A stretch of DNA of 64,000 nt from Escherichia phage SDYTW1-F1-2-2_3: the sequence record OR296290.1. One strand, given 5' to 3'. Made by a program: the position numbers and the translations under genes. The notes beneath the pieces are model-generated. The model was not told the DNA's origin, ran no database searches, and was given only the letters and a program-made list of their open reading frames with translations. Shown piece by piece: positions 1 through 64,000 of the stretch. How positions within the stretch are numbered: the first letter of the stretch is position 1; the number at the start of each line of letters is the position of its first letter.

Positions 1-372
1 TAAAGCCTTTGCTTCTTCCTCTCCTTCAAGAAGTGTTCCAGAACCAGAATGTAGATCATCGGGTCGAGAGAAGATTTCTTTAGGTATAAAAATATCTACT
101 GCTCCATCTTTATATCTACGACTCATCTCATTCCAAGAAAAACCAACTTGGTGCTTCTGTAGCTGTCGTGCAATTGCTATAGGGGCTTCGCATCTGAAAC
201 TAGCTTGTGGGTGGCGAAAAGGACTTACATGTCGTTCCCGAGCCAGGAAATTAATTAGACGGGTGTCACTCTCTTTTAGCTCCTCTCTTTCTACTCCCAT
301 GGTTACACGAGCAGCGTTGACTACTGTAAGATCAGAACCGAAGTTATCAATTAATGAAGCTTTGATTGTCAT
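1..372 (-). CDS. thyX: ThyX-like flavin-dependent thymidylate synthase, 5' part; gene continues past window start
   Basis: ATG at 372 with AAGGAGA SD. Manual translation MTIKASLIDNFGSDLTVVNAARVTMG...HVSPFRHPQASFRCEAPIAIARQLQKHQVGFSWNEMSRRY parallels the ThyX core, but the RHR motif reads KHQ. Confidence 0.6.
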   Translation of the reverse strand, partial: MTIKASLIDNFGSDLTVVNAARVTMGVEREELKESDTRLINFLARERHVSPFRHPQASFRCEAPIAIARQLQKHQVGFSWNEMSRRYKDGAVDIFIPKEIFSRPDDLHSGSGTLLEGEEEAKAL

Positions 373-838
373 TTATATAAGTCTCCTTGACTTTATTATA
401 TTCCCTAGAGGCTTCTTCTACGGTTGAGAAGAGTCCTATGTGCTTAGATTTAAATACCGCCCGGTAAGCAATAGAGCCGCTTTTTCTTCTATGAACAGTC
501 ACTCCAATTACTCCGGTTGATAGGTTATTACTCTGAGCTATTTTGTTGAGACCATTCCCTGACCTAGTAGTCCCTCTAAGGTTCTCTCTTTTATTATTCA
601 GTCTGTTGCGGTCTATGTGGTCCACTTCTTCAGGAAGTAATCCAGTGTCCCACCAGTAAGCAAGTCGATGAGCATAATACCTAACACCTTTATAAATGAT
701 TCTCAAATACCCATTGGTATTTACAGAACCAGCTATAGACCCTTTGTGTCCTTTTCCATAAGTTTTAACCCATCGGAAATCTCCAGTCAAGGGGTCGTAA
801 TCAAGAGCTTCTTTTATTGATGGGTCAATATCATTCAT
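347..838 (-). CDS. HNH homing endonuclease with AP2-type DNA-binding domain
   Basis: 163 aa; HRLAYWW...VDHIDRNRLNNKRENLR (HNH) then GVIGVTVHRRKSGSIAYRAVF (AP2-like). Last 8 codons overlap the thyX start. Confidence 0.7.
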   Translation of the reverse strand: MNDIDPSIKEALDYDPLTGDFRWVKTYGKGHKGSIAGSVNTNGYLRIIYKGVRYYAHRLAYWWDTGLLPEEVDHIDRNRLNNKRENLRGTTRSGNGLNKIAQSNNLSTGVIGVTVHRRKSGSIAYRAVFKSKHIGLFSTVEEASREYNKVKETYINDNQSFIN

Positions 839-853
839 CCGTGAATTTCCTTA

Positions 854-1063
854 TTAATATTCTTTTACATAATAAACCACTAAGGTTCCCATCTCTGACA
901 GTGTTGATTTATGTAAGCTTACTTTACTATAAATCTTTGGGGTCATCTTAAGAGCCTTCTTAAAACGGCGAGCATCTTTACGAGTAGCAAAGTGCTCTGT
1001 AACAGGTATAGCCGGGTCTTGGTAGAGGTAATATACCACCGTCCAATATTTTTTCATAATCAA
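854..1063 (-). CDS. small protein, VYY-tail paralog family (copy 1)
   Basis: 69 aa; shares W..v....TRK.AR..KK...(V/I)YY pattern with 2917-3532 copies. Confidence 0.45.
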   Translation of the reverse strand: MIMKKYWTVVYYLYQDPAIPVTEHFATRKDARRFKKALKMTPKIYSKVSLHKSTLSEMGTLVVYYVKEY

Positions 1064-1332
1064 ACACCTAGGGCAGTAGTTAAGAATGCTTTCAGGTTTG
1101 CTTCGGTCTGCATACCAGAGAGACTATAGTGTGCACCACTATTACGGTCAGGTACAACGAAAGCAGGGATGCTTCTTACACCATACTTAACAGCTTGTTC
1201 ACGACCATCACCTTCAAGGATGTTAATCTCTTCTACTTCTACATCGAACTCCTTAACAACCTTCTCAAAGGTAGGAACCATTGCTTTACATGGAGCACAC
1301 TGATCACTATAAAACTTAATCACTTTAGACAT
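1060..1332 (-). CDS. glutaredoxin/thioredoxin-fold redoxin (CAPC active site)
   Basis: Track ORF trimmed to ATG 1332 (MSKVIKFYSDQCAPCKAM...); CxxC near N-terminus followed by a redoxin-like fold pattern. Confidence 0.6.
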   Translation of the reverse strand: MSKVIKFYSDQCAPCKAMVPTFEKVVKEFDVEVEEINILEGDGREQAVKYGVRSIPAFVVPDRNSGAHYSLSGMQTEANLKAFLTTALGV

Positions 1333-1333
1333 T

Positions 1334-1510
1334 CTATTCCTTGTTAATAAACAGGTTGATATGACGTTGGGTAGCAGGAACAACAATAAAAGATTTATAC
1401 TGACCTTTTGCTAAGTCATGAGCAATCTTCTTTGTTTGACCAAGACCCATCACACAGCCACTAACGATAATGGCATGTGCTTGCAACTCTTCAGGGAGTT
1501 TTAGTTTCAT
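1334..1510 (-). CDS. hypothetical protein (58 aa)
   Basis: Below track cutoff; ATG 1510, stop 1334-1336; fills gap between flanking genes. Confidence 0.3.
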   Translation of the reverse strand: MKLKLPEELQAHAIIVSGCVMGLGQTKKIAHDLAKGQYKSFIVVPATQRHINLFINKE

Positions 1511-1522
1511 TCTTCAGGTTCC

Positions 1523-1708
1523 TTACAGCATAGCAAGAATGATAATAAGAGGTAATGTTATAGCGAAATTAATAAGAACAGCGCTGCCTAGCTTGATAGC
1601 TTTAACATCCTCTTCTGATGGGTTTTCTTTAATTGCTAAATTTCGAGCTTTATATATAACAGTACCAATTATTAACGACCACACGGCCCACACAATCAGT
1701 GAAATCAT
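1523..1708 (-). CDS. small membrane protein (paralog A)
   Basis: 61 aa, MISLIVWAVWSLIIGTVIY... two hydrophobic segments; SD AAGGG upstream. Confidence 0.45.
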   Translation of the reverse strand: MISLIVWAVWSLIIGTVIYKARNLAIKENPSEEDVKAIKLGSAVLINFAITLPLIIILAML

Positions 1709-1717
1709 ATCAAACCC

Positions 1718-1897
1718 TTATGCAGTCAGGAGGTGAAGCAGGAATGGGATAACAACAGCTACGATAACCATGATGGTTGATGCTGTTTGAATCTCACCTT
1801 TCTTGTCAGGAGTTTCTTCAATAAGCTTGCCAGAAGCCCAATAGATACCACCACCAATAAAGATAGCCCAAATACCCCATACGATTGCTGATAACAT
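1718..1897 (-). CDS. small membrane protein (paralog B)
   Basis: 59 aa manual ORF MLSAIVWGIWAIFIGGGIYW... parallels paralog A; replaces track ORF 1759-2013. Confidence 0.4.
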   Translation of the reverse strand: MLSAIVWGIWAIFIGGGIYWASGKLIEETPDKKGEIQTASTIMVIVAVVIPFLLHLLTA

Positions 1898-1958
1898 ATA
1901 TCTATATCCTTATAAATAAGTTCGCCCCACCTCGGGTTAGGAGACAGGGCGGAGGTTT

Positions 1959-2522
1959 TTAGTAAGACACATCGCCACTTGAGTGGGACATGTTGCTCTT
2001 GACGAAGTAGCAATACTTGCCAAGACCTTCATTAATTTCTTGAAGCATACTCTGATCAACTGGATAAGTGGCTAAATCACCATCAAACTCATCCATCTTC
2101 TCTATAATACACATCAAGGTCATGCACATATCAGAGAGCATACCATCCATGTCTAGGTCAGCATTACCCTCTGAGAACCAAGCATGGGAGAGATAATTGG
2201 CTGCTGTAGCATCCACTTTAACACAGTGGTAACGCATACGTTCAGCAATACGATCTCCTACTTGCCGTGCGTAATCTTCCAGCTCATCAAACATACCATG
2301 AACACCCTGAAATCCTGCACCAGAGACGTTCCAGTGGTAGTTTTTAGCTTTAATATGCAAGAGTTCCATGTTAGCTTGTAAGCAGCTCAGGATGTGTTCT
2401 AGGCTGTTTCCACTAATCATACCCTGCATCGTTTCAAGGCGAGAGATTGAAAGCTCAGACCGGTCTAACATATTATAGTCGGCACGACCGATTTCAGGTA
2501 AATCAAAGACATTCTTATGCAT
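1959..2522 (-). CDS. Dps/ferritin-like protein
   Basis: NYHWNVSGAGFQGVHGMFDELEDYARQVGDRIAERM matches Dps signature region; start moved to ATG 2522 (GGAGA SD). Confidence 0.6.
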   Translation of the reverse strand: MHKNVFDLPEIGRADYNMLDRSELSISRLETMQGMISGNSLEHILSCLQANMELLHIKAKNYHWNVSGAGFQGVHGMFDELEDYARQVGDRIAERMRYHCVKVDATAANYLSHAWFSEGNADLDMDGMLSDMCMTLMCIIEKMDEFDGDLATYPVDQSMLQEINEGLGKYCYFVKSNMSHSSGDVSY

Positions 2523-2844
2523 TTGGGTTATCTCCATCAAGTTCAACTGAATTAGCAACGTTACGTTCGATGTTTGCCATTACCTGCTGGGTAATTACGA
2601 TGCAGTTCTGTGGGTCTACTGACTTAGAACGTCCCATTTCAGGGTCATACACCTTAACTCGCTTAGCAGTTGAACCTGTGACCTGAAGAACCTTCAACAG
2701 ATATCCCTGATTACCGATAGACCAAGCAACAACATCACGATTCTTGATAAAGCGACCAAGCATATCACGATGATAAAACTGTTGCATCACCTTGGATTTT
2801 GTAATCTCTTCAGTGGGCGGGGCCACTTTACTCAAATCTAACAT
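2515..2844 (-). CDS. hypothetical protein
   Basis: 109 aa; AATGTATATA motif about 38 nt upstream of ATG. Confidence 0.5.
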   Translation of the reverse strand: MLDLSKVAPPTEEITKSKVMQQFYHRDMLGRFIKNRDVVAWSIGNQGYLLKVLQVTGSTAKRVKVYDPEMGRSKSVDPQNCIVITQQVMANIERNVANSVELDGDNPNA

Positions 2845-2916
2845 AACTCTCTCCTGTAAAATACAAATTCTTATTGTACTCTATATACATTTGAGAGTTA
2901 CCATATCTACTACCAA

Positions 2917-3126
2917 TCAGTAGTAAATTACTTTAGACATAAAAGAACCCGAGTTAGGGTCTTCGTACCAGCGATGTATATCAGCGCTTTTTACTATTGT
3001 GCCCAGAGTCTTCAACTGTTTCTTAGCAATACGAGCCTCTTTGCGAGTGTCAAACAATTTGATGCTATCTTTTCTCGTGTGTTGATCAAGATCCCAAACA
3101 ACACGAATCGCCCACATCTTTTTCAT
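2917..3126 (-). CDS. small protein, VYY-tail paralog family (copy 2)
   Basis: 69 aa, ends VIYY; tandem with next two copies. Confidence 0.5.
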   Translation of the reverse strand: MKKMWAIRVVWDLDQHTRKDSIKLFDTRKEARIAKKQLKTLGTIVKSADIHRWYEDPNSGSFMSKVIYY

Positions 3127-3335
3127 TAGTAATGTACCTTTCCGCTGATATAAACACGACCAGAAGAATACTCCTTGGCCTTATGGATACTGATACTGTT
3201 GACCACGTCACCAGTAAGCATAGTCTTTTTAAAATCTCGAGCCTGTTGACGAGTAGGAAGTGCAGTCATAGTCATACCACCTGATGCCCACTTAATCTTT
3301 GCTAACCAAAACTGTCTCATAGTGATTGGTCTCAT
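3126..3335 (-). CDS. small protein, VYY-tail paralog family (copy 3)
   Basis: 69 aa, ends KVHY; stop/start abut neighbours. Confidence 0.5.
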   Translation of the reverse strand: MRPITMRQFWLAKIKWASGGMTMTALPTRQQARDFKKTMLTGDVVNSISIHKAKEYSSGRVYISGKVHY

Positions 3336-3532
3336 TAATAATAAACCTTGCTGTTGGCAAAAAGAGCACCTTCGTTATTCACAATAGCTTTTCCTATTGT
3401 AACCTTATTGAGTCTAAAAGTAGACTTGTATTGATTTTTGACCCTACGTGCGTGATCTCGAGTCTTAACAAAATCTAAAGCTACTAACTCTCCAGTCGTG
3501 TTATCATGTACACGAACAATCCACTTTTTCAT
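3335..3532 (-). CDS. small protein, VYY-tail paralog family (copy 4)
   Basis: 65 aa, ends KVYY. Confidence 0.5.
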   Translation of the reverse strand: MKKWIVRVHDNTTGELVALDFVKTRDHARRVKNQYKSTFRLNKVTIGKAIVNNEGALFANSKVYY

Positions 3533-3735
3533 TTTATTAAACCCTTCATATAGTTATAAAGATCATTAGAGGCTTTACCCCATTCAAGGTGCTTCTTATC
3601 CATATAGCTCTTACAAGCTTCTTTACTACTTTCATCACAAGTATCAAATCGATGACATGCTCGACCAAATGTCATAGCTTTTAATTGAACCTCGGTAGTC
3701 AAACCTTTCAGTTCTTGGAACTCTTCTTCAGTCAT
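3529..3735 (-). CDS. hypothetical protein (68 aa)
   Basis: ORF packed between flanking genes with 4-nt overlap. Confidence 0.4.
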   Translation of the reverse strand: MTEEEFQELKGLTTEVQLKAMTFGRACHRFDTCDESSKEACKSYMDKKHLEWGKASNDLYNYMKGLIK

Positions 3736-4269
3736 TTACACACCTTTAGATGCAACCACACCTTCAGAATTATTATAACGGCCTTTCACTGCATAGGAAT
3801 GTTCCCCTGCATGAGAGTGCTCAAACATAACCATCTGACCGACACGCATACCAGCACGAACTCGTAAGCTGTGGTGTTTGGTTACATTGTGGAATTCAAA
3901 CGTCAGCTTACTGCTGTTAAATCCTGCATCTGCCCATCCGGCGTGAAGGTGGTTCAAACCACAACGAGCCATAGACGAACGCAGAACAAACAGACTTGAG
4001 ATGTTATCTGGAAGATTAAACTCCTCCATGGAGTGAGCCAAGAAGAACTGACCCGGAGTGATAACCAAACCCTCTTCAGGAATCTTTACTTCCTTCCACT
4101 GAAGATTCTCTTTCGCATCAATATCAACGATGCCATCAGCCTGTTCTTCAACAAGGATAGTATCACCAATACGGATATCCACACTAGCAGCGTTAACATA
4201 CTTATGCTCCGCATCCAGATAGCCATTATCAATTACATCGTGCAGTTCAACACTTCCTAGTAAACTCAT
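3736..4269 (-). CDS. dCTP deaminase/dUTPase-fold protein
   Basis: RSSMARCGL...AGWADAGFNSSKLTFEFHN resembles dCTP deaminase signature. Confidence 0.65.
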   Translation of the reverse strand: MSLLGSVELHDVIDNGYLDAEHKYVNAASVDIRIGDTILVEEQADGIVDIDAKENLQWKEVKIPEEGLVITPGQFFLAHSMEEFNLPDNISSLFVLRSSMARCGLNHLHAGWADAGFNSSKLTFEFHNVTKHHSLRVRAGMRVGQMVMFEHSHAGEHSYAVKGRYNNSEGVVASKGV

Positions 4270-4278
4270 TCTTATTCC

Positions 4279-5577
4279 TTAGTTATTTGTTTCCATGTCA
4301 AAAGAGATTCCACGACCCGCTTCATCGGCAAACCGAACTGTACGGGTTTGAGGCTCTAATACTTCAGGGTTGTTAGCAACAAACCGATCAGCGAGATTGC
4401 GGCTGACGGTCTCAGCTAATTCACCATGAGAAGGGACGTCAAGATCACCAACAGCGAAACCCTGACCAGAGAACTGGTGACGGCTGACAGTCAAACCATT
4501 TGATTGACCATTAGAACGTCTAGACAACCACCGCTCAAATGAATCGCCAGTAACACCAAGAGCTTCTTCAAAAGATGTTCTACGAGTAGAGCTTAGATTT
4601 CGTGCTTCGTTTGCTCGACGTCTTGCAGGGGCTACAAACACCCCTTCAACTGCATTGTGTCGGTTAGGTTCATCTTCCCGACCAAGGAGATCTCCTCCTG
4701 TATTGGTTGTTAAGTTTGTTAACCCTTCAGACCAATACGCACGAATCTGACTAGAGCCATTAACACTTGACATTAACTGAATCTCTTCGTAAGGGATTCC
4801 AAAGAATCGACTCATGTCTTGGTCAACACAATATTGAGGACTTGCTGTGTCGCCAATAAGAGATACTTGACCTTGACTATTAACCAGATCCCTGACCATT
4901 TGAGGTATAGGTTGTTGCCGAGCATGTGCCATATAATGAAAAGCAACTCCCGGGGTTTGGAACCTTAACACTTGTGAGTTAGGCCACTTCTTGTGGACAT
5001 ATTTAATCTCTCGAGCAGTCACAACCACTGGAATTGGAGAAGTCATAGCCAAGTATCCATGAACGGTCATGAATAGCTTATCAAGAGTCATAGCACCACG
5101 ACACATCATAGGAAAATTACCCAATACCTCTTCAATAGAAGTAGGATAATTAAACATGAATTGGATACGAACCCCATTCCACTGAAACTCAATGATATCA
5201 GTGAATGTTAATTGAGAAGTTCCTGTGTATGGCTCATCTGTAGCTTCAGCAAGAAGGGATGAATACTCAATATCTTGTGATTCAAGCCATTCCTTCACGT
5301 TACTTTCAATCTCTCTTCCAAGAGCTTGCCAACGGTCAGTTGGGATGAACATGTTTTGAGTTCTTGGTGTTTGTCCTCTGACAATAAAGATATCAATGTC
5401 ATGTGGAGCTGTGTTATTAAGCACAGCATCACGAACAGCCCCACCAGTAATGAGGGGACAGATACCGTCTGGAACCAAGTTGTTGTTAATCAACTGTTCA
5501 ATGAAATGACGACCAACAGTAATATCAGGTTGTTGAGCAACCTTATCTTCAATTCGGTTAATCGGAATAACAATCAT
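4279..5577 (-). CDS. Pol-beta superfamily nucleotidyltransferase (CCA-adding / poly(A) polymerase-like head)
   Basis: Start set to ATG 5577 (MIVIPIN...), 1 nt after exonuclease stop. Motif GGAVRDAVLNNTAPHDIDIF matches the GGxVRD...DxD NTase signature. Confidence 0.6.
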   Translation of the reverse strand: MIVIPINRIEDKVAQQPDITVGRHFIEQLINNNLVPDGICPLITGGAVRDAVLNNTAPHDIDIFIVRGQTPRTQNMFIPTDRWQALGREIESNVKEWLESQDIEYSSLLAEATDEPYTGTSQLTFTDIIEFQWNGVRIQFMFNYPTSIEEVLGNFPMMCRGAMTLDKLFMTVHGYLAMTSPIPVVVTAREIKYVHKKWPNSQVLRFQTPGVAFHYMAHARQQPIPQMVRDLVNSQGQVSLIGDTASPQYCVDQDMSRFFGIPYEEIQLMSSVNGSSQIRAYWSEGLTNLTTNTGGDLLGREDEPNRHNAVEGVFVAPARRRANEARNLSSTRRTSFEEALGVTGDSFERWLSRRSNGQSNGLTVSRHQFSGQGFAVGDLDVPSHGELAETVSRNLADRFVANNPEVLEPQTRTVRFADEAGRGISFDMETNN

Positions 5578-5578
5578 T

Positions 5579-6133
5579 TTACATTTTCCAATATAATGAA
5601 GGTGGGTCGTAAGGGTCAAATCCTGTGAGTTCACACAAGTATTTATAAACCTTAACGGTTAAGTTAACGTCCTGTTCACAATAAGTAAACATATCTTCAG
5701 TGAAAGCATCCCATGCTTCCTCTTGCTCACCGTAATCACCTTTAAGTTCCTCTAAGAACTCACCCCATTGCTTCAAGCCATGACCTCTTGGGCCATGTCT
5801 AGGGTCACCTTTCGGGTACTCAGGACTGTCACCAATACGGTCAGGTTTAAGATATCGACTAAGACATAGAGTGTCGAAGACGTTAAAATGATATTTAATC
5901 AGATTGGGATACATCTTCTTCAGAGCACAAAGGTCGAAGTCAATAATATTATGACCTACTAGCACATCAGCTTCTGTAAGTTTACGAATCCCATCTTCAA
6001 TTTGGTGAGGCCGATAGCCCCACCTTTCACCAGTTTCAACATCGAAGATGTAAATACACCACACTTTAGTTATGTCATCGTACAGTGCATTACTCTCGAT
6101 ATCAAATGCAAACACTTTCTTTTTCTTTACCAC
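5579..6133 (-). CDS. DEDDy-type 3'-5' exonuclease
   Basis: GTG start; Exo I FDIES, Exo II HNIIDFD, Exo III YCEQD motifs. Confidence 0.7.
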
Positions 6134-7917
6134 GGTGAAGCTCCATCTGCTTGATTGACGAGAGAAGCTGCATCCTCTCCGTTAGTCAAAACGAATGGAT
6201 TATCTTCATCAACTTCAAAGTCTTCCCTTTCTACAAGTCTACCGGTTTCGCTGATATACTTAGTATAGCAGACACCCGTCTGACCGTAGTTACGTTCTTT
6301 CAGTAACCGAATGACTGAGAGGTTCTTAGCTAAGCCGTCAGCTTGCTTGTCACGCTCAAAGCCAATGATACACTGACACCAACGCATAAGGGAACGAGAG
6401 CCAGTGAACTGCACTTCACGTACCTGTCCACCTTCTTCATGAGGGGCACCACCTGCCGGAGCATTAAGGTGAGATAGCACGAAAGCGGTAAAGTCTAACT
6501 CTTTACACATACCAGCAAGCTCAGAAGCAATCTTACTGATTTCAGTGTTAATCTCTGAAGGTGTTAAATGAGACACCAGAGCGGTAATGTTATCAAGGAT
6601 GATAAACTTACACTGGTTTTCAACTACCCAGAAACGGATACACTGTTTAATGTCTTCCCATTCGTTCTGCCCAAAGTTGTCATATAAGAAGAATTTATCT
6701 GCATAACGAAGTGCTTCATTACGCAAATCCTCCTCGTCATATTCAACATCGGGTCGGTGGAAAGGAATTGATGCTGACTTACCAGCGATGTTCTTAACAG
6801 ACATGCCTACCTTCTCTTCCAAGAAGAAGCCACCCCCATTAAAACCATGCTCTAAGCACAGATGAGCAACCAGCTCGTGAGCAATTAGTGTTTTACCACT
6901 ACCTACACCACCACCGATTGCTACCACCTCTCCCCATCGAATACCGAAGGTCATCTCGTTCAGAGTTTTCCACGGATATGGGATACCCCACTCCGCTTTC
7001 TTCAGAGCATCATCAAGGCAATCGAAGATTGTTACAGCGCCAGCAGGAGATTCTCGCTTTGCTGAATACTTAAGGATATTGAATAACTCTTGACCACGAC
7101 CAGACAGAAGCATGTCATTCGCATCCTTAATTTCTTTCTCCACACCGTTGTATGGGAAAGTTCCTTTAGGGATACGAGCAAACTTGACATGAGGGAATAA
7201 AGAACGACCTTTTGTTAAAGCTATCTCACCTGCATCGTCGTTGTCCATGCAGAGCACAACCTCCTCAAAACCATTTACGAAGTCTCGATTACGAGACAAC
7301 ACAGAAGAGATTGAACCTGCACCGAACGGTAAAGAAACACATGCTGGTTTAATGTTTGTTGCATTTGTAAAAGCTGTAAGGACATGGAAACCAGACATAC
7401 AAGATAGCGGGTCTTCAAAAATGAATAGCTTCTTGTTGTACACATCTCCACGCTGAGCCTGTGCCATACCAAATAAATCTGCTTCTTTCACACTGCCAAC
7501 GTAATAGAACTTCTTACTGTCAAGCAGCTTAACCTCATAACCGACAATGTTTCCATCACGTTCACGAGGAAAGAAGTAGCTGTCTGGAGTCTGACCATCA
7601 GTCTGACTTAGACCAATGCGACACTCAAAACGCTCTGATACGGCTTTAGGTATTAAACGTCGAGTAAGTTCACCCTGAGGAAGTTCTAAGCAATCATCTA
7701 AGACTTCTCTTAACTCTTCAGGGGATAACTCTTTCTTCTCGTTTGGAGTAGGTGTAGTGCCCTTTTCGAACACTTCGTAATTCCCACAACGGTTACAACT
7801 TCCCCACTCCTCACCTGTCTCTTCGTTACGGAAGAGAATCATGTGGTTGTGGGTTTTATCACGACCATGAGAGATACATTCCTTACAACCTGTGTCTCCC
7901 AAAATGATCTTTGACAT
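6127..7917 (-). CDS. primase-helicase (T7 gp4-like)
   Basis: N-terminal Cys4 zinc ribbon (CKEC...CNRCG), central primase region, C-terminal DnaB-type helicase with Walker [10 protein letters not shown]. Confidence 0.85.
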
Positions 7918-7943
7918 GCTCTTCCTCCTTGGAATCCTTGAGC

Positions 7944-8147
7944 TTAGTAGAACGAACGAATTTCATCCCACACTTGTTCCTGTTCTTTCCTATAAAAAGA
8001 AAGTTGGGTCTTGAACATCTCCACTGATGATTCAAAGTTTTTAGATTGTGCAGCTTCAACGAAACGTTCATGTCGGTTGATTTTGCACCGTAGCATTAAA
8101 TACTTGGCTTCAAGTCTCCGAAGAGCCTGTCTTTTCTCAAGATTCAC
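7944..8147 (-). CDS. hypothetical protein (67 aa)
   Basis: Track ORF in gap between helicase and GGCT genes. Confidence 0.4.
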   Translation of the reverse strand: MNLEKRQALRRLEAKYLMLRCKINRHERFVEAAQSKNFESSVEMFKTQLSFYRKEQEQVWDEIRSFY

Positions 8148-8556
8148 TTTTCAGATACTCTGACCAGTCGCCAGATTCAACCAGAACGTCTTGTTCTTCG
8201 TCAATGTGATAAATCCAAGCGATAACAGTTTCACCTGAGTCCAGCTTAACGGCAATCTGGGTGCGTTGATAGAAGCTGTCTTCAGGGCTACGTTTGTTGT
8301 AACCTTCCAGTCGGTCATATGGGCCTTCCAGACCTGCTTTGTCAGTAGCAAACACTTCTACACGAACAGGCTTATTGTTATTGCTGTGTGCAAGAGAGAT
8401 GCTTGGGAAGTAGGAACCACCATAACGGAACAGATCAAAGTTGTCTTCAGTCCAACCTTCACCAATTGACTTAGCACCAGCTCGGTCATTAACTAGATAA
8501 TTAGCTTGACCACGACGAAGAGAACCATAAGTTGCTACGTAAATTACTTCTGACAT
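8137..8556 (-). CDS. gamma-glutamyl cyclotransferase (AIG2/GGCT-like)
   Basis: VATYGSLRRGQANY N-terminal motif plus downstream EG...Y pattern typical of the GGCT fold. Confidence 0.6.
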   Translation of the reverse strand: MSEVIYVATYGSLRRGQANYLVNDRAGAKSIGEGWTEDNFDLFRYGGSYFPSISLAHSNNNKPVRVEVFATDKAGLEGPYDRLEGYNKRSPEDSFYQRTQIAVKLDSGETVIAWIYHIDEEQDVLVESGDWSEYLKSES

Positions 8557-8625
8557 TATCTATACCTTTGTTGGTTTGTTTAGTTTATCCGAACTAGCCT
8601 CCTATCTCAAAGAGGCTAGAGCAGA

Positions 8626-8811
8626 TTACTCTGTAATAAAGATTTTAATCACACCGCAGATTACTTCATCATTAAAAGAAGCAACAACTTCTTTATCCTG
8701 ACAGAACTCTACTTTACCATTATAAGAGTTGAAGTAGTCAGCGTCAATATCCATTGCTCGCATTTCGCCAGCTGCATTGGTGTCTTTAAACAGAACTTTA
8801 TACTTATTCAC
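8626..8811 (-). CDS. hypothetical protein (61 aa)
   Basis: Track ORF, leftward, abuts next gene. Confidence 0.4.
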   Translation of the reverse strand: MNKYKVLFKDTNAAGEMRAMDIDADYFNSYNGKVEFCQDKEVVASFNDEVICGVIKIFITE

Positions 8812-9056
8812 AGATATGTTACTCCCTTGTCTTGTTGTGCTTCAGAGATGATACGTTCTACGCATTCCATAGAGTATTTATCACCACGTTTTAGGAAAGT
8901 TACAATTGCAGAGAATTGATTACCAATCATTCGCTGATTAGTAATACCCCACTCCTCACACAATTTACGCAACTCTTTACGAGAGCCTACAATAAGAGGC
9001 TCTTTTTGTTCCATCATTCCATTTTGTACTAGATCTTCCAATGAAAACATATCCAT
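8808..9056 (-). CDS. hypothetical protein (82 aa)
   Basis: Track ORF with 4-nt overlap to downstream gene. Confidence 0.45.
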   Translation of the reverse strand: MDMFSLEDLVQNGMMEQKEPLIVGSRKELRKLCEEWGITNQRMIGNQFSAIVTFLKRGDKYSMECVERIISEAQQDKGVTYL

Positions 9057-9062
9057 ATATCC

Positions 9063-10259
9063 TTAGTAGTTTACAACAGTGCCATCATTCAGGGTAAGGC
9101 TATTAATCTGCAACACACGACCAAGCTGACGATCGCTAATCGGTGCGTTCCAGCCAGAGCGGTAGAAGTTACGACCACAGAAGAACAAGATCACATTACT
9201 TGCTACAGTCGAACCGTTTTCAGGATGCTTGATGTTAGCGATATAATAACCACGACGCAGATTACGACGGGTTACCGGGTTGATCTCTAACCCTTGTTCT
9301 TCAACTTGCATTGTTTCAGGAACAGGCTCCGAAGACTCTTCAGCAACTGGCTCGGCTGCCAATGCAAAGTTCTCATCACCTGCTGATTCAGCAAATTCTT
9401 CTTCCACTTCTTCAACAGGCAGTTCGTAAGCAACACGGTAGTCAGGATCAACACCAGAGAAGCTCTTAACAAACTCAACAATATTGTGAGTATAGGTTTC
9501 CAGAGTTGTTCCAGTCAGTCCCGGAGCTGTATTGACTTCCAGAACCCAAGCGTTAGTTCCTTTGCTAATCAGATCAACAGCACCGAAGTTCAAACCCAGA
9601 GCAGATACAGCTTTGTGAGCTTGAATCAGAACTTGATCAGGAGGTGCTTCAGTGAAGGCGTTAGAATAAACCCAACCAGTGTGGTGGTTGCGAATATCTT
9701 CACGATAACTTTCCAATTCACGATAACCGTTACGACGAATCTTCTTCTGAACGTAAGTGATAACACCCTCAAACACATGAACACGCCATTCACGACGTGG
9801 GCCTTGGATACCTTTGGTGTACAGAGGAGCATCTGCAACACCTTCTCGTGTAAGACGAACAGTAATACCTTCTCCAGAGTGACCAGTTAAGGTTCCACGT
9901 TCATAAACAATTTCATTCCGGTTCCAGTTCTGAGCTACTTCACGATCGATGGTGTATTCAACAGTTTTGACTTCAGCTAAACGCAGTGCGTTAAATGCTG
10001 CAACTTTGTTAGCCGCTCGGTTCAAGGCAACCACAGAGTTCAACACAGTTGCGCCACCGAAGAAAGAATCGTTGTATCGACGGTTTCCGTAGTTGACAAC
10101 AATATCACCAACCCGAGAACGATAACGAGAACCCTCTGATACCAGAGACATTACGTTAGCATTTAAGCGAAGTTCCTGAATCTTAGTGTTAATTGCAGAA
10201 GTAAGTTCACGAACTGAATCAGAAGGGCCATAAGGAAGAACACGGATACGAGTAGTCAT
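9063..10259 (-). CDS. ATP-grasp ligase (RimK-like)
   Basis: ALGLNFGAVDLISKGTNAWVLEVNTAPGLTG matches ATP-grasp C-terminal motif; acidic C-terminal extension. Confidence 0.7.
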   Translation of the reverse strand: MTTRIRVLPYGPSDSVRELTSAINTKIQELRLNANVMSLVSEGSRYRSRVGDIVVNYGNRRYNDSFFGGATVLNSVVALNRAANKVAAFNALRLAEVKTVEYTIDREVAQNWNRNEIVYERGTLTGHSGEGITVRLTREGVADAPLYTKGIQGPRREWRVHVFEGVITYVQKKIRRNGYRELESYREDIRNHHTGWVYSNAFTEAPPDQVLIQAHKAVSALGLNFGAVDLISKGTNAWVLEVNTAPGLTGTTLETYTHNIVEFVKSFSGVDPDYRVAYELPVEEVEEEFAESAGDENFALAAEPVAEESSEPVPETMQVEEQGLEINPVTRRNLRRGYYIANIKHPENGSTVASNVILFFCGRNFYRSGWNAPISDRQLGRVLQINSLTLNDGTVVNY

Positions 10260-10261
10260 TG

Positions 10262-10486
10262 TTAGATACCTTTAAGTTTAAGAATTTCGTTACGAGTTTT
10301 TTGAATCTGAGCTTCAATTTCGAAGTAGTCGTTGAACGCATCGTTCTCTACTTCATCGGATGGTGCATCAATCAGACCGAAAGCGAACGGATACAGCTTC
10401 CGCTGCTCCGTTACTAATTCGATATGAACTCCTATATAATACTGTAGGAGAGTGATCTTTGGTTTCTTAGGAACCAGATTTGACAT
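10262..10486 (-). CDS. hypothetical small protein (74 aa)
   Basis: Between ATP-grasp and GAT-II genes. Confidence 0.4.
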   Translation of the reverse strand: MSNLVPKKPKITLLQYYIGVHIELVTEQRKLYPFAFGLIDAPSDEVENDAFNDYFEIEAQIQKTRNEILKLKGI

Positions 10487-10700
10487 GAGGTTCTACCTTA
10501 ATGCCTTTGATTTTTACATAATCAGCAAGTACGTTATTGATCACCGTTGGGAAAGGAACCTCAACCTGTGTCTCAAGTACTTGACCAATACCAGCTTGCA
10601 TCCACTTCTGGATTGCACGAAGGTTATCACATCCTGTGCTCGTCATCGGGATACGTCGAGTAGTTACAACGTTATCCAGCATCATCTTACGAATTTCCAT
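10467..10700 (-). CDS. hypothetical small protein (77 aa)
   Basis: Immediately downstream of the GAT-II gene. Confidence 0.4.
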   Translation of the reverse strand: MEIRKMMLDNVVTTRRIPMTSTGCDNLRAIQKWMQAGIGQVLETQVEVPFPTVINNVLADYVKIKGIKVEPHVKSGS

Positions 10701-10702
10701 AC

Positions 10703-12733
10703 TTAACCTCTATTCAATGAACATTTAGGAGAATTACAATAAACTTGATTCATAGAACCAAGCGTACAACTTTCAGCATCGCGCCACGGAATCTGCTTAA
10801 AACACTCTGAGCAGTAGCCGAGGGTTGACCACATGGCTTTGGTGAAGTCAGTGCTTCGGTTTCCGTCGAAGCTGACAACAGTTTTGCGGAGAGCTGTTCG
10901 TGATTCAGGAAACACACCTGCTTTCTCAGCAGGTTCCTCCTTTTTTGGCTTAGTTGAGATTGCAAAAATACTGTTGCTACGTTTCTCAACATAAGCATCA
11001 ACAACATCCTCCAGAGTGATGCCTGTCTGTTTCGCTGAGGAAGGTAATACAGTCATACGACCGATCATATCTTCAGTTACACGTAAAGCAAACTCAGGAC
11101 GACGGGCGTTTGTTGTATCTGTTGCTTTAATCCAGACATAACCATCTTTGATCGTAGCATTAGATACCTTCTTCTTTACATCTACAGCGCAGACTTTACA
11201 GATATCTTCACCACGAAGACGACTAAGTTCTTCATCGAACTCATTCTCCGTTTTAACTTCACCGCAGATTTCACAAACACCAATAGGAGTTTCCTCCTCT
11301 TCTTCATCTTTAGGTTTAGTCAAACCTTCCAGACATTCAGGGTGCCAGTAGCATTGATATGCGAAGACTGCTTTAGGTGCATCCTTCCAATCAATGTGTT
11401 TGTCACAACCACCGCAATCACCATGAGAGTGTGCTTCCCAGAATTTACGAGTGATAGTAACGCCATTCTTGTTGACGAAACTATCATTCATATCAAAAGG
11501 GATATCATCATCGAAGTCAGCAGTAGTAGACTCAGGCTCCTTTTTCTCCAGAGATGGGTCAACAAAACGACCTGCTGTGATTACTAAACGAACCATAGCA
11601 TTAACTTCGGAGATGCAGGATACTGTCCCACGGTAAACGATTTTAGGGTCTTTCAGGGCATCCTGATAAGCCTTAATGTCTACGTTATGAACATCGCCTT
11701 CAATATACTCTTGAGACTTCTCATCGTAGATATAACCAATCATCTTACCACGAGAAGGAACAGCACCAGCTGTTGCATAAGGAACAAACTCATGTGGTGT
11801 GATTTCCACAGTCATGTCGCGGCGAATGTCAATGTTTCGATCGCTTGCGATTTTGTTTTGACTTACCACTGCGTTTCTTCGACGAACGTCTGCCGCTGTC
11901 ACTCCCGGCTTCGTGTCGTAAGGATTGCTTGTACTGCTTTTTGAGGAACTTTGATAATTGCTTTGGCTGTAGTTGTTCGAGTAGTAATTGCCCCAACGAT
12001 TGATTACCGTAAAAACCGGAAGCTCGTGGGCGACCTCTTCAACTAGAGTCATACTGTTGTTTGACATATCAAAGATATATTCTGTACCAACTTTACATTC
12101 AAAGTGCTCATCAATTCGGTTTTTGTGAGACTTAGAACGCTTCAGAATCCACATCAACATGTCTTCTTCAGAAGCACCAAACCAATCTCTGTTACAACGT
12201 GCGAGATGGAAAGGACGCTCTTCATTACGGATGATATGAAGGCGGTTATCAGAAGCATCATGCCAGATTAAGGTGAAAGCACCATCCAGCTTTTGAATAG
12301 TCTCTGCTGCACCAATAGTGTTAATAGAGTGGCAGATGTTCTCACTGTCTACCTCGAAGTTTTTGCTGTCAGGTAACAGATCTTGGTCCATCAAGGTTCC
12401 GTTATGAACCAGAGTGATGTTACCATGTTGGAAAGGATGGGCGTTCTTGGCGTTAACTGCACCTTTCGTTGCATGACGGCTGTGACCAACAATCCATGAA
12501 GGCGCTACAGTGTAAGCTGTTTCACCAGTGGTGTGTTTCTTGTACTCATCTTGAAGGATGAATGCGAAAGAAGGAAGTGCCTCTTTATAAGTGAAGACTT
12601 CCTTAGTGCTCTTACGCTGACCAAAGATACCAGAGGAATGTTGCCCTCGGAATACCCCAGCATAAAAGAGTTGGTTAAATACGTCTAAATCAGTGCTTGA
12701 CAGATTACCGCCAGCTAATACGATGCCACAAAT
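10703..12733 (-). CDS. class-II (Ntn) glutamine amidotransferase with Cys-rich C-terminal region; probable AUU start
   Basis: Frame open upstream of track start to 12736; manual translation (I)CGIVLAGGNLSSTD...GHSRHATKGAVNAKNAHPF is a GAT-II Ntn domain. No ATG/GTG/TTG precedes Cys; AGGTGG SD lies 7 nt before ATT. Confidence 0.65.
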   Translation of the reverse strand: MCGIVLAGGNLSSTDLDVFNQLFYAGVFRGQHSSGIFGQRKSTKEVFTYKEALPSFAFILQDEYKKHTTGETAYTVAPSWIVGHSRHATKGAVNAKNAHPFQHGNITLVHNGTLMDQDLLPDSKNFEVDSENICHSINTIGAAETIQKLDGAFTLIWHDASDNRLHIIRNEERPFHLARCNRDWFGASEEDMLMWILKRSKSHKNRIDEHFECKVGTEYIFDMSNNSMTLVEEVAHELPVFTVINRWGNYYSNNYSQSNYQSSSKSSTSNPYDTKPGVTAADVRRRNAVVSQNKIASDRNIDIRRDMTVEITPHEFVPYATAGAVPSRGKMIGYIYDEKSQEYIEGDVHNVDIKAYQDALKDPKIVYRGTVSCISEVNAMVRLVITAGRFVDPSLEKKEPESTTADFDDDIPFDMNDSFVNKNGVTITRKFWEAHSHGDCGGCDKHIDWKDAPKAVFAYQCYWHPECLEGLTKPKDEEEEETPIGVCEICGEVKTENEFDEELSRLRGEDICKVCAVDVKKKVSNATIKDGYVWIKATDTTNARRPEFALRVTEDMIGRMTVLPSSAKQTGITLEDVVDAYVEKRSNSIFAISTKPKKEEPAEKAGVFPESRTALRKTVVSFDGNRSTDFTKAMWSTLGYCSECFKQIPWRDAESCTLGSMNQVYCNSPKCSLNRG

Positions 12734-12812
12734 TTTCTAATCCACCTGAAGGGTAAACCCTTTCATCTAATTAACCTTTAAATTGTGCCCCTTTGCCAGA
12801 GGCACCCATTGA

Positions 12813-13916
12813 TTACAGCGCTTGCTCTAACTGATTTTCCAGATGATCTGGAATGTACCCTGTGATGTTGTTATCACTGTGTCCTGACTCACGTAGCAAG
12901 TCAAAAATAGCACGGATACGTTGCTCTGGTGCAGATCGTACAGTAGATAGATCGGTAGTACGAAGCATAACCAGAATCTCTTGGTACAAGTTGTTAGCGT
13001 TCCCTCGGACATATCCAAGGAATCCGTAGAAGTCTGAGATATGACGTAGGTCAACAAGAACTTCTCCGTTGGAGTTGGTTCGACGTAAACGAATACGACC
13101 AGACTGTTCTACTTCATGAGAACGACAATACAAAACATCACGGGCCATACAATACCCTGAATGCAAGTCCGACTCGTCCAGATTGTAATCCAGAGGAAGG
13201 TAAGGAAGCATTGGGGCAAATCGTACAGTATTTAAATGCTCGATAAACTGATCATTGCTCATCTCTGCGTTATCTAAAGCCAGCTTCTTCAACATCAAGA
13301 AGCGGTTAACCAGATTGAGAAGTTGACCACGTTTCCACTTAGGCTCACTGATACGGAACTCAATCGAACCATATTGGGCAAGTGGCAGAAGGTTCAGAGA
13401 TGTATATTTATCCCATGAACGAACCAGACGGTTGAAGAACTCTTCATCGTCGTAGTTAAATGCGTCAGAGGCATTCATTACCTGTGCTTGTACCACTGCG
13501 AAAGCAGGGCAGAAGTTGCTACGGTAACGATGGTAGCCTGAACACTTGAACAACATCTTTTCATAGAAGGTCCAAGCGAGAATGGTTTTCTTGAGGATAT
13601 TACTATCAGCATCCCTCATATCCATATGAACGTGAGTAGAGCAACGCCAAGTCCCCTCGGCGTGCGATTCAGCTACAGCTTCACTCAGGTTGTTGATAGC
13701 GTCTAACAACTCCTGTCCGTTGTAAGGTCGTGAACATACCATTTCACAACCATTACGCAGGGAACCATCCTCTGTACAATCCCACATATCTGCTTCGATA
13801 TGATCGGAACCTTCGAGTTCAAGTTCAATACCGACACCGCACTGAAGTGCAATTGAACTATGCGCCTCAGTTAAATGACCTTCTCGATATCCAAAAGTTT
13901 GCGCTACAGTTGTCAT
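12813..13916 (-). CDS. amidoligase (glutamine-synthetase-like)
   Basis: GVGIELELEG...DGSLRNGCE...CSTHVHMDMRD pattern of GS-like amidoligases. Confidence 0.6.
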   Translation of the reverse strand: MTTVAQTFGYREGHLTEAHSSIALQCGVGIELELEGSDHIEADMWDCTEDGSLRNGCEMVCSRPYNGQELLDAINNLSEAVAESHAEGTWRCSTHVHMDMRDADSNILKKTILAWTFYEKMLFKCSGYHRYRSNFCPAFAVVQAQVMNASDAFNYDDEEFFNRLVRSWDKYTSLNLLPLAQYGSIEFRISEPKWKRGQLLNLVNRFLMLKKLALDNAEMSNDQFIEHLNTVRFAPMLPYLPLDYNLDESDLHSGYCMARDVLYCRSHEVEQSGRIRLRRTNSNGEVLVDLRHISDFYGFLGYVRGNANNLYQEILVMLRTTDLSTVRSAPEQRIRAIFDLLRESGHSDNNITGYIPDHLENQLEQAL

Positions 13917-14530
13917 AATGAATCCACCAACGTAATATTGTAATTGCTAAGGTTTTCAGAAATGTGATGAAAGTGTTCCAGAAGTCGCATCGGTTGCTGA
14001 CCGTAAGAGTCACGAGGCGCTTCCAGATCTACTTGTCCTACCAGTGCACCTTTATAATGCACCTTACCATCAGTAGGGTTGATGTAAATATAACGAGTGA
14101 CCAATCCTTCGAATTCAGGATTGAACAGACTGTAAACCATCTCCCCGGAGATAGCACGACCAACACCCGGAGCATTTCGAATCTTGTTACCCATCAAACC
14201 CTTTGCTCTCTGACGAACAGGGTTAATATGAGTCCAGCTTACAGTGTTACCGTTATGGAACAGATAACCAACATCAGGTGATTCAAGAATCAAGGTTGGG
14301 TCGAACACTGGAATATTCATCGTAGTATTTCGAAGATTCCCTTGCTCGTTCTTGTACCACTGCTCTACAACAAAGTACAGAGCCTGTTCTGCTTCGTGAG
14401 AGAAGTCATCACTGCGGAAGTTACCGCTCTGCTCAACACCAATCACAAAACACGGAAGGTTGATATTACCTGCTCGTTTAGCAATCCATGTACCATTATA
14501 GTAATGAGAAAAATCAGCTACTAAGCTCAC
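13913..14530 (-). CDS. hypothetical protein (205 aa) within ligase cluster
   Basis: Track ORF, 4-nt overlap with upstream gene; no motif recognised. Confidence 0.5.
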   Translation of the reverse strand: MSLVADFSHYYNGTWIAKRAGNINLPCFVIGVEQSGNFRSDDFSHEAEQALYFVVEQWYKNEQGNLRNTTMNIPVFDPTLILESPDVGYLFHNGNTVSWTHINPVRQRAKGLMGNKIRNAPGVGRAISGEMVYSLFNPEFEGLVTRYIYINPTDGKVHYKGALVGQVDLEAPRDSYGQQPMRLLEHFHHISENLSNYNITLVDSL

Positions 14531-14539
14531 GATAACCTC

Positions 14540-15349
14540 TTATGCTACCTGAAGGAGTTTGATCTGCTGGTCAGCTTCTTTAACGTTGTTGCCGTTAATG
14601 ATTTCATGAAGCTTCTCAATCGGAAGGCGAGAGTGCAATGCCATCAGAGTGGACATATCACACTGCTGAACAACCTTGTCAACCTGATCGTAAACAAACT
14701 TACGATTTTCACGATCACTAATCCAGAAATTAGACAGTGAACGATATTCAATACCGTAGTCTTTATAACGGATTGCAGACGCTTTACCGTAGAGTTCTTT
14801 ACGGCGAGTATCTTTATCCATAATAACTGCTGGAAGAGATAGGAAGTAATCACACAACACACCCAGCATCATCTGAGTTTGCAGAGTGATATCCAAAGCA
14901 CCAACTACGCCGAGATGTACGTGACCACCGGCAGTACGAAGTCCCTTATTCTGAGAAGTCGGGGATGGGTTCTTCTGACCAGTGAAAGCGTTGAAATCAG
15001 GAGTGCATCCGAAGATGAACGCTGATTCATTGAAAGTCTTCATCTCTTCTTCAGTGAAGATGTGAGAGCTAACACCCGGAGCTGTTTCCATGTCCAGTTT
15101 GTTCAGGACATTGTTGGTGAGATCGATACCACGTTGCATGTTATCGTTAAACGCTTCAAAGCCGCTCTGTGGGTCAATATCAAACTCAGCCAGTACGTTG
15201 TCCTCTTGAAGACGAACATCCTTAGCCAGAGTGATCTTATCGTCCTTAGAACAACCTAACAGACCAGCTACAGAGGTGATAATACCATTGCTGGTACGAA
15301 CGAACATTTCCGGGTCGCTTCCTATTAAGAATTTACGTTTAGTAGTCAT
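14540..15349 (-). CDS. amidoligase-like paralog (269 aa)
   Basis: FLIGSDPEMF ... AGGHVHLG parallels the G-x-E-x-E and HVH motifs of 12813-13916; weak. Confidence 0.45.
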   Translation of the reverse strand: MTTKRKFLIGSDPEMFVRTSNGIITSVAGLLGCSKDDKITLAKDVRLQEDNVLAEFDIDPQSGFEAFNDNMQRGIDLTNNVLNKLDMETAPGVSSHIFTEEEMKTFNESAFIFGCTPDFNAFTGQKNPSPTSQNKGLRTAGGHVHLGVVGALDITLQTQMMLGVLCDYFLSLPAVIMDKDTRRKELYGKASAIRYKDYGIEYRSLSNFWISDRENRKFVYDQVDKVVQQCDMSTLMALHSRLPIEKLHEIINGNNVKEADQQIKLLQVA

Positions 15350-15816
15350 GCTTTAGTCCAACCTTTATGAGATAGATAGTTTTTAAATCTGCCACTGTGC
15401 ACAGCGCCCATGTGGCCTTGATGTAAGTCGTTGCTTCTACAGAAGTCTCTAAGATTGTATATTGTTACAACCTCGCCATCTGGAGATCTAAACTTCCAAA
15501 ATCTAGCATTCCCTTTCACAGCGTTTTCTTCACTGGTCAGAAGTTGGAAATTACTTGGGTGGTTATTAAGTTTATCACCATCGATGTGATCAACAGTCAT
15601 ACCATCCGGAATAGGTCCAATAAACAATTCATACATAAGTCTATGTAATAAAAAGTTCCTTGTTATCTTTTCAGGGGCTTGCACTGTTGTAAACTTTAGA
15701 TAACCATCCTTATCAGGAAACAGTTTCCTCTGTTTCCCTGTTCTTGAATGGAATATACTACCATCTTCGAACACTAAGAAGGTAGCAACTCCGACTACTA
15801 ACTCCCTAAATTCCAT
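15346..15816 (-). CDS. HNH homing endonuclease
   Basis: HRLMYELFIGPIPDGMTVDHIDGDKLNNHPSNFQLLTSEEN HNH core. Confidence 0.7.
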   Translation of the reverse strand: MEFRELVVGVATFLVFEDGSIFHSRTGKQRKLFPDKDGYLKFTTVQAPEKITRNFLLHRLMYELFIGPIPDGMTVDHIDGDKLNNHPSNFQLLTSEENAVKGNARFWKFRSPDGEVVTIYNLRDFCRSNDLHQGHMGAVHSGRFKNYLSHKGWTKA

Positions 15817-15843
15817 AGGAAGGAGCCAATAAGGAAAGCGCGC

Positions 15844-16815
15844 TTAGTCATTGTAATACTCCACTAATTCAGAAAAGAGAGATGAGATTGTGTTACCAAC
15901 TTCTTCAAGAGTAAGACCGGAATCTGCTCCAGTTCTTTGAATCAGTCGGGCTGTAAAGTTTTGTACTGTAATGTTTCCCAACTTGTCGTCTATTGCTTCA
16001 CGTTTGTGACCATAACAGTTGGACCAGAGTCTTAACCACTCTGACATTGTTTCATACTCGTCCGGGTCTTGATCTTTAGCACGAGCAAATCTTCGTAAGG
16101 CATCTTGGTTATGGTTACGAACATAACCATTCTCGTTGTCGCCAACACCGAAGGGGTTTTGAACCCATACTTGCTTCGTGTATTCATCAGAGTCTACAAC
16201 CAAAGGAAGGAATGCTGCTGCTGACATATTGTTATTAACAACAATAGAGGTGCTCTCGCTACTCCCATTGGCTCTTCCTCGTTGAGACCACCCACCGAAG
16301 AAGTCACGACCCAACCCAGCTAACACTAGAGCGATGCCGATGCGTTTACGCTTCAGCCACTCTTCCCTGTCTTCAATTCCTTCTGCTAGGAAATCCATTC
16401 CACGATACTGCCCTTCCAGAATACTACGGAAAAGCATAAGTCCTGTGAAGATCTGATCTGCTGGATGCTCACGGAGGTTGACAGCAACACTATTCGCTGA
16501 AGTGATTGTAAATACGTCACGATAGCAAGACATAGAGTTCATAATGTCTGCTGTTTCAACCAAGTTCTTTTCAATATCAGATGCAACATGACCGTGAAAA
16601 GAGTGAGTCCAGTAATTCAACATCTCCAATTGCAAGTTGATATCACGGTTGAAGCGTCTATAATGCCTCTCTCCCATGATAACTTCACCATTAACATCAG
16701 TTACGCACTGGCCTTGCATGTAGTTGTGGATACCGAAGCATCCACGACCTAAGAACTTCTGTTCCCCTAAATCTTGTTGAAGACTCAGAGGTACGATCGT
16801 TGTGGAGATTGACAT
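15844..16815 (-). CDS. hypothetical protein (323 aa)
   Basis: Long ORF, no motif recognised. Confidence 0.5.
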   Translation of the reverse strand: MSISTTIVPLSLQQDLGEQKFLGRGCFGIHNYMQGQCVTDVNGEVIMGERHYRRFNRDINLQLEMLNYWTHSFHGHVASDIEKNLVETADIMNSMSCYRDVFTITSANSVAVNLREHPADQIFTGLMLFRSILEGQYRGMDFLAEGIEDREEWLKRKRIGIALVLAGLGRDFFGGWSQRGRANGSSESTSIVVNNNMSAAAFLPLVVDSDEYTKQVWVQNPFGVGDNENGYVRNHNQDALRRFARAKDQDPDEYETMSEWLRLWSNCYGHKREAIDDKLGNITVQNFTARLIQRTGADSGLTLEEVGNTISSLFSELVEYYND

Positions 16816-16825
16816 AACTAACCTT

Positions 16826-18022
16826 TTATTTTCCTAAAAATAATCCGCTCATAACACCATCCCACTCAGAGGACGGAATCACTGAATACTCCGAACTTTG
16901 GTCCAGAGTTCCACTACTAAATCGCTGAACAATGTTATAGATGTTGAACATATCTTTAGTCTCAGCGCGATAAGCGTAGACTAGTCTGTCAGCCGTTCTT
17001 TCATCTTTAGATACTCGACGAGCAAAGGTAACCAGAAGGTTATCACCTTTCAGTATTTCTGACTCATCTTTTACTAAATCAGGATGCATAACTGGCAAGA
17101 ACATCGAGTTATTAACTCTCAATTCTGCTGTTTCGTCATTATCATAATGAATCCACTTAAAGTCTTCATCACGGAAGTGACCGCATCCATCTCTGTATGA
17201 CTGTTGACGCCAAGGTACTTGGAATGCTTCAGCATACTTATCAGCCATGCCTACTGTAAACAGCGACGCTGGGAAGATACAAGCATCCCAATCATTACCA
17301 ACCAGAGTTGCTTTCGTTTCACCCAAGAGGTTAGTGTAAGTGCTAACCATTCGGGAATAAACGTAAGCCTGAAGGATTGTCCAACCTTCAACCAACCATT
17401 TATGAAGGAAGGTTTCAACTTGACTCTCTTCATCTTCACAATAGAAGGTTCGATCTAACATCAAATAGAACAGACAACGATCAGCAGGAACATTCTCAGT
17501 TGCTACACCCATAAAACCTTTATCGTGCCAGCGTAAACAGGAGGGACGATCTTTGTCCACAAATGCTTCCATAGCTTCCAGTACAGCACGAGGTGTGGTT
17601 TGATGTTCAGGGTTTTTACTGTTCCAACGATCAATGTTATTCTTAGGAGGTGTGTCTTCATCTTCATACGAACACCAACTTAAAGCTTCAGCTACGTGCT
17701 TTCCATCACGCCAGCGTCTAAAACCTAACATCTTCATGTGAGTTCCGGAGTTCCAGATATGCTTGATTTTACACATATCCATTTCTCGACTTAACAGGAA
17801 CTCTTCCCCATCAGCACTACGAACGTTAGCTTCTTCATGCCACACTCGAACGTGCATATTCCACCCATGAGTTGCCTCATACATGTTAGGGTCGAAGTAT
17901 TCATCTTCGTCATCATCTTCATCAACGCCACCATTATAGTTGCGAAGCTGAAGGAACCCATAACAAGGAGGGTGGACCGTTAAAACATTACCTTCAGTAT
18001 CTTCTAATGTTACTGGAAACAT
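16826..18022 (-). CDS. hypothetical protein (398 aa), acidic
   Basis: Long ORF, no motif recognised. Confidence 0.5.
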   Translation of the reverse strand: MFPVTLEDTEGNVLTVHPPCYGFLQLRNYNGGVDEDDDEDEYFDPNMYEATHGWNMHVRVWHEEANVRSADGEEFLLSREMDMCKIKHIWNSGTHMKMLGFRRWRDGKHVAEALSWCSYEDEDTPPKNNIDRWNSKNPEHQTTPRAVLEAMEAFVDKDRPSCLRWHDKGFMGVATENVPADRCLFYLMLDRTFYCEDEESQVETFLHKWLVEGWTILQAYVYSRMVSTYTNLLGETKATLVGNDWDACIFPASLFTVGMADKYAEAFQVPWRQQSYRDGCGHFRDEDFKWIHYDNDETAELRVNNSMFLPVMHPDLVKDESEILKGDNLLVTFARRVSKDERTADRLVYAYRAETKDMFNIYNIVQRFSSGTLDQSSEYSVIPSSEWDGVMSGLFLGK

Positions 18023-18033
18023 TATACCAACCT

Positions 18034-18396
18034 CTATTGGTTTTTAATCAACTCAATCGACTTACGGATATAAAGAATATCTCGGAAGTTTCGATAGTTG
18101 TTCATAAATTGGTGCTTCTGGAAAGTAGCTTCTTCCAGAGCTTTCTTTGCTTCTGTGTAGTTTTTACGGGCAAGATGTACAACCCGCTCTGGTAACACAT
18201 TTGCATGACGGATGACATACTTGTGAGCTTTCATGTTGCTTTGCTCACGAGTAATCTTACCTTTAGCAACTTTGATACCATTTGCAATCCAAGCAAGTTC
18301 TTGCTCAAGCTCATCGTTGGACATTCCACCGAGATTTGATGCAACCTTGTTCAGAGTTTCAATATTAACGTTGCCCTTAATGGGACGTGTATTCAT
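18034..18396 (-). CDS. hypothetical protein (120 aa)
   Basis: Track ORF. Confidence 0.45.
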   Translation of the reverse strand: MNTRPIKGNVNIETLNKVASNLGGMSNDELEQELAWIANGIKVAKGKITREQSNMKAHKYVIRHANVLPERVVHLARKNYTEAKKALEEATFQKHQFMNNYRNFRDILYIRKSIELIKNQ

Positions 18397-18398
18397 AC

Positions 18399-18626
18399 TT
18401 ACTCCTGTTGTTTACACTCGTCAATAACCCACTGATAAGTGGATTGCCCAGAAAAGAAACACTGAATAAATCCAGATGTTCTCTGCGTTACCAGTGCTAG
18501 TGCACAAATCACTACCGCTGCTGCTAGCAGTTTTAAATCTAATTTAGACATATTTCCTCTCGTTGAATTTAAAAAAGGACTCTCCGAAAAGAGCCAAGCT
18601 TTAAATCCAAAAAAGATATCACCCAA
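18399..18626 (-). CDS. small membrane protein (75 aa)
   Basis: Hydrophobic segment LKLLAAAVVICALALV. Confidence 0.4.
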   Translation of the reverse strand: MGDIFFGFKAWLFSESPFLNSTRGNMSKLDLKLLAAAVVICALALVTQRTSGFIQCFFSGQSTYQWVIDECKQQE

Positions 18627-18778
18627 TATCTGTGGATAACCTGCTCTTAAAATATCTATCCGACGGATGTTTGAGGATTATTCCTCGCCCTAGCATCGGC
18701 CCCATACGGGAAATATATTAAGATTAGGTTAGTTGAGTTAGAATAACTCACATAGCCCTCCGAAGAAGGCTATAGGCG

Positions 18779-26371: not shown

Positions 26372-26402
26372 AAAGAAAAGGCGCTACCCGTTAAGATAGC
26401 GC
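26372..26402 (-). terminator. intrinsic terminator after 26428-27336
   Basis: Minus-sense GCGCUA-loop-UAGCGC followed by CUUUUCUUUU. Confidence 0.5.
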
Positions 26403-26427
26403 CTTATGCTTATTTGAATTATCTTAC

Positions 26428-27336
26428 TTATGCTGCCTGACGTGCCGCCATAATCTCAGCTGCCTTGCGCAATACTTCTTCTTCTTCTGCTTTCGCAGCT
26501 TGTTCGGTACGGGTAGCAACCGTTGAAGAGATACGACCGCGCAGACTTTCTAACTTCTCCTGCATAGCTGCAACAACCTTTTCCATTTCATCAGCGTATG
26601 AATCAAGTGATTCTAATTCCTTGCTTGATGCGTTCATCAGATAATCGTCAGAGATCGCTACCGTTGAAGCCGTGACTTTCTTGATGAGTGAATCAAAGGA
26701 CTTTTTAACTTTCCCCACTTCTTCACTCAAGGCAATAGTATTATCACTGGTAGCGCCATTACGCTCATCAGCCAACAATTTGGCTTCGATACGGATTGCA
26801 TTCAAGCGTTCAACTAAAGCGTAAATATCTTGGTTAAAATCTTCCTTGTTTTTCGCCGGGATTTGCAGATGGGCAGCCACGTTGTCATTGCAACCTTTGT
26901 AAAAATTAGGGTTATCGACTTCAATTTCACGGCCTAAAGCAAAGTTTTCGAAAGCATTTGACCAGCGAGCGCGGTTTTGTTCCATTTTGGCCTTAATTTG
27001 CGCTTCTTTCGCATCTTCTTTCGCTTTCGCTTCACCTTCCAGATTAATCCACTTCTTACGACCATTCGCCGCATCAGTGTTAAACTTGATAGGAGTTAAG
27101 AAAGTGATTGCAGTGGCGATCACATCCATATCGCGGAAACGTTCGGTTAACAGGAAATCAACCGCCGACTGCAATACATCTAACTTCTTGCCGTTGCTAC
27201 GGAAGTGCTGCAAGTGCCCTAACAGAAAATTAGAAACATCTTGTTTGATCGCCGCGTTATTACTACGAATGTTGTTAGCCAGTGCGTTAAAACCAGATTC
27301 TTTTACCAGATTAAAAATTTTAGCCATGATATTCAC
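26428..27336 (-). CDS. hypothetical coiled-coil protein (302 aa); first gene of leftward block
   Basis: Long ORF adjacent to the central control region; terminator hairpin immediately downstream. Confidence 0.5.
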   Translation of the reverse strand: MNIMAKIFNLVKESGFNALANNIRSNNAAIKQDVSNFLLGHLQHFRSNGKKLDVLQSAVDFLLTERFRDMDVIATAITFLTPIKFNTDAANGRKKWINLEGEAKAKEDAKEAQIKAKMEQNRARWSNAFENFALGREIEVDNPNFYKGCNDNVAAHLQIPAKNKEDFNQDIYALVERLNAIRIEAKLLADERNGATSDNTIALSEEVGKVKKSFDSLIKKVTASTVAISDDYLMNASSKELESLDSYADEMEKVVAAMQEKLESLRGRISSTVATRTEQAAKAEEEEVLRKAAEIMAARQAA

Positions 27337-28148
27337 CTTTCAATTGTAAGGGCACTATGCCCCGCTCTCTATGAGCTTTTTAAGTCGCCATTGACTTATC
27401 GATAATCACTCATTGTTAAGTAATTATTGATAAGCGGGGCGGTCTTGTCAGGAGTTAACCTTGCCGCCCCCTTATCCGTGATGTTTCATCTGGTATCTTT
27501 AATTAGTCGCTATAAACGAAGCCGACCTGATAGCGATGATCAATCATCACAATAAGGCTATGCGTCCGACTCTATTTAATTACATTACTGTAACCGTCGG
27601 CAATATCGTTTACTTTGCTTTCGCTCCCGCCTATCCTTTTATATCAGCTCTCTTTCGCTAGTCATCGCCCACTATGGGATACTATTGCGAAAGAGTCACT
27701 AACCGCCTACTATTCCGGCGTTTTATATCTTTCAGCAGGTTTACTACATAAACCGGCTATGTACTTTCATCGTAAGACGAATCTCAAGCCGTTCACATCG
27801 TAAACGTTCGCACTAAACCTTATTGTTAAATAGCAATTTGCCATTCTTTAACCATCCCCCACCGCCCTCAATTGGGCGTTAATTCGTCGGACTCGTCTGC
27901 CCTGATAAACTTCTTCACTGTAGCACCTTGTTAGCGATGGCTGCCGCTACCCTTAACCGTGGGCGATTAGCTTAAGCCGTTGCGTGTACTCAATGTATCC
28001 GCTTATCAGTGGCGACTTTTCCAGTTAAGGGATTGTAAAGCTGTTTACCCTGATATTTTAGGGAGCCTTACACCGTTTTATCTGGTATGTTTTCCGATGG
28101 TTATTATCATCAAACATATGCAACCGATATATGGGAACGTTTAAATTA

Positions 28149-28906
28149 TTAAAGAGCGGTAAATCTGTCAGTGTGCTTTCTCACACTACGCAACTGTAAG
28201 CCGTTGTTTCGCTTTTCACTGAAGCGGTGATTTGCCTAGTGAGTACGCTCATTATGGACCATGATGTTTTCGCTGTCAACCGCTTTTTTAATCTTTTTCG
28301 TCGTTCCCGCTATTGGGAGGATATATCAACCAGCTTTATTTGATTGAAGATTAAGCGGTGAGGCTTAACTCATGATTCACATTGTTAAAGAGCGTTTAGC
28401 CTTTTATAGTGTCTGCTAATCACTGCATCATTAAAGGCTTACTTATTCATTAACGGGGCGCCTAAGCCCGAACTAATCGCCGCACTGTGTGCCACCTTTC
28501 CCGCGATACGTTGATTTGGGAACTAGTTAACGTTGTTTTGTTAACTTGTGGTTAGTATGAACTACCTTAACCACGTTTGCAACCTCTTTTTTATCATCTT
28601 CTTTTATTCTTTTCCCTTATCTCGCGTGAGTCTATGCGAAAGGGCAAGATGATAAGTTTTTAAAGAGCGGGATGCTTTAAGTCATCGCTGACTATGCTCA
28701 CTATATATCAGGCTATTTTCGGTGTCAATACTCTTTTTAAGAATATTTTCACTTTCTAGCCTGATTTTTAAAGAGCGGGGCAATTTCTTGCCTTGTATGT
28801 TTTTCATCGTACCCGATGAATTGAAGTATACGCCAACCAGTGAGTAATGCAATAGGGTAGGGCAAATTATTTTAAACTTTTTCACTATAGGAAGATAAAA
28901 GAGCGG
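28149..28906 (+). repeat. array of five direct repeats with core TTAAAGAGCGG
   Basis: Copies at 28149, 28385, 28660, 28768, 28896; copies 3 and 4 share the 15-mer TTTTTAAAGAGCGGG. Confidence 0.6.
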
Positions 28907-29112
28907 GCGCACGTGATACATCAAAGGAAACGGCTTGTAAAGCGATATTTAGCGGCCTAAAACGCACTGTAGCGAGCTAAAAGGGAGTAAGGTATACAAT
29001 CACCTTAGAAAAGAAAAAAGCCTCATAGTGAGGCTTATAGGAAGGATTTAAAGCATCAGATAGATTATGACCATAGGCATGACCACGGCACAATAAAGGA
29101 GAAAGATTAAGC

Positions 29113-29487
29113 CTATGGATTTATACACTGACCGTTACCGGATTCCATTTCATTCATAGACTCATCAAAGAGCGTCAACGATGAGCGCATCAAGTGATCA
29201 ACCGTAATTTGTTTGCCAGTGGTTTCATTTACCAGTTGAATAGTTTTATCATATGATTGTACATGTTCGAAATCATTTACATGTAAAATAATAACCTTCG
29301 GTGACTTTTTACCAGTATCATAGTTTTCTACAATATAGGTGCACTGTAAACCGTCAACCGTAGCAGGGGAAAACGTTGCAGCCTTAACGCTACCCATAGC
29401 CGACAGCAGGACACCTAACAGGAGAACAACCAGAAAGAAGCCTACAAATACTTTCACTACGAATTTAATAATACCCATGATAATCAA
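29113..29487 (-). CDS. membrane/secreted protein (124 aa)
   Basis: N-terminal hydrophobic segment FVVKVFVGFFLVVLLLGVLLSAMG. Confidence 0.45.
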   Translation of the reverse strand: MIIMGIIKFVVKVFVGFFLVVLLLGVLLSAMGSVKAATFSPATVDGLQCTYIVENYDTGKKSPKVIILHVNDFEHVQSYDKTIQLVNETTGKQITVDHLMRSSLTLFDESMNEMESGNGQCINP

Positions 29488-29580
29488 CCTTTAGTTAGAG
29501 AACGTAAGAATAAAGCATATCAGCGACGAATAACGCCACTGTAACAACGAATAAGCACCGCCAAAAACAATCATGAATCA

Positions 29581-29847
29581 TTAGTTGCCTTTACCTTTAA
29601 ATAACGCTACTCTAAGCAGTTCGATCTCTTCCAGTGAAAGAAGAATCCGACGTTGCGCCAAATACTGACCAGCTAGAAGTGAATCCATGATGAGAGCAAC
29701 AGCGGGAAAACTCACCGTTTTAATATTATCGCCGACAATAAACAAGATTAAACACTTGTCAGAGTCATCCGTATATGAGAAATCGATCTCACCGTAATTG
29801 TGGGTTGGGATAGTAAAGCTGTATTCTTTATTCATTTTTGTCACCAC
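29581..29847 (-). CDS. hypothetical protein (88 aa)
   Basis: Track ORF in central island. Confidence 0.4.
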   Translation of the reverse strand: MVTKMNKEYSFTIPTHNYGEIDFSYTDDSDKCLILFIVGDNIKTVSFPAVALIMDSLLAGQYLAQRRILLSLEEIELLRVALFKGKGN

Positions 29848-30092
29848 TTAGGCAAATCACAATCAAGAAGACCAGCAAGCGACAAATCACCGTCAATGTA
29901 GATCGACTTGAAATCATCACGGGTAATTTCAAAATTAGCAAAGGCTAACCAATCCTTAAGAGGCTGAAATTCCATCCTGCAAAAAGTGATAACAGGCAAG
30001 ATTATCTGACCGTCAAGTGTATTAAACATGATAGAGCTTCCACCAACAAAACAAGAAAAACCGTTAGATAATTTAACTTCTTTAATAGCCAT
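29841..30092 (-). CDS. hypothetical protein (83 aa)
   Basis: Track ORF in central island. Confidence 0.4.
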   Translation of the reverse strand: MAIKEVKLSNGFSCFVGGSSIMFNTLDGQIILPVITFCRMEFQPLKDWLAFANFEITRDDFKSIYIDGDLSLAGLLDCDLPKW

Positions 30093-30118
30093 TTTTTACA
30101 CTCCCAAAAATAGATTAT

Positions 30119-30610
30119 TTACTTACTGGCCTTGATGCAGTTGGCTAGATTAACGTGAACTGTATAAACAGCATTATCAGTGTTATTGTAAACCGTGGTG
30201 GCAAGTATTGATTCATTCATCGGGCCATAACTGACCAGATTCGTGACAGCTTTCGCATGGCTGTAACGTTGTACAGTGCCATACGTCACCATATCCGCAT
30301 CATTATCAGTGCGCTTAAGTACCAGATCATTGTTAGGCTGATTGTCCAGTGTTTTGGTACTAACGACCAGACCATTACGAGAAACGTTACTAAATTTAAC
30401 TTTTAAAACTACTTGATTAGTGTCACTATCCGCACCATTGCAAATCATCCAACCCTTACTAACAGAATTAGCGAAGACACTAGCGGCATCAGTTGCAGGG
30501 GCAGGACTAGCAACAGCCTTATCAGAAAGAGATGTGACCAGTGCACTAACACCGATAGCTGCAACCAGTGCATAGCTTGCCAGATTTACTACCTGCATTA
30601 CCTTAGCCAT
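30119..30610 (-). CDS. secreted protein with signal peptide (163 aa)
   Basis: MAKVMQVVNLASYALVAAIGVSALVTSLS signal-like N-terminus. Confidence 0.5.
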   Translation of the reverse strand: MAKVMQVVNLASYALVAAIGVSALVTSLSDKAVASPAPATDAASVFANSVSKGWMICNGADSDTNQVVLKVKFSNVSRNGLVVSTKTLDNQPNNDLVLKRTDNDADMVTYGTVQRYSHAKAVTNLVSYGPMNESILATTVYNNTDNAVYTVHVNLANCIKASK

Positions 30611-30913
30611 TTGTTAACCCTCGTTAATATGTATTTAGTTTTTATGTTTCACAAGATAGCACATATTTCTACTTCATACGTAGGGTCATTGCTCAGTTGA
30701 CCACTTCACTGACTCGATAGTGTCCCAGCTTTCACCAGTCAATCGCAGAGTCCTTATCTTTAAACATTCTCCACTACTTAGGACGATTATCCTTCATGGA
30801 GCTTACTACCATCTAGCTACTTTGCATCACTGCTTCGCTTCGATGAATACAATTTACTACTTCTTAATAAAGAAAGCAAGTCCTACGGGTAAAATATTTC
30901 TACTATCTCTATA

Positions 30914-31327
30914 GGACGGGGAACATACAACCGCAGAACAGACCACGGGGAAACATAGCAAGATAGTGCGGTAATAATATACCACTTAAATAATTGTATA
31001 ACTCAAACATCAAAGACCATTCGCTACGCTCATGCACGCTGAAAAAGAAAGTAATAAAAGAAATAATAACATACATCAATCATTATCCACTTAATTAATA
31101 CATACATCATTATTGCACTCATAATCATCACTATTGAAACTATTTACATTCAAACTATGGGGAACGTGGGCTATTACTTATGGGTATTATATCGCCTTAA
31201 ACTATTGGTACAGTGAGGGACTAGCCTTTCTCTCACTCAGTAAAGGGGAACTAAATAAACGGGTAGGTAATGAATAGGATGGTATACACGGGGAAAGAAT
31301 AACGGGGAGTAGGCACGGGGAAAGGTT
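30914..31327 (+). repeat. cluster of six ACGGGGAA-core direct repeats
   Basis: Copies at 30914, 30943, 31158 (TGGGGAAC variant), 31289, 31302, 31315; CACGGGGAAAG exact at 31288 and 31314. Confidence 0.55.
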
Positions 31328-31517
31328 GGAACGTTGATAGGGATGTAAAGGCATTGCCAATAACCATTTTTTATTTGAGGACTCCCCCTTTTTAACAATT
31401 CGCCGCGGGGTGCCTAGCCCCACTCGGTCAAATCAGAATTTTAAACAGATATATACATCTTTATTTTTTATAAATCTGTATTTTAAACTCTTATATATAA
31501 GGTTAAGAGAGAACTTA

Positions 31518-31679
31518 ATGAATCTAATTAAAGTATTTAGACGGATGAAGTGTAAGCACAATTACTATCTTCTTCGTAAAGCTTACGGGGATGAAAGAAT
31601 ACATGGTCTCTACCTATCAACATGGAAGTGTAAGGAATGTGGTAAGTTGAGATTCAGTACATGGGTGGATAGGCCTTAA
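31518..31679 (+). CDS. small zinc-ribbon-like protein (53 aa)
   Basis: Track ORF trimmed to ATG 31518 (AGAGAGAA SD); CKHN...CKECG. Confidence 0.4.
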   Translation: MNLIKVFRRMKCKHNYYLLRKAYGDERIHGLYLSTWKCKECGKLRFSTWVDRP

Positions 31680-31687
31680 CGTGACAT

Positions 31688-31772
31688 GGCCTTTATGACA
31701 TGAGGGTGCCTTTATGAAGTCCCCTTTACATCAGAGATTATGGGTAGGCCTTTAGATGATAGTGCCTTTATG
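31688..31772 (+). repeat. three GTGCCTTTATG-type direct repeats
   Basis: Copies at 31688-31697, 31707-31716, 31763-31772, plus variant GGCCTTTAGATG at 31748. Confidence 0.45.
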
Positions 31773-31807
31773 GGTAAAACCCCTCCCTTTTCAGAGGAGA
31801 TATAAAA

Positions 31808-32080
31808 ATGATTCTAGACTTTTTATCAGAGTTGATTCCTTACTTCCGCACTGAAAAATGTGCATTTAAAGTTGAAGAAGTTGGGGGCACTGAAGTAATA
31901 ACTTGTTTGGGTAGATTAGTAGACCTAGACGATGATGAAGATTTTGATGTTACAATAGACCTGAGTTCATTGGGCTGGTTGTACATGAGATGCTTTGTAA
32001 CCTACAAGGCTGAGACTTATAAAGACTATCGTTATAGTGATAACACTGACACTGACACTGAAGGAGAGAATGATGAATAA
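31808..32080 (+). CDS. hypothetical acidic protein (90 aa)
   Basis: Track ORF; C-terminal DTDTDTEGENDE. Confidence 0.45.
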   Translation: MILDFLSELIPYFRTEKCAFKVEEVGGTEVITCLGRLVDLDDDEDFDVTIDLSSLGWLYMRCFVTYKAETYKDYRYSDNTDTDTEGENDE

Positions 32081-32729
32081 CAATATGACAGGAACTAATA
32101 CACTGAATGCAATCTATGAGAACATGGGATGTAAAGGCGAGGTTGTTTTCAATGGTGGTCCTCTCCGTCCTTTATCAGAGGACATTCTCTATCTGAACCG
32201 TGTTCATGAAACTACTGGAGGTAAGTCCCAAGTTGAGATGGTAAAACAACTGGCTCATGGTTCTGTGTATGGTTATGCTCCTCCAACCCGTGAAATATGG
32301 GAAGGTTTGATTCCTCGTACAGAAGCTAAAGATGTGAAAGACTATTTCACTGTAGCAAAGGAAGTTAAACGTAAGTGTCCTTCCAATCTAGAAGTTGTTC
32401 CGTATGTATCTACTAAACATGATCATCTCCCTGACTATGCTCGTGCAATGATTGAGATGATTGAAGAAGCTGAATATGAAATGCTCCATGATTACATTAC
32501 CTCCAAAGACGAATGGCATCGTGATGTTCGAATCGAAGAGGATGGTACGGAAACAATTACGTGGATTCACAAGAGTGAGTTAGTAGACGACGCACTGCGA
32601 GACTACGAAAAATTTTTGGTCGACGGCTCTATTCTTTTAGAGGAAGAGAAGGGTGTAGAACTTCCGTGGGAGGGTGAGATAGTTACTTTAGGTAAGATGT
32701 TTAACCTGTCCGTTGGTGATTGTAAGTAA
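32070..32729 (+). CDS. hypothetical protein (219 aa)
   Basis: Start moved to ATG 32070 after AAGGAGAG SD; terminator follows. Confidence 0.5.
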   Translation: MMNNNMTGTNTLNAIYENMGCKGEVVFNGGPLRPLSEDILYLNRVHETTGGKSQVEMVKQLAHGSVYGYAPPTREIWEGLIPRTEAKDVKDYFTVAKEVKRKCPSNLEVVPYVSTKHDHLPDYARAMIEMIEEAEYEMLHDYITSKDEWHRDVRIEEDGTETITWIHKSELVDDALRDYEKFLVDGSILLEEEKGVELPWEGEIVTLGKMFNLSVGDCK

Positions 32730-32734
32730 TGTTT

Positions 32735-32757
32735 GCCTCCCTTGGGAGGCTTTTTGT
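32735..32757 (+). terminator. intrinsic terminator
   Basis: GCCTCCCttGGGAGGC then TTTTTGT. Confidence 0.65.
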
Positions 32758-32785
32758 GTTGTTGATAATGTAGAAGGAGTATAAA

Positions 32786-33259
32786 ATGTTTGGAGAAAAC
32801 GGAGAACTCACACCTGCACAGGTAGCTGAGATTACAGGAAGATTACCCGGAGTAACGGAAGAACTTGAAGGCCGTGGTATGAACCCAAGCAATGGGAAGT
32901 TTCAAAAGGGAAATAAATTCGGACGACCCAGAGGTAGTAGAGGTAAACTGACACAATTAATGTTGGACCGTGTTGCTGCAAGTCATTTGTCTCCTGATGA
33001 AGTGTTAATTCAAATTTACGAAGATCCTAATATTCCACCTGATCTTAGATTCAAGGCTGCATCAAAAGTTGCAGATCTGGTATATCCTAAGGCGGCCTCT
33101 GTTGAAGTTAAGATTGAGGAAGAGAATGTAATTAACGAAGAATCATTGAATGCACAAATCAAGGACTTCTTGACTGGAGCACTTGGTATCGATGTTATGC
33201 CTCCAGAAGAAGACAACTCTGAGGACGCTGAAAAGGGGGAGGAAGCGGACGAGAGTTAA
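32786..33259 (+). CDS. putative terminase small subunit
   Basis: Immediately upstream of TerL; basic GNKFGRPRGSRG motif; acidic C-terminus. Confidence 0.45.
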   Translation: MFGENGELTPAQVAEITGRLPGVTEELEGRGMNPSNGKFQKGNKFGRPRGSRGKLTQLMLDRVAASHLSPDEVLIQIYEDPNIPPDLRFKAASKVADLVYPKAASVEVKIEEENVINEESLNAQIKDFLTGALGIDVMPPEEDNSEDAEKGEEADES

Positions 33260-33420
33260 TTAAAGGAAACAGGGAGCTGTCGAAGATCATCTGATTAACA
33301 ATCTAAGGGTTGTTATAGTTTTATTGCCACGATGTTCTTTTACAGTGTACCCTTGTAGTGGAGAGGGGAGGTTCTTTGACGAAGGGACTTTCCCTTTTCT
33401 ATTTTTAAACTGGAGGAAGT

Positions 33421-34962
33421 ATGTCATTAGATAAACAAATTTATGAAGCTCTAACTGGTAACAATCTTAGTGTAGAGGAAAAGAAAGCACTATTGAATAT
33501 GTTGAAAGAGCGTGACCAATGGAGGAAGTATAATAGGATTTTGTCTTTCAAGGCGTATGACTTCCAAAAGAAATTTTATGCAGCAGGATTGAAGCATCGC
33601 TTTAGATTCTTGTGTGCAGCGAACCGTGTTGGTAAATCTTATAGCGAGGCATACGAGTTTGCTTGTCATGTCACAGGTCGCTACCCAACTTGGTGGACAG
33701 GATATAAATTTAAAAGACCTATCTTAGCATGGGCAGTTGGTATTACAGGGGATTCCACAAGGAAAGTATTGCAAAAGGAATTGTTTGGTACACCTATCGG
33801 AAAGGATACAAACTTATTAGGGACAGGTGTCATTCCTCGTGATGCTATCGTCATTGATACGATAGAACGAGATGGTAACAAACTTCAAATCGTACAAATC
33901 AAACATCAAAATGAGAGAGGAGAGTTTGACGGTTTAAGTACATTAGAATTCCGTTCAACCCAACAGGGTGAACACACATTGATGGGTGCAACAGTTGACT
34001 ACATTTGGTTAGACGAAGAAGACCCATACGAGTCTATGGCTATATTCGCACAGTGCGTCACACGTACACTCACAACTAAAGGTCTAGTTACAATTACAGC
34101 TACACCAGAGAACGGTTTAACTGAACTGGTAGATAAATTTATGAAAGGTGAAGGGGATGAGAACACAGGTTCTCTATATTTCCAGAATGCTTCTTGGTGG
34201 GATGCTCATGCAGACCTAGGTGGACACATCACTGACCAAGATATAAAAGATATGACTGAAGGTATTCCAGCGTGGCAGTTAGAGATGCGTTCAAAAGGTA
34301 TGCCATTGTTAGGAAGTGGTTTGATTTATGATGTATCGGATGACACAATTAAATGTGAACCATTCGAAATTCCTGATACGTGGAAACGTGTCTGTGCAAT
34401 TGATATTGGTATTGATCACCCAACTGCTGCTGTTTGGACAGCTTACGACGCAAACACGGATACTATCTATGTTTACGACTCATATAAAGAAGGTGGCTTT
34501 ACTCCAGTGTATCATGCTCCAGCTATTAATGGTCGTGGTCAGTGGATTCCTGTCATCCTACCGCATGATGCGGACAATACTGAGAAAGGTAGTGGCTCAT
34601 CTGTTGCTCAATTCTATAAGAATGCAGGAGTTAACGTACAGAGTGAGACCTTCTACAACAAAATTGGAATGGATGGTAAAAAGAACTTCTTTGTAGAACC
34701 GGGAATCACAGATATCCGAGAAAGAATGATGAGTGGACGCTTTAAAGTCTTTAACACAGCCGCTAACGCTAAGCTATTCGAAGAGAAAGCTAGATATCAC
34801 CGTAAGGTTGGTAAGATTATTAAAGAACATGATGACTTAATGGATGCAATGCGCTATTCAGCTTGCTCTGTTACACATCGTGGTCGCTCTAAGCATGATG
34901 TTAGCTACGGAAGCGCTTCTTTGTATGAGGCAAACGTAAGCAGATGGAATCAGAGCTACTAA
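33421..34962 (+). CDS. terminase large subunit
   Basis: Walker A-like CAANRVGKS, Walker B IWLDEED, C-terminal nuclease-like region; followed by terminator. Confidence 0.85.
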   Translation: MSLDKQIYEALTGNNLSVEEKKALLNMLKERDQWRKYNRILSFKAYDFQKKFYAAGLKHRFRFLCAANRVGKSYSEAYEFACHVTGRYPTWWTGYKFKRPILAWAVGITGDSTRKVLQKELFGTPIGKDTNLLGTGVIPRDAIVIDTIERDGNKLQIVQIKHQNERGEFDGLSTLEFRSTQQGEHTLMGATVDYIWLDEEDPYESMAIFAQCVTRTLTTKGLVTITATPENGLTELVDKFMKGEGDENTGSLYFQNASWWDAHADLGGHITDQDIKDMTEGIPAWQLEMRSKGMPLLGSGLIYDVSDDTIKCEPFEIPDTWKRVCAIDIGIDHPTAAVWTAYDANTDTIYVYDSYKEGGFTPVYHAPAINGRGQWIPVILPHDADNTEKGSGSSVAQFYKNAGVNVQSETFYNKIGMDGKKNFFVEPGITDIRERMMSGRFKVFNTAANAKLFEEKARYHRKVGKIIKEHDDLMDAMRYSACSVTHRGRSKHDVSYGSASLYEANVSRWNQSY

Positions 34963-34966
34963 AGTA

Positions 34967-34995
34967 AGGGGAGGTTTGTCCTCCCTTCTTTTATT
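34967..34995 (+). terminator. intrinsic terminator after terminase gene
   Basis: GGGGAGGtttgtCCTCCC then TTCTTTTATTT. Confidence 0.6.
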
Positions 34996-35022
34996 TAAGC
35001 TATCAACCGAGGGAGAGAATAG

Positions 35023-37266
35023 ATGGCTAAGCAAAAATATAGTGAAGAGGTGTTGGACGAGTTACGTGTTGACCTTCAACGTCGTTTTAATTACGCTCAA
35101 GGCTACGTAGACACAGCTGTTAAGGGCTATGCTCGTGAAGCTTGGGAATATTTCTATGGTAACTTACCTGCACCAGTAACTGCTGGCAGCTCTAGTTGGG
35201 TAGATCGTACTGTTTGGGAATCTGTTAATGGTACACTGCAAGATATTATTAACGTATTCTGTTCTGGTGATGAAGCAGTTACTTTCGTAGCTGATAACCA
35301 ACAGGATTCTGATGCTGCTGATGTAGCAACTAAGTTAGTTAACCAAATTCTTCTGCGTGATAATCCGGGATATAACATTATCTCTTCTGCTGCACAAGAA
35401 TGTCTGGTTACTCGTAACTCTTTTATCAAATATTATTGGGATGAGCACACTTCTACTCAAACTGAAGAAGCTGAAGGTGTACCACCGGAAGCATTGGCTG
35501 CATATGTTCAGGGATTAGAAGCTGGTGGACTTAAGAATCTGGAAATCTTCACTGAAGAAAATGAAGATGGTACAGTAGATGTTAAAGTTACTTACGAACA
35601 AACTGTTAAACGTGTGAAAGTTGAATATGTTCCTTCAGAGCAAATCTTTGTTGATGAACATGCTACCTCTTTTGCAGATGCACAATACTTTTGTCATCGT
35701 GTACGTCGCTCTAAAGAAGATCTGGTTGCTATGGGCTTCCCTAAAGATGAGATTGAAGCATTCAACGACTGGACAGACACGATGGACACCACTCAATCTA
35801 CAGTTGCTTGGTCTCGTACTGACTGGCGTCAGGACATTGATGCTGACATTGGTACAGATACTGAAGATATCGCTACTATGGTTTGGGTTTATGAGCACTA
35901 TATTCGTACTGGTGTTCTAGATAAGAATAAAGAGTCTAAACTCTATCAGGTTATTCAAGCTGGTGAGCATATCCTTCACACTGAAGAAGTAACTCACATT
36001 CCATTTGTAACCTTCTGTCCGTATCCGATTCCGGGTTCCTTCTATGGTCAATCAGTCTATGACATTACGAAAGATATTCAGGATTTACGTACCGCGCTAG
36101 TTCGTGGTTATATTGATAACGTCAACAATGCTAACTATGGTCGATACAAAGCTCTTGTTGGTGCATACGATCGTCGCTCTCTGCTTGATAACCGTCCCGG
36201 TGGAGTGGTTGAAATGGAACGTCAGGACGCTATTGACCTGTTCCCATACCATAACCTACCTCAAGGTATTGACGGCCTCCTAGGTATGTCTGAGGAGCTT
36301 AAAGAGACACGTACCGGTGTAACTAAACTTGGTATGGGTATCAACCCTGATGTGTTTAAGAATGATAACGCTTATGCAACCGTAGGCTTGATGATGAATG
36401 CTGCACAGAACCGTCTCCGTATGGTATGTCGTAACATTGCTCACAACGGTATGGTTGAATTGATGCGTGGTATTTACAGCCTTATCAGAGAAAACGGTGA
36501 AGTTCCTATTGAGGTACAAACCCCTCGTGGTATGGTTCAGGTTAATCCGAAACAATTACCAGCTCGTCATAATCTTCAAGTTGTTGTAGCTATCTCTCCT
36601 AATGAGAAAGCAGAACGTGCACAGAAACTGATTAGCTTGAAACAGCTGATTGCAGCAGATGCACAATTAGCACCTCTCTTTGGTTTGGAGCAAGACCGCT
36701 ACATGACTGCACAGATCTTTGAGTTGATGGGTATTAAGGACACTCATAAATACTTACTGCCTCTGGAACAGTATCAGCCTCCTGAGCCGTCTCCGATGGA
36801 AATCCTCCAGCTCGAGATGACTAAAGCACAGGTTGAGAACGTACAGGCTTCTTCTCAGAAGATGATTGCTGATGCATTCGACCAGCGTGAACGTACTACA
36901 TTCGAACAGCAGAAAGCTGCGGATGAATTAAGTCTGCGTCAGGAAGAGTTGCAGTTCAAGCAAGAAAATGCAGCAGATGCTATGACTCTGGAAAACCGTA
37001 AAGAAGATAACAATGCAACTCTGGAACAAGCTAAGCACAAGTTAGCTCTTATGCAACAGCAGGTCCGTCAGTATGAGTCTGTACTGAAAGAATTGCAGAT
37101 GGTTATGGAACATCAGGTTGACCAAGAGAAGATTGTTCAGCAAACTCGTGTTCAGGATAAAACTTTGGAACTCCAGAAGAAAGAAGCAAATGTAACTAAG
37201 AAAGAGCAACAAGCTTCTCTCAAAGATTCACGGATTCCAGGCAAACGTCTTGGAAGTAAAAAGTAA
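35023..37266 (+). CDS. portal protein (putative)
   Basis: 747 aa, directly after TerL and before scaffold/capsid; C-terminal coiled-coil. Confidence 0.65.
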   Translation: MAKQKYSEEVLDELRVDLQRRFNYAQGYVDTAVKGYAREAWEYFYGNLPAPVTAGSSSWVDRTVWESVNGTLQDIINVFCSGDEAVTFVADNQQDSDAADVATKLVNQILLRDNPGYNIISSAAQECLVTRNSFIKYYWDEHTSTQTEEAEGVPPEALAAYVQGLEAGGLKNLEIFTEENEDGTVDVKVTYEQTVKRVKVEYVPSEQIFVDEHATSFADAQYFCHRVRRSKEDLVAMGFPKDEIEAFNDWTDTMDTTQSTVAWSRTDWRQDIDADIGTDTEDIATMVWVYEHYIRTGVLDKNKESKLYQVIQAGEHILHTEEVTHIPFVTFCPYPIPGSFYGQSVYDITKDIQDLRTALVRGYIDNVNNANYGRYKALVGAYDRRSLLDNRPGGVVEMERQDAIDLFPYHNLPQGIDGLLGMSEELKETRTGVTKLGMGINPDVFKNDNAYATVGLMMNAAQNRLRMVCRNIAHNGMVELMRGIYSLIRENGEVPIEVQTPRGMVQVNPKQLPARHNLQVVVAISPNEKAERAQKLISLKQLIAADAQLAPLFGLEQDRYMTAQIFELMGIKDTHKYLLPLEQYQPPEPSPMEILQLEMTKAQVENVQASSQKMIADAFDQRERTTFEQQKAADELSLRQEELQFKQENAADAMTLENRKEDNNATLEQAKHKLALMQQQVRQYESVLKELQMVMEHQVDQEKIVQQTRVQDKTLELQKKEANVTKKEQQASLKDSRIPGKRLGSKK

Positions 37267-37275
37267 GGACGTCGA

Positions 37276-37512
37276 ATGAACATTAGGCATCAATTCAATA
37301 AAGAGCACGCCGCCGCTTTGGCGGCTCTCAATCTTAACGGCAGTCTTGACGCAGCATTAGAGGCATTGAAAGAAAGACTCATGACAGAGATAGTTCAAAC
37401 TGAACCTCATGAGAATAAGAAACGCGAAGATTGTTATCAAAAGTATAAAATGGTGGGTAGCTTAAAAGAGGTCATAAAAGCTGCTATCAATAGTGCAGGA
37501 GATGTTTCATAA
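37276..37512 (+). CDS. hypothetical protein (78 aa)
   Basis: Track ORF; stop overlaps scaffold ATG. Confidence 0.45.
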   Translation: MNIRHQFNKEHAAALAALNLNGSLDAALEALKERLMTEIVQTEPHENKKREDCYQKYKMVGSLKEVIKAAINSAGDVS

Positions 37513-38597
37513 TGCCACAAGATAATTATATTGACCCGAACGATTTTAAATCTTTCCTCCAACTGGATGACCTGAAAGGTTCTTTTAAAGAAGAGCTTGG
37601 TCGATTAGAATCTGAACAAGAACCAGAAGTGGACATTGACGACGAGTTCCCGGAAGATACCGGTGACAACTTCGACTTTGATACCGACCTTCTCGGTGAA
37701 AGCGATGAGCTTAAGTTCGAAGATGAAGATGGTTGGGAAGATCATGATGAGGAAGGCGAAGTCGAAGAAGATGAGGATGACTCTGATGAAGGTGATGAAA
37801 ACACTGAAGTAGAAGAGGAAGACTCAAGCGATGCAGGATATGAAGATGATTCCGCTGACGGTGATGGTGAGGTCTTTGATGTAGACTACGAAACCGTTAT
37901 CACCCTTCCTGATGGACGTGAGATGACTATTGAAGAACTCTCCAATGGCTATCTTACTGGTGCTGACATGACTGAACGAGAGTCAACTCTTCAGCGTCAC
38001 ATGGAAGCATTTGAGGAACGTGTAGTAGGTTTGAAGGATGTATTAGAATTAGCGTCTTTAGAAGCAGACCGAGTAATTGAAGATTACAATGGTTTTGATT
38101 GGGACAAGCTTGCAGTAGAAGATCCTCAAGCATATGTTGAAAACAAACGTTTCCTAGAGAAGTACACAGCTCGTCGTAACCAGCTTGAGCAGGCTCAGAT
38201 GCGTGTTAAGCAGGAAGCAGCAGCTAAAGAACAGGAAGCTTTCCAAGCCAAGAGTGTTGAGTGCGTTAATATTCTGAAACGTGAGATTCCAAATTGGGAT
38301 GAAAACTTATATCAAAACTTAATGCAATATGCAATTGACTTAGGTGCTACTGAAGAAGAAGTATTGAAGGAAAACCGTCCGTCTATTTTCCTAGCTCTCC
38401 ATAAAGCATACCAATTTGATAAAGGTAAGCAGCAGGTGATGGCTAAGATTAAACGTCCCGGTGCTCCACGCAAGGTTGTGAAGTCTGATGCTGCAAAGTC
38501 TCGTACTTCCAATAAGCCAGACAACGCTAAGGTTGCCAAGGCATTCGCAGAGGGTCGCGTTAGTCACGAAGACGCATTCAAATTCCTCGTAGATTAA
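37512..38597 (+). CDS. scaffolding protein (putative)
   Basis: Strongly acidic N-terminal half, helical C-terminal half, between portal and capsid. Confidence 0.55.
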   Translation: MPQDNYIDPNDFKSFLQLDDLKGSFKEELGRLESEQEPEVDIDDEFPEDTGDNFDFDTDLLGESDELKFEDEDGWEDHDEEGEVEEDEDDSDEGDENTEVEEEDSSDAGYEDDSADGDGEVFDVDYETVITLPDGREMTIEELSNGYLTGADMTERESTLQRHMEAFEERVVGLKDVLELASLEADRVIEDYNGFDWDKLAVEDPQAYVENKRFLEKYTARRNQLEQAQMRVKQEAAAKEQEAFQAKSVECVNILKREIPNWDENLYQNLMQYAIDLGATEEEVLKENRPSIFLALHKAYQFDKGKQQVMAKIKRPGAPRKVVKSDAAKSRTSNKPDNAKVAKAFAEGRVSHEDAFKFLVD

Positions 38598-38638
38598 TCG
38601 ACAAATTAATTATTTAATAGTATAGGAGCTAACATAAC

Positions 38639-39700
38639 ATGGCTAATCCAACTTTATTTGTATCGTATGACCAGAATGGTAAAAAACTTTCTTTTGCTAA
38701 CTGGATTTCTGTTCTGTCCCCTCAGGATACTCCGTTCGTATCTATGACCGGTAAAGAGTCTATCAACCAGACTATCTTTAGCTGGCAGACCGATGCACTG
38801 GCAAGCGTTGATGGTAATAACGCACACGTCGAAGGCTCTCGTGCTGAAGACGGCGAAATGAAACCGACTGTTATCAAGTCTAACGTTACTCAGATTCTGC
38901 GTAAGGTTGTTCGTGTTTCTGACACTGCTAACACCACCGCTAACTACGGTCGTGGTCGTGAACTGATGTATCAGCTGGAGAAGAAAGGTAAAGAGATCAA
39001 GCGTGACCTCGAGAAAATCCTTCTGTCCGGTCAGGCTCGTACCGACGTTTTGGCTGACCAGTATCTGACTAACTCCGCAGCCGATCCGACTCAGATTGGT
39101 AAGAACGACACCCATGCAGCTCGTAAGACTGGTGCATTCCAGTTCCTGTGTGCTCACGGCGGTCTGACTGGTGGCGTTGTTGACAAAACCAAGAATGGTC
39201 CTGCTGACCCAGATACCGGTGCTGTAACTGTTAAAGTTGCACAGAACGCTTCTAACCCGGCTACTAACATCGGCTTCGATGAAGCAGATATCTTTGATAT
39301 GACTCTGCAACTGTACACCGCTGGTTCTGAAGCAGATATCATCATGATTAACCCGGCTCATGCTAAGATCTTCGCTGGCCTGCAAGAAAATACTCAGGGT
39401 TCACGTAAGCGTATCTTTGAGAACACCAAGCAGTTCATCTACGAAGTTAACAGCATCACTGACCCGCTGGGCCAGAGCTACAAAATCATCGTTAACCGTT
39501 GGATGCCTACTGATGCAGTTTACTTCTTCCGTAGCGCTGACTGGACCCAGATGGTTCTGCGTGCTCCGAAACGTACTGAACTGGCAAAAGATGGTTCTTA
39601 CGAGAAGTGGATGATTGAGATGGAAGTTGGTCTGCGTCACCGCAACCCGTATGCTTCCGGTGTTCTGTTCACTGCTGCGGGAAAGGCAGTAGCGGCGTAA
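38639..39700 (+). CDS. major capsid protein
   Basis: 353 aa after scaffold, strong GGAG SD, codon usage typical of a highly expressed gene; terminator after the downstream Ig ORF. Confidence 0.7.
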   Translation: MANPTLFVSYDQNGKKLSFANWISVLSPQDTPFVSMTGKESINQTIFSWQTDALASVDGNNAHVEGSRAEDGEMKPTVIKSNVTQILRKVVRVSDTANTTANYGRGRELMYQLEKKGKEIKRDLEKILLSGQARTDVLADQYLTNSAADPTQIGKNDTHAARKTGAFQFLCAHGGLTGGVVDKTKNGPADPDTGAVTVKVAQNASNPATNIGFDEADIFDMTLQLYTAGSEADIIMINPAHAKIFAGLQENTQGSRKRIFENTKQFIYEVNSITDPLGQSYKIIVNRWMPTDAVYFFRSADWTQMVLRAPKRTELAKDGSYEKWMIEMEVGLRHRNPYASGVLFTAAGKAVAA

Positions 39701-40227
39701 CAGTAGATACCATAACTGTTAGTCCTTCGTCGGTTGCAAGCCTTCCGACGGGGGCTACTCAGCAGTTTACAGCTACAGCACAAATGAGTGATAGCTCCAC
39801 ATCAACAACTGGATTTGTTTGGTCCGTTGAGGGTGGTGGGGCTATTTCTGTTTCTGGACTGTACACTGCACCGAGTGCGTCGCAAGAAACCCCGATTACA
39901 GTGAAAGCTACTAAAGGTGGTAAATCCGGTACATCTACGATCTCAGCTATTGCTGACCCTGAACCTACCCTTGTTAGCCGAGGTCCGATTTCAGGGAAGG
40001 TGGGTGGATCAACAACCGCATTCTCTACTATGTTTACAGCAACAAACTCTACCGGAAGTGACTATACTTTTGAGGTAACTCCTCCGGAAGCGGGAACTGT
40101 TAGTGCAGCTGGTCTTTTGACTCTTGCTGATACTGCTATGGGTGCAGTCTCTGTTGCAGCTACACACGAGACTAAACCTCTTGTAACAGCCACTTGTGAA
40201 TTCACAGGTGTAACACCTGCTGCTTAA
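39679..40227 (+). CDS. -1 frame Ig-like (Big_2) extension of capsid protein, reached by putative programmed frameshift
   Basis: Slippery heptamer G_GGA_AAG at 39679-39685; -1 frame open from there to 40227 and encodes VTVDTITVSPSSVASLPTGATQQFTATAQ... Ig-like repeats. Confidence 0.55.
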   Translation, partial: GKGSSGVTVDTITVSPSSVASLPTGATQQFTATAQMSDSSTSTTGFVWSVEGGGAISVSGLYTAPSASQETPITVKATKGGKSGTSTISAIADPEPTLVSRGPISGKVGGSTTAFSTMFTATNSTGSDYTFEVTPPEAGTVSAAGLLTLADTAMGAVSVAATHETKPLVTATCEFTGVTPAA

Positions 40228-40234
40228 AATTAGA

Positions 40235-40259
40235 CCCTGCCTTCGGGCGGGGTTTTTTT
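40235..40259 (+). terminator. intrinsic terminator after capsid/Ig ORF
   Basis: CCCTGCCttcgGGCGGGG then TTTTTTT. Confidence 0.7.
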
Positions 40260-40329
40260 CGTTTTAAGACCTATACAAGCTAGTGTGTAATGTATATTCT
40301 TTGTCTACATATAACAAGGAGGACAACCT

Positions 40330-41082
40330 ATGGCGATGCCTGAAGTGCAAAACCCGACTAACACGTATGGCTGGCTTAAGAAAGCTGTTGCCTTGTGGGC
40401 CGATCGAGACGATGATGAATTTGTTAATCAAATTCCAAACTTTATTAACTTTGCAGAGAAAGAGATTTATCGTAACTTACGTATCCCTCCTCTGGAAAAA
40501 GAAGTGTATTTAGATATTAAAGATGGAGTAGCTTATATTCCTCCTGATTACTTAGAAGCTCAATGGATGATGAGAGCCAAAGACGGAACAATCTTCCAAG
40601 TAACATCTCCTGAGGAGATTAGCTATCGTAGACAGCATGGAACAATTAACCCATCTCACTGGAACAACCAACCTGTTAACTTTGCTCGTTTCGGTAGTCG
40701 TTTCATTTTCTACCCTAGAATCGAAGCAGACACTCCTGTTTACCCTGATGATGGAAGTCCTTTGATTCCAGCAGAAAACTCAGTAATTCTTAGCTATTAT
40801 GCAGATCCACCGGAATTTCATGAAGATGAAGATACTAGTGCAATCCTCACTATCGCACCAGAGCTTCTTCTGTATTTTACTCTACGTCATGCTTGCTTGT
40901 TTGTTCAAGATGATAACGGAGTTCAGAAATGGTCAGCATTAGGAAAAGCTATCCTTGATGAAATGGTAGAGCAGAATAAGAAGCAAGAGTACTCAGGTTC
41001 ACCTATCGCAATTCCGAATAACATGACTCGACTTCAGAGCAGCTTGCCTGATATTTATGGTATTCGTACTTCTCGTGTATAA
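40330..41082 (+). CDS. virion structural protein (putative)
   Basis: 250 aa, AAGGAGG SD, preceded by TAATGTATA motif and terminator. Confidence 0.5.
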   Translation: MAMPEVQNPTNTYGWLKKAVALWADRDDDEFVNQIPNFINFAEKEIYRNLRIPPLEKEVYLDIKDGVAYIPPDYLEAQWMMRAKDGTIFQVTSPEEISYRRQHGTINPSHWNNQPVNFARFGSRFIFYPRIEADTPVYPDDGSPLIPAENSVILSYYADPPEFHEDEDTSAILTIAPELLLYFTLRHACLFVQDDNGVQKWSALGKAILDEMVEQNKKQEYSGSPIAIPNNMTRLQSSLPDIYGIRTSRV

Positions 41083-41091
41083 GGAGATAAT

Positions 41092-44000
41092 ATGATCGTT
41101 TATAATAACCAAGCACCTGATGCAGTGAATAACGTTGGGCAGTTTGGTGCTACAGAAGGCTCTATCGGAGCTTACAAGCAAGCAGCAGAATATGCAGCTG
41201 ATTCTAAGTATTGGGCATTACTGGCTGAGTCTAAGTTTGGCACAATCGATGATCTGATTGCTGAAGTAGAACGTCTATATCAACAGGGTGTTCTGATGCA
41301 GCAAGACATTGAGGCTTTGAAGCAGGATTTTAGAGACCAAGATGCTCATTTAATGCAACTTATCGCTCAGACTAACGCAGCTGTTTCTGATGCACAGAAC
41401 GCTCTGGCTCTTATGGACCAGAAGCTGATTGAAGTTCAGGAACGACTGGATATTCTGTTAGGTATGTCTGTTGACGTCACTACACTTCCTCCGGGAAATG
41501 AAGCTTCTGGGCATTTTGACCCTAACACTGGTGTTATCTCTTTGGGTATCCCTCAAGGTGTTCCGGGTAAAGATGGTACAGTAACAGATTTGAATAACGC
41601 ACCAACCGGTGTTCCTGTTCTTGGTGATGTAGGTTTCTATGTTGATAAAGATGACAACACTGTTCACAAAACGTCTTTAGAGAATATTGCAAACCTTATC
41701 CCATCTGTTCGTTCTATCTCTGTAAACGGCGGTCCTGCTGAGAGTGGTGAAGTTGCTCTAACTCTTGACAAAAGTACTGTTGGGTTAAGTAATGTAGAGA
41801 ACGTGGCTTCTTATAGTAAAGAGGTTGTTGATAACAAAGTTGATGGTTTTATTAAAACATACAGCTCTAAAGCTGAAGCGGATGCAGATGCTGTTAATCG
41901 TGAGGCTGGAGAAACTGTTTTAGTGTGGGAAAACACTCAGTATGTTTTCTACAAAGTGGCTGCTGATAAGATTCTAGATTTAAGTAAAACAGAACCTCGG
42001 GTTATTACTGTCAACTCTCGTATTCCTGACTCTAGCGGTAACATTGATATTACAATCCCTACAGGGAACCCATCCTTGTATCTAGGTGAATTATTGATGT
42101 TCCCTTATGACCCATCTCGCCCTATTTCTTATCCTGGGATTTTACCTGCTGACGGTCGTTTGGTGTCCAAGGATTTGGCTAGCGATTTAGGTGCTTCTTT
42201 AGTTAGTGGTCAGCTTCCGGTTGTGTCTGAGACAGAATGGCAAGCAGGTGCTAAGCAGTATTATTCTTGGGGTAAACTGGCTGATGGGCTGACTGATGCA
42301 GACTCTACCAACTACATCAACATCCGTCTTCCTGATTGGACTGGTGGTGAAGCTATTAGATCTCCTAACCTAACTGGCGATGCTTCTTATGACGGTAAGC
42401 CATTAGATCAGAAACCTTACATCGTTACTGTTAACGGAATTGCTCCTAACGATATCACAGGAAACGTCAACATAACAGCTGCAAATATAGGCGCTTTGGC
42501 TAAGTCTGGTGGTATCATGGACGGAAACTTAGTCCTTAACAAAGCTGTATCTTTACGCAGAATAAAGGATAATGACACTCAAGTTAACATGGTATCGAGA
42601 AGTGACTCTGATGCTTCTGTACTTGGTGACCACTTAGCTAAGACTGTAATAGCTTCTTCCGAGACACCAATCTTCTCTAAACCGGAAGGGGATTATAAGT
42701 TTTATACAGAGGATAACAAACCTACGAACGTTGATGTTGGTGCTGCTGGTATTGATGTTAATGGTGTAAACTCTGACATAAAAACTTTCACTCAAAAGGT
42801 TACGTTCCAGCAACCTGTTACTGTGGCAGATGCTGTTGGAGACTATGATGCTGTTACCTTACGTCAACTAAGAAACCAAGGTGGTGGAGGTGGCGGTTCT
42901 ACGATGAATGGTATCTCCAACTTCAATATTGGTGATTTCCGACTAGTAGATAGTCGAGCTTTTATCCAAGCAAATGATGTTGTGTCTGATGGTCAACTTT
43001 TGAACAGGGCCGAGTATCCTGAGCTTTGGGCGTATGCTCAGATGCTCACCCCTATAGAGGATTCTGAGTGGATTTCAACCCCTTCCAAGAGATCTCAATA
43101 TTCACTAGGAGATGGCTCTACTACATTCCGTGTCCCTGATAGGAATGGTGTTCAGAGTGGCTCTGTTAAGGCTTTATATGGAAGAGGTGACGGTGGAGGT
43201 TCTTACGGAGGTATTTATGATAGTGGGATTCCTGACATAACTGGTCAGTTCAGAGCTTATGGATACAATGCAGGTGAACCTACAGGTGCATTTGGTTCCT
43301 ATAATAGTGGTAGCGCTGAGTTTGAATTAAAATCTACATCTGCTAATTTTACTAGGTACAACACATTCACCATAAGTGCCGGAAGGGTTAACTCTGTTTA
43401 TGGAAGAGCAGACGAGGTCAGGCCTAGATCTTTCGTCGGTGTATGGGTGATTCGTGCTAAAGGGGCTTTCATCGCTGCCAATACAACATGGTCAGTAATT
43501 AATAGTGACACCTCTCGTCCTTCTGACGGAACCACTGTGACTGGTGGTAATGTAATATCTGAATATAAAGTAGGGGCAGAATCTGAAGGTTCAGCCGAGT
43601 TCCGAATGGTTGGAACGATTGGAAGCTCTTATTCTGCTAGAATTGGTGTTTACAACAAAACATCAAGTAAAGGAACTACTTTTGATTTTACTGAGGCCGG
43701 TAATATAGAGACTCCCAAAGGTCGTGTTTTGGTGAAAGGGGATTACGGTGTTGGTGCTCAGGGAAGTGTTGTATTACCTGAAACTAACTATAACCAGCTC
43801 ATAACAGATTCAGATGGTGCCTCATCGTGGGCAGCTGCTAATGGAGGGGGTATACAAACTTCCTATGCCGTAAATAGAATCTGTCAATTTTGGGTAAGTC
43901 TGAGTGGTTCGGCTTATATCAGATCTAATACACTGAACAACAACCCAAAAGAACTCAAATCCAATCTTCCGTGGACAACTCTCCAGAATGCTGGAACCTC

Positions 44001-44292
44001 TGACGCAAATGTCAAGGATATTGGAGATGATTTAGATTTAAATGTCGCTCTAAGTAATATTAAATCTCTTGAATTTAAAAACTTTACTTACAAGAACGAT
44101 GAGAAGAAATCACCACGTAGAGGGGTAATTGCGCAACAAGCAGAACAGGTGGACCCTCAGTATGTCCATAGTGCAGAAAAAAGTGGAGTCATGACTCTTG
44201 ACACTAACCCGCTTTTATTAGATGCCCTTGCTGCTATCAAGCTTTTGTCTGCTAAAGTAGAAGAGTTGGAAAAGCAGTTAGCTGCTAAATGA
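41092..44292 (+). CDS. tail fibre/spike protein with collar domain and C-terminal intramolecular chaperone (S74-like)
   Basis: 1066 aa; YPELWAYAQ...GDGSTTFRVPDRNG collar block; C-terminal DIGDDLDLNVALSNIKSLEFKNFTYKNDE...VMTLDTNPLL chaperone-like end. Confidence 0.7.
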   Translation: MIVYNNQAPDAVNNVGQFGATEGSIGAYKQAAEYAADSKYWALLAESKFGTIDDLIAEVERLYQQGVLMQQDIEALKQDFRDQDAHLMQLIAQTNAAVSDAQNALALMDQKLIEVQERLDILLGMSVDVTTLPPGNEASGHFDPNTGVISLGIPQGVPGKDGTVTDLNNAPTGVPVLGDVGFYVDKDDNTVHKTSLENIANLIPSVRSISVNGGPAESGEVALTLDKSTVGLSNVENVASYSKEVVDNKVDGFIKTYSSKAEADADAVNREAGETVLVWENTQYVFYKVAADKILDLSKTEPRVITVNSRIPDSSGNIDITIPTGNPSLYLGELLMFPYDPSRPISYPGILPADGRLVSKDLASDLGASLVSGQLPVVSETEWQAGAKQYYSWGKLADGLTDADSTNYINIRLPDWTGGEAIRSPNLTGDASYDGKPLDQKPYIVTVNGIAPNDITGNVNITAANIGALAKSGGIMDGNLVLNKAVSLRRIKDNDTQVNMVSRSDSDASVLGDHLAKTVIASSETPIFSKPEGDYKFYTEDNKPTNVDVGAAGIDVNGVNSDIKTFTQKVTFQQPVTVADAVGDYDAVTLRQLRNQGGGGGGSTMNGISNFNIGDFRLVDSRAFIQANDVVSDGQLLNRAEYPELWAYAQMLTPIEDSEWISTPSKRSQYSLGDGSTTFRVPDRNGVQSGSVKALYGRGDGGGSYGGIYDSGIPDITGQFRAYGYNAGEPTGAFGSYNSGSAEFELKSTSANFTRYNTFTISAGRVNSVYGRADEVRPRSFVGVWVIRAKGAFIAANTTWSVINSDTSRPSDGTTVTGGNVISEYKVGAESEGSAEFRMVGTIGSSYSARIGVYNKTSSKGTTFDFTEAGNIETPKGRVLVKGDYGVGAQGSVVLPETNYNQLITDSDGASSWAAANGGGIQTSYAVNRICQFWVSLSGSAYIRSNTLNNNPKELKSNLPWTTLQNAGTSDANVKDIGDDLDLNVALSNIKSLEFKNFTYKNDEKKSPRRGVIAQQAEQVDPQYVHSAEKSGVMTLDTNPLLLDALAAIKLLSAKVEELEKQLAAK

Positions 44293-44300
44293 TTAACAAC

Positions 44301-44320
44301 GCTCCCTTCGGGGAGCTTTT
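44301..44320 (+). terminator. hairpin/weak terminator after first tail fibre gene
   Basis: GCTCCCttcgGGGAGC then TTTT; SD of next gene follows. Confidence 0.45.
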
Positions 44321-44331
44321 AGGAGGATTTA

Positions 44332-46485
44332 ATGTCTAGAGAATTAATGCCCAAATCCGGTATAATGATGCCTCATGTAGTAATCAACAGAGATGCTGCG
44401 GTAGTTGGTGTCTCTACTGTAGATGGAGTTGCTGGTGCAGTTGATCTTACTGGTAAGTACCTACAGAAAACAGATGCGGCAGATACCTATCAAACAAAAA
44501 CTGAAGGTGCTTCTAAGACTTATGTTTTAGATTCTATTCAACCTATCATGGAAGGTGCTTTGTTTAAAGCTGACCCTTTCGTAGATAACAATATCCCTTT
44601 CCGTTCTGCTGGTGCTAATGGTGTAGAATCCATAGATATGATTAAGGTCACTCCAGAGAACTCTATTAAACTTGGAAGTTACGAGTCTTCTGTTCAAGGA
44701 GTAGAGATTCACTCTGCTGGTCGTGTTGTGGTTGTTGATAAGAACGACTCTGGTGTGGAAACCAAGTATCCTGTTTACTCCAAACGCTTCCGTCCTGAGA
44801 TTGAAGATTTACCATTTGCAGCCATAGGCTCTTATGTTAAAGACTCCAAAGGCCGCACGATCGGTGTGAACCGTACAGGTATTAACTCTGATATTAAACA
44901 GTTTACTCAGAAAGTCACCTTCCAGCAGCCTGTAACAATCGCAGATGGTGTGGGTGATTATGATGCTGTAACAATGAGGCAGTTACGTAACAGTGGTGGT
45001 GGTTCTGGTGGTCCTACAATGAGCGGTATCTCTAACTTCGGTATTGGTGATTTCCACTTACGAGATAGTCGCGCTTTTATTCCAGCTTTTGAGGTTACAT
45101 CAGATGGGCAGCTTCTTAATCGTGCTGACTATCCTGATTTATGGGCTTATGCTCAATTATTGACTCCTATTCCTGACTCTCAATGGCTAGGAGATGTTAG
45201 GGAACGTGGTAAATATTCAGTGGGTGATGGTTCTACTACTTTCCGAGTTCCTGACCGAAATGGTGTCCAAGCTGACTCTATTAAAGCATTATTTGCTAGA
45301 GGTGATGCTGGTGTTTCATCTATAAATGGAACAATACAACAAGCTCACGTACCTAATATTTCTGCCAAAATGGACCTCCATGCAGGTGGTTCAGCCAACA
45401 TAATAAGTGGGGCCATTGGAGCTTTTGTAGGCGGTGGTGGCTCAACAACGACTTATAGAACCCCTGGTACGTTAACAGTAAACTCCGGTGCAAGCTCTTT
45501 TGGCACAATGACTTTAGATGCTAGTAAATCTAGCTCTGTGTATGGTTCTATTCCTTCCAACACGGATGAAGTCTTACCTCGTAACTTTACAGGTGTCTGG
45601 ACTATTCGTGCCCATGGTGGGTTTGTAGCTGCTAATACCTCTTGGGCTGTTATTAATAGTGATGCGTCTGCCACACCCGGCGCTTATGTATCTGGCGGGC
45701 AGGTTATATCTAAATATCAGGTTAACGGTGTAGACCGCGCCATTGCCCGCATGAGCGCTGATTGGCGGGTTGGGGATGCCTACCAATCAACAATCCATTT
45801 TTATAATAACTCAACCAATAGCGGCGGAACTGCGATCACTGATTCTCACTACTATTTGAGTGGACCATCTGGACAGATTCTAACTGATTCAAAAACAGGG
45901 ATAGGTGATGCGGGGGGCATGTTTGCGACACCGAATGCAAACGACTTTACTACTAACGGTATTTATGCAGGTGCTGGGGCTAATGGGGTTAACTGGGGGG
46001 ACGCGTATTCGGCACTGCTGCACATGTCTCGCTATAATGCCTCCTCGCAGCGCGCTCAGCTTCAGATCAGTCCCACAGGTTTGTTGAAGGTTCGTGGTGC
46101 CTCCCCTACAACTTGGTCCGACTGGTTCACAATGCAGGCGCAGGGAACTTCTGGACGTGACTTTAAGCGCGACATAACCCCAGCAGACCCGAAAGAAGCA
46201 TTTGACCGGATTGCTTCACAAGATCTTGTCACGTTTATCTATAAGGATGACGAACAGGAGCGCGTTCGTTTCGGTATTATCGCGGAGGATGCGGAGAAGA
46301 TTGCGCCGCAATACATCAAGCACGGCGAGGAGACGGTAGAGGTTGATGGTGAGGTGATCACTCGTGATCATCCGAGAGTCGACGTTAACCCTATTGTCAT
46401 GGATTTAATTGGCGCTGTTCACTATCTCCGTGATGAAGTTGATCAGCTAAAAGCAGAACTGGCTGAGTTGAAAGATAGTAAATAA
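44332..46485 (+). CDS. second tail fibre protein (paralogous collar block + S74-like chaperone)
   Basis: 717 aa; shares about 180 aa block with 41092-44292; C-terminal FIYKDDEQERVRFGIIAEDAEKIAPQYI... Confidence 0.7.
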   Translation: MSRELMPKSGIMMPHVVINRDAAVVGVSTVDGVAGAVDLTGKYLQKTDAADTYQTKTEGASKTYVLDSIQPIMEGALFKADPFVDNNIPFRSAGANGVESIDMIKVTPENSIKLGSYESSVQGVEIHSAGRVVVVDKNDSGVETKYPVYSKRFRPEIEDLPFAAIGSYVKDSKGRTIGVNRTGINSDIKQFTQKVTFQQPVTIADGVGDYDAVTMRQLRNSGGGSGGPTMSGISNFGIGDFHLRDSRAFIPAFEVTSDGQLLNRADYPDLWAYAQLLTPIPDSQWLGDVRERGKYSVGDGSTTFRVPDRNGVQADSIKALFARGDAGVSSINGTIQQAHVPNISAKMDLHAGGSANIISGAIGAFVGGGGSTTTYRTPGTLTVNSGASSFGTMTLDASKSSSVYGSIPSNTDEVLPRNFTGVWTIRAHGGFVAANTSWAVINSDASATPGAYVSGGQVISKYQVNGVDRAIARMSADWRVGDAYQSTIHFYNNSTNSGGTAITDSHYYLSGPSGQILTDSKTGIGDAGGMFATPNANDFTTNGIYAGAGANGVNWGDAYSALLHMSRYNASSQRAQLQISPTGLLKVRGASPTTWSDWFTMQAQGTSGRDFKRDITPADPKEAFDRIASQDLVTFIYKDDEQERVRFGIIAEDAEKIAPQYIKHGEETVEVDGEVITRDHPRVDVNPIVMDLIGAVHYLRDEVDQLKAELAELKDSK

Positions 46486-46578
46486 TCTATTGCCCCTTCG
46501 GGGGCTTTAGTAGTAACTAGAGCTAGTAGGTAATGAAACTAATATATCCCAAGAGGTTAATACATAGGAGATACGTAA

Positions 46579-46797
46579 ATGAAAATGATGAAACAAGCTG
46601 TTTACGGTTTAGTCTGTTTAGGTGCAGGGGTTGTGGTTTCTACAGCAGTTCCTGTTAACGCAGTACATCCATTAGTCACAGCACCAGCTCCTGTTGAGAA
46701 ACTTAGTTCTCAATGCAAGCAGCGAACTATTCAAAATAACTTGGTTGTTATTTGTCCTGATGCTGAATCTAACGCCCTGAGAAAGATACTACCTTAA
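46579..46797 (+). CDS. small membrane/secreted protein next to endolysin (possible holin/spanin-type lysis accessory)
   Basis: 72 aa, single N-terminal hydrophobic segment; position immediately upstream of lysozyme. Confidence 0.35.
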   Translation: MKMMKQAVYGLVCLGAGVVVSTAVPVNAVHPLVTAPAPVEKLSSQCKQRTIQNNLVVICPDAESNALRKILP

Positions 46798-46826
46798 TTT
46801 AAAGGGATCACAAAAGGAGGTTAGAA

Positions 46827-47318
46827 ATGGATAACGTCGCATTGCCACCTGTACAGTTAAACTTAAGCCCAGCTGGAATGGAATTCATCATGAAGCATGA
46901 GGGTATGAGAACCAAGGCTTATAAAGATTCCGCAGGTATCTGGACAATATGTGTAGGGGCTACGCGCGATATGAATGGTTATCCGGTTAGGCAAGGATTA
47001 ACATATTCTATAGAGGATTGTCTAGCTCTGCTAGATAGAGACACACAAGACTCTGTTCGTGCTACTCAGAAAAACATAAAGGTTCCTTTGCTCGTTCATG
47101 AGTTCGATGCACTCACCTCTTTCAACTTCAACGTTGGTAGTGGGGCACTGAGCACATCTAAGTTAAGGAAGGTTATCAATGGAGATGTCAAAGGTGATGT
47201 ATACTCAGAGTTTCTTCGTTGGGATAAAATTACGGTGAAGGGAGAGAAGCAGAGGAGTCAGGGTCTTCATAACAGAAGGGTTGCAGAAGCTGATCTTTAT
47301 ACCGAAGGTAAATATTAA
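46827..47318 (+). CDS. endolysin, GH24 lysozyme (T4 lysozyme-like)
   Basis: MEFIMKHEGMRTKAYKDSAGIWTICVGAT matches the E...D...T catalytic N-terminus of T4-type lysozymes. Confidence 0.8.
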   Translation: MDNVALPPVQLNLSPAGMEFIMKHEGMRTKAYKDSAGIWTICVGATRDMNGYPVRQGLTYSIEDCLALLDRDTQDSVRATQKNIKVPLLVHEFDALTSFNFNVGSGALSTSKLRKVINGDVKGDVYSEFLRWDKITVKGEKQRSQGLHNRRVAEADLYTEGKY

Positions 47319-47330
47319 TGGAGGTGCCTT

Positions 47331-48134
47331 TTGGCTATCGAAAATAATGCGGTAGTAGTTACCGACTTGAATCCACTCTATCCTCGTGATAGGGATTATA
47401 TCTACGAAGGGGCGGCTCAAATCCGCCTCATCAAACAAACACTACAAAACACATTCCCCAATATCACTGAACCAGTTAATGTTGATTCTGATACTTTTAA
47501 GATTATATCAGAGAAGCTCAAGTTTACTGGTGATTCAATGGATGTTGGTGGGCTTATGATTAAGAACGCTACTCCGGGAACTGGTGATAAAGATGTTGTC
47601 ACTAAGGGTCAGATGGAAGCATTCATGAAGAATTGGATGGAGAATAAACTTTATCGTATTGGTTCTTATTACATCACTGAGGAAGATATTAATCCGGGTG
47701 ATTCTATCTCTCTTGGGTTTGGTTCTTGGGCTAAGGTTACTGGTGTTATCATGGGTACTGGTGTAGTTAACCCTGATGGTTCGGTTCCTAATGCTCAGCG
47801 TGTTGAATTCCAAGCAGGTGGTACAGGTGGTCGTGTATTTAATACCATTCGCACTGAGAACGTACCTCTTATGACGATTGACGGTTCTAGTTTTAAAGTT
47901 TCAAGTAACACCCACTCACATAACATGGTCTTTGGTCGTGGAGATGCAAGTGGACACAACAGCTCTCCAAACTGGTATAACCCAGGAACTGGATACAGTA
48001 AGAGAACTGAAGCAGACACTCACACTCACACCATTTCTGGTTCTGTTAGTTTTGGTCGTGATGACATCTCACGTCAACCTATTAACACTTTGCCACCATT
48101 CAGAGCGGCTCACATTTGGAGACGTATTAGCTAA
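47331..48134 (+). CDS. virion/tail protein (putative), TTG start
   Basis: 267 aa; GGAGGTG SD just upstream of TTG 47331. Confidence 0.45.
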   Translation: MAIENNAVVVTDLNPLYPRDRDYIYEGAAQIRLIKQTLQNTFPNITEPVNVDSDTFKIISEKLKFTGDSMDVGGLMIKNATPGTGDKDVVTKGQMEAFMKNWMENKLYRIGSYYITEEDINPGDSISLGFGSWAKVTGVIMGTGVVNPDGSVPNAQRVEFQAGGTGGRVFNTIRTENVPLMTIDGSSFKVSSNTHSHNMVFGRGDASGHNSSPNWYNPGTGYSKRTEADTHTHTISGSVSFGRDDISRQPINTLPPFRAAHIWRRIS

Positions 48135-48143
48135 GGAGGAATT

Positions 48144-51143
48144 ATGGCGCTGTATCCAATCAAGTCTTTAGGTGCTATAGGCGTAATTGCTGATCAGGCT
48201 CCAACGGACTTAGCTCCTAATGCTTTCACTAATGCTATAAACGCTCGCTTTGTTGAGCAGAGGGTTTTTAAGACGGGGGGCAATGCCCCTCTTTCTTACG
48301 TAGATGAAGATAAAGATTTAACACCTCTGTCTTTTGTATCTATGCCTTTTGACTACTATAGCGCAGGCAATAGCTTTCTTGTTGTGGGAACCGATAAGAA
48401 GTTATATAAGCTGACAGATGAAAGCTTGACTGATATAAGCCGTAAGGTTGCTACAGTCACTAAGAGGGCTTCTGCCTCTATTAAGATTTATCCAGTTGTT
48501 TCTAGAATTATTCCTAAAGAGACTGCAATCTCTATGAACTTTAACCAGACTAAAGCTCTCGAAGTTTCTGTTCTTCCAGAGGATGCTAACAATGCTGAAC
48601 TGGTCTGGAGTTTAAGTAATTCTTCTTATGGTCAGATAACAGTAGACCCGACAGATTCTAAGAAAGCTTCTCTAAAATCTCTGAGTAAGGAAGGTAATCT
48701 AGTTGTTACCGTGAAGACTAAAGATGAGACAGTATCTGCTCAGATTGCTGTTAATATCATTGATGGTGATTCAGGTATCTTCTTAAGCCAAGACACGGTG
48801 ACTGTCCGTAAAGGAAGCAATACTACGATTACAGCTGTTACTGGAAAAACTCCTGTGAGCTGGTCTACTAACAACGGAGCTATTGTATCAGTTGTTCCTA
48901 ACACAAATACCCTAACTGCTGTTATCACAGCTAACGGCACAGGAACTGCAACCATTACAGCAGACAATGGAACGAAGACTGCTACTTGTACTGTTAACGC
49001 AATACCTCAGATTGATAGTGTTTCTTTAAGTCAGACTGATGTTACTGTTAACAGAGGTACTCAGTATATTCTCACAGCTACAGTATCTCCAGCTAATGCT
49101 CCTAATAAGAACATTACTTGGACCTCCTCTAATCCAAACATTGCTACAGTATCTGGCACAGGAACAGAAGCTACCATCACTGCAATTACAGCTGGGTTTA
49201 CAGAGATTACTGCTACTACTCAAGAAGGTAATAGAACTGCTGTTTGTACTGTCCGTGTTGAGCTTGCTGGTAGAATGTTAAGATCTTCCTTTATGGCAAC
49301 AGCAGAACCAGAACCAGTTTCTGAAGAAGTTGTAGTTCCTGAATCAGAGGATGTTGTTTATTTTGCAGCACCTACATCTGGAATAGACACAACAGGGATG
49401 GCTGAAGGTAATAGCTTCTACGACTACTCTAACGTAAACGATATGGAAGGTTTTGCAAGAGCTTCTCTCTTTGCCACTCCTCTTGATTCTGTAACATTAG
49501 ATGTTGTCAGTGCTTCTCTTGATGTTGGAGAAGAGATTGTTATTACAGCTACTGCTTCCCCTGAAGGAGAGTATTCATACCTTTGGTCTGTAGATAAAAC
49601 TGGTTATGTTTCTACAACATCTGTAACAGGGAAAACACTTAAACTTACCGCTCTTCGTAAAGGTGAGATTAATGTAACTTGTACAGTAAGCCAGATGACT
49701 CAGAGAGACTATGATGCATTTGATGATTATCCTTGGTATCATGCAGTAATCTCCAACTGTGCAGTAGCAACCACTCATTATGAAACACCTCAGGTTAAAG
49801 AGTTTGAATCTGAATATTTTGTAGATCTTCCGGGATGGGGTGAACAGACAGTAGTGGATAATGATGGGAACCCTTCGGTTAAGAAATTCAACTGGAAGTG
49901 TGAGAGAGTAAGATCTTTCAACAACAGATTGTTTGCTCTGAATATGAGGGAGTCTAATGCATCTGGTGTTACCACTAACTACCCGCTTCGTCTTCGTTGG
50001 TCTAACTTTGCCAATGAGAACAAAGCTCCTACGTTATGGGATGACTTCGCTTATGATCGAGTTGTGTCTTCGGACCTAGCTTCTAATATCGTAGGTCAGA
50101 CTCAGGCGCTAGAGAATGGCTACGCTGGTTACATAGACTTGGCTGACTCTAACGGTAGCTTGATTGATATTCTTCCTCTTAAAGATTACTTGTTCGTTTA
50201 TACAGAGTTTGAAACGTACATTGGTTCTCCAACTAATAACACGTACCAGCCTCTTATGTTCAAGAAACTCTTTAACGATTCCGGTATCCTTGCCCCTGAG
50301 TGTGTAGTAGAAGTTGAAGGTAGTCATTTCGTAGTCACTCAGAACGACGTGATCTTACACAATGGTGCAACTAAGAAGTCAATCGCTTCTAACCGTGTTA
50401 AGAATATGCTGATTAATGAGATATGTCTGGTTAACCCTTTAGCAACTCGGGTGCATTTGCATCAGGACAAGAAAGAAGTTTGGGTTCTCTATGTAGGTCC
50501 GGGAGAGCCGAAAGAAAGCTTCGCTTGTACTAAAGCTGCTGTATGGAACTACGAGTTTGATACTTGGTCTTTCCGTACTATCCCATATGCTCAATGTATT
50601 GGTCTGGTTGATCCTCCTGTTCTTGAGAGAGGTCCAATCTGGGCTGACTTCCAAGAGATCACCTGGGATGACCCTTCAATCAAAGAGCTTGTTTGGAGAA
50701 AAGATGCAACTAACTTCCGTCAGAGGGTTACTATAGTAGGTTCGTTCTTACGAGGTTTCTATCAAGTGGATGTTGGTGCTTTGGATTACTTCTATGATAG
50801 GCTTAATGATAAGGTTATAGAAAAACCACTGGAGATGAGGTTAGAGAGAACTGGTATGGATTTTGATAACATCACTAACGAATGGAATCAGAAACATATC
50901 AACAGGTTCAGACCTCAGACGACAGGTTCCGGTACGTATACTTTTGAAGCAGGTGGTAGTCAATTCTCTAACGAGTATGGTCATCCACACACATCTAAGA
51001 CGTATACGATTGGTGTTGATAGGCATGTCTCGGTGAGACTGAACCATCCATACCTTTTCTATAATGTTATAGATAATGATGTTAACAGTAATGCTGCTAT
51101 CAATGGGTTAACGATAGAGTTTGCTGTTGGCGGGCGGAGATAA
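48144..51143 (+). CDS. large structural protein with Big_2 Ig-like domains
   Basis: 999 aa; at least two Big_2-like repeats (about aa 215-285 and 295-370); terminator after stop. Confidence 0.55.
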   Translation: MALYPIKSLGAIGVIADQAPTDLAPNAFTNAINARFVEQRVFKTGGNAPLSYVDEDKDLTPLSFVSMPFDYYSAGNSFLVVGTDKKLYKLTDESLTDISRKVATVTKRASASIKIYPVVSRIIPKETAISMNFNQTKALEVSVLPEDANNAELVWSLSNSSYGQITVDPTDSKKASLKSLSKEGNLVVTVKTKDETVSAQIAVNIIDGDSGIFLSQDTVTVRKGSNTTITAVTGKTPVSWSTNNGAIVSVVPNTNTLTAVITANGTGTATITADNGTKTATCTVNAIPQIDSVSLSQTDVTVNRGTQYILTATVSPANAPNKNITWTSSNPNIATVSGTGTEATITAITAGFTEITATTQEGNRTAVCTVRVELAGRMLRSSFMATAEPEPVSEEVVVPESEDVVYFAAPTSGIDTTGMAEGNSFYDYSNVNDMEGFARASLFATPLDSVTLDVVSASLDVGEEIVITATASPEGEYSYLWSVDKTGYVSTTSVTGKTLKLTALRKGEINVTCTVSQMTQRDYDAFDDYPWYHAVISNCAVATTHYETPQVKEFESEYFVDLPGWGEQTVVDNDGNPSVKKFNWKCERVRSFNNRLFALNMRESNASGVTTNYPLRLRWSNFANENKAPTLWDDFAYDRVVSSDLASNIVGQTQALENGYAGYIDLADSNGSLIDILPLKDYLFVYTEFETYIGSPTNNTYQPLMFKKLFNDSGILAPECVVEVEGSHFVVTQNDVILHNGATKKSIASNRVKNMLINEICLVNPLATRVHLHQDKKEVWVLYVGPGEPKESFACTKAAVWNYEFDTWSFRTIPYAQCIGLVDPPVLERGPIWADFQEITWDDPSIKELVWRKDATNFRQRVTIVGSFLRGFYQVDVGALDYFYDRLNDKVIEKPLEMRLERTGMDFDNITNEWNQKHINRFRPQTTGSGTYTFEAGGSQFSNEYGHPHTSKTYTIGVDRHVSVRLNHPYLFYNVIDNDVNSNAAINGLTIEFAVGGRR

Positions 51144-51149
51144 CAACAA

Positions 51150-51176
51150 GGGGCTTCGTGCCCCTTTTATTGTTTT
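51150..51176 (+). terminator. intrinsic terminator
   Basis: GGGGCttcgtGCCCC then TTTTATTGTTTT. Confidence 0.65.
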
Positions 51177-51186
51177 GGAGGAACTT

Positions 51187-52200
51187 ATGGGTGCAGGTGG
51201 TTTTCGTAAGAACACTGGTCGCAATAACACCACACTCCCGTACAACGTTGGGTTTCTCAATAATGTACAGGACACAGAAACTTATAACGTAGCCGTGTAT
51301 GATGAACTACAGAAAGTCAGCACAGCTACTAACCAAATGTTCCAAGCTATTGATGAGATTCACGATGAGATTGATGTTCGTATCAAAGCTCTTAATGCGA
51401 TGAACTTACAATTTGATGAGCTTGAGAACAGGATTACTACAGAGATTGAAACAGCTATTGCAGACATCATCACACAGATGGGCAACTTATCCACTGATGA
51501 CATTTGGGATAACTCAGTACAGCCTCCGGTTAAACTGGAAAGCTCTATCTCTGGTATTAAAACAAGTATCGAAGGCAATGATTTAAAGATTCAAACTGTG
51601 CAAGGGATTGTTAATGACCAAGGTGAAGAGATTGCTTTGGTTCAAACAGAATTAACCTCTCAAGGTCAACAAATCTCTGACGTAGACGGCAGAGTTACCA
51701 CTGTTCAAAACTCTCTATCCCAGTACATGAAGCTTACCTCATACGAAGCAACTTGGGGTGTTAACTCTTCTGTTAACGGTCAGTACGCTGGAGTTAAGCT
51801 AACTAACAATGGAACAAACAGTCAATTCCAAGTAACAGCTAACAAGTTCATCGTTGGTAATGGCACGACAGGGAATACTCCTTTTGTGTTTGAGAACGGA
51901 AGAGCTAGGATGGAGTTCGCTGATATAAAGAACGTCAACATTACAACTGCTATGATTGCTAATGCTAGGATTCAGTGGGCACAGATTGATAATGTTAGTA
52001 TAACAAATGCACAAATAACGAGTTTATCTGCTAATAAAATAACAGCGGGAGCTATGAGTGGTTCAAACTGGAGACTCACTGTTGGTGGTGATTTTCAATT
52101 AGGTGCTGGTTCTGGTAGTAACCGGTTGTGGATGAATGGTAGCCGTATCGACTTCTATGATGCAAGCGGTACGCTCCGTATTAGAATAGGGACTTGGTAA
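51187..52200 (+). CDS. virion protein (putative)
   Basis: Track ORF trimmed to ATG 51187 after GGAGG SD, downstream of terminator. Confidence 0.5.
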   Translation: MGAGGFRKNTGRNNTTLPYNVGFLNNVQDTETYNVAVYDELQKVSTATNQMFQAIDEIHDEIDVRIKALNAMNLQFDELENRITTEIETAIADIITQMGNLSTDDIWDNSVQPPVKLESSISGIKTSIEGNDLKIQTVQGIVNDQGEEIALVQTELTSQGQQISDVDGRVTTVQNSLSQYMKLTSYEATWGVNSSVNGQYAGVKLTNNGTNSQFQVTANKFIVGNGTTGNTPFVFENGRARMEFADIKNVNITTAMIANARIQWAQIDNVSITNAQITSLSANKITAGAMSGSNWRLTVGGDFQLGAGSGSNRLWMNGSRIDFYDASGTLRIRIGTW

Positions 52201-52201
52201 T

Positions 52202-53236
52202 ATGGCATATGGAATATGGACAACACCAGCCGGGCCGGGACCAGCTTCTCCGGCTGAGCTTTTTATCGACAGTGGTACTACTTTCCCTCAATTAAGAAAC
52301 AGGGTCAGTGGTAATTTCACCTTTAATGGCAAAACATGTGATCTACCTATCAGTGGGTGGGATGGTAGTGGTCAGATAGTTATAGTACCTACAGGTTCTG
52401 TGGTTTGGGAACGATACATACCTCCTAACGTAACATCAGACGTCTACTGGCTAACTAATATATCTGTTATTAACAGGTCTACTTTCAGAGTTACTATGGA
52501 TTACAATGTTAATGGTTGGATATTTGATATGGCTTTTAATGTTTATCAAATCTGGCCTAGGGCGAATAGAAACTACGGCATAACCTTTTCCAACTCAGCA
52601 GATTACTTCTCTATCTCTGATGCAGGTGTTGTTGGTCAGTGTATCTGGGCTTGGGAGGGAAATATAAATAGTTCTATGCAAATCCCAGCTATTAGCGGTT
52701 TTGATATGAATAGAGCGTCTGTTTTTGCTAACTGGAACAACGGGAGTGCTGGACTGCTGTATAACCCTTCTAACAGGACTGTGTATGTTTATCAAAACAG
52801 ATCTCATAATAACGGGAACACAAACCAAACAGGCTCTATTAGCGGCGTTAGAATCGCAGTATTCTGTGATGGTGCGGGAGTTCCTACTCACAACGGTGGA
52901 CTAAACATATATTCCCCTAATGGTTCTCAATGTGTATTTTCCACATACAGAACACCTTTCATGGTTGATAGGTTTATGCCTATGAGTGGGGGCAATACCA
53001 CATTGTCATACCCTATGATTCCTCTTTCTTATGGAGCTGGAGCCATAAGAGGAAGCGCTAGTGGATGGTATTTCCAACATGCAAGATCTCACACAATGAG
53101 TGGTTCTTCCTTTGGTACAGGTTATGGTAGGATGATCTATTCTTGGTCCAACCAATATGACTTAGGTGGAGGTGGGGCTATTGGTTTAAACATCCCAGTC
53201 CTAGATGCTAGGAAGATTTTTAGAAGCATACAATAA
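52202..53236 (+). CDS. virion protein (putative)
   Basis: 344 aa, tightly coupled to upstream gene. Confidence 0.5.
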   Translation: MAYGIWTTPAGPGPASPAELFIDSGTTFPQLRNRVSGNFTFNGKTCDLPISGWDGSGQIVIVPTGSVVWERYIPPNVTSDVYWLTNISVINRSTFRVTMDYNVNGWIFDMAFNVYQIWPRANRNYGITFSNSADYFSISDAGVVGQCIWAWEGNINSSMQIPAISGFDMNRASVFANWNNGSAGLLYNPSNRTVYVYQNRSHNNGNTNQTGSISGVRIAVFCDGAGVPTHNGGLNIYSPNGSQCVFSTYRTPFMVDRFMPMSGGNTTLSYPMIPLSYGAGAIRGSASGWYFQHARSHTMSGSSFGTGYGRMIYSWSNQYDLGGGGAIGLNIPVLDARKIFRSIQ

Positions 53237-53245
53237 GGAGAGCTT

Positions 53246-54028
53246 ATGGCAATTAGAATGGGTATAGAAGAACTAGACCCGATGGTTCAACAGGCTTCAA
53301 AGAAGTATGGAATACCAGCTGCTTTGATTCATGCTGTAATTCAAAGGGAGTCTAGTGGTCGTCCTAAAGTGGCTTCCGGAACTGGTCCTGTTGGTTTAAT
53401 GCAGATCAGTAAAGGGTTAGCCAAAGACTATGGTTACAAACTAGAAGACAGACTTGACCCAGCAAAGAATATCGATATGGGTGCTCGTTATATAAGAGAT
53501 AACCTGAAAGCTTTCAACGGTGATGTTAAGAAAGCAATGGTTGGTTACTCAGAAGGAACTGGTGGTGCTAAGCAGATGTTCGCTGGTAAGAAAGGATTTA
53601 CTCCTCAAGCTCTTGACTCAATGAACAACAAACACTTCCTCCCGTTTTATGGTGATGCAGCTTCTCAGATTGCTAACCCAATTGGAGCTTTGCAAGCTGT
53701 TCAACCAGTCAATCAGTTTAATCCTGACTTGTTAGACAGAGAGAAGGCTGCACAAGCTCCCACTCAGGCAGAGATTGCTGCTTCTAAGACAGGTGCTTTA
53801 GGTGGTAATCCGGTAGAGTTTTACTCTGATGAAGTCCAAGAAGGAGAAGACCAGAAGCCTCAACAGAACTTTGGTAATGCAGTATTAGGAGTAGCTGCTA
53901 TGCTTGCTGGTAAACCTCCTACATCTCAAACAGTTCAGAGAGCGAGTGCACCACATGCGGCAGGTTCTCAGTACAGCCCACAAACACAAGCAGTGCTTAG
54001 ACGTTTGGCTAGCATTGGTGTTAAGTAA
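53246..54028 (+). CDS. lytic transglycosylase (SLT domain) virion protein
   Basis: AALIHAVIQRESSGRPKVASGTGPVGLMQI SLT catalytic motif. Confidence 0.75.
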   Translation: MAIRMGIEELDPMVQQASKKYGIPAALIHAVIQRESSGRPKVASGTGPVGLMQISKGLAKDYGYKLEDRLDPAKNIDMGARYIRDNLKAFNGDVKKAMVGYSEGTGGAKQMFAGKKGFTPQALDSMNNKHFLPFYGDAASQIANPIGALQAVQPVNQFNPDLLDREKAAQAPTQAEIAASKTGALGGNPVEFYSDEVQEGEDQKPQQNFGNAVLGVAAMLAGKPPTSQTVQRASAPHAAGSQYSPQTQAVLRRLASIGVK

Positions 54029-54047
54029 TAATCGTTAAGGAGGACTT

Positions 54048-55100
54048 ATGTCTTTATTTGGAAAATCAGCTTCTAGCAAAACCACAGTGGCTCCTTCCTC
54101 TCAGGTTGATGCCCTGCTGAAGCAGATTGTTGCTAATGCTCAGAATATGCAGAACAACGATCAGGGATTTATTTCCCAACAGCTGGCTGGGTTTAATGGC
54201 AACCAACAAGGTGCTCTGAATAACTTAGCAGCTTCTACAACTCAAAAGCAATTGGCTGATATGTACACACCTCGTACACAGCAAGGTTTGGACCAACTGA
54301 ACTCTCTTGCCAAACAGTATCAGAATATTGTTAATGGTGGCGGTTTAACTGCTGATGGTGTTAACAACTTTAGTAAAGGATTAAATAGCTCAGCTCTTGC
54401 TCAGGCTACTAGCAAAGCAGCTTCTAATGTTTCTCTTGGCAATGGCTCTGATTCAGGCTCTCTCCGTAGGGCTGCGGCTCAAGGGGCGGCTTTGAATGGT
54501 GCTAATACAAATCTATCTCGTACCATCAATGGTAAGAACATGGGAATCAGTGCTCTTCAACAAGACCAGAACTTCCAGAGAGGTTTGCTTGGTGCTCAGT
54601 CTGGTTTAGCTGGACAGAATCTCAATCTTGGTGCTCAAGGTGTTCAGTCAACTCAGCAAGCTATCCAGAATCAACTTATGGCTGGTAATCTACAACAGCA
54701 ACAAGCTCAAGCTCAAGCAGATATCAATTGGCAAAACGCTATTGGTTCTCAGCAGTATGGATGGAATCAGCTTAACAACCAGCTTAATGTATTAAACAGT
54801 GTAAGCCCAATGGCTGGATACACAATTAAGAATGCTGCTCCGGGGGTTAATACTGGACAACAGCTCCTAGGTGCTGGTATCACTGGTTTAGGTATTGCAG
54901 GTCGTATGGGAGCTTTCTCTCCTAACCAACAGACTCAGAATGCTTGGAGTTCCTATAACAACTCAGGTGGGCAGTCTGGTATGGCTGGTCCTATGATTGG
55001 AGGTTCTAATCTTTCTCAACAGAAAGGTCAGTCTAACTGGTTATCCACAACGGGTAATAATATCTTAGGCGGTGTCTTAGGGGCATTCGGAGCAAACTAA
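54048..55100 (+). CDS. Gln/Asn/Gly-rich low-complexity protein (paralog 1)
   Basis: 350 aa; N-terminus MSLFGKSASSKTT...GFNGNQQGALNNLA parallels the next gene. Confidence 0.5.
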   Translation: MSLFGKSASSKTTVAPSSQVDALLKQIVANAQNMQNNDQGFISQQLAGFNGNQQGALNNLAASTTQKQLADMYTPRTQQGLDQLNSLAKQYQNIVNGGGLTADGVNNFSKGLNSSALAQATSKAASNVSLGNGSDSGSLRRAAAQGAALNGANTNLSRTINGKNMGISALQQDQNFQRGLLGAQSGLAGQNLNLGAQGVQSTQQAIQNQLMAGNLQQQQAQAQADINWQNAIGSQQYGWNQLNNQLNVLNSVSPMAGYTIKNAAPGVNTGQQLLGAGITGLGIAGRMGAFSPNQQTQNAWSSYNNSGGQSGMAGPMIGGSNLSQQKGQSNWLSTTGNNILGGVLGAFGAN

Positions 55101-55112
55101 AGGAGATTTGAT

Positions 55113-56081
55113 ATGGCTTTATTTGGAGGAGGGAATAGTAAAACTACTTCCCAAATGATTCGCCCTGAATACATTCAACAGTATATTGACCAGCTTAACC
55201 AACAGATTGGTAATACTAGTTCAGGGGATTATGTTTATCGTGACAATGTAGGATTTAATAACAACCAGACAGAAGCTCTTAACAACTTGGCACAATCTGG
55301 CGCTCTAGGGACTCTCTCGCAGCAATATATGGATGCAGCAGGTCAAGGGTTAGGTTATCTGGATAATGCCTATAAAGGCTACCAGAGCCTCTCTGGACAA
55401 GGTGGGATTACTGGAGAACAGATTGGTGCTCTTGCTGGTCAACTGTATGATGACGATGCTGTGCAAGCAGCTATTACAGCTAATAATGAACAAGTTCAAC
55501 AGAACCTAGCACGTAATGCTCTTCCTCAGCTAGCTCAACAGTATGCTGGTCAGCAGGGTTCAGGTGCTCGTATGGCTAAGTCTTTTGCTCAAGGTGATGC
55601 TCTGAATCAGATGCAAAGCCAAGCAACAGATATTACTAACAGTGCTTATAACTCGGCTATCAACCAAGCTGAAAGCATTCTCTCTGGTAATAGACAGAAT
55701 CAGGCAGCTGCTCTCTCAGGTCTTTCTACTATTGGTTCTAACCTTTCCAATTTAGGTCAACAAGGTGCTGATCTATCTCAACAACAAATATTAAACCAAT
55801 GGAAGGCTGGGTTGCAGCAACAACAGCAACAACAGAATGAATATGATAATGCCTACCAGAATGCTCAGAACGCAGCTAATTGGGGATGGCAAGATATCAA
55901 CAACCAACTCGGTGCAGCAGGTGTACTTAACGGCGCTCTCGGACAAACTACAACTACTAAAACATCTGGTGGGGGTGGTGGCTTCTTAGGTGGAGCTATG
56001 AGTGGTGCAGCAGCTGGCTCTTCTTTTGGTCCTTGGGGTGCCTTGGCTGGAGGGGTGATTGGCGGGATGGCTAGTTCTTAA
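55113..56081 (+). CDS. Gln/Asn/Gly-rich low-complexity protein (paralog 2)
   Basis: 322 aa; MALFGGGNSKTT...GFNNNQTEALNNLA. Confidence 0.5.
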   Translation: MALFGGGNSKTTSQMIRPEYIQQYIDQLNQQIGNTSSGDYVYRDNVGFNNNQTEALNNLAQSGALGTLSQQYMDAAGQGLGYLDNAYKGYQSLSGQGGITGEQIGALAGQLYDDDAVQAAITANNEQVQQNLARNALPQLAQQYAGQQGSGARMAKSFAQGDALNQMQSQATDITNSAYNSAINQAESILSGNRQNQAAALSGLSTIGSNLSNLGQQGADLSQQQILNQWKAGLQQQQQQQNEYDNAYQNAQNAANWGWQDINNQLGAAGVLNGALGQTTTTKTSGGGGGFLGGAMSGAAAGSSFGPWGALAGGVIGGMASS

Positions 56082-56094
56082 TTAGGAGATAAAT

Positions 56095-57774
56095 ATGCAA
56101 CAGACAACTTACGCTCAGGTCAGAAGTCGTGACCCGAGAAATACTTTCTATGGTGTTAATCCGGGAGCGGCTTCGGCCTCTCCTTATATGGCTAGACCTA
56201 CTCAGACAGCGGATGTTTCTATGTACCAGCGTCCTGCTGTACCTTCATCTCTCGCAGGTCTTGTCTCTCAGGCAGAAGAAGATCAGAATGCTATGGTGAA
56301 TCCGGGATTCCAGCAACGTCTTATGGAACAACAGAATCAAGGAACCCCAACAAGTCTTCAGGGTATTGACATTGGAGCACCAGCCCCTGTAGCAGCTAAT
56401 CCTAATTTATCTACTGATCAAGGTTTGCAGGATGCTGGACTTATGCCTAGTGACCCTCTTCCGGTGACACCTCCTGCCAAGCCACTAGAAACTGGTCCTA
56501 TGGAGTTTACTCCTTCTCAGGTTGAACAAGCACAAGGTGTTGTTAATACTCTTGCTCAAGGACAAGACACCGGTGACGGAATGGCTGCTGCTACTCGTAC
56601 TAAAGATCAAGAGCGTGTTAACAATGATATCTTGCAAGTTGCAAAAGCTAAAGATCCTTCAGAAGCTTGGAAGAAGTTACAGAAAGAACCTTTCTATCAG
56701 AACTCTAGTTTCTATACAGGTTTAATGGGTGTAGGTCTTTCTATCATGTCAGGTAAATCTCCTATCGAAGCATTCCAGATTGGTCAGGGGATGGCTAATC
56801 AAGATGAGACTAAAAAGCAACTGGAAGCTAACCGTGATGCTCTGATTGAACAAGGTTTCTCTCAAGACTCAATTGCAGCTGCTATAGCTCAGGGTGATCC
56901 TTCTCTTCTGAAGATGAAAGCTAAAGACCCTCTTCAACAGGAAGCTCTGTATGCTGCTCGTGAAGAACGTCAGAATGCTGAGTGGGATAGACGTCAAGCT
57001 ATCAATGAAGAATCTGCTGAGAGAAACCGTAAGGCTACTTTGGAAAATCAGTTAGCTCTGGCGGAAGCGCGTGGTGAGATTACTCGCGACAACCTTTTGT
57101 TCAAGAAGGATCACAATGTTCGTAGAACATCTCCCAAGTGGGAAAAAACAGAGGAGCTTGGTGGTATTACTCCTAACTTGCGAGATAAATTACAGCAATC
57201 TTATCGTCCTGTTATTAATGTCCTAGCTTCTCGAAACAAGTGGATGGCTCCTACAGAGGCTGCTATTTCTAAACTAGGAACTGGTGCAAATTCTCAAGAG
57301 AACTCAGCTCAGCAACGTGCTGCTATTGAGAACTTGACTAAACTTATTCAGGGTGGTTTAGCTTCTATTAACGGAGAAGTTATGAATGAGCTTACAGGTG
57401 ATCCAGATTGGGTTAACAACAAGTTGAATAAGATTCAGATGATGGCAGGTCAAGGTCCGACCGAAGCAAATATCAAGTGGCTTAAAGCACTCGGTACAGA
57501 GATTCAAGAGATTGATAAAGAGGCAACTAAGTACCAAGTAGCCCCTCTAGTGGAATCTTTGATTCTTGATAGTGGTTTGGCTCCTGAAAATGCTATCAGA
57601 GCTGCTAACTCTATTTTTGCTCCTGGCTCTGTTCGACTCACTACTGAGGAGTTTAAAGAATGGTCTCGTGGACATAGTAAAGTTCACGATAAAACATTCC
57701 CTGATGACAAGCCTTCTAAATTGAAGGGTGGTGCTTTATCTGGTTCTTCAGATACTAGCTGGTTCACTCAATAA
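56095..57774 (+). CDS. internal virion/ejection protein (putative)
   Basis: 559 aa in late block after SLT and Q-rich genes. Confidence 0.45.
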   Translation: MQQTTYAQVRSRDPRNTFYGVNPGAASASPYMARPTQTADVSMYQRPAVPSSLAGLVSQAEEDQNAMVNPGFQQRLMEQQNQGTPTSLQGIDIGAPAPVAANPNLSTDQGLQDAGLMPSDPLPVTPPAKPLETGPMEFTPSQVEQAQGVVNTLAQGQDTGDGMAAATRTKDQERVNNDILQVAKAKDPSEAWKKLQKEPFYQNSSFYTGLMGVGLSIMSGKSPIEAFQIGQGMANQDETKKQLEANRDALIEQGFSQDSIAAAIAQGDPSLLKMKAKDPLQQEALYAAREERQNAEWDRRQAINEESAERNRKATLENQLALAEARGEITRDNLLFKKDHNVRRTSPKWEKTEELGGITPNLRDKLQQSYRPVINVLASRNKWMAPTEAAISKLGTGANSQENSAQQRAAIENLTKLIQGGLASINGEVMNELTGDPDWVNNKLNKIQMMAGQGPTEANIKWLKALGTEIQEIDKEATKYQVAPLVESLILDSGLAPENAIRAANSIFAPGSVRLTTEEFKEWSRGHSKVHDKTFPDDKPSKLKGGALSGSSDTSWFTQ

Positions 57775-57794
57775 GACCTAAGTCCTGCCTTCTA

Positions 57795-57805
57795 TAATGT
57801 ATATA
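57795..57805 (+). promoter_or_regulatory. candidate phage promoter element TAATGTATATA
   Basis: TAATGTATA at 57795-57803 and 40288-40296, AATGTATATA on minus strand at 2883-2892; each 33-38 nt upstream of a start codon. Confidence 0.35.
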
Positions 57806-57841
57806 GGGGGTAGGACATTTTTATTTATAAAAGGAGACGTT

Positions 57842-60800
57842 ATGGCTAACATTAAACCGTGGGAAGAAGCTTCCAAAGCTCCTGCGTATCTGAATGCCTC
57901 TCCGGAGCGTCAAGCTCAAATGAGAGAACAATATAAGGCAGCAGGTGGCTCTATTCCTGAGGAACGACCAGTGGCACAACCACAACAAGAAGAACGTGGT
58001 GTTATTGGTGAGTTTGCTCAAGGTGTGTCAAATGCTCTTCAATCTGGTGGTGCAAACATCGCAGCTAGTACTGCTAGAGGTGTTGGTGGTTTGGTTGAGC
58101 TTGGTGAAAACCTAGCTGGAGCACAAACTAGTTATGGTAAGCGTATCCAAGAGAATGCTCAAAACCTCTTGAAAGAACGTATGGATAAGATTGAGGATGG
58201 GATTGGTAAAACTGCCGGTCAGTACGCTGGAGTGGCTGCCGATATCGGTTTGACAGTTGCTAGCCCATTAACTGCCGCTGCTGTCATCGCAGGTCGTGAG
58301 ACAGGTCGTGCATATGCAGACCAAACCCCTGAAGAGGGAGAAGATAAGTCTGTTCTGGATGCAGCTCTAGTCGGTGGTGCTAACTATGCAGCTATGAGAA
58401 TCCTTCCGGGTGCTGTTGGTACAGCTGAGTCCACACTTGGACGTATTGGTCAGAACGTTGCTTCTAACGCAGTGGCTGGTGCTAAAGGTGGTGCTCTTAT
58501 TGGTGCTGCTGAAGCTCAGAACAAATATGGTGATGACAATGATCTAGCTAAGACACTAGAAGGTGTTATCACAGAAGGGGCTATGGGTGCTGCATTTGGT
58601 GGTGCAGTTGGTGGGGTTCATGGTTTGATTAGTCGTCCGGATTCTGCTGTCTTTAGGAACACTCCAGAGTATGCGAAGACTGATATTGCTGCTGATGATG
58701 AGTTGATTCGTAGTGCTAAGAATATTGATGAACTGAAAGAAGCCTACTCTAAAGCTGAAACTGCTAATGCTGCTTCTGCCCTTAATCTTCTGGATGAGAA
58801 TGGATTCCGTATCACAGATGCTGTTGCTGTAGATTCTCCTGCTGCTCAGCGTATTCTTAATACAGACCAAGCTCGTGCTGAGAAAGCTGCTTCTGCTCAG
58901 AAAGACCACTCTAACATCCCGGGCCTTAATCCTTTGGCTGCCCCTGCTAAGACTCGTGGTAAAGCTTTCGCTGATAATGAGCACAACCAGAAACAGGCTG
59001 TTGCTATGAAAGATGCAATGGCTGATTACACCAAGGATAACACTAAAACTCTTACAGATGTTCTAGATAATCTAGATCGTGAATTAACCTCTCTCCGAGC
59101 TTCTGGTGACTTTACTGGCAGCCCGATTGATATTAAGAATCGCACACAAGCTGACCGTGATTTCATTGATGCTTACAAGACTTTCTATAATGAAGCAAAC
59201 CGATTCAAAGCTCGTGATGGTGAAGACTTTAACAACTTTGTAGAGAAAGCTACTGAGCTACAGAAGATGGCTGATAACGTTTCTCCAGAGATGAAGAAAG
59301 CTATTGGTGGGTTGAAAAAACTGAAGGGTATGCCTGAAGGTTTTAATCCTATCCAAGACGCTTACACTCTGAACAACACAGCTAAGTTTATGAGCAACCA
59401 AGATCGTGGTTGGACTTCCCTAACTGACGACGGCTTCCGTGAGGCTTCTTCTCCTAGTCTGGTTATGAACACCCTTGGTGCTGCTAAGTATGCTCTGAAT
59501 CGCTTCTCTTCTCAGCGTGCTCGCTCTCAACGTGTTAAACAACAAGAATCTAACAGTGAAGCTATCCGCTCTCTGGCTCGTGGTGATTTGGAAGTTGCTC
59601 GTGCTAAATCTACTGCTGATGAAGCTCGTGCTAAAATGGAAGAAGAACCAGTTGTTGATGACATTAATTTTAAGACGCAAAATGACGTAGAAACCGAACC
59701 GGTTCGGGAGCCTTCTTCTAGTACTGTGACGGAAGAAAATCTTCCTTCTTCTGCTCTTCAAGATTCCCCTCTTACAGCTCGTGATTTAGTTGCGCAAAGA
59801 CGTGCTATCCGTCAGGCTGAACAGCGTCGTGCTGAAGAAGAGGCGGCGGCAGCTCGAGAAGCTCCGGTTGAACAGGCTCCACAGGCTGAACCTCTCCCTG
59901 CTCGTAATCCTTTAGAGGAGCGTCGTGCAATAGAGCAGCAACGTGCTCAAGAAGAGGGCCAAAAGGCTTCATCAGAGGATGCATCTTCTGTTACTAAAGA
60001 ATCCCTCTCTCACTATGCTGAAGATGGGATACTTTCTCAAGACTTAAATGGCAACATTGCTCTTCGCCTAAACCAGTTCACCCCAGCTGAGCAACAGTTT
60101 TTGCGTAACCATAATTTGGTTGACTCAAACGATATGGTCAAAGCTAGTTCTCTAAGACAAGCTGATCCATTACCTGCTCGTGCTCCTAAAGCTCCTAAGG
60201 AAGCTGTACAGGACGTTAAACCGGCAAGTGGTGTAGAACGCTTAGCTGCTATGTCTAGTGCTGCTCGTCAGGCTACTAAAGATCGTGCAGAACGTTTTGC
60301 TCGTTCTCTGTATTCTAAGGCTGCTAAGGCTAAAGCTACTGCTGAAAACTTCTTGGCTTACAAGGGTGATCCTAAGGAATTGATGCGTCGTATTCGTCAG
60401 GAAGATAATGCTATCAACACTGAACGTCATGAAGAGATGGCTCGTAATCAGCTAGCTTCTCAGCAAGGTATTGCTACTGCTAAGAACAACACTGTACGAA
60501 CTAACTTTGCTGAATGGGTTAAGGAACGTGGTCTGCCAGAAGACATTGCTACTAAGGCATTACGTGCTGAAGAGAAAGGTTTAGGTGGGAACGTAACTAA
60601 CTTGGATAGTCTTAAACGTCGTGCTGAAAGGTTGTATCAGAAGCAGCGTGAGGATGAGTTTGATAGACTGTATCAACAAGCTCTAGAAGAGAATAAAGCT
60701 TTCGACAAGAAAGATGCTCCTAAACTGGTTGACCAGAAGAAAGAGCTTCAATCTGAGATTGATACTTTGGTTGATTCAGAACCTTTACGTCCTGCTCAGA

Positions 60801-62422
60801 AAGATGCTATGCGTAAGCTGATGAATGATTATGTAGATGGGAAGTTTAAATCTTCAGAGAAAGCTGGTAGGGAAGAGGCTTTGGAAGTTGGTCAGATGAA
60901 GGATGTTTGGGATGGGTTTATTAACACCTATAACAGAGAAGTGAATGCCTTCAACAAAGCTAACAAGAACTCTCAATATGAAGCTGCTGCTAAACACTTG
61001 CAGGCTCGTGAAGAACGTCTTGCTACTCTGAAAAATAAGGCACAGGCTCGTTCAGATGCTAAAGCTGCTGTTGAGAATGAACGTAAGACTCTAGAGGCTA
61101 TTGCAGCTCAGAAGAGTGAGATTGAGAAGATGATGGAAGGTTTACCTAAGCCTGTTCGTGAAGCTCAGGAATCTCGTACATTGAAACAGTTGGCTGCTCA
61201 CCATGATAAGAACTCTCCAGTTCCTCCAGAGAAGTTCCGTAGTTACATTGAACGTATCCATAACGCCGAGTCAGATTACCTTGACCGTCAGCGTCGTTTA
61301 ACTGATGCAGAGGAAGATGCTCGTCAGGATAAGTGGAACAAGATGTATGAGCAAGCGGAAGAGATGGACCGTAAGTTTGATATAGACAAAAGAGTTAAGC
61401 GCAGTGAAGAGCTTAAAGCTGCTCAGAAGCGTGAGAATGACCTTATGGCAGTACAACGTCAACGTGATGACATTCATCGCCGCCTGATGCATACTATGGA
61501 AGATAAGGGCATATCTAGAGAGGATGCTGAAGCATTTGCTGGTTCCTACATGGATAACCGTTATGCACTTCTTGAGAAGCCTATGACTCCTACTGAACAT
61601 CAGAATGCTCGTTCTCGTATCGAGGCTGATGTTGAGAAGTTTGCTAAGAAGTACGAATCAATGACCCCTATCGAGAAAGAGATTGTTAAGATTACTGGAG
61701 ATACTGAAGGTAAGCTTGATAACTTGGATGCGGATACTAGGAAGGCTGTTGAGGAGGCTCAGAAGGTTGACTCTGATATTAAGAAACTGCAAGAGGAAGA
61801 GTTGGAGATGGAGAAGATTCGTTCTGCTCTGCCTGACGATGAAAAATCTCAAGCAAATTCTGATATCTTGGAAAGTATTAAGCAGCAGGAAGAAGTCTTT
61901 GCTGATAAAGTAGAGAAAGCTTTCTTGAGTGGGAAGAGCTTGGATGAGTTAGCTAGTGTGGCTGAAGTTTTAGACAGGGTTCATGGTGCAGACAAGGCTG
62001 GTAACAACCGTCGCTTTGTACGTGCATTGCAGACTGCTGCTGAAAACAAGAAGAAGTATGGTGATAATCCGGTAGCTTGGTTTAGTGCTGATGATTATTC
62101 TGCTATTGCTAAACTTGGTGCTTCTTCCGCAGGTGGTAACAAATCTAGAGCACTGGAGAAGATCTTTGGTTCTACAGCTGAACAAGCTAAGAGTAAGTTG
62201 CTTGGCAGGGATGATGTAGCTAAGATGAGACGTGTGATTGAAGAGAACCCTGATGTTAAGATTCCTTCTTACAAGACAACGAATCGTACTGAGTACTTGC
62301 AGTTCTTGGAGAAGTTTAATGACGAAGGGAAGCCGAAGATTAAACGTGGCTCATTGTCAGAGAAGCTTGAACGCAGTAAGCGTCAATCGAGACTCCGTGT
62401 AAGAGTTCGACCTAAGGAGTGA
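57842..62422 (+). CDS. giant Ala/Glu/Lys-rich coiled-coil protein (1526 aa), putative internal/ejection protein
   Basis: Start moved to ATG 57842 (AAGGAGA SD); preceded by TAATGTATATA motif; ends at convergent terminator. Confidence 0.5.
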   Translation: MANIKPWEEASKAPAYLNASPERQAQMREQYKAAGGSIPEERPVAQPQQEERGVIGEFAQGVSNALQSGGANIAASTARGVGGLVELGENLAGAQTSYGKRIQENAQNLLKERMDKIEDGIGKTAGQYAGVAADIGLTVASPLTAAAVIAGRETGRAYADQTPEEGEDKSVLDAALVGGANYAAMRILPGAVGTAESTLGRIGQNVASNAVAGAKGGALIGAAEAQNKYGDDNDLAKTLEGVITEGAMGAAFGGAVGGVHGLISRPDSAVFRNTPEYAKTDIAADDELIRSAKNIDELKEAYSKAETANAASALNLLDENGFRITDAVAVDSPAAQRILNTDQARAEKAASAQKDHSNIPGLNPLAAPAKTRGKAFADNEHNQKQAVAMKDAMADYTKDNTKTLTDVLDNLDRELTSLRASGDFTGSPIDIKNRTQADRDFIDAYKTFYNEANRFKARDGEDFNNFVEKATELQKMADNVSPEMKKAIGGLKKLKGMPEGFNPIQDAYTLNNTAKFMSNQDRGWTSLTDDGFREASSPSLVMNTLGAAKYALNRFSSQRARSQRVKQQESNSEAIRSLARGDLEVARAKSTADEARAKMEEEPVVDDINFKTQNDVETEPVREPSSSTVTEENLPSSALQDSPLTARDLVAQRRAIRQAEQRRAEEEAAAAREAPVEQAPQAEPLPARNPLEERRAIEQQRAQEEGQKASSEDASSVTKESLSHYAEDGILSQDLNGNIALRLNQFTPAEQQFLRNHNLVDSNDMVKASSLRQADPLPARAPKAPKEAVQDVKPASGVERLAAMSSAARQATKDRAERFARSLYSKAAKAKATAENFLAYKGDPKELMRRIRQEDNAINTERHEEMARNQLASQQGIATAKNNTVRTNFAEWVKERGLPEDIATKALRAEEKGLGGNVTNLDSLKRRAERLYQKQREDEFDRLYQQALEENKAFDKKDAPKLVDQKKELQSEIDTLVDSEPLRPAQKDAMRKLMNDYVDGKFKSSEKAGREEALEVGQMKDVWDGFINTYNREVNAFNKANKNSQYEAAAKHLQAREERLATLKNKAQARSDAKAAVENERKTLEAIAAQKSEIEKMMEGLPKPVREAQESRTLKQLAAHHDKNSPVPPEKFRSYIERIHNAESDYLDRQRRLTDAEEDARQDKWNKMYEQAEEMDRKFDIDKRVKRSEELKAAQKRENDLMAVQRQRDDIHRRLMHTMEDKGISREDAEAFAGSYMDNRYALLEKPMTPTEHQNARSRIEADVEKFAKKYESMTPIEKEIVKITGDTEGKLDNLDADTRKAVEEAQKVDSDIKKLQEEELEMEKIRSALPDDEKSQANSDILESIKQQEEVFADKVEKAFLSGKSLDELASVAEVLDRVHGADKAGNNRRFVRALQTAAENKKKYGDNPVAWFSADDYSAIAKLGASSAGGNKSRALEKIFGSTAEQAKSKLLGRDDVAKMRRVIEENPDVKIPSYKTTNRTEYLQFLEKFNDEGKPKIKRGSLSEKLERSKRQSRLRVRVRPKE

Positions 62423-62431
62423 TAAAAGAAA

Positions 62432-62470
62432 AGCCCTCAAGGAGAAATCCAAGAGGGCTTTATTTGTTTC
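62432..62470. terminator. bidirectional terminator at convergence point
   Basis: AAAAGAAAAGCCCTC-loop-GAGGGCTTTATTTGTTT: A-run and T-run flank the stem. Confidence 0.55.
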
Positions 62471-62878
62471 TAGATTTTCTTGTAAGTGATAGTTCCTTCT
62501 TTAACAGCTTTATCATAAGCCGCTTTGAACTTTTTCATCATATTAATTTTGCTCTGTTTTATCTTTTCAAAATCCATCAAATTCATCCTCATACATCCCA
62601 ATTCTCTTCAGAAATCTGGATGTTCATCTTCAAAGCATCCTGAGATGCCTCCGTAGAACCAATCTGATTTACTGCCAAGAATAACAACCTCTTCATTCAT
62701 ATACCCTCCTAGATTGTGTTTATAAAATCAGCAAGTTTCTCTTCACTCTCATCAAAAGCTTTTCCAGCTGCTTCCATCTCCCAAGTCTCGGCATTGTCAA
62801 TAAAGCTCTGAGCTTCTAGTAGATCGTGGATTAAGTCGAAGAGTTTATTTTTATCTGCTTGTGTGATCATGTCAGTTC

Positions 62879-63136
62879 CTAGATTAAATCGTAATACTGA
62901 ATAATGTCAGAGAGTTTGAACTCTCGAATCTCATCTTTCTCTACATCTATCGCTGTCATAATCCAACAAGGTTTGCCACCGTTATGAAAACGGGAGCTAG
63001 CAACGGAGGTTCGGAGTGGAATAACGGACCGGTCAGCAACCTCGCCTCTCCAATTGCGATAGCGAAAGCGAAGAACTTGTTGCGTAGATTTTTGATCATC
63101 ACTCGTTTCCTTTTTTGAATTGTTTTCTTGCATCAT
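62879..63136 (-). CDS. hypothetical protein (85 aa)
   Basis: Track ORF; about 35-nt overlap with upstream gene, start uncertain. Confidence 0.35.
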   Translation of the reverse strand: MMQENNSKKETSDDQKSTQQVLRFRYRNWRGEVADRSVIPLRTSVASSRFHNGGKPCWIMTAIDVEKDEIREFKLSDIIQYYDLI

Positions 63137-63500
63137 TTTCCATCTTAGTTTTTAGTTTATGACAAGGGTCTTTACACAGAACCTGAAAACCTTCTTTCTC
63201 GCACAGAGCACGAGAGATGATTTCATCCCAAGTTGCTTCGTGGTCAAGAGGAACTATAGGCTCTATGTGGTCAATAGCCATATCCTTTACAGGGTGGTCA
63301 GAACCACACATGGCACACTTAAAGTGCATTGCCAGTCTTCCTGTCTTTGGATTAATTTTCTGCTCTGTCTTGGCGTCTGCTAGTGCATCGAACATAGGCT
63401 TCCACTTTCTAGTCAGAGAACGAATCCCTGACTTGATGAAAGAATTGTAACGAGCTTCAGTCCACATTCCAGAGCATCTGGTCTTCTCAGCCTTCGCCAT
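63099..63500 (-). CDS. HNH nuclease
   Basis: FKCAMCGSDHPVKDMAIDHIEPIVP...LCKDPCHKLKT: CxxC...DHI...CxxCH HNH pattern. Confidence 0.6.
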   Translation of the reverse strand: MAKAEKTRCSGMWTEARYNSFIKSGIRSLTRKWKPMFDALADAKTEQKINPKTGRLAMHFKCAMCGSDHPVKDMAIDHIEPIVPLDHEATWDEIISRALCEKEGFQVLCKDPCHKLKTKMENDARKQFKKGNE

Positions 63501-63678
63501 AACCTACACTCATATCATCTTCTTCCCATACACGTTTATCCACTCGATGTGATACTTTTTCACGCTTTTCTTTAATATAGCGATTGCCTAATTCATGACT
63601 ATATTTAATACGCTGCTCTTTTCGAGATTCGCGATTGGAGGAGTTTTCATCATATGAACGATAGTCAAATTTACCCAT
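63487..63678 (-). CDS. hypothetical basic protein (63 aa)
   Basis: Track ORF trimmed to ATG 63678 (AAGGA SD) to remove overlap with exonuclease gene. Confidence 0.35.
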   Translation of the reverse strand: MGKFDYRSYDENSSNRESRKEQRIKYSHELGNRYIKEKREKVSHRVDKRVWEEDDMSVGYGEG

Positions 63679-63688
63679 TATAATATCC

Positions 63689-64000
63689 TTATTCCCAAGT
63701 TTTTTCGAGCCACGACCAATCAAATAGGTCTTCCGGAGTCTGACCAACAAAGAGCAGCTGAGCATTCTCAAGCATCTTCTCTTCATCTTCAGTATCGAAC
63801 TTCTTATAATATTCCATTCGTACTATATGATACATGGTCCACTTGTCTGTAACACCAGCCAATAACTTAGCTGCTGCTTTCTTCCCTATTCCTTGACGTC
63901 GAAGCTGAAGCTTACCGCCCCACATAACTTCTTTACGTTCTCCACATCCGGGGATATTATCTGTACCATCTCCAACCAACATCTGATAGAAGAAGTTTTG
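63689..64000 (-). CDS. 5'-3' exonuclease (FEN-type, H3TH region), 3' part; gene starts beyond window end
   Basis: Frame open to window edge; LVGDGTDNIPG...GIGKKAAAKLL resembles the H3TH motif of 5' nucleases, with an insert. Confidence 0.5.
   Translation of the reverse strand, partial: QNFFYQMLVGDGTDNIPGCGERKEVMWGGKLQLRRQGIGKKAAAKLLAGVTDKWTMYHIVRMEYYKKFDTEDEEKMLENAQLLFVGQTPEDLFDWSWLEKTWE

What the first reader, a model, noticed from the sequence alone, without database searches (positions are those of the whole stretch)
854..3532. Four paralogous 65-69 aa proteins ending in V-[YH]-Y, three in tandem
ORFs 854-1063, 2917-3126, 3126-3335 and 3335-3532 share W near residue 5-10, a central TRK.AR..KK block and a C-terminal K-V-[IYH]-[YH]-Y. 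The three tandem copies have abutting stop and start codons. The family is basic and has no recognisable catalytic motif, so it may bind nucleic acid or a protein. Tandem amplification suggests dosage or diversification pressure.
Basis: seen in the sequence. Interest (0 to 1): 0.5.

Follow-up and report, generated by a model that had tools for sequence, protein, structure and literature searches.

The report
Small basic phage paralogue family, function unknown
Four diverged copies of a tiny, strongly basic protein found only in phiEco32-like E. coli phages sit inside the phage's DNA-replication and nucleotide-metabolism genes; they are real, conserved genes of unknown function that most likely bind nucleic acid or a partner protein.

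Summary
The window is a Kuravirus (phiEco32-like) coliphage, about 97% identical to NJ01/XT18. The four minus-strand ORFs all match one uncharacterised family, phrog_4939, at E 1e-26 to 1e-28. They are D 3335-3532, C 3126-3335, B 2917-3126 and A 854-1057. The tandem three correspond to phiEco32 gp71/70/69; A has no phiEco32 counterpart. No fifth copy exists in the window.

An exhaustive profile search of 1.84 billion proteins found only 30 clusters, all 47-79 aa. No Pfam, NCBIfam, PADLOC or PDB sequence match appeared.

Every relative I examined lies either just after dCTP deaminase or just before ThyX. Those after dCTP deaminase form arrays of 1-3 genes with overlapping stop and start codons.

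Orthologues show purifying selection (informative dN/dS comparisons about 0.13-0.52). Paralogues share only about 24-38% identity, so this is old diversification, not dosage amplification.

Function is unknown. My best guess, at low confidence, is non-enzymatic polyanion (nucleic acid) binding by diversified paralogues. Interest is moderate to low.

The parts
3335..3532 (-). Paralogue D (65 aa), first gene of the tandem array; orthologue of phiEco32 gp71
   Evidence: phrog_4939 E 1.1e-26. 84.6% identical to the phiEco32 locus, annotated as phi32_71. Its ATG overlaps the stop of the upstream ORF as ATGA. tblastn detects it in 64 phage records. dN/dS 0.22-0.52.
3126..3335 (-). Paralogue C (69 aa, or 64 aa if the internal ATG at 3320 is used), second gene of the array; orthologue of phiEco32 gp70
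   Evidence: phrog_4939 E 6.8e-28. TAATG overlap with the stop of D. Detected in 98 phage records, the most widespread copy. dN/dS 0.13-0.31.
2917..3126 (-). Paralogue B (69 aa), third gene of the array; orthologue of phiEco32 gp69
   Evidence: phrog_4939 E 2.7e-28. TAATG overlap with the stop of C. Detected in 94 phage records. AlphaFold model pLDDT 87.9, strand-strand-helix-strand-strand. dN/dS 0.20-0.34.
854..1057 (-).
   Evidence: phrog_4939 E 8.7e-26. AlphaFold model pLDDT 89.0 with the same topology. Detected in 40 phage records and absent from phiEco32, SU10 and SU7 at this position. Distant relatives also carry a copy immediately upstream of ThyX.
2884..2892 (-). AAATGTATA, a match to the phiEco32 gp36-sigma middle/late promoter element (tAATGTAtA), in the 72-nt spacer just after B. 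It marks the downstream boundary of the transcription unit that carries the array.
   Evidence: One search gives the position. PMC8948821 reports an experimentally located gp36-dependent promoter in front of phiEco32 gene 68. The spacer is nearly invariant across phiEco32, SU10, SU7 and a distant metagenomic relative.
3529..3735 (-). Context only: an unrelated 68-aa ORF (phrog_2347) between dCTP deaminase and D, translationally coupled to D
   Evidence: Present in SU10 and NJ01 and absent from phiEco32, where gp71 abuts dCTP deaminase directly. Not a family member.
3736..4269 (-). Context only: dCTP deaminase, the conserved upstream neighbour of the array in every relative examined
   Evidence: Annotations and Pfam DCD hits on metagenomic contigs L006, L007, L011, L012 and L013.

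Best explanation
These are four anciently diverged paralogues of one lineage-restricted, uncharacterised protein family: PHROG 4939, which includes phiEco32 gp69, gp70 and gp71.

Each protein is a single 65-69-residue, strongly basic domain with a predicted strand-strand-helix-strand-strand (β-β-α-β-β) fold. They are non-virion, pre-late gene products. D, C and B form the translationally coupled tail of the replication and nucleotide-metabolism transcription unit: primase/helicase, exonuclease, nucleotidyltransferase, dCTP deaminase, then D-C-B. That unit ends just before the gp36-dependent promoter of gene 68. A sits next to ThyX.

The mechanism I think most likely is non-enzymatic binding of a polyanion, and I favour nucleic acid (phage DNA, or RNA). 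Under this view the family-invariant N-cap and basic stripe of the helix (T27, R28, R32, K35, usually K36 and K39) act as the common anchor. The β-sheet face not covered by the helix and the two hairpin tips differ between paralogues and supply paralogue-specific recognition. The paralogues may act together as a hetero-oligomer.

Shown here: paralogy, restriction to phiEco32-like phages, conserved synteny, coupled gene junctions, purifying selection, high charge, and a confidently predicted fold.

Inferred only: that they bind anything, what they bind, and how they assemble.
For: - Family membership and paralogy.
- Narrow distribution: 98 hits, many on contigs of about 77 kb. Only 30 clusters with E ≤ 1e-3 among 1.84 billion representatives. 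tblastn hits only E. coli and Shigella Gordonclarkvirinae records.
- Conserved position: directly after dCTP deaminase and before the gp68-like and Dps/ferritin-like genes, or directly before ThyX, in all eight divergent metagenomic loci examined. Triple arrays with abutting genes occur in L011/L012 and L013/L014.
- Real coding genes: informative dN/dS comparisons about 0.13-0.52 in the orthologue groups.
- Charge: pI 9.8-10.6, net +7 to +9.
- Fold: β-β-α-β-β for B (pLDDT 87.9) and A (pLDDT 89.0).
- Conservation pattern: W5, T27, R28, A31, R32, K35 and Y69 are invariant or nearly so across the family. Most other positions are conserved within an orthologue group but differ between groups.
- No match to any enzyme family or catalytic signature.
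- The sheet-face positions of A are rich in Tyr and those of the others in Arg, Lys and His. This is read from the alignment plus the predicted strands and is inference.
Against: - Foldseek finds nothing in the PDB below E = 0.2.
- A high pI is also typical of proteins that dock onto acidic protein partners.
- I could not inspect model coordinates, so the surface exposure of the conserved residues is deduced from strand and helix periodicity only.
- W5, A31 and T27 are probably structural. R28 and R32 could simply salt-bridge the conserved C-terminal carboxylate.
- SU10 lysate proteomics detected the neighbours gp65, gp67 and gp68 but not gp69-71. Lys/Arg-rich 8-kDa proteins are, however, poorly seen after trypsin digestion.
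Confidence: 0.35

Rival explanations
1. They are small protein-binding modulators or inhibitors, either host-takeover or anti-defence factors. Each paralogue uses the same scaffold with different loops to dock onto a different, probably acidic, host or phage protein, as many 6-10-kDa phage inhibitors do.
For: - Small size, simple α/β sandwich and no enzymatic signature.
- Paralogue-specific variable surfaces on a fixed scaffold.
- Copy number varies from 1 to 4 between related phages, and A and D are accessory, detected in 40 and 64 of about 98 records.
- Gordonclarkvirinae are reported to be remarkably resistant to restriction-modification systems without any known inhibitor or modification pathway (PMC11990801).
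Against: - B and C are near-universal and syntenic across genera and distant metagenomic relatives.
- They evolve under purifying selection. Core-like behaviour is less typical of arms-race anti-defence genes.
- They sit in the replication and nucleotide-metabolism module, not in the variable early host-takeover region.
- No fold match to an inhibitor is significant.
Confidence: 0.3
2. They are accessory, regulatory or ligand-binding subunits tied to the adjacent pyrimidine enzymes, dCTP deaminase and ThyX. They could act as adaptors of a dNTP-synthesis complex, as small nucleotide-binding proteins, or as part of an unrecognised DNA-modification route.
For: - Members lie immediately downstream of dCTP deaminase, with gaps of 0-5 nt in phiEco32, L011 and L015, or immediately upstream of ThyX in L006 and L016.
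- Coupled translation suggests fixed stoichiometry.
- The invariant Arg/Lys, the near-conserved His51 and the terminal Tyr could form a phosphate and base pocket. This is inference.
Against: - The whole module is compact, so adjacency to both enzymes may be trivial.
- In Salmonella phage 7-11 the only (weak) family-like ORF is not near either enzyme.
- The number of copies (1-4) does not track the enzymes.
- There is no similarity to known nucleotide-binding folds or sponge proteins.
Confidence: 0.12
3. The ORFs are not expressed as proteins. They are chance ORFs or remnants, and the similarity reflects repeated DNA.
For: No direct proteomic detection in the one dataset I could read.
Against: - Profile E-values of 1e-26 to 1e-28.
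- More than 100 homologues of conserved length.
- dN/dS well below 1 with saturated dS between genera.
- Conserved stop/start coupling and Shine-Dalgarno-like sequences.
- Confident structure predictions.
- The opposite strand carries only short ORFs, and there are no Rfam matches.
Confidence: 0.02

Closest known systems
PHROG family phrog_4939 (unknown function), including phiEco32 gp69, gp70 and gp71 and their Kuravirus, Suseptimavirus and Nieuwekanaalvirus counterparts
   Same: Direct membership. All four window proteins match full length at E 1e-26 to 1e-28. B and C are 100% identical to proteins of NJ01, XT73 and other phages. Gene order matches phiEco32.
   Different: Nothing differs in kind. 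The family has no assigned function, and I found no paper that discusses it. Copy A is an extra, dispersed member that phiEco32 lacks.
RRM/ferredoxin-like and palm-type β-sheet nucleic-acid-binding domains (for example ribosomal protein bS6, the MEC-8 RRM, reverse transcriptase and cyclase palm domains)
Small phage-encoded inhibitor proteins with simple α/β folds (phi29-family p56 Ung inhibitor, AcrIIC3)
   Same: Size of 50-120 aa, a sheet-plus-helix architecture, phage origin and no enzymatic motif. They appear as weak fold neighbours.
AP2/integrase-type DNA-binding domain (present in the neighbouring HNH endonuclease at 347-838)
   Same: A superficially similar 'β-strand, F-x-T-x-E-A, helix' motif.
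   Different: The profile comparison gives a probability of 0.9% over 19 columns. They are not related.

Membership tests
phrog_4939 (phiEco32 gp69-71 family) | Significant full-length match to the family profile HMM | tested here: met
   All four proteins match at E 8.7e-26 to 2.7e-28, covering profile positions 1-67 of 67 (2-67 for D).
phrog_4939 (phiEco32 gp69-71 family) | Orthology and synteny with the phiEco32 genes: dCTP deaminase, then gp71-gp70-gp69, then the gene-68 promoter and gp68 | tested here: met
   phiEco32 annotation, tblastn identities of 84.6-91% for D and B against phiEco32, and near-identical intergenic promoter region.
Any Pfam-A, NCBIfam or PADLOC family | Score at or above the curated threshold | tested here: not met
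   The only Pfam hits are sub-threshold: CrgA at 13.9 bits against a cutoff of 24.8, and L13e at 15.1 against 24.9. NCBIfam and PADLOC give nothing.
AP2/integrase-like DNA-binding domain | Profile-level homology to an AP2 domain | tested here: not met
   hhalign against the window's own HNH-AP2 protein gives probability 0.9%, E 0.058 over 19 columns. This was tested against a single AP2 sequence only.
RRM / ferredoxin-like fold | β-α-β-β-α-β topology with RNP1/RNP2 motifs | tested here: not met
Nucleic-acid-binding proteins (functional class, not a homology family) | Demonstrated binding to DNA or RNA | not testable with these tools
   Only indirect indicators are available: pI 9.8-10.6 and an invariant basic helix stripe.
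Virion structural proteins | Detection in purified or concentrated particles; location in the late gene cluster | tested here: not met
   Not among the 34 proteins detected in the SU10 preparation. The genes lie in the leftward early/middle cluster.

The most novel reading that the evidence does not exclude
The conserved D-C-B array, with A, could encode a phage-specific hetero-oligomeric DNA-coating or DNA-masking system, or part of an unrecognised DNA-protection route linked to the adjacent dCTP deaminase and nucleotidyltransferase genes. Such a system might underlie the unexplained, pronounced resistance of Gordonclarkvirinae to restriction-modification systems noted for the BASEL isolates (PMC11990801). 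On that reading the predicted fold would define a new class of small nucleic-acid-binding domain.
Probability: 0.1. Interest if true: 0.7.

Novelty: new variant of a known kind. Interest (0 to 1): 0.33.

Why it matters
As it stands, this is a well-defined but uncharacterised ORFan family.

- It is confined to phiEco32-like phages.
- It is core-like: two copies are nearly universal.
- It is always embedded in the DNA-replication and pyrimidine-synthesis module.
- Its confidently predicted fold has no close solved relative.

Kuraviruses are common phage-therapy candidates, and their molecular biology is poorly studied. They are reported to resist restriction-modification systems by an unknown mechanism (PMC11990801).

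A conserved set of small, basic, co-translated proteins next to dCTP deaminase is a reasonable and cheap candidate to test. K-12-infecting isolates (Bas86-Bas94) exist that carry these genes.

If the proteins turn out to be ordinary accessory DNA- or RNA-binding proteins, the value is limited to annotating phrog_4939.

Tried and rejected
1. Curated libraries. Pfam, NCBIfam and PADLOC scans gave only sub-threshold noise (CrgA, L13e).
2. PDB sequences. The profile against PDB sequences gave a best E of 1.4, a spurious 32-residue match to a platelet aggregation factor.
3. Fold searches.
   - Foldseek against the PDB: nothing below E 0.2.
   - BFVD: the top eight hits (E ≤ 0.01) are all uncharacterised proteins of Kuravirus-like and other phages.
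   - The afdb50 library was unavailable.
4. AP2-domain homology, suggested by the F-x-T-x-E-A motif: rejected at hhalign probability 0.9%.
5. Widening the family. A second-round profile that included the most distant members found no annotated or multidomain relatives. The search for related loci with the distant alignment failed because it had no conserved stretch. tblastn with the metagenomic member P0115 found nothing in the phage collection.
6. Recent tandem duplication or dosage amplification: rejected. Only a 38-nt, 66-76% identical DNA remnant is left.
7. RNA elements on either strand of 1-6000: no Rfam match.
8. Promoter and terminator scan: no more sites than in shuffled sequence. The count of the gp36 promoter motif in the window is also not above chance, so only its homologous position is meaningful.
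9. Literature. No paper I could search discusses these genes. The two primary phiEco32 papers (PMC2587145, PMC3275717) are not held.
10. Positional orthology of the triple arrays between distant lineages could not be resolved. All cross-lineage identities are 17-41%.
Full report
**What the window is.** Bases 500-4500 match 98 phage records. The best are Escherichia phages vB-EcoP-XT18 (96.9%) and NJ01 (97.6%), both genus Kuravirus, subfamily Gordonclarkvirinae. This is the phiEco32 group of prolate podoviruses. All genes in the first ~30 kb, including the finding, lie on the minus strand. That matches the leftward early/middle gene cluster described for phiEco32 (PMC8948821).

**Checking the observation.** The four ORFs exist as described.
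- A MAFFT alignment shows invariant Met1, Trp, Thr-Arg, Ala-Arg, Lys and the terminal Tyr.
- All four match one independently built profile, phrog_4939, over their whole length. E-values are 8.7e-26, 2.7e-28, 6.8e-28 and 1.1e-26.
- Five of six pairwise BLASTP comparisons are significant (E 1e-7 to 3e-3). C against D alone is not.
- An HMM of the four finds only these four among the 1006 six-frame ORFs of the window. Their E-values are 1e-30 to 8e-34, and the next hit has E = 2.2.
- The D/C and C/B junctions are TAATG. The ATG of D overlaps the stop of an unrelated 68-aa ORF as ATGA.

Three corrections apply.
- Copy A ends YYVKEY, so the 'V-[YH]-Y' ending does not apply to it.
- A most likely starts at the ATG at 1057 (67 aa), as in all homologues and annotations.
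- C may start at the internal ATG at 3320.

**Extent of the family.**
- A profile search of 5.8 billion proteins returned 98 hits of 48-87 aa (nearly all 64-70 aa). None has a Pfam domain, and many sit on contigs of about 77 kb. They fall into four orthologue groups that correspond to A-D.
- An exhaustive HMMER search of 1.84 billion cluster representatives found only 30 clusters with E ≤ 1e-3, all 47-79 aa.
- A second-round profile that included the most distant members added nothing annotated or multidomain.
- In the annotated phage collection, tblastn detects C in 98 records, B in 94, D in 64 and A in 40. All are E. coli or Shigella Gordonclarkvirinae.
- In phiEco32 the tandem genes are gp71 (D), gp70 (C) and gp69 (B), and there is no A. 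SU10 has the same three. SU7 (Suseptimavirus) has only a C-like and a B-like gene.
- Foldseek against viral models adds weak matches in Salmonella phage SE131, two Cronobacter phages (vB_CsaP_009 and GAP52) and Aeromonas phage LAh_8.
- In Salmonella phage 7-11 the family HMM picks up an unannotated ORF carrying KTRAEARAHKK at E 8.8e-5.

**Genomic context.** I retrieved eight loci that encode distant members (L006-L008, L011-L016).
- In every case the member lies in one of two places. Either it directly follows dCTP deaminase and precedes a 109-111-aa gp68-like gene and a Dps/ferritin-like gene, or it lies directly upstream of ThyX.
- Two divergent lineages (L011/L012 and L013/L014) also carry three abutting members after dCTP deaminase.
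- Identities between members of different lineages are only 17-41%, so positional orthology cannot be resolved.
- The 72-nt spacer after B contains AAATGTATA. This matches the tAATGTAtA element of gp36-sigma promoters, one of which was located experimentally in front of phiEco32 gene 68 (PMC8948821).
- The spacer is nearly invariant even in the distant L011.
- The array is therefore the distal, translationally coupled end of the unit that carries primase/helicase, exonuclease, nucleotidyltransferase and dCTP deaminase.

**Are they real genes?** Pairwise Nei-Gojobori estimates give informative dN/dS values of about 0.13-0.52 in the orthologue groups. dS is saturated between genera.
- The opposite strand has only ORFs of 51 aa or fewer.
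- There is no Rfam match on either strand.
- The only residual DNA repeat between copies is a 38-nt block over the TR..AR..KK codons, at 66-76% identity.

The duplications are therefore old, and the paralogues have been retained separately. The SU10 lysate proteomics paper did not detect gp69-71, although it did detect neighbouring gp65, gp67 and gp68 (PMC4281155). This is weak negative evidence for such Lys/Arg-rich 8-kDa proteins.

**Structure.** AlphaFold2 with the family alignment gives confident models.

| Protein | pLDDT | pTM |
|---|---|---|
| B | 87.9 | 0.71 |
| A | 89.0 | 0.75 |

Both models share one topology: a long β-hairpin, a 12-residue helix, then a second hairpin.
- Foldseek against the PDB gives nothing below E 0.2.
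- Profile searches of PDB sequences, Pfam, NCBIfam and PADLOC are negative.
- A suspected resemblance to the AP2 DNA-binding domain was tested and rejected, at hhalign probability 0.9%.

**Inferring function.** The proteins have pI 9.8-10.6 and net charge +7 to +9.
- Family-wide invariants are W5, T27, R28, A31, R32, K35 and the C-terminal Tyr. K36, K39, I50, H51 and G59 are common.
- From strand and helix periodicity, W5 and A31 probably form the core contact and T27 the helix N-cap. R28, R32, K35 and K39 form a basic stripe on one flank of the helix. This is inference, because I could not view coordinates.
- Most other positions, especially the two hairpin tips and the sheet face not covered by the helix, are conserved within each orthologue group but differ between groups.

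This is the pattern expected of a common scaffold and anchor with paralogue-specific recognition.

There is no enzymatic signature, and the genes are core-like and fixed in the replication and nucleotide-metabolism module. I therefore favour non-enzymatic binding of a polyanion, most likely nucleic acid, possibly as a hetero-oligomer (confidence about 0.35).

The rivals are:
- a protein-binding inhibitor or modulator role, about 0.3;
- a role tied to dCTP deaminase or ThyX, or to nucleotide binding, about 0.12;
- non-expression, about 0.02, which is effectively excluded.

**Comparison with what is known.** Membership in phrog_4939 (phiEco32 gp69-71) is established, but that family has no function and I found no paper that discusses it. 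No characterised family passes a membership test. The BASEL extension paper notes that Gordonclarkvirinae are remarkably resistant to restriction-modification systems without a known modification or inhibitor. It also points to the conserved dCTP deaminase and nucleotidyltransferase locus (PMC11990801). The array lies just downstream of dCTP deaminase in that syntenic gene block, which makes it a testable candidate. Nothing here links it to that phenotype.

**Verdict.** 'Diversification' is supported and 'dosage' is not. This is a real, conserved, lineage-restricted ORFan family with a confidently predicted fold that has no close solved relative, already catalogued as an unknown-function PHROG. 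Interest is moderate to low (0.33). The most novel reading not excluded is a new small DNA-binding or protection system behind Kuravirus restriction resistance, with a probability of about 0.1.

Noticed in passing
window 1523-1708 (-) and 1718-1897 (-): A second tandem paralogue pair: two small predicted membrane proteins of 61 and 59 aa. They are 33% identical (BLASTP E 7e-11) and both match phrog_9296, a family of unknown function. They lie between the Dps-like gene and thioredoxin.
   Followed up: partly
window 2845-2916 (-), the spacer between B and the gp68-like gene: This spacer is far more conserved than the flanking coding sequence. TGGTAGTAGATATG and AATGTATATA are invariant in phiEco32, SU10, SU7 and a distant metagenomic relative whose family proteins are only about 25-35% identical. 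AATGTATA fits the gp36-sigma promoter. The conserved upstream block is unexplained.
   Followed up: partly
window 347-838 (-): An HNH endonuclease with an AP2-like C-terminal region (phrog_99, E 2.7e-45) is inserted between paralogue A and ThyX. It is absent at this site in phiEco32 and SU10 and present in XT18 and SU7. XT18 carries a second HNH insertion between the gp68-like and Dps-like genes.
   Followed up: partly
window 3529-3735 (-): A 68-aa ORF (phrog_2347, unknown function) lies between dCTP deaminase and D, and its stop overlaps the start of D (ATGA). It is present in SU10 and NJ01 but absent from phiEco32, where gp71 abuts dCTP deaminase.
   Followed up: partly
L009 (Salmonella phage 7-11, NC_015938) 40948-41202 (-): An unannotated ORF, MSKVQWEVHF...KTRAEARAHKK...YKKVR, matches the family HMM at E 8.8e-5. 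It lies between gp054 and gp055 and overlaps the end of gp055. It may be a remote member in a different family of phages (Grimontviridae), and it is not near dCTP deaminase or ThyX.
   Followed up: partly
L001 1524-1727 (NJ01_076, orthologue of window 854-1057): The GenBank/RefSeq product name 'putative ABC transporter' for the copy-A orthologue has no support. It is a 67-aa soluble basic protein of phrog_4939.
   Followed up: yes
window 21745-21821 (-): A single tRNA-Arg (anticodon TCT), as reported for other Kuravirus-like phages (PMC9965538).
   Followed up: no
window ~30000-32000: GC skew changes sign from negative to positive. This is consistent with the junction between the leftward early/middle cluster and the rightward late cluster.
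   Followed up: no

Follow-up and report, generated by a model that had tools for sequence, protein, structure and literature searches.

The gene examined here lies at positions 1959..2522 on the minus strand of the window, meaning the whole 64,000-nucleotide stretch of DNA that was analysed (Escherichia phage SDYTW1-F1-2-2_3, record OR296290.1), and encodes a Dps-family protein of 187 aa (21.2 kDa, pI 4.72) that is the orthologue of phiEco32 gp67. Its ATG is at 2522 and its stop codon at 1959-1961. The mechanically called open-reading frame reaches back to a TTG at 2558, and this start was dropped in favor of the ATG at 2522 because a GGAG sequence is found 9 nt upstream of the ATG, because the ATG overlaps the stop codon of the preceding gene, gp68, by 8 nt (ATGCATAA), and because the homologues in the alignment all begin with MH(N/K)N. 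The peptide NYHWNVSGAGFQGVHGMFDELEDYARQVGDRIAERM, quoted in the first-pass annotation made from the sequence alone, corresponds to residues 61-96 of this protein.

The first 8 kb of the window found matches in 99 phage records, with identities reaching 95-96%. Almost all of these records belong to Escherichia/Shigella phages of the phiEco32 type (Kuravirus, Gordonclarkvirinae), and the matches place the window in Kuravirus, as a phiEco32-like coliphage. Phages IMEP8 and pEC-N1203-2Af.1 have proteins in GenBank that match the window Dps at 100% identity, and the orthologues of the window Dps in phiEco32 (gp67, phi32_67, YP_001671812.1; 97.9% identical) and SU10 (gp67; 98.9% identical) are located, as in the window, behind the promoter P68 and gp68, with no difference of substance. 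Compared with phiEco32 and SU10, the surroundings of the gene carry two additional ORFs, one for an HNH endonuclease and one small, and a small membrane protein is present in two copies.

The Dps gene was counted as already known since it appears in the phiEco32 reference record, where phi32_67 is described as "DNA binding protein; member of the Dps family", in PHROGs, where its family is PHROG 3636, and in two descriptive papers. The Dps-family listing in databases dates from 2008. The 2014 paper on SU10 counted CDS67 among the few genes common to all five prolate (C3) podophages sequenced by then and identified SU10 gp67 by mass spectrometry from 6 peptides covering 35.8% of the protein (PMC4281155), while the 2021 paper on the Proteus phage Privateer noted the function of Privateer Dps as unverified (PMC7881722). 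Beyond these two descriptive mentions, the searchable literature yielded no study in which a phage Dps had been tested biochemically or genetically. The first-pass annotation had considered a Dps homologue unusual in a lytic phage, which is true of phages overall, where Dps is carried by 138 of 50,697 records, but not of this lineage, in which it is a known and universally conserved core gene.

In many GenBank records of Kuravirus, including ES17, IME267, IMEP8, 172-1, DE5, EK5, E20-1, PAS59, and others, the same gene is called 'integrase', and in the case of ES17_65 (L009, 401-964) this label falls on the Dps ORF. A Pfam search with the Dps protein at E ≤ 10 gave Ferritin as the sole domain, with no integrase or recombinase domain, so that the label is plainly wrong. 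It could falsely flag kuraviruses, which are virulent phages and candidates for therapy, as temperate.

The neighborhood of Dps contains the genes of nucleotide metabolism that had been proposed for it, with one change of identity. A ThyX gene, cut by the edge of the window (~1..366), is 77% identical to a PF02511 ThyX, and a dCTP deaminase gene, the gp72 orthologue, is present at 3736..4269 on the minus strand (PF22769, E 3.5e-34). The neighbor described as glutaredoxin-like is a real gene (1060..1335, minus strand) whose product is a thioredoxin and not a glutaredoxin (PF00085, E 1.8e-12); it is the orthologue of gp65 and lies three genes downstream of the Met/Cys-rich Dps. Dps is syntenic with thioredoxin, ThyX, and dCTP deaminase in phiEco32, SU7, Privateer, 7-11, and a metagenomic relative of 81.6 kb (L005).

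Several smaller genes complete the region. An HNH endonuclease gene (347..838, minus strand; PF13392, PHROG 99) and a small ORF (854..1063, minus strand) separate thioredoxin from ThyX, which are adjacent in phiEco32, and SU7 carries an HNH gene at the equivalent thioredoxin-ThyX position. The small ORF is one of four paralogous minus-strand ORFs of 65-69 aa (854..1063, 2917..3126, 3126..3335, and 3335..3532) with 23-27% pairwise identity and a common set of residues, W5, T27-R28, A31-R32, K35, and a C-terminal Y. Three of the four stand in tandem just upstream of P68, and the one copy scanned against PHROGs (2917..3126) belongs to PHROG 4939. Between Dps and thioredoxin, a small protein that apparently spans the membrane is encoded by a tandem pair of paralogues (1523..1708 and 1718..1897, minus strand; PHROG 9296); at this position phiEco32 has one small gene (phi32_66) and SU7 has three.

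Upstream of Dps, the 11-mer AAATGTATATA (2892..2882, minus strand) precedes gp68 and matches the motif tAATGTATAtA of the phage sigma factor gp36 at 10 of 11 positions; it corresponds to the phiEco32 middle promoter P68. The gp36-dependent motif has been described upstream of gene 68 in both SU10 and phiEco32 (PMC4281155), a promoter is annotated at the equivalent position in SU7, and P68 itself has been characterised as a middle promoter used by RNA polymerase with gp36 and activated 3-fold by gp79 (PMC12276001). The gp68 orthologue (2515..2844, minus strand) is a basic protein of 109 aa (pI 8.8; PHROG 10984). In this layout, Dps is the second gene behind P68 and its translation is coupled to that of gp68. 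Eight nucleotides past the Dps stop codon is a terminator-like hairpin (1923..1951, minus strand) of 11 bp, with 7 G-C pairs, a weak U-tract, and a minimum free energy of -18.5 kcal/mol (z = -2.5). This hairpin is conserved in phiEco32 and SU7, and at its position the distant metagenomic relative has a canonical U-tract terminator.

The pairing of gp68 with Dps extends well outside Kuravirus. The window gp68 is 39% identical to Privateer gp069, which is itself directly upstream of Privateer Dps, and in the metagenomic relative gp68 is conserved at 83% identity as against 56% for Dps. Records with gp68 number 130, compared with 131 of the 138 Dps-carrying records that fall in the lineage, and the distribution over genera is equal. 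As a rule gp68 immediately precedes Dps and overlaps its start: phages of Escherichia, Aeromonas, Proteus, and Cronobacter have the two genes side by side, and in the 7-11 group 1.3-1.7 kb separates them. That the adjacency is retained at 31-45% identity speaks modestly for coupling, co-occurrence being confounded by shared ancestry. An AlphaFold2 model of gp68 is a small beta-barrel (pLDDT 66) for which Foldseek returned only non-significant SH3/PWWP/Tudor-like matches (E ≥ 0.03), and gp68 had no sequence matches in Pfam or the PDB.

The first-pass annotation had taken the product of 1959..2522 to be Dps/ferritin-like, and a profile search, which it had put forward as a check, bears this out. 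The Pfam Ferritin profile PF00210 scored 31.1 bits against a cut-off of 24.5, and PHROG 3636, a phage 'DNA binding protein' family, matched with an E value of 2.6e-55 over positions 2-149 of its 149-position profile. Matches to about 30 Dps proteins of solved structure had E values of 1e-9 to 1e-4, the best being M. smegmatis Dps2, B. subtilis MrgA, and B. anthracis Dlp-2. The AlphaFold2 monomer model (pLDDT 80) has helices A, B, C, and D with a short BC helix between the second and third, at residues 41-65, 72-98, 107-112, 125-150, and 154-176, and thus shows a four-helix bundle with a short helix in the B-C loop, the latter being typical of Dps. When this model was searched against the PDB with Foldseek, the top 50 matches were all Dps or Dps-like proteins, with a probability of 1.00 and TM-scores against the target of up to 0.91. 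The Dps assignment is confirmed far beyond chance. The NCBIfam Dps equivalogs NF006975, NF041388, and NF052461 gave 34.5, 32.2, and 17.6 bits, below their cut-offs of 114, 170, and 300, which indicates that the protein belongs to a divergent clade and is a member of the broad family, not an equivalog of cellular Dps.

An alignment with authentic E. coli Dps, taken from the dps gene in the K-12 genome record, was used to locate the ferroxidase centre, whose codons (residues 60-97) span 2232..2345 on the minus strand. The E. coli ferroxidase ligands H51, H63, D78, and E82 have as their counterparts H63, H75, D90, and E94 in the window protein, and W52, D67, and K48 have W64, D79, and K60, so the intersubunit ligands and the W52 equivalent that characterise Dps are all in place. 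Loss of these ligands together with an unsupported fold had been named as the outcome that would count against the assignment; all four ligands are present and invariant, and the fold is that of Dps. The columns of the ligands, W64, D79, and K60 are invariant in an alignment of phage relatives down to 25% identity. Among 145 representative relatives, the H, H, D, and E ligands are retained in 143-144 and W64 in 142, with variation at positions 60 and 79. The region of the CD loop keeps an acidic run (E141, D144, E145, D147, D149, and D156) that by alignment would correspond to the acidic lining of the ferritin-like pore. Comparison with phiEco32 gave a dN/dS of 0.048 for the gene, the core showing 15 synonymous changes and 0 non-synonymous ones, and comparison with SU7 gave 0.047, with synonymous sites near saturation. 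The gene is therefore under strong purifying selection (dN/dS ~0.05). By fold and by residues, the product is a genuine Dps-family mini-ferritin, with ferroxidase activity predicted.

This protein shares its fold and catalytic residues with the Dps of its E. coli host and yet is only 19% identical to it (phmmer E 0.1-0.2), which rules out a recent acquisition from that host. Among 1.84 billion cluster representatives, a profile search gave 3352 relatives at E ≤ 0.001 and only 7 at E ≤ 1e-30, and no close cellular or prophage relatives emerged when 185,579 species genomes were scanned with a pattern, only distant Dps segments at 32-48% identity. The window Dps is thus placed by these comparisons in an old, phage-restricted clade. 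The Dps proteins of the Grimontviridae prolate podophages Privateer (QIN94861) and 7-11 (AEK81988) fall in the same phage-specific clade at 41-45% identity and have the same neighbors as in the window, a gp68 homologue, thioredoxin, ThyX, and dCTP deaminase. Among the best solved matches, with E ~1e-9 and TM-scores against the target of 0.8-0.9, are M. smegmatis Dps2 (2z90/4m35), B. anthracis Dlp-2 (1jig), and Listeria innocua Dps. These non-DNA-binding mini-ferritins have the same H-H-D-E ferroxidase centre as the phage protein, and Dlp-2 and Listeria Dps likewise have no positively charged tail. The phage Dps differs from all three in being only 19-27% identical to them, in having an extra N-terminal peptide and helix, and in a Met+Cys content of 10.7%.

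This sulfur content lies within a range of 8-13% for the clade and compares with a median of 4.3% in the 145 Dps representatives and 2.4% in E. coli Dps. A D-M-C-M motif at residues 131-134, on helix C, is specific to the Kuravirus-type Dps clade. Other architectures were noted in passing: P0095 carries two Dps domains within its 777 aa, in P0128 a Dps domain is joined to DUF6321, and P0032, a predicted protein of 1156 aa, consists of ~20 tandem units of ~57 aa that weakly match the Dps helix A-B region and is probably an assembly or gene-calling artefact.

The N-terminal extension comprises residues 1-45 (codons at 2388..2522, minus strand) and was delimited by the alignment, the AlphaFold2 model, and dN/dS. 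It consists of a conserved peptide of the form MHxNxF(D/N)LP (residues 1-9), a variable linker (residues 10-24), and a helix with an invariant R28 (residues 25-37). The pLDDT is below 50 at residues 10-22, in the linker. The dN/dS of the extension is 0.13-0.16, compared to 0-0.025 for the Dps core, a value indicating that the extension is still constrained. It is kept in relatives at 52-55% identity and is missing from the shorter homologues of Privateer (154 aa) and 7-11 (146 aa), a distribution that marks the 45-aa extension as specific to its clade. A search of the other proteins of the window for a second N-terminal copy of the peptide found none, and the idea that MHxNxF(D/N)LP is a motif common to other window proteins was ruled out on this basis.

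Given the name under which the protein is listed, and the DNA-binding role that the first-pass annotation had allowed for, we considered whether this Dps might bind or condense DNA, coating phage or host DNA, possibly with gp68 as a basic adaptor. The name was carried over from E. coli Dps. To bind DNA, a Dps protein needs a mobile positive tail or a positive surface, which E. coli Dps provides with a tail of three lysines, and DNA is not bound by family members that lack such a tail, among them Listeria Dps and Dlp-1/2 (PMC1874666). In the window protein, the 45 N-terminal residues hold 4 K/R vs 7 D/E and are net negative, the C-terminal tail has no K/R at all, and the K5/K8/K10 tail of the E. 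coli protein is absent. The 'DNA-binding' label is unsupported by the sequence because the protein is acidic and has no lysine-rich tail. The adaptor variant draws on the conserved pairing of gp68 with Dps, on the basic charge of gp68, and on the weak resemblance of its small beta-barrel to DNA/RNA-binding SH3-like folds, although those fold matches are non-significant and come from a model of modest pLDDT. We conclude that the phage Dps probably does not coat DNA and regard a DNA-binding or condensing function, direct or through gp68, as quite unlikely. Of the first-pass interpretation, then, the family assignment stands, and the claims of rarity in a lytic phage and of DNA binding do not.

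The interpretation that we favor, with moderate confidence, is that Dps is a working mini-ferritin that removes Fe(II) and H2O2 during phage DNA replication, on the grounds of its intact and invariant ferroxidase centre, its purifying selection, its middle-class expression, and its thioredoxin, ThyX, and dCTP deaminase neighbors. By analogy with solved Dps proteins, twelve subunits would form a hollow cage of 23 symmetry with ferroxidase centres at the two-fold interfaces, H63 and H75 being contributed by one subunit and D90 and E94 by its partner. These centres would oxidise Fe(II), preferably with H2O2, and deposit Fe(III) inside the cage, a reaction that would remove both Fenton reactants. 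The protein would be made together with gp68 as a middle-class product, transcribed from P68 with sigma factor gp36 and activated by gp79, and the gp68-Dps unit would form the head of a block for replication and nucleotide metabolism. The role would accordingly be one of chemical protection, shielding replicating phage DNA and the dNTP-producing enzymes from iron and peroxide damage. Direct support exists for the fold, the catalytic residues, the purifying selection, the operon layout, and, through the near-identical SU10 protein, expression. Assembly into a 12-mer, activity as a ferroxidase, and the physiological role are inferred. Iron sequestration with oxidative protection is the most likely and best reading of the phage Dps. 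The gp79 protein silences host transcription by sigma-70 and sigma-S (PMC12276001), and the suggestion that the phage needs its own Dps since gp79 shuts off host transcription is weakened by phage 7-11, which retains Dps without gp79 and without host shut-off.

The gene neighborhood also bears on whether Dps could act as an iron store or donor, for the di-iron ribonucleotide reductase of the host or, in relatives, for phage NrdD and its 4Fe-4S activase NrdG, an explanation that overlaps with iron detoxification. Dps sits with thioredoxin, a reductant of ribonucleotide reductase, and with ThyX and dCTP deaminase; the metagenomic relative, whose Dps is 56% identical, has NrdD and a radical-SAM/Fer4 activase, NrdG, in its Dps gene block (10661..14292); and a fragment of NrdD lies directly downstream of Dps in Privateer. 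Kuraviruses, however, retain Dps with neither NrdD nor NrdG, none being found in the window or in phiEco32 from 24 to 52.5 kb, and dependence of the kuravirus Dps on a phage anaerobic ribonucleotide reductase is ruled out on these absences. Dps cages moreover hold few iron atoms and are generally viewed as detoxifiers, not stores. We therefore consider a donor function fairly unlikely.

The mini-ferritin role in its plain form does not account for the N-terminal peptide, for the close linkage to gp68, or for the richness in Met and Cys. The first of these features enters into a further proposal, that cages or subunits are brought to the procapsid or virion, perhaps by way of the N-terminal peptide, and are then carried along with the particle. 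Privateer Dps was among only ten proteins detected in CsCl-purified virions, and a short conserved peptide on a flexible linker resembles a docking motif. A Foldseek search against BFVD also found Dps-fold domains inside larger viral proteins named 'prohead protease', from uncultured phages and 333-763 aa in length (A0A6J7WPK9, A0A6J7XDU5, and A0A6J7WIS1), model-based matches which suggest that some phages may place a Dps domain in a head-assembly protein. Against virion association, the Dps gene is of the middle class and lies in the replication block and not in the late structural block, the N-terminal peptide is missing from Privateer Dps, and an iron-loaded cage could merely band with phage in CsCl. 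The mass-spectrometric detection of SU10 gp67 was rejected as virion evidence since the sample was only PEG-precipitated and contained polymerase and thioredoxin as well (PMC4281155). The cryo-EM study of SU10 makes no mention of Dps or gp67 in its text and supplements, and its structural-protein table, in the part available, lists gp14-24, late-gene products only. On balance, carriage of Dps in the particle appears very unlikely.

A broader version of the docking idea is that the Kuravirus-type Dps serves as a 12-valent platform on which copies of MHxNxF(D/N)LP, displayed on flexible linkers, would attach the cage to one specific partner, which could be gp68, the replisome, or the procapsid/virion. 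We offer this as a long shot that we judge improbable. Were it true, gp68-Dps would be a dedicated two-protein module of prolate podophages with a function that has no described counterpart and that might, for instance, be to protect phage DNA locally or to carry an iron cage in the virion.

The value of this analysis is in the correction of two labels, 'DNA-binding' and 'integrase', and in the experimental leads that it provides, the annotation itself being not new. The gp68-Dps pair, the N-terminal peptide, and the Met/Cys richness each offer a handle for functional work on the phage protein. As Dps is a strictly conserved core gene of this lineage, its knockout would be a cheap probe of how lytic phages handle iron and peroxide.

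Follow-up and report, generated by a model that had tools for sequence, protein, structure and literature searches.

From our analysis of the window, by which we mean the whole 64,000-nucleotide stretch of Escherichia phage SDYTW1-F1-2-2_3 (OR296290.1), a phiEco32-like E. coli podophage (Kuravirus), we conclude that its nucleotidyltransferase (NTase) gene at 4279..5577 (minus strand) encodes neither a CCA-adding enzyme nor a replicative polymerase. The explanation that we favor, and to which we give somewhat less than an even chance, is that the gp73-type NTase is a fast-evolving accessory enzyme, distantly related to Gad2, which counters host defence by nucleotidyl transfer. The gene has already been noted in the literature; a counter-defence function is suggested here by remote homology and by the way in which the gene evolves.

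Identity and genomic context of the NTase gene

The NTase (432 aa plus stop) is, by sequence and position, the orthologue of phiEco32 gp73. It matches phrog_12715, a family already annotated as ‘nucleotidyltransferase’, at E 2e-228, and is 78–93% identical to its orthologues in Kuravirus phages. With gp73/PHROG 12715 proteins of Gordonclarkvirinae (e.g., SU10 gp74, Bas86-93) it shares the length class and the slot between exonuclease and dCTP deaminase, and nothing essential sets it apart from them; it appears as one allele of a highly polymorphic gene, in which the middle of the tail has undergone insertions and deletions. The gene can be taken as real because it recurs, conserved, in about 100 phage records, is under purifying selection (dN/dS 0.20–0.27), and has an orthologue for which a peptide was detected. 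One peptide of this SU10 orthologue was found by mass-spectrometry proteomic analysis, and the gene was placed with the early gene products (PMC4281155).

In all sampled contexts, the gene order is primase/helicase, exonuclease, NTase, and dCTP deaminase. In the window, all of them lie on the minus strand: a T7 gp4-like primase/helicase at 6127..7917 (DnaB_C and Toprim matches, phrog_239), a stand-alone DEDDy 3′-5′ exonuclease at 5579..6133 (phiEco32 gp74; PF01612, phrog_403, phrog_38876), the NTase, and a dCTP deaminase at 3736..4269 (PF22769 at E 3.5e-34), which is always the gene downstream of the NTase. The preliminary description had reported a primase-helicase adjoining the exonuclease and NTase, and an NTase start codon 1 nt past the exonuclease stop; both observations agree with the ORF coordinates, as the exonuclease ORF (6133..5579) ends in TAA and the NTase ATG follows 1 nt later. 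The translational coupling proposed from this spacing is plausible but, as the other genes of the operon are packed equally tightly, would not be specific to the NTase. Across all the relatives examined, the junction is tight, ranging from 4 nt of overlap to a gap of 23 nt. Scans for promoters and terminators around the NTase gene gave hits at chance level only, and the phiEco32 middle/late promoter consensus TAATGTATA occurs in the window at 40288 and 57795 only, away from the NTase locus.

The exonuclease and the DNA polymerase of the lineage

The stand-alone exonuclease described earlier is confirmed by its motifs FDIES, HNIIDFD, and YCEQD, which agree with ExoI (DxE), ExoII (NxxxD), and ExoIII (YxxxD), and by its match to PF01612 (DNA_pol_A_exo1) at E 5e-9 (36.6 bits vs. 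a cut-off of 23.6). With the exonuclease domain of T7-type polymerases it shares about 30% identity, and both of its PHROGs are named ‘DNA polymerase exonuclease subunit’. Because a normal family A polymerase is encoded in the lineage, the exonuclease is, judging from homology and gene order, the split-off proofreading subunit of that polymerase. The arrangement is that of the split family A polymerases of LUZ24/PaP3-like and phiEco32-like phages, with the exonuclease encoded immediately after the primase/helicase and the polymerase domain only kilobases farther downstream; in LUZ24-type phages, however, small unrelated ORFs come after the exonuclease, where the window has the NTase.

A tblastn search with the polymerase of the related phage 172-1 gave no real match in the window, in line with the earlier observation that the window holds no family A polymerase. 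The window simply ends short of the gene: on the 172-1 map it runs from 54.1 kb past the genome end to 41.5 kb, so that PolA, at 48052-49896 in 172-1, falls inside the stretch of ~12 kb beyond the window. The canonical polymerase that was to be sought elsewhere in the genome is thereby located in the lineage, as a family A enzyme of 614 aa (motifs DGSGLELR, KTFIYAFNYGAG, and HDEGQF) whose gene lies about 8 kb farther downstream in every relative.

Catalytic core and disordered tail of the NTase

The translation of ORF 5577..4279 (minus strand) carries GGAVRDAVLNNTAPHDIDIF at residues 45–64, and the Pol-beta-type signature first recognized from the letters alone therefore stands. For conservation analysis, we aligned 33 diverse members of the family that are 24–37% identical. 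The Pol-beta superfamily pattern, hG[GS] and then, 9–13 residues later on the next strand, Dh[DE]h, is present in 33/33 members (here G45-G46 ... D60-I-D62-I), and the window protein has the alpha/beta NTase fold. The folded core, residues 1–225 (4903..5577, minus strand), comprises a class-II-like head domain and a small helical part. The 14 positions that are invariant across the family include G45, G46, R49, D50, D60, D62, and F64 of motif A (residues 43–64, ITGGAVRDAVLNNTAPHDIDIF; 5386..5451, minus strand); beyond motif A, invariance is limited to Y117, I128, Q139, P156, Y193, and K197. Among the elements of this later part, all encoded on the minus strand, are the beta-strand 136–146 with Q139 (VRIQFMFNYPT; 5140..5172), the F155-P156-x-x-C159 motif (5101..5115), which is common to the F(D/P)xxhC of Gad2-like NTases, and a Y193-x-x-K196-K197 helix (4987..5001).

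Of the catalytic carboxylates expected after alignment, D60 and D62 are invariant, whereas the third position, which probably falls on strand 136–146, would be taken by the invariant Gln Q139, a difference from the class II enzymes. Classical two-metal polymerization may consequently not apply. E130, on the strand neighboring Q139, varies (E/Q/D/N/S) among the 33 members, and E99 is always E or D and sits at a helix end. The hQhM motif of the Q139 strand also occurs in small phage NTases and Gad2; some small NTases have Asp where the gp73 family has Gln, as does LKD16 ORF16 at the residue aligned to Q139.

The closest solved relatives of the NTase are class II CCA-adding enzymes and poly(A) polymerases, on which only 142–165 of about 400 residues can be superposed; sequence alignment to CCA enzymes, obtained in a profile search of PDB sequences, covers only the 26 residues of motif A, and the single NTase sequence searched directly against PDB sequences gave nothing relevant. 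The homology searches thus bear out a kinship of fold with CCA-adding enzymes and poly(A) polymerases but not an above-threshold match to the Pfam head domain: PolyA_pol (PF01743) scores 20.4 bits vs. a cut-off of 23 over residues 43–126, and 18–21.7 bits in the orthologues. The Pfam scan found no HD or tRNA-binding domain, as had been read from the sequence, NCBIfam and PADLOC scans gave no match, and neither did profiles of CD-NTases/cGAS-DncV or other defence NTases.

Residues 271–432 (4279..4767, minus strand) form a tail rich in R/G/S/E/N that is predicted, from pLDDT and composition (pI 5.4), to be intrinsically disordered; pLDDT is below 50 from residue 270 to 432. The tail nevertheless contains short conserved motifs (WSEGL, RRTSFEEALG, and a C-terminal block of ~30 aa that even deletion variants retain), and its dN/dS of 0.26–0.48 is still below 1.

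Rapid divergence and accessory status

A word-index homology search with the NTase recovered close relatives only, and distant members of the family were reached with an alignment query and with an HMM search that ran exhaustively through 1.84 billion representatives. The family is tiny, with only 31 clusters at E<1e-10. Its divergence stands out against that of the adjoining genes: between genera, the NTase is 31–34% identical, compared with 94% for the primase/helicase, 79–88% for the exonuclease, and 93–96% for the dCTP deaminase, and overall it falls to about 30% identity vs. 80–96% in the neighbors. The dN/dS values of the neighbors are 0.004–0.007 (primase/helicase), 0.008–0.03 (dCTP deaminase), and 0.02–0.11 (exonuclease). 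Within the NTase gene, dS is raised and uneven, and nucleotide identity between genera dips across the gene, a dip that extends a little way into the exonuclease gene at its 3′ end. The NTase thus bears a very clear signature, an active site that stays invariant while the rest of the gene diverges about 100 times faster than the adjoining genes do, although relaxed constraint is another possible cause of such a rate.

The NTase is missing from sister phages whose module of primase/helicase, exonuclease, and dCTP deaminase is otherwise the same; in Aeromonas phage BUCT695, a 51-aa ORF occupies its slot, and in Salmonella phage 7-11, the slot is empty. Given only 31 clusters, a fixed slot, and its absence from these two phages, the NTase is, on the evidence of its distribution, an accessory gene in a variable slot and not a core replication gene.

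Relationship to Gad2 and small phage NTases

Profile comparisons suggest that the gp73-type NTase and Gad2 are members of one phage-specific NTase superfamily, the kinship being remote (about 17% identity between Gad2 and the window NTase). Precomputed Pfam data list a weak match of PF26128 (‘Gad2’) to Kuravirus orthologues (P0007, E between 1e-5 and 1e-3), which is missing from the more distant members of the family; on intermediate small NTases, the same model scores E<=1e-5. For direct comparison, a Gad2 alignment of 9 sequences was taken from the supplementary table of the Gad2 authors. With hhalign, the gp73 family matches the small NTases at 99.45% (E 4.6e-22), the small NTases match Gad2 at 98.7% (E 3.8e-16), and the gp73 family matches Gad2 itself at 90.6% (E 1.3e-6) over 104 columns that contain all three shared motifs and end at about Gad2 column 130. 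PHROG matches likewise connect the families, whereas alignment of the NTase to a single Gad2 sequence covers motif A only.

The small NTases (170–290 aa) are stand-alone lytic-phage proteins annotated as ‘poly A polymerase head domain’ (PHROG 1614 and 4400; e.g., LKD16 ORF16, Aeromonas phiAS7, Vibrio VEN, and Pectobacterium PP2) and are the top viral structural matches to the window NTase (BFVD). They have the same core and motifs as gp73 but lack its N-terminal ~35 residues and its long disordered tail. LKD16 ORF16, of 199 aa, is encoded between helicase and ligase and thus, like the window NTase, in a replication module.

Gad2 is necessary for the resistance of SPbetaL7 to Gabija, a homologue is sufficient, and the protein is a predicted NTase (bioRxiv 10.1101/2023.05.01.538930). 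Since its mechanism is still unknown (PMC12904381), homology can transfer at best the biological role and not the reaction. Gad2 (PF26128; SPbetaL7 ORF159 and its Brevibacillus laterosporus homologue) resembles gp73 in being a phage-borne Pol-beta-type NTase core, and both have hAGG..., DxDhF, hQh(M/I), and F(D/P)xxhC. The two differ in the first loop (GGxITS in Gad2, GGAVRD here), in the C-terminal part (a folded domain of ~200 aa, about residues 200–400, in Gad2 and a disordered tail here), and in location, which is an anti-defence locus of temperate Bacillus phages for Gad2 and the replication module for the window NTase. The suggestion of an anti-defence NTase, one of the readings in the preliminary description, thereby gains real support from remote Gad2 homology and from the evolutionary behavior of the gene.

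Alternative explanations

The tRNA or RNA 3′-end repair suggested earlier has motif A in its favor, which is of the class II type (GGAVRD...DxD), along with the names that several databases give to the orthologues (‘class II CCA-adding enzyme-like’) and the phage-encoded tRNA, which ARAGORN confirmed as tRNA-Arg(TCT) at 21745..21821 (minus strand). This would make the NTase an enzyme for minimal CCA- or A-adding repair after attack by host defences, or for poly(A)-type tagging of RNA for decay. However, the tRNA gene lies 16 kb away and encodes its own CCA (3′ end ...GGTGCGCCA), and a phage tRNA in need of CCA addition was accordingly rejected; E. coli, moreover, has its own CCA enzyme. CCA enzymes select ribose and base by neck motifs (RRD-type motif B and EDxxR-type motif D), whereas no such residue pattern is conserved among the invariant positions of our alignment, and the helical body and tail domains of class II enzymes are absent, the corresponding region of the NTase being predicted to be disordered. 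Set against the class II enzymes (CCA-adding and PAP I, with the PF01743 head), the NTase is alike in sequence in motif A only, its head score being sub-threshold and its sequence alignment ending there; we regard a tRNA/RNA-end function as quite improbable, and the label ‘class II CCA-adding enzyme’, common in databases, gives a misleading picture of the gp73 family. An unusual replication NTase had also been considered, that is, an unconventional replicative or primer-extending DNA polymerase partnered with the exonuclease that it so tightly adjoins, with the primase/helicase nearby and the window itself devoid of a polymerase gene. To this, we assign next to no probability, as the PolA gene of the lineage in effect rules it out already. 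The canonical polymerase occurs in all relatives, ‘DNA polymerase part I’ is the name given to the same exonuclease in LUZ24-type relatives, and the NTase has no equivalents of the fingers, thumb, or 8-kDa domain of family X or other DNA polymerases and is absent from sister phages; as a replacement for a missing polymerase, it was rejected because the PolA gene was located outside the window.

A role in DNA metabolism or modification at the replisome, by nucleotidylating or extending the ends of phage DNA or, with the dCTP deaminase, by contributing to a non-canonical DNA component, is rather unlikely in our estimate. The slot is invariably between exonuclease subunit and dCTP deaminase, near the primase/helicase, and the related NTase of LKD16 sits between helicase and ligase; a DNA-metabolism role fits this fixed position as well as counter-defence does. 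The tails of T7 gp2.5 and gp4 dock on the polymerase, and an aromatic residue within the last five positions in 17/27 distinct family C-termini is reminiscent of them. Covalent DNA modification has been proposed for Gordonclarkvirinae (PMC11990801) and, if performed by the NTase, would account for restriction resistance, a speculation of the BASEL authors; the window shows no avoidance of EcoRV and EcoKI sites, so that resistance to these enzymes needs another explanation. Against modification, the NTase is absent from sister phages that share the replication module, the replication proteins of the module are very strongly constrained and the NTase is not, and replacement of T by dU is unlikely because the phage encodes ThyX; we also know of no DNA-hypermodification pathway with an NTase of this kind. 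Very unlikely, in our view, is a catalytically dead or nucleotide-binding-only scaffold or decoy acting via its disordered tail. The Gln at the putative third-carboxylate position, the variable E130, and a tail with short linear motifs that makes up nearly 40% of the protein would suit such a role, but it is hard to sustain when G-G, R49-D50, and D60-x-D62 are strictly invariant in a very divergent family, which implies nucleotide and metal binding, and when Gad2-like relatives have the same motif set.

Proposed role in counter-defence

Under the favored counter-defence explanation, a catalytic core of ~225 residues, descended from the head domain of class II (CCA/poly(A) polymerase) enzymes, precedes a disordered tail of ~160 residues with short conserved motifs of the docking type. 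The G-G/R-D loop and the D60-x-D62 pair would bind an NTP or dNTP with Mg2+, the nucleotide may then be moved onto a nucleic-acid 3′-OH or another acceptor, and the tail would dock the NTase to a partner protein. The outcome would be an infection shielded from host defences that sense DNA ends or nucleotides, as Gabija does. The fixed position of the NTase in a replication/nucleotide-metabolism module, repeated in the helicase-ligase placement of the LKD16 protein, counts against this explanation. A more specific version, improbable as it stands, is that the tail tethers the NTase to the T7-like replisome, where it caps, extends, or tags with a non-templated nucleotide the 3′ ends of phage DNA, and so blinds defences that sense ends or nucleotides, among them Gabija, OLD-family nucleases, and RecBCD-linked systems. 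If this is true, the Gad2-related NTase superfamily as a whole would obtain its first reaction mechanism, and the exceptional ability of Gordonclarkvirinae to withstand defences would be explained in part.

Restriction-modification and the other defence systems tested have unusually little effect on Gordonclarkvirinae, in which no anti-restriction gene is known (PMC11990801). A counter-defence NTase would help to explain their resistance to restriction and to most other tested defences, which is relevant to the choice of therapeutic phages, while a modification of DNA or DNA ends would represent a kind of chemistry new to phage DNA. Anti-Gabija activity is verified for Gad2, and the small NTases of its superfamily are common in lytic phages. 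With the gp73 family, these enzymes become tractable in E. coli, since a K-12 derivative in which the O16 O-antigen has been restored supports plating of the BASEL phages Bas86-93.

Gene Order and the DNA Polymerase of the Lineage

The initial ∼30 kb of the window has genes on the minus strand only, and its replication module is transcribed in the order T7 gp4-like primase/helicase (7917..6127; DnaB_C and Toprim, phrog_239), DEDDy exonuclease (6133..5579; 184 aa, PF01612 above threshold, motifs FDIES, HNIIDFD, and YCEQD), nucleotidyltransferase (NTase; 5577..4279, 432 aa), and dCTP deaminase (4269..3736). The NTase carries GGAVRDAVLNNTAPHDIDIF at residues 45-64, and its ATG lies one base past the exonuclease stop codon TAA; the gene spacing, exonuclease motifs, and NTase signature given in the preliminary description were accurate throughout. 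A sigma-70-like sequence (TTGACC-18-TATATT; 5590-5619, minus strand) falls in the 3′-terminal part of the exonuclease gene, which would put only ∼6 nt of leader ahead of the NTase ATG; the promoter scan overall was at chance level (14 found vs. 13.5 expected), so this candidate may mean nothing.

Around 100 phiEco32-like E. coli podophages (Gordonclarkvirinae, genus Kuravirus) match the region at 92-95% DNA identity; in phiEco32 itself, the orthologue of the NTase is gp73, and the exonuclease corresponds to gp74. The gene is already named ‘nucleotidyltransferase’ in RefSeq and mentioned in two papers (PMC4281155; PMC11990801), and its observation is therefore not new. What we add is that the CCA-enzyme label is unjustified, that the polymerase of the lineage is not missing, that the gene is an accessory hotspot of extreme divergence, and that its product appears to group with Gad2 in a wider phage NTase superfamily.

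The preliminary description had found no family A polymerase motifs in the window, and tblastn likewise detects no copy there; its proposal that a canonical polymerase be sought elsewhere in the genome was borne out in relatives. The complete genome of the relative 172-1 encodes a 614-aa family A enzyme (PF00476 match; motifs DGSGLELR, KTFIYAFNYGAG, and HDEGQF) ∼8 kb further downstream, an arrangement also seen in metagenomic relatives. On 172-1, the alignment of the window runs from 54.1 kb, over the genome end, to 41.5 kb, and the polymerase gene of 172-1 is at 48.0-49.9 kb, therefore in the ∼12 kb beyond the window. This gene leaves hardly any room for an NTase that replaces a missing replicase. 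The exonuclease shares ∼30% identity with the corresponding domain of T7-type enzymes, gp74 is annotated as ‘type I DNA polymerase, contains 3′-5′ exonuclease domain’, and LUZ24-type relatives name the protein ‘DNA polymerase part I’. With the polymerase gene located outside the window, the exonuclease is a proofreading subunit split off an ordinary T7-like polymerase. Downstream of the locus are genes for a Dps/ferritin-like ‘DNA-binding protein’ (1959-2558, minus strand) and a thioredoxin (1060-1386, minus strand); the latter probably serves the T7-like polymerase as its processivity partner, by analogy with the proposal for phage Privateer (PMC7881722).

Domain Structure of the Nucleotidyltransferase

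In the Pfam scan, the PolyA_pol head was the sole match of the NTase and was sub-threshold (20.4 bits vs. a cut-off of 23), and the PHROG scan returned its own family, phrog_12715 (E 2e-228). The family profile aligns with CCA enzymes over 26 residues, i.e., motif A alone. In 33 diverse members (24-37% identical to the window NTase), residues M1, G45, G46, R49, D50, D60, D62, F64, Y117, I128, Q139, P156, Y193, and K197 are invariant, and none of these is a counterpart of the CCA-enzyme neck motifs for ribose/base selection; the body/tail domain of CCA enzymes is also absent. In the first AlphaFold model, the N-terminal part was folded and the C-terminus disordered (pLDDT <50 over residues 270-432), and the model built with the alignment of these 33 homologues gave residues 1-270 a pLDDT of 89.8 and a pTM of 0.85, with a concordant Foldseek comparison. 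The nucleotide- and metal-binding motif is intact, and this together with the predicted fold upholds the nucleotidyltransferase class, whereas the short match and the missing neck, body, and tail remove the grounds for a CCA-adding enzyme.

R, G, S, E, and N abound in the tail (residues 271-432), which has a pI of 5.4 and nevertheless is under purifying selection (dN/dS 0.26-0.48). Conserved blocks within it (WSEGL, RRTSFEEALG, and the terminal ∼30 residues, the last kept even in an allele without the middle of the tail) may serve as docking motifs. Separately, W, F, or Y occurs in the last five residues of 17 of the 27 distinct C-termini in the family alignment (e.g., IRWQW, GGWTF, TTWDW, RRFNF, and EYDF; counted by eye, phylogeny uncorrected), which is commoner than expected for disordered sequence and recalls the aromatic tails by which T7 replisome proteins dock.

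Distribution and Divergence

An exhaustive HMM search of 1.84 billion representative proteins recovered only 31 clusters at E<1e-10. The order primase/helicase, exonuclease, NTase, and dCTP deaminase was found in all contexts sampled, which came from three ICTV genera plus four metagenomic lineages with identities as low as 25%; the exonuclease-NTase junction varied between a 4-nt overlap and a 23-nt gap. The same module without the NTase occurs in sister phages: its slot holds a 51-aa ORF in Aeromonas phage BUCT695 and unrelated small ORFs in LUZ24, and is empty in Salmonella phage 7-11. This comparison of genomes makes the NTase an accessory insertion outside the replication core.

Between genera, NTase identity is 31-34%, against 94% for the primase/helicase, 79-88% for the exonuclease, and 93-96% for the dCTP deaminase. 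Nucleotide identity is depressed across the NTase gene and rises again at its 3′ end; between genera, the drop sets in slightly earlier, in the 3′-terminal part of the exonuclease gene. Within Kuravirus, NTase dN is 50-100 times that of the primase/helicase, and dN/dS is 0.20-0.27, compared with 0.004-0.007 (primase/helicase), 0.008-0.03 (dCTP deaminase), and 0.02-0.11 (exonuclease). NTase dS is also elevated and varies along the gene, as might result from recombinational exchange of alleles. Between the window and 172-1, dS is 0.59 over codons 1-205 and 0.13 over codons 271-432 (flanking genes 0.11-0.23), a step suggestive of a recombination breakpoint within the gene. A constant active site in a fast-changing protein is the pattern that would be expected of an enzyme facing a partner that itself changes; the fast change could also come from relaxed constraint on its non-catalytic surface.

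Relationship to Gad2

Several Kuravirus orthologues have precomputed matches to Pfam PF26128 (‘Gad2’), one of which is flagged ‘weak’, and the weakest matches of the family HMM search were phage proteins of 190-290 aa, two with unflagged PF26128 matches. Gad2 is Gabija anti-defence protein 2: its deletion renders SPbetaL7 sensitive to Gabija, a Brevibacillus homologue neutralises Gabija, and AlphaFold predicts a nucleotidyltransferase domain in it (bioRxiv 10.1101/2023.05.01.538930); its mechanism is still listed as unknown in a 2026 review (PMC12904381). Using a Gad2 alignment built from verified and listed homologues in the supplementary table of the Gad2 authors, profile-profile comparison linked the gp73 family to small stand-alone phage NTases (99.45%, E 4.6e-22, 166 columns), these to Gad2 (98.7%, E 3.8e-16), and gp73 directly to Gad2 (90.6%, E 1.3e-6, 104 columns). 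The direct alignment takes in motif A, the hQh(M/I) strand, and the F(D/P)xxhC motif; in comparison with one Gad2 sequence, motif A alone aligns. The window NTase matches phrog_12715 and phrog_1614, Gad2 matches phrog_18122, 4400, and 1614, and the intermediates match all of these. In BFVD, the top structural matches among viral proteins are numerous lytic-podophage proteins of 170-250 aa named ‘poly A polymerase head domain’, among them ORF16 (9703-10302, 199 aa) of the phiKMV-like Pseudomonas phage LKD16, encoded between replicative helicase and DNA ligase. LKD16 ORF16, of the same superfamily, has Asp at the site of the Gln (Q139) invariant in the gp73 and Gad2 families; from the order of secondary structures, the strand that bears Q139 would be where a third acidic residue is expected.

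On these profile-profile, PHROG, and BFVD matches, we place the window NTase as a divergent branch of a phage-specific superfamily that includes Gad2. Orthology to Gad2 is ruled out by the GGAVRD loop, N-terminal extension, and disordered tail of the window NTase, in all of which it differs, and by its lack of the folded C-terminal domain of Gad2.

Possible Function

The gene is conserved and subject to purifying selection. Mass-spectrometry proteomics of phage SU10 recovered a single peptide of the orthologue, which the same paper lists among early gene products (PMC4281155). We would expect the enzyme to bind Mg2+ together with an NTP or dNTP and to pass the nucleotide on to an acceptor, the simplest candidate being the 3′ end of a nucleic acid. 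The tail would dock the enzyme to a partner, with counter-defence as the predicted outcome. Counter-defence, one of the roles entertained in the preliminary description, is the reading we tentatively favour, at somewhat below an even chance; remote kinship with Gad2 and fast evolution speak for it. A replisome or DNA-modification role, which would overlap with counter-defence if the target is a DNA end, appears rather unlikely. In the BASEL study, Gordonclarkvirinae are remarkably resistant to restriction-modification with no DNA modification or anti-restriction gene known, and the same dCTP deaminase-NTase locus is suspected (PMC11990801). Several short palindromes are strongly avoided in the window (observed vs. 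expected: CCWGG 7 vs. 84, GATC 153 vs. 245, GAATTC 8 vs. 21), but GATATC (24 vs. 14) and the EcoKI site (10 vs. 6.6) are not, so site avoidance alone does not account for the resistance.

Repair or tailing of tRNA or RNA ends, also proposed from the initial inspection, is improbable: tRNA-Arg(TCT) (21745-21821) ends in ...GCG-CCA, so its CCA is genomically encoded, a distance of 16 kb separates the tRNA gene from the NTase, and Privateer-type relatives, which have several tRNAs and an RtcB ligase, are not among the NTase tblastn matches. That the protein is a non-catalytic scaffold is very unlikely, and its acting as an unusual replicase is hardly credible in a lineage with an ordinary family A polymerase. 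The NTase would merit more attention if a DNA-end or anti-Gabija mechanism were demonstrated.

Other Features of the Region

Four paralogous ORFs of 65-69 aa (854-1057, 2917-3126, 3126-3335, and 3335-3532, all minus strand), three of them in tandem directly downstream of the dCTP deaminase, share 23-29% identity, invariant W5, T25-R26, A29-R30, and K33, and a C-terminal Tyr; in relatives, the annotation is ‘hypothetical protein’. Upstream of the primase/helicase, a cluster (8137-20000, minus strand) encodes a gamma-glutamyl cyclotransferase (8137-8556), an ATP-grasp/RimK-like ligase extended by a long acidic segment (9063-10259), and a 563-aa protein with Cys-rich repeats (10703-12394), all on the minus strand. 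The version in relatives includes amidoligase, COOH-NH2 ligase, and glutamine amidotransferase genes, and LUZ24 has the same cluster ahead of its primase/helicase. HNH-type homing endonuclease genes (window 347-838, minus strand; 13998-14489, 2708-3190, and 5266-5682 in the relatives' records L014, L015, and L016, respectively) are inserted at points of the replication/nucleotide-metabolism module that differ between relatives, and phage 7-11 has one between primase/helicase and exonuclease.

What the first reader, a model, noticed from the sequence alone, without database searches (positions are those of the whole stretch)
8137..15349. Cluster of amide-bond enzymes: GGCT, ATP-grasp ligase, class-II glutamine amidotransferase and two amidoligase-family genes
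Consecutive leftward genes encode folds that make or break amide/isopeptide bonds. They are 8137-8556 (GGCT/AIG2-like, YGSLRRG), 9063-10259 (ATP-grasp, AVDLISKGTNAWVLEVNTAPGLTG), 10703-12733 (Ntn GAT-II, CGIVLAGG...GHSRHATKG, with a Cys-rich C-terminal region), 12813-13916 (GS-like amidoligase, GIELELEG...THVHMD) and 14540-15349 (shorter paralog, GSDPEMF...GGHVHLG). Unassigned ORFs 13913-14530 and the small ORFs 10262-10700 could be carriers or substrates. Combinations of these families have been predicted in phages as peptide-tagging or small-molecule synthesis systems, but to my knowledge none has an experimentally assigned function. The target here (virion protein, host protein or metabolite) is unknown. 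An HNH endonuclease sits at the cluster edge, which hints at a mobile cassette.
Basis: partly seen in the sequence, partly recalled or inferred. Interest (0 to 1): 0.85.

Follow-up and report, generated by a model that had tools for sequence, protein, structure and literature searches.

The report
Known phiEco32-type phage amide-ligase cassette
This is the well-conserved, already described but still functionally untested "gamma-glutamyl / amide-bond" enzyme cassette of phiEco32-like coliphages, so the gene calls are right but it is not a new discovery.

Summary
The window is a Kuravirus (phiEco32-like) coliphage, 95-97% identical to NJ01, PE006 and 172-1. All five named genes lie at the stated coordinates on the minus strand and fall in the named families: GGACT, RimK-like ATP-grasp, class-II GATase, Amidoligase_2 and COOH-NH2 ligase type 2.

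The cluster is not new. It is about 98% identical to phiEco32 phi32_77-86, for which Pfam PF14395 is named. It was described in silico by Iyer 2009, Hardies 2013 and Duhaime 2017, the last as a "peptidoglycan modification cassette". I found no experimental function.

The four ligase/GATase families recur in 11 of the 11 other lineages compared, usually just upstream of primase/helicase.

What I add:
- A sixth core member: a roughly 200-aa non-enzymatic double beta-barrel protein that sits between the two ligases. It has an invariant Lys-Gly in a conserved, basic, disordered loop.
- ORF 8808-9056 is gp79, an RNA polymerase regulator, not a cassette part.
- The HNH gene is a sporadic homing-endonuclease insertion, not a sign of cassette mobility.
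- The GATase starts at ATT behind a strongly conserved leader, and several public records truncate it.

Best guess: a cytoplasmic pathway that builds and trims gamma-glutamyl amides, with the barrel protein as carrier or adaptor. The target is unknown.

The parts
8137..8556 (-). GGACT/YtfP-type gamma-glutamyl(amine) cyclotransferase (= phi32_77)
   Evidence: Pfam GGACT, E 2.8e-17. A 9-phage profile hits mammalian GGACT (1vkb, 3jub) at E 1.6e-13 to 4.7e-13, and also YkqA and YtfP. Y10, G11 and E84 are invariant, and E84 aligns with the Glu of the 'DDFE' motif.
8626..8811 (-). 61-aa ORF (= phi32_78), restricted to Gordonclarkvirinae; probably not part of the system
   Evidence: phrog_8591, unknown function. 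The only homologue found is in EP335, at 38% identity.
8808..9056 (-). gp79, an inhibitor of sigma70-RNAP and activator of the phage sigma factor; embedded in the cluster but not an amide-bond component
   Evidence: PDB 9m7y chain G 'gp79', E 4.3e-51. Function described in PMC8948821 and PMC12276001.
9063..10259 (-). RimK-like ATP-grasp ligase (core residues about 1-260) with a lineage-specific C-terminal domain (= phi32_80)
   Evidence: Profile A5 against the PDB: RimK / alpha-L-glutamate ligase at E about 1e-7; Ddl only at 1e-4 and only over the C-terminal 50 aa. NCBIfam MptN 5.6e-7 and rimK_fam 1.4e-6. E241, N243, P246 and G247 are invariant.
10262..10486 (-). 74-aa ORF (= phi32_81), restricted to Gordonclarkvirinae
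   Evidence: phrog_13464. Found only in EP335.
10467..10700 (-). DUF7195 small protein that follows the GATase in the closer lineages (= phi32_82); accessory
   Evidence: Pfam DUF7195, E 4.7e-17. Occupies the same position in SE131, Aeromonas 4_4572, Vp_R1 and PJNS034. Its C-terminus is not conserved.
10703..12733 (-). Class-II (Ntn) glutamine-amidotransferase domain (aa 1 to about 220), followed by a linker, a barrel-like middle region and repeated Zn-ribbon modules (= phi32_83); ATT start
   Evidence: GATase_6, E 1e-14. The motifs C1, RGxHS, GHxRxAT, NAHP, HNGT and DSE are conserved in 8 lineages. No SIS, PRTase or AsnB domain is present. The C-terminal region is lineage-variable.
12734..12812 (-). 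Conserved leader of the GATase gene: an 8-bp hairpin, a 9-codon in-frame mini-ORF (12766-12737) and a Shine-Dalgarno sequence AGGTGGA ahead of the ATT start
   Evidence: Sequence. The alignment with phiEco32, NJ01 and EP335 is essentially invariant here, while the flanking codons diverge. RNA fold (z-score only -1.5).
12813..13916 (-). Amidoligase_2 (PF12224) ATP-dependent carboxylate-amine ligase (= phi32_84)
   Evidence: Pfam 3.8e-8, and all 8 lineage members hit PF12224. Invariant residues: the GxExExE strand, DGSLR, HxH and GSxEFR. No sequence relative in the PDB.
13913..14530 (-). Core non-enzymatic double small-beta-barrel protein with a conserved, basic, disordered loop (residues 84-127; invariant K110-G111) (= phi32_85); candidate carrier or adaptor
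14540..15349 (-). COOH-NH2 ligase type 2 (PF14395) (= phi32_86, the family's namesake)
   Evidence: Pfam 2.2e-8, and 7 of 8 lineage members hit PF14395. H143, H145, and the YGxExR motif are invariant. No sequence relative in the PDB.
15346..15816 (-). Free-standing HNH homing endonuclease inserted at the junction between p323 and the ligase gene; not a functional part of the system
   Evidence: HNH_3, E 2.8e-17. Absent from NJ01 and phiEco32. Sporadic distribution.
15844..16815 (-). 323-aa protein of unknown fold (= phi32_87); possible upstream member in a subset of lineages
16826..18022 (-). 398-aa protein of unknown function (= phi32_88); membership uncertain, possibly a paralogue of the 323-aa protein
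   Evidence: phrog_13063. Only weak similarity: E 0.18 to the SE131 ORF, over the same region that matches p323.

Best explanation
The region is the phiEco32-type cassette for building and trimming gamma-glutamyl amides. It is cytoplasmic and expressed early to middle in infection.

Shown here: the cassette encodes three ATP-dependent carboxylate-amine ligases. These are COOH-NH2 ligase type 2, Amidoligase_2 and a RimK-like ATP-grasp enzyme. It also encodes an Ntn glutaminase-type domain with an intact glutamine / gamma-glutamyl pocket. A GGACT-type cyclotransferase with its catalytic Glu is present too. The sixth member is a phage-specific double beta-barrel protein that is always encoded between the two ligases.

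Inferred mechanism, in four steps:
1. One ligase makes a gamma-glutamyl amide on an amine acceptor.
2. The ATP-grasp enzyme and the second ligase extend or decorate it.
3. The GAT-II domain either supplies ammonia for an amidation or hydrolyses a gamma-glutamyl amide.
4. The GGACT enzyme finally removes a gamma-glutamyl 'handle' as 5-oxoproline.

This is the logic of gamma-glutamyl-protected pathways such as butirosin BtrJ/BtrG, Puu, Egt, and LysW/LysX.

I think the barrel protein is the dedicated partner. It is most likely a carrier or substrate whose invariant loop lysine (K110) is the acceptor (my probability about 0.4), or otherwise an adaptor that holds the ligases together (about 0.4). 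The final product or target is not determined.
For: - Family assignments and intact catalytic motifs.
- Co-conservation and fixed sub-order (ligase, then barrel, then ligase) across very different phages.
- Overlapping or near-abutting start and stop codons around the barrel gene.
- The barrel has no enzyme fold. It evolves fast (22-27% identity where the enzymes keep 27-49%), yet it retains an invariant K-G inside a disordered loop of pI 11.6.
- The cyclotransferase groups with GGACT, YtfP and YkqA. GGACT is the gamma-glutamyl-amine-specific branch (plus established enzymology of GGACT).
- The ATP-grasp enzyme is closest to RimK / glutamate ligases.
- Expression: in SU10, the ATP-grasp, GATase, YtfP-like protein and a 23.3-kDa hypothetical protein were detected by mass spectrometry (PMC4281155). 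The barrel protein is 23.2 kDa.
- Timing: PaP3 ORF32-48, the stretch where the homologous genes sit in the PaP3-like record, are middle genes (PMC4707531). I did not check that the two numberings match. The PSA-HP1 cassette is 'expressed immediately' (PMC7082346).
Against: - No biochemical data exist for any member.
- The GS-like fold of the two ligases was not verified here.
- The carrier idea rests on a low-confidence AF2 loop and on conservation alone.
- The barrel C-terminus is not conserved, so it does not resemble Pup, LysW or ubiquitin-like tags.
- PA11 and Vibrio 1.262.O have no detectable GGACT, so the trimming step is not universal. PA11 and phiM6 carry a class-I GATase / peptidase C26 instead; 1.262.O has a protein annotated as class-I GATase-like.
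- The variable C-terminal domains on the GATase, ATP-grasp and Amidoligase_2 are unexplained.
Confidence: 0.4

Rival explanations
1. The published hypothesis. The cassette modifies peptidoglycan precursors in the cytoplasm. For example, it could add or amidate residues on the stem peptide, or gamma-glutamylate the free mDAP amine. The infected cell's wall would then be altered so that superinfecting phages are excluded.
For: - Stated, as a prediction only, in PMC10580990, PMC5498523 and PMC11318856, all citing Iyer 2009 or Hardies 2013.
- The ATP-grasp enzyme has Ddl-like C-terminal similarity.
- Glutamine-dependent amidation of peptidoglycan carboxylates is known chemistry (LtsA/AsnB1, MurT-GatD; established knowledge).
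- In PSA-HP1 the cassette is expressed immediately after infection (PMC7082346).
- All hosts in my sample are Gram-negative bacteria with mDAP-type walls.
Against: - The ATP-grasp profile matches RimK / glutamate ligases over about 190 residues, but Ddl only over 50.
- No Mur-ligase-type enzyme is present, and I saw no obvious signal peptide or transmembrane segment on reading the sequences (not tested with a predictor).
- GGACT-fold enzymes need a free alpha-amino group on the gamma-glutamyl residue. The stem-peptide D-iGlu lacks this (enzymology, inference).
- The conserved barrel protein has no role in this model.
- It has never been tested experimentally.
Confidence: 0.2
2. A protein-tagging system aimed at host or virion proteins. 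Peptide or poly-glutamyl tags would be ligated to target proteins, in the manner of RimK or pupylation, and removed again by the GAT-II and GGACT enzymes.
For: - RimK-like ATP-grasp enzyme.
- Two ligases assigned by Pfam to carboxylate-amine ligase families; from memory these share a clan with the GS-like PafA/Dop (not tested here).
- Iyer 2009 frames these families as peptide-tag ligases (title cited).
- The lineage-variable Zn-ribbon and C-terminal domains could recognise targets.
Against: - No small tag with a conserved C-terminal Glu/Gln was found. The C-termini of DUF7195 and the barrel protein are not conserved.
- None of the published proteomics or structural papers retrieved here reports modified virion proteins (SU10 proteomics), although none searched for such modifications.
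- GGACT acts on free gamma-glutamyl-amines, not on protein-bound ones (established enzymology).
Confidence: 0.15
3. A DNA or nucleotide hypermodification pathway. The cassette would install an amino-acid-derived adduct on phage DNA or its precursors, which would explain the restriction resistance of Gordonclarkvirinae.
For: - The cassette usually lies directly upstream of primase/helicase and DNA polymerase.
- A GAT-II domain is used in phage 7-deazaguanine modification as Gat-QueC (own knowledge).
- The basic loop of the barrel protein and the Zn-ribbons on the GATase could bind nucleic acid.
Against: - Native versus amplified nanopore sequencing of Pseudomonas phage Rembedalsseter, which carries the amidoligase (H70), found no modification motifs, only nicks (PMC11780129).
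- No hydroxymethylase, DNA kinase, aGPT-Pplase, DpdA or QueC was found in the ORFs scanned.
- The BASEL authors point to the dCTP deaminase and nucleotidyltransferase instead.
- Adjacency to the replication genes can be explained by shared ancestry of the whole early region.
Confidence: 0.07
4. Synthesis or consumption of a free, glutathione-like gamma-glutamyl metabolite or polyamine conjugate. The barrel protein would be only a scaffold. The purpose would be to re-route host glutamate, glutamine, thiol or polyamine pools.
For: - The set of folds mirrors the gamma-glutamyl cycle: a GS-like ligase, an ATP-grasp synthetase, an Ntn hydrolase and a cyclotransferase (own knowledge).
- It also mirrors the Puu and Egt pathways. 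The GAT-II domain weakly resembles EgtC (E 2.5e-4).
- RIO-1 and DES1 carry glutaredoxin or thioredoxin genes nearby.
Against: - This overlaps heavily with the best explanation and differs only in the role of the barrel protein.
- No equivalog-level match to GshA, GshB, PuuA or EgtA was found.
- The redox genes are common companions of phage ribonucleotide reductase and replication genes.
Confidence: 0.2

Closest known systems
phiEco32 genes phi32_77 to phi32_88 (NC_010324), the founding example of Pfam PF14395 'Phage phiEco32-like COOH.NH2 ligase-type 2'
   Same: Same genes in the same order. The amidoligase is 98.1% identical at protein level (H30). The GATase is annotated over exactly the same 676 codons, starting from the ATT.
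   Different: The window carries an extra HNH endonuclease between the phi32_87 and phi32_86 homologues.
'Peptidoglycan modification cassette' / 'operon metabolizing gamma-glutamyl amide linkages' of RIO-1, PSA-HP1, PA11, LUZ24, PaP3, tf, 7-11 and CW02 (Hardies 2013; PMC4819975; PMC5498523)
   Same: The same five enzyme families plus the barrel protein, sitting upstream of primase/helicase.
   Different: The gene order of the GATase, ATP-grasp and GGCT genes differs. The Kuravirus version has long C-terminal extensions (Zn-ribbons), DUF7195, two upstream proteins of 320-400 aa, and gp79 embedded in it. The published function is a prediction only.
Butirosin side-chain pathway (BtrI carrier, BtrJ ATP-grasp, BtrG gamma-glutamyl cyclotransferase); own knowledge
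   Same: An ATP-grasp ligase adds a gamma-glutamyl protecting group on a carrier-bound amine, and an AIG2/GGCT-fold enzyme later removes it as 5-oxoproline. This works like the proposed logic.
   Different: There is no ACP, no PLP decarboxylase and no aminoglycoside genes. The carrier candidate here is a beta-barrel protein, not a phosphopantetheinyl ACP. No homology was tested.
LysW/LysX amino-group carrier protein system (own knowledge)
   Same: A RimK-family ATP-grasp enzyme ligates a substrate to a small dedicated carrier protein encoded in the same operon.
   Different: LysW uses a conserved acidic C-terminal tail and a Zn-ribbon. The barrel protein's C-terminus is not conserved, and its conserved element is an internal basic loop.
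Pupylation (PafA/Dop + Pup); own knowledge
   Same: In pupylation, two GS-like carboxylate-amine ligase homologues work with a small, partly disordered protein, and deamidation chemistry is involved; the cassette's two ligases are assigned to related families by Pfam only.
   Different: There is no Pup-like GGQ/GGE C-terminus, no proteasome genes, and no detectable sequence relation.
GlmS / PurF / AsnB / EgtC class-II amidotransferases
   Same: An N-terminal Cys Ntn glutaminase domain with all the glutamine-binding motifs.
   Different: All equivalog scores are far below their cut-offs, and no SIS, PRTase or synthetase domain is present. The public label 'L-glutamine-D-fructose-6-phosphate aminotransferase' is therefore wrong.

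Membership tests
GGACT / AIG2-like (PF06094) | Profile match above the curated cut-off | tested here: met
   63.8 bits against a cut-off of 22.8, E 2.8e-17. A profile built from phage homologues hits the GGACT structures 1vkb and 3jub at about 1e-13.
GGACT / AIG2-like (PF06094) | YGS/TL substrate-pocket motif and the catalytic Glu | tested here: met
   Y10, G11 and E84 are invariant in 9 lineages. E84 aligns with the Glu of 'DDFE' in 1vkb.
GGACT / AIG2-like (PF06094) | Gamma-glutamyl-amine cyclotransferase activity | not testable with these tools
   Requires an enzyme assay.
ATP-grasp, RimK-like | Single-sequence match above the Pfam or NCBIfam cut-offs | tested here: not met
   RimK 16.4 bits (cut-off 21) and Dala_Dala_lig_C 17.1 (cut-off 24). 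All NCBIfam hits are far below their cut-offs. It is therefore a divergent member, not an equivalog of RimK, MptN or Ddl.
ATP-grasp, RimK-like | Profile-level homology to solved ATP-grasp ligases over the catalytic core | tested here: met
   Profile A5 hits 7qyr, 5zct, 4iwx and 7qys (alpha-L-glutamate ligase / RimK) at E 1.5e-7 to 3.6e-7, over residues about 38-246.
ATP-grasp, RimK-like | Mg-ATP-binding E-x-N motif near the C-terminus of the core | tested here: met
   E241, N243, P246 and G247 ('LEVNTAPG') are invariant in 8 lineages.
Class-II (Ntn) glutamine amidotransferase | Cys as first residue after the initiator Met | tested here: met
   The sequence reads ATT-TGT. Cys immediately follows the start codon in all 8 lineages.
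Class-II (Ntn) glutamine amidotransferase | Glutamine-pocket and oxyanion motifs (the R26, R73, N98-G99 and D123 equivalents of GlmS/PurF) | tested here: met
   RGxHS, GHxRxAT, HNGT and DSE are conserved. GATase_6 scores 55.1 bits against a cut-off of 27. The residue equivalence is by motif, from my own knowledge.
GlmS (glutamine-fructose-6-phosphate aminotransferase), as annotated in public records | C-terminal SIS isomerase domains; equivalog score | tested here: not met
   No SIS domain. TIGR01135 scores 35.8 bits against a cut-off of 418.
Amidoligase_2 (PF12224) | Profile match above the cut-off, conserved across the lineages | tested here: met
   33.9 bits against a cut-off of 22. 8 of 8 lineage members match.
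Amidoligase_2 (PF12224) | Glutamine-synthetase-like fold and ATP-dependent carboxylate-amine ligation | not tested
   No PDB sequence relative. Only the motif pattern (E-rich strand, HxH, GSxEFR) was seen.
COOH-NH2 ligase type 2 (PF14395) | Profile match above the cut-off; identity to the founding member phi32_86 | tested here: met
   34.1 bits against a cut-off of 25. 7 of 8 lineage members match. The phiEco32 locus is syntenic.
COOH-NH2 ligase type 2 as a paralogue of Amidoligase_2 | Detectable sequence or profile similarity between the two families | tested here: not met
   hhalign of A6 against A7 gives probability 0.3%, E 0.21. The alignments are thin, so a distant relationship cannot be excluded.
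phiEco32 / RIO-1-type amide-bond cassette (Iyer 2009; Hardies 2013) | Co-occurrence of GAT-II, two carboxylate-amine ligases, an ATP-grasp enzyme and (usually) a GGCT in one co-directional block | tested here: met
phiEco32 / RIO-1-type amide-bond cassette (Iyer 2009; Hardies 2013) | Peptidoglycan as the substrate | not testable with these tools
   This is only a literature prediction.
Pup-like or LysW-like tag/carrier | Conserved C-terminal acceptor or donor tail (GGQ/E, or acidic EDWGE) | tested here: not met
   The C-termini of the barrel protein and of DUF7195 vary in length and sequence across the families.
5-hmdU-derived thymidine hypermodification or 7-deazaguanine DNA-modification clusters | Presence of a hydroxymethylase, DNA kinase or aGPT-Pplase, or of DpdA or QueC | tested here: not met
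   None was found among the 30 window ORFs scanned with Pfam. Not every small ORF was scanned, and about 12 kb of the genome lies outside the window.

The most novel reading that the evidence does not exclude
The cassette, working with its beta-barrel partner and Zn-ribbon-bearing GATase, could install a previously unknown amino-acid-derived (gamma-glutamyl / amide) modification on phage DNA or on a nucleotide precursor. This would be the missing explanation for the marked restriction-modification resistance of Gordonclarkvirinae reported for the BASEL phages.

A less radical variant: the barrel protein is a new kind of lysine-based carrier protein, on which a peptide-like product is assembled and then released as a pyroglutamyl compound.
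Probability: 0.08. Interest if true: 0.85.

Novelty: already known. Interest (0 to 1): 0.33.

Why it matters
The cassette is widespread. Amidoligase homologues occur in 302 of 50,697 phage records, across hosts including E. coli, Pseudomonas, Vibrio, Aeromonas, Salmonella and Proteus, plus single Sinorhizobium and Xanthomonas phages in the rows examined. It takes up about 7-10 kb of 45-90 kb genomes, so it is clearly under selection. Yet sixteen years after its in-silico description nobody knows its substrate.

Kuraviruses can now be grown on E. coli K-12 (BASEL Bas86-94, PMC11990801). That makes this the most tractable place to settle the question.

The practical gains from this analysis are a cleaner parts list, a concrete candidate for mass spectrometry, and a corrected gene model:
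- The parts list now includes the barrel protein as a core member and excludes gp79 and the HNH gene.
- The candidate for mass spectrometry is the K110 loop of the 23-kDa barrel protein.
- The GATase gene model starts at ATT, which is needed for any expression work.

Tried and rejected
- **Profile searches of the two ligase families against PDB sequences.** Nothing found. Relaxed Pfam scans showed no GS or GCS2 hit.
- **hhalign between the two ligase families.** No relationship detected.
- **Pfam scans of the long versions of the enzymes in other phages,** looking for informative domain fusions. None found.
- **Search for the remembered gp36 promoter element TAATGTATA.** Not above chance: 16 matches against 19.8 expected. 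The sigma70 promoter count was also not above shuffled controls (18 against 22.2). The simple terminator pattern was about 2.8-fold enriched (22 against 7.9, sd 2.9), but I did not examine those sites, so operon boundaries remain unresolved.
- **Rfam scan of the window.** No hits.
- **The conserved-C-terminus idea for the barrel protein.** Suggested by the close homologues ('LVESL'), but rejected once the wider family was aligned.
- **Poseidoniales 'archaeal virus' carrying the genes, as an argument against peptidoglycan.** Rejected because the host assignment is uncertain.
- **The Iyer 2009 paper itself.** It could not be read. Its content is cited second-hand.

Full report
**What the window is.** The 8-kb region is 95-97% identical at the DNA level to Gordonclarkvirinae coliphages such as PE006, NJ01, 172-1 and SGF2. 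Of 99 phage records that match, 65 hold most of the region. The homologous block in phiEco32 is phi32_77 to phi32_88. GC skew shows the usual Kuravirus layout: a leftward early/middle arm up to about 31 kb, then a rightward late arm.

**Check of the observation.**
- Pfam places 8137-8556 in GGACT (E 2.8e-17).
- 10703-12733 falls in class-II GATase (GATase_6, E 1e-14, N-terminal about 200 residues only).
- 12813-13916 falls in Amidoligase_2 (E 3.8e-8).
- 14540-15349 falls in PF14395, whose very name is 'Phage phiEco32-like COOH.NH2 ligase-type 2'.
- The ATP-grasp call was weak for the single sequence, below Pfam cut-offs. A profile of eight phage homologues then hit RimK / alpha-L-glutamate ligase structures at E about 1e-7 over about 190 residues. 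D-Ala-D-Ala ligases matched only over the last 50 residues. NCBIfam agrees: MptN and rimK_fam match, all far below equivalog cut-offs.
- The cyclotransferase profile hits mammalian GGACT, YkqA and YtfP at 1e-13 to 1e-10, and the catalytic Glu is invariant.
- The GATase domain keeps the Cys1, RGxHS, GHxRxAT, NAHP, HNGT and DSE motifs in all eight lineages aligned. It should therefore bind a glutamine / gamma-glutamyl group. It has no SIS, PRTase or AsnB domain, so the public label 'glutamine-fructose-6-phosphate aminotransferase' is wrong.

**Co-conservation.** Amidoligase homologues occur in 302 phage records. I fetched loci from fourteen phages. I compared them with the window proteins by phmmer, by HMMs built from my alignments, and by BLASTP.
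- COOH-NH2 ligase, Amidoligase_2, GAT-II and ATP-grasp occur together in NJ01/phiEco32, EP335, PJNS034, SE131, Aeromonas 4_4572, Vp_R1, a PaP3-like Bruynoghevirus, Vibrio 1.262.O, PA11, RIO-1 and phiM6.
- GGACT is present in most of them. PA11 and phiM6 instead or additionally carry a class-I GATase / peptidase C26; Vibrio 1.262.O has a protein annotated as class-I GATase-like.
- Xanthomonas DES1 has a rearranged version. A Porphyromonas phage has a lone amidoligase in its structural region.
- In most of these phages the block lies on the same strand just upstream of primase/helicase and the DNA polymerase genes; the distance ranges from under 1 kb to about 5 kb. The primase/helicase is itself homologous across them. 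The simplest reading is vertical inheritance of a whole early/middle region, not a mobile cassette.

**The literature already describes it.** Pfam named PF14395 after the phiEco32 gene.
- PMC5498523 calls it a seven-gene 'peptidoglycan modification cassette'. It lists phiEco32, 7-11, PA11, tf, MR299-2, LUZ24, PaP3 and CW02.
- PMC10580990 and PMC11318856 repeat the idea of superinfection exclusion through the cell wall, from Iyer et al. 2009.
- Ten full-text searches found no experiment on function.
- Expression is documented. PaP3 ORF32-48, the stretch where the homologous genes sit in the PaP3-like record, are middle genes (PMC4707531); I did not check that the two numberings match. The PSA-HP1 cassette is 'expressed immediately' (PMC7082346). 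SU10 proteomics detected the ATP-grasp, GATase, YtfP-like protein and a 23.3-kDa hypothetical protein (PMC4281155). The barrel protein weighs 23.2 kDa.

**What is new in this analysis: a sixth core member.** The 205-aa ORF 13913-14530 belongs to a small, phage-only family. An exhaustive profile search found 64 clusters at 50% identity, nearly all standalone proteins of 170-225 aa. My HMM finds it between the COOH-NH2 ligase and Amidoligase_2 in 11 of 12 module-bearing loci. Start and stop codons there overlap or nearly abut.

AF2 (mean pLDDT 72) predicts two small beta-barrels flanking residues 84-127. That loop is modelled with pLDDT below 50. Yet it holds the best-conserved sequence of the protein, with consensus W..P.RS.KKGL..RR. 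K110-G111 are invariant across homologues of only 22-43% identity. The loop has pI 11.6 in a protein of pI 5.9.

**What is new: parts that do not belong.**
- ORF 8808-9056 is gp79 (PDB 9m7y, E 4e-51). This is the regulator that shuts off sigma70 transcription and activates the phage sigma factor (PMC8948821, PMC12276001).
- The HNH gene (15346-15816) is absent from NJ01 and phiEco32. It is found at 77% or higher identity in only six related records. It sits exactly at the junction of the phi32_87 and phi32_86 homologues. A 46%-identical HNH occupies the equivalent spot, directly upstream of the COOH-NH2 ligase gene, in Sinorhizobium phage phiM6. This is what a homing endonuclease would do.
- hyp74, hyp61 and hyp67 are restricted to Gordonclarkvirinae. 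DUF7195 follows the GATase only in the closer lineages.

**What is new: the GATase gene model.** No ATG, GTG or TTG precedes the catalytic Cys. The frame reads TAG AAA ATT TGT. phiEco32 annotates the gene from this ATT. NJ01, EP335 and SU10 annotate N-terminally truncated proteins that lack the nucleophile.

The 79-nt leader is invariant in phiEco32 and NJ01 and almost so in EP335, a different genus, even though neighbouring codons carry synonymous changes. It contains three elements:
- an 8-bp hairpin;
- a 9-codon in-frame mini-ORF (ATG at 12766, TAG at 12739-12737) that ends one codon before the ATT;
- the Shine-Dalgarno sequence AGGTGGA.

I infer tight translational control, either termination-reinitiation or IF3-sensitive AUU initiation. 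The fold energy alone is not exceptional (z-score -1.5).

**What is new: upstream genes.** The 323-aa and 398-aa proteins upstream are conserved in Gordonclarkvirinae. The 323-aa protein shows weak similarity to the ORF directly upstream of the ligase in SE131 and the Aeromonas phage (E about 0.005). Those ORFs in turn link weakly to their counterparts in Vp_R1 and the PaP3-like phage. Its AF2 model (pTM 0.79) has no PDB counterpart. Their membership in the system is uncertain.

**Mechanism.** Everything in the core revolves around glutamate / gamma-glutamyl amide chemistry:
- three ATP-dependent carboxylate-amine ligases;
- a glutamine-type Ntn hydrolase;
- a GGACT-type enzyme, which by established enzymology releases an amine from an L-gamma-glutamyl-amine that has a free alpha-amino group.

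My best reading (confidence 0.4) has four steps: gamma-glutamylation of an amine, extension or amidation, a GAT-II step, and trimming. The GAT-II domain would act either as ammonia donor or as gamma-glutamyl hydrolase. The gamma-glutamyl handle would finally be removed as 5-oxoproline. The barrel protein would serve as dedicated carrier (K110) or adaptor. This is how the butirosin (BtrJ/BtrG), Puu, Egt and LysW/LysX systems work. It does not make this a member of any of them.

**Rival explanations.**
- The published peptidoglycan hypothesis (0.2) remains possible. The free mDAP amine would be a plausible acceptor. However, it is not favoured by the RimK-like rather than Ddl-like ATP-grasp enzyme. 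It also leaves the barrel protein unexplained.
- Tagging of other proteins (0.15) lacks a tag candidate.
- A free-metabolite version (0.2) differs only in the role of the barrel protein.
- DNA modification (0.07) is the most exciting option, because Gordonclarkvirinae are unexplainedly resistant to restriction (PMC11990801). Two things count against it. Nanopore comparison of a cassette-bearing Pseudomonas phage found no modification (PMC11780129). No known DNA-modification enzymes were found in the ORFs scanned.

**Verdict.** The side claims (mobile cassette, paralogy, small ORFs as parts) are not supported. Novelty: already known. Interest is modest (0.33). The open question of function is real and, thanks to K-12-infecting Kuraviruses, now testable. 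The finding itself would not surprise a phage genomicist.

Noticed in passing
window 12731-12812 (minus strand): The GATase gene starts at ATT. It is preceded by a leader that is invariant in phiEco32 and NJ01 and nearly so in EP335. The leader holds an 8-bp hairpin and an in-frame 9-codon mini-ORF (ATG 12766 ... TAG 12737) ending one codon before the ATT. This suggests reinitiation or IF3-sensitive control of translation.
   Followed up: partly
L001 8899-10587 (NJ01_099); L010 7350-9194 (EP335 gp081); SU10 CDS85 (PMC4281155): Public annotations truncate the GATase to 563 or 614 aa (63.8 kDa) by choosing an internal TTG or ATG. This removes the catalytic N-terminal Cys. They also mislabel it as glutamine-fructose-6-phosphate aminotransferase. 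phiEco32 annotates it correctly from the ATT.
   Followed up: yes
window 15346-15816 (minus strand); L007 6970-7416: The HNH homing endonuclease is inserted exactly between the 323-aa gene and the COOH-NH2 ligase gene. It is present in only about 6 related phages (Bas86 at 99.4%, SU7, PE006, Bas89). A 46%-identical HNH sits at the equivalent position, directly upstream of the COOH-NH2 ligase gene, in Sinorhizobium phage phiM6. The 5' end of the ligase gene may therefore be a shared homing site.
   Followed up: partly
window 8808-9056 (minus strand): This small ORF inside the cluster is gp79, the structurally solved (PDB 9m7y) regulator that switches RNA polymerase from sigma70 to the phage sigma factor.
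   Followed up: yes
window 3736-4269 and 4279-5634 (minus strand): A dCTP-deaminase-like gene (Pfam DCD, E 3.5e-34) and a nucleotidyltransferase (weak PolyA_pol head domain) lie just downstream of the replication genes. The BASEL paper (PMC11990801) suggests this pair may underlie an unknown DNA modification and the strong restriction resistance of these phages.
   Followed up: partly
[not shown]
   Followed up: partly
window 10703-11900 (C-terminal half of the GATase, minus strand): A repeated Zn-ribbon module, 'F[TS]K..W....C..C...IPW.DA....C..C', occurs twice in Kuravirus, SE131 and the Aeromonas phage and once in Vp_R1 and PJNS034. A CxxC...CxxC unit lies between the repeats, and a barrel-like conserved middle region precedes them.
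   Followed up: partly
window 8557-8625 versus L001 6559-6768: NJ01 has a 210-nt ORF (NJ01_093, 'similar to Gp092 of phage 7-11') between the GGCT gene and the 61-aa ORF. The window lacks it.
   Followed up: no
window 347-838, 1060-1386, 1959-2558 and 24532-24921 (minus strand): Other calls in the leftward arm: a second HNH_3 endonuclease, a thioredoxin, a ferritin/Dps-like protein, and a Hydrolase_2 (SleB-type) cell-wall hydrolase located among the early genes.
   Followed up: no
L003 102-2665; L004 15130-15933: SE131 carries PRPP synthetase and nicotinamide phosphoribosyltransferase genes about 5 kb upstream of the cassette. The Aeromonas phage has a PRPP synthetase gene directly after its ATP-grasp gene. 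These are NAD-salvage-type genes neighbouring the cassette in some lineages.
   Followed up: no
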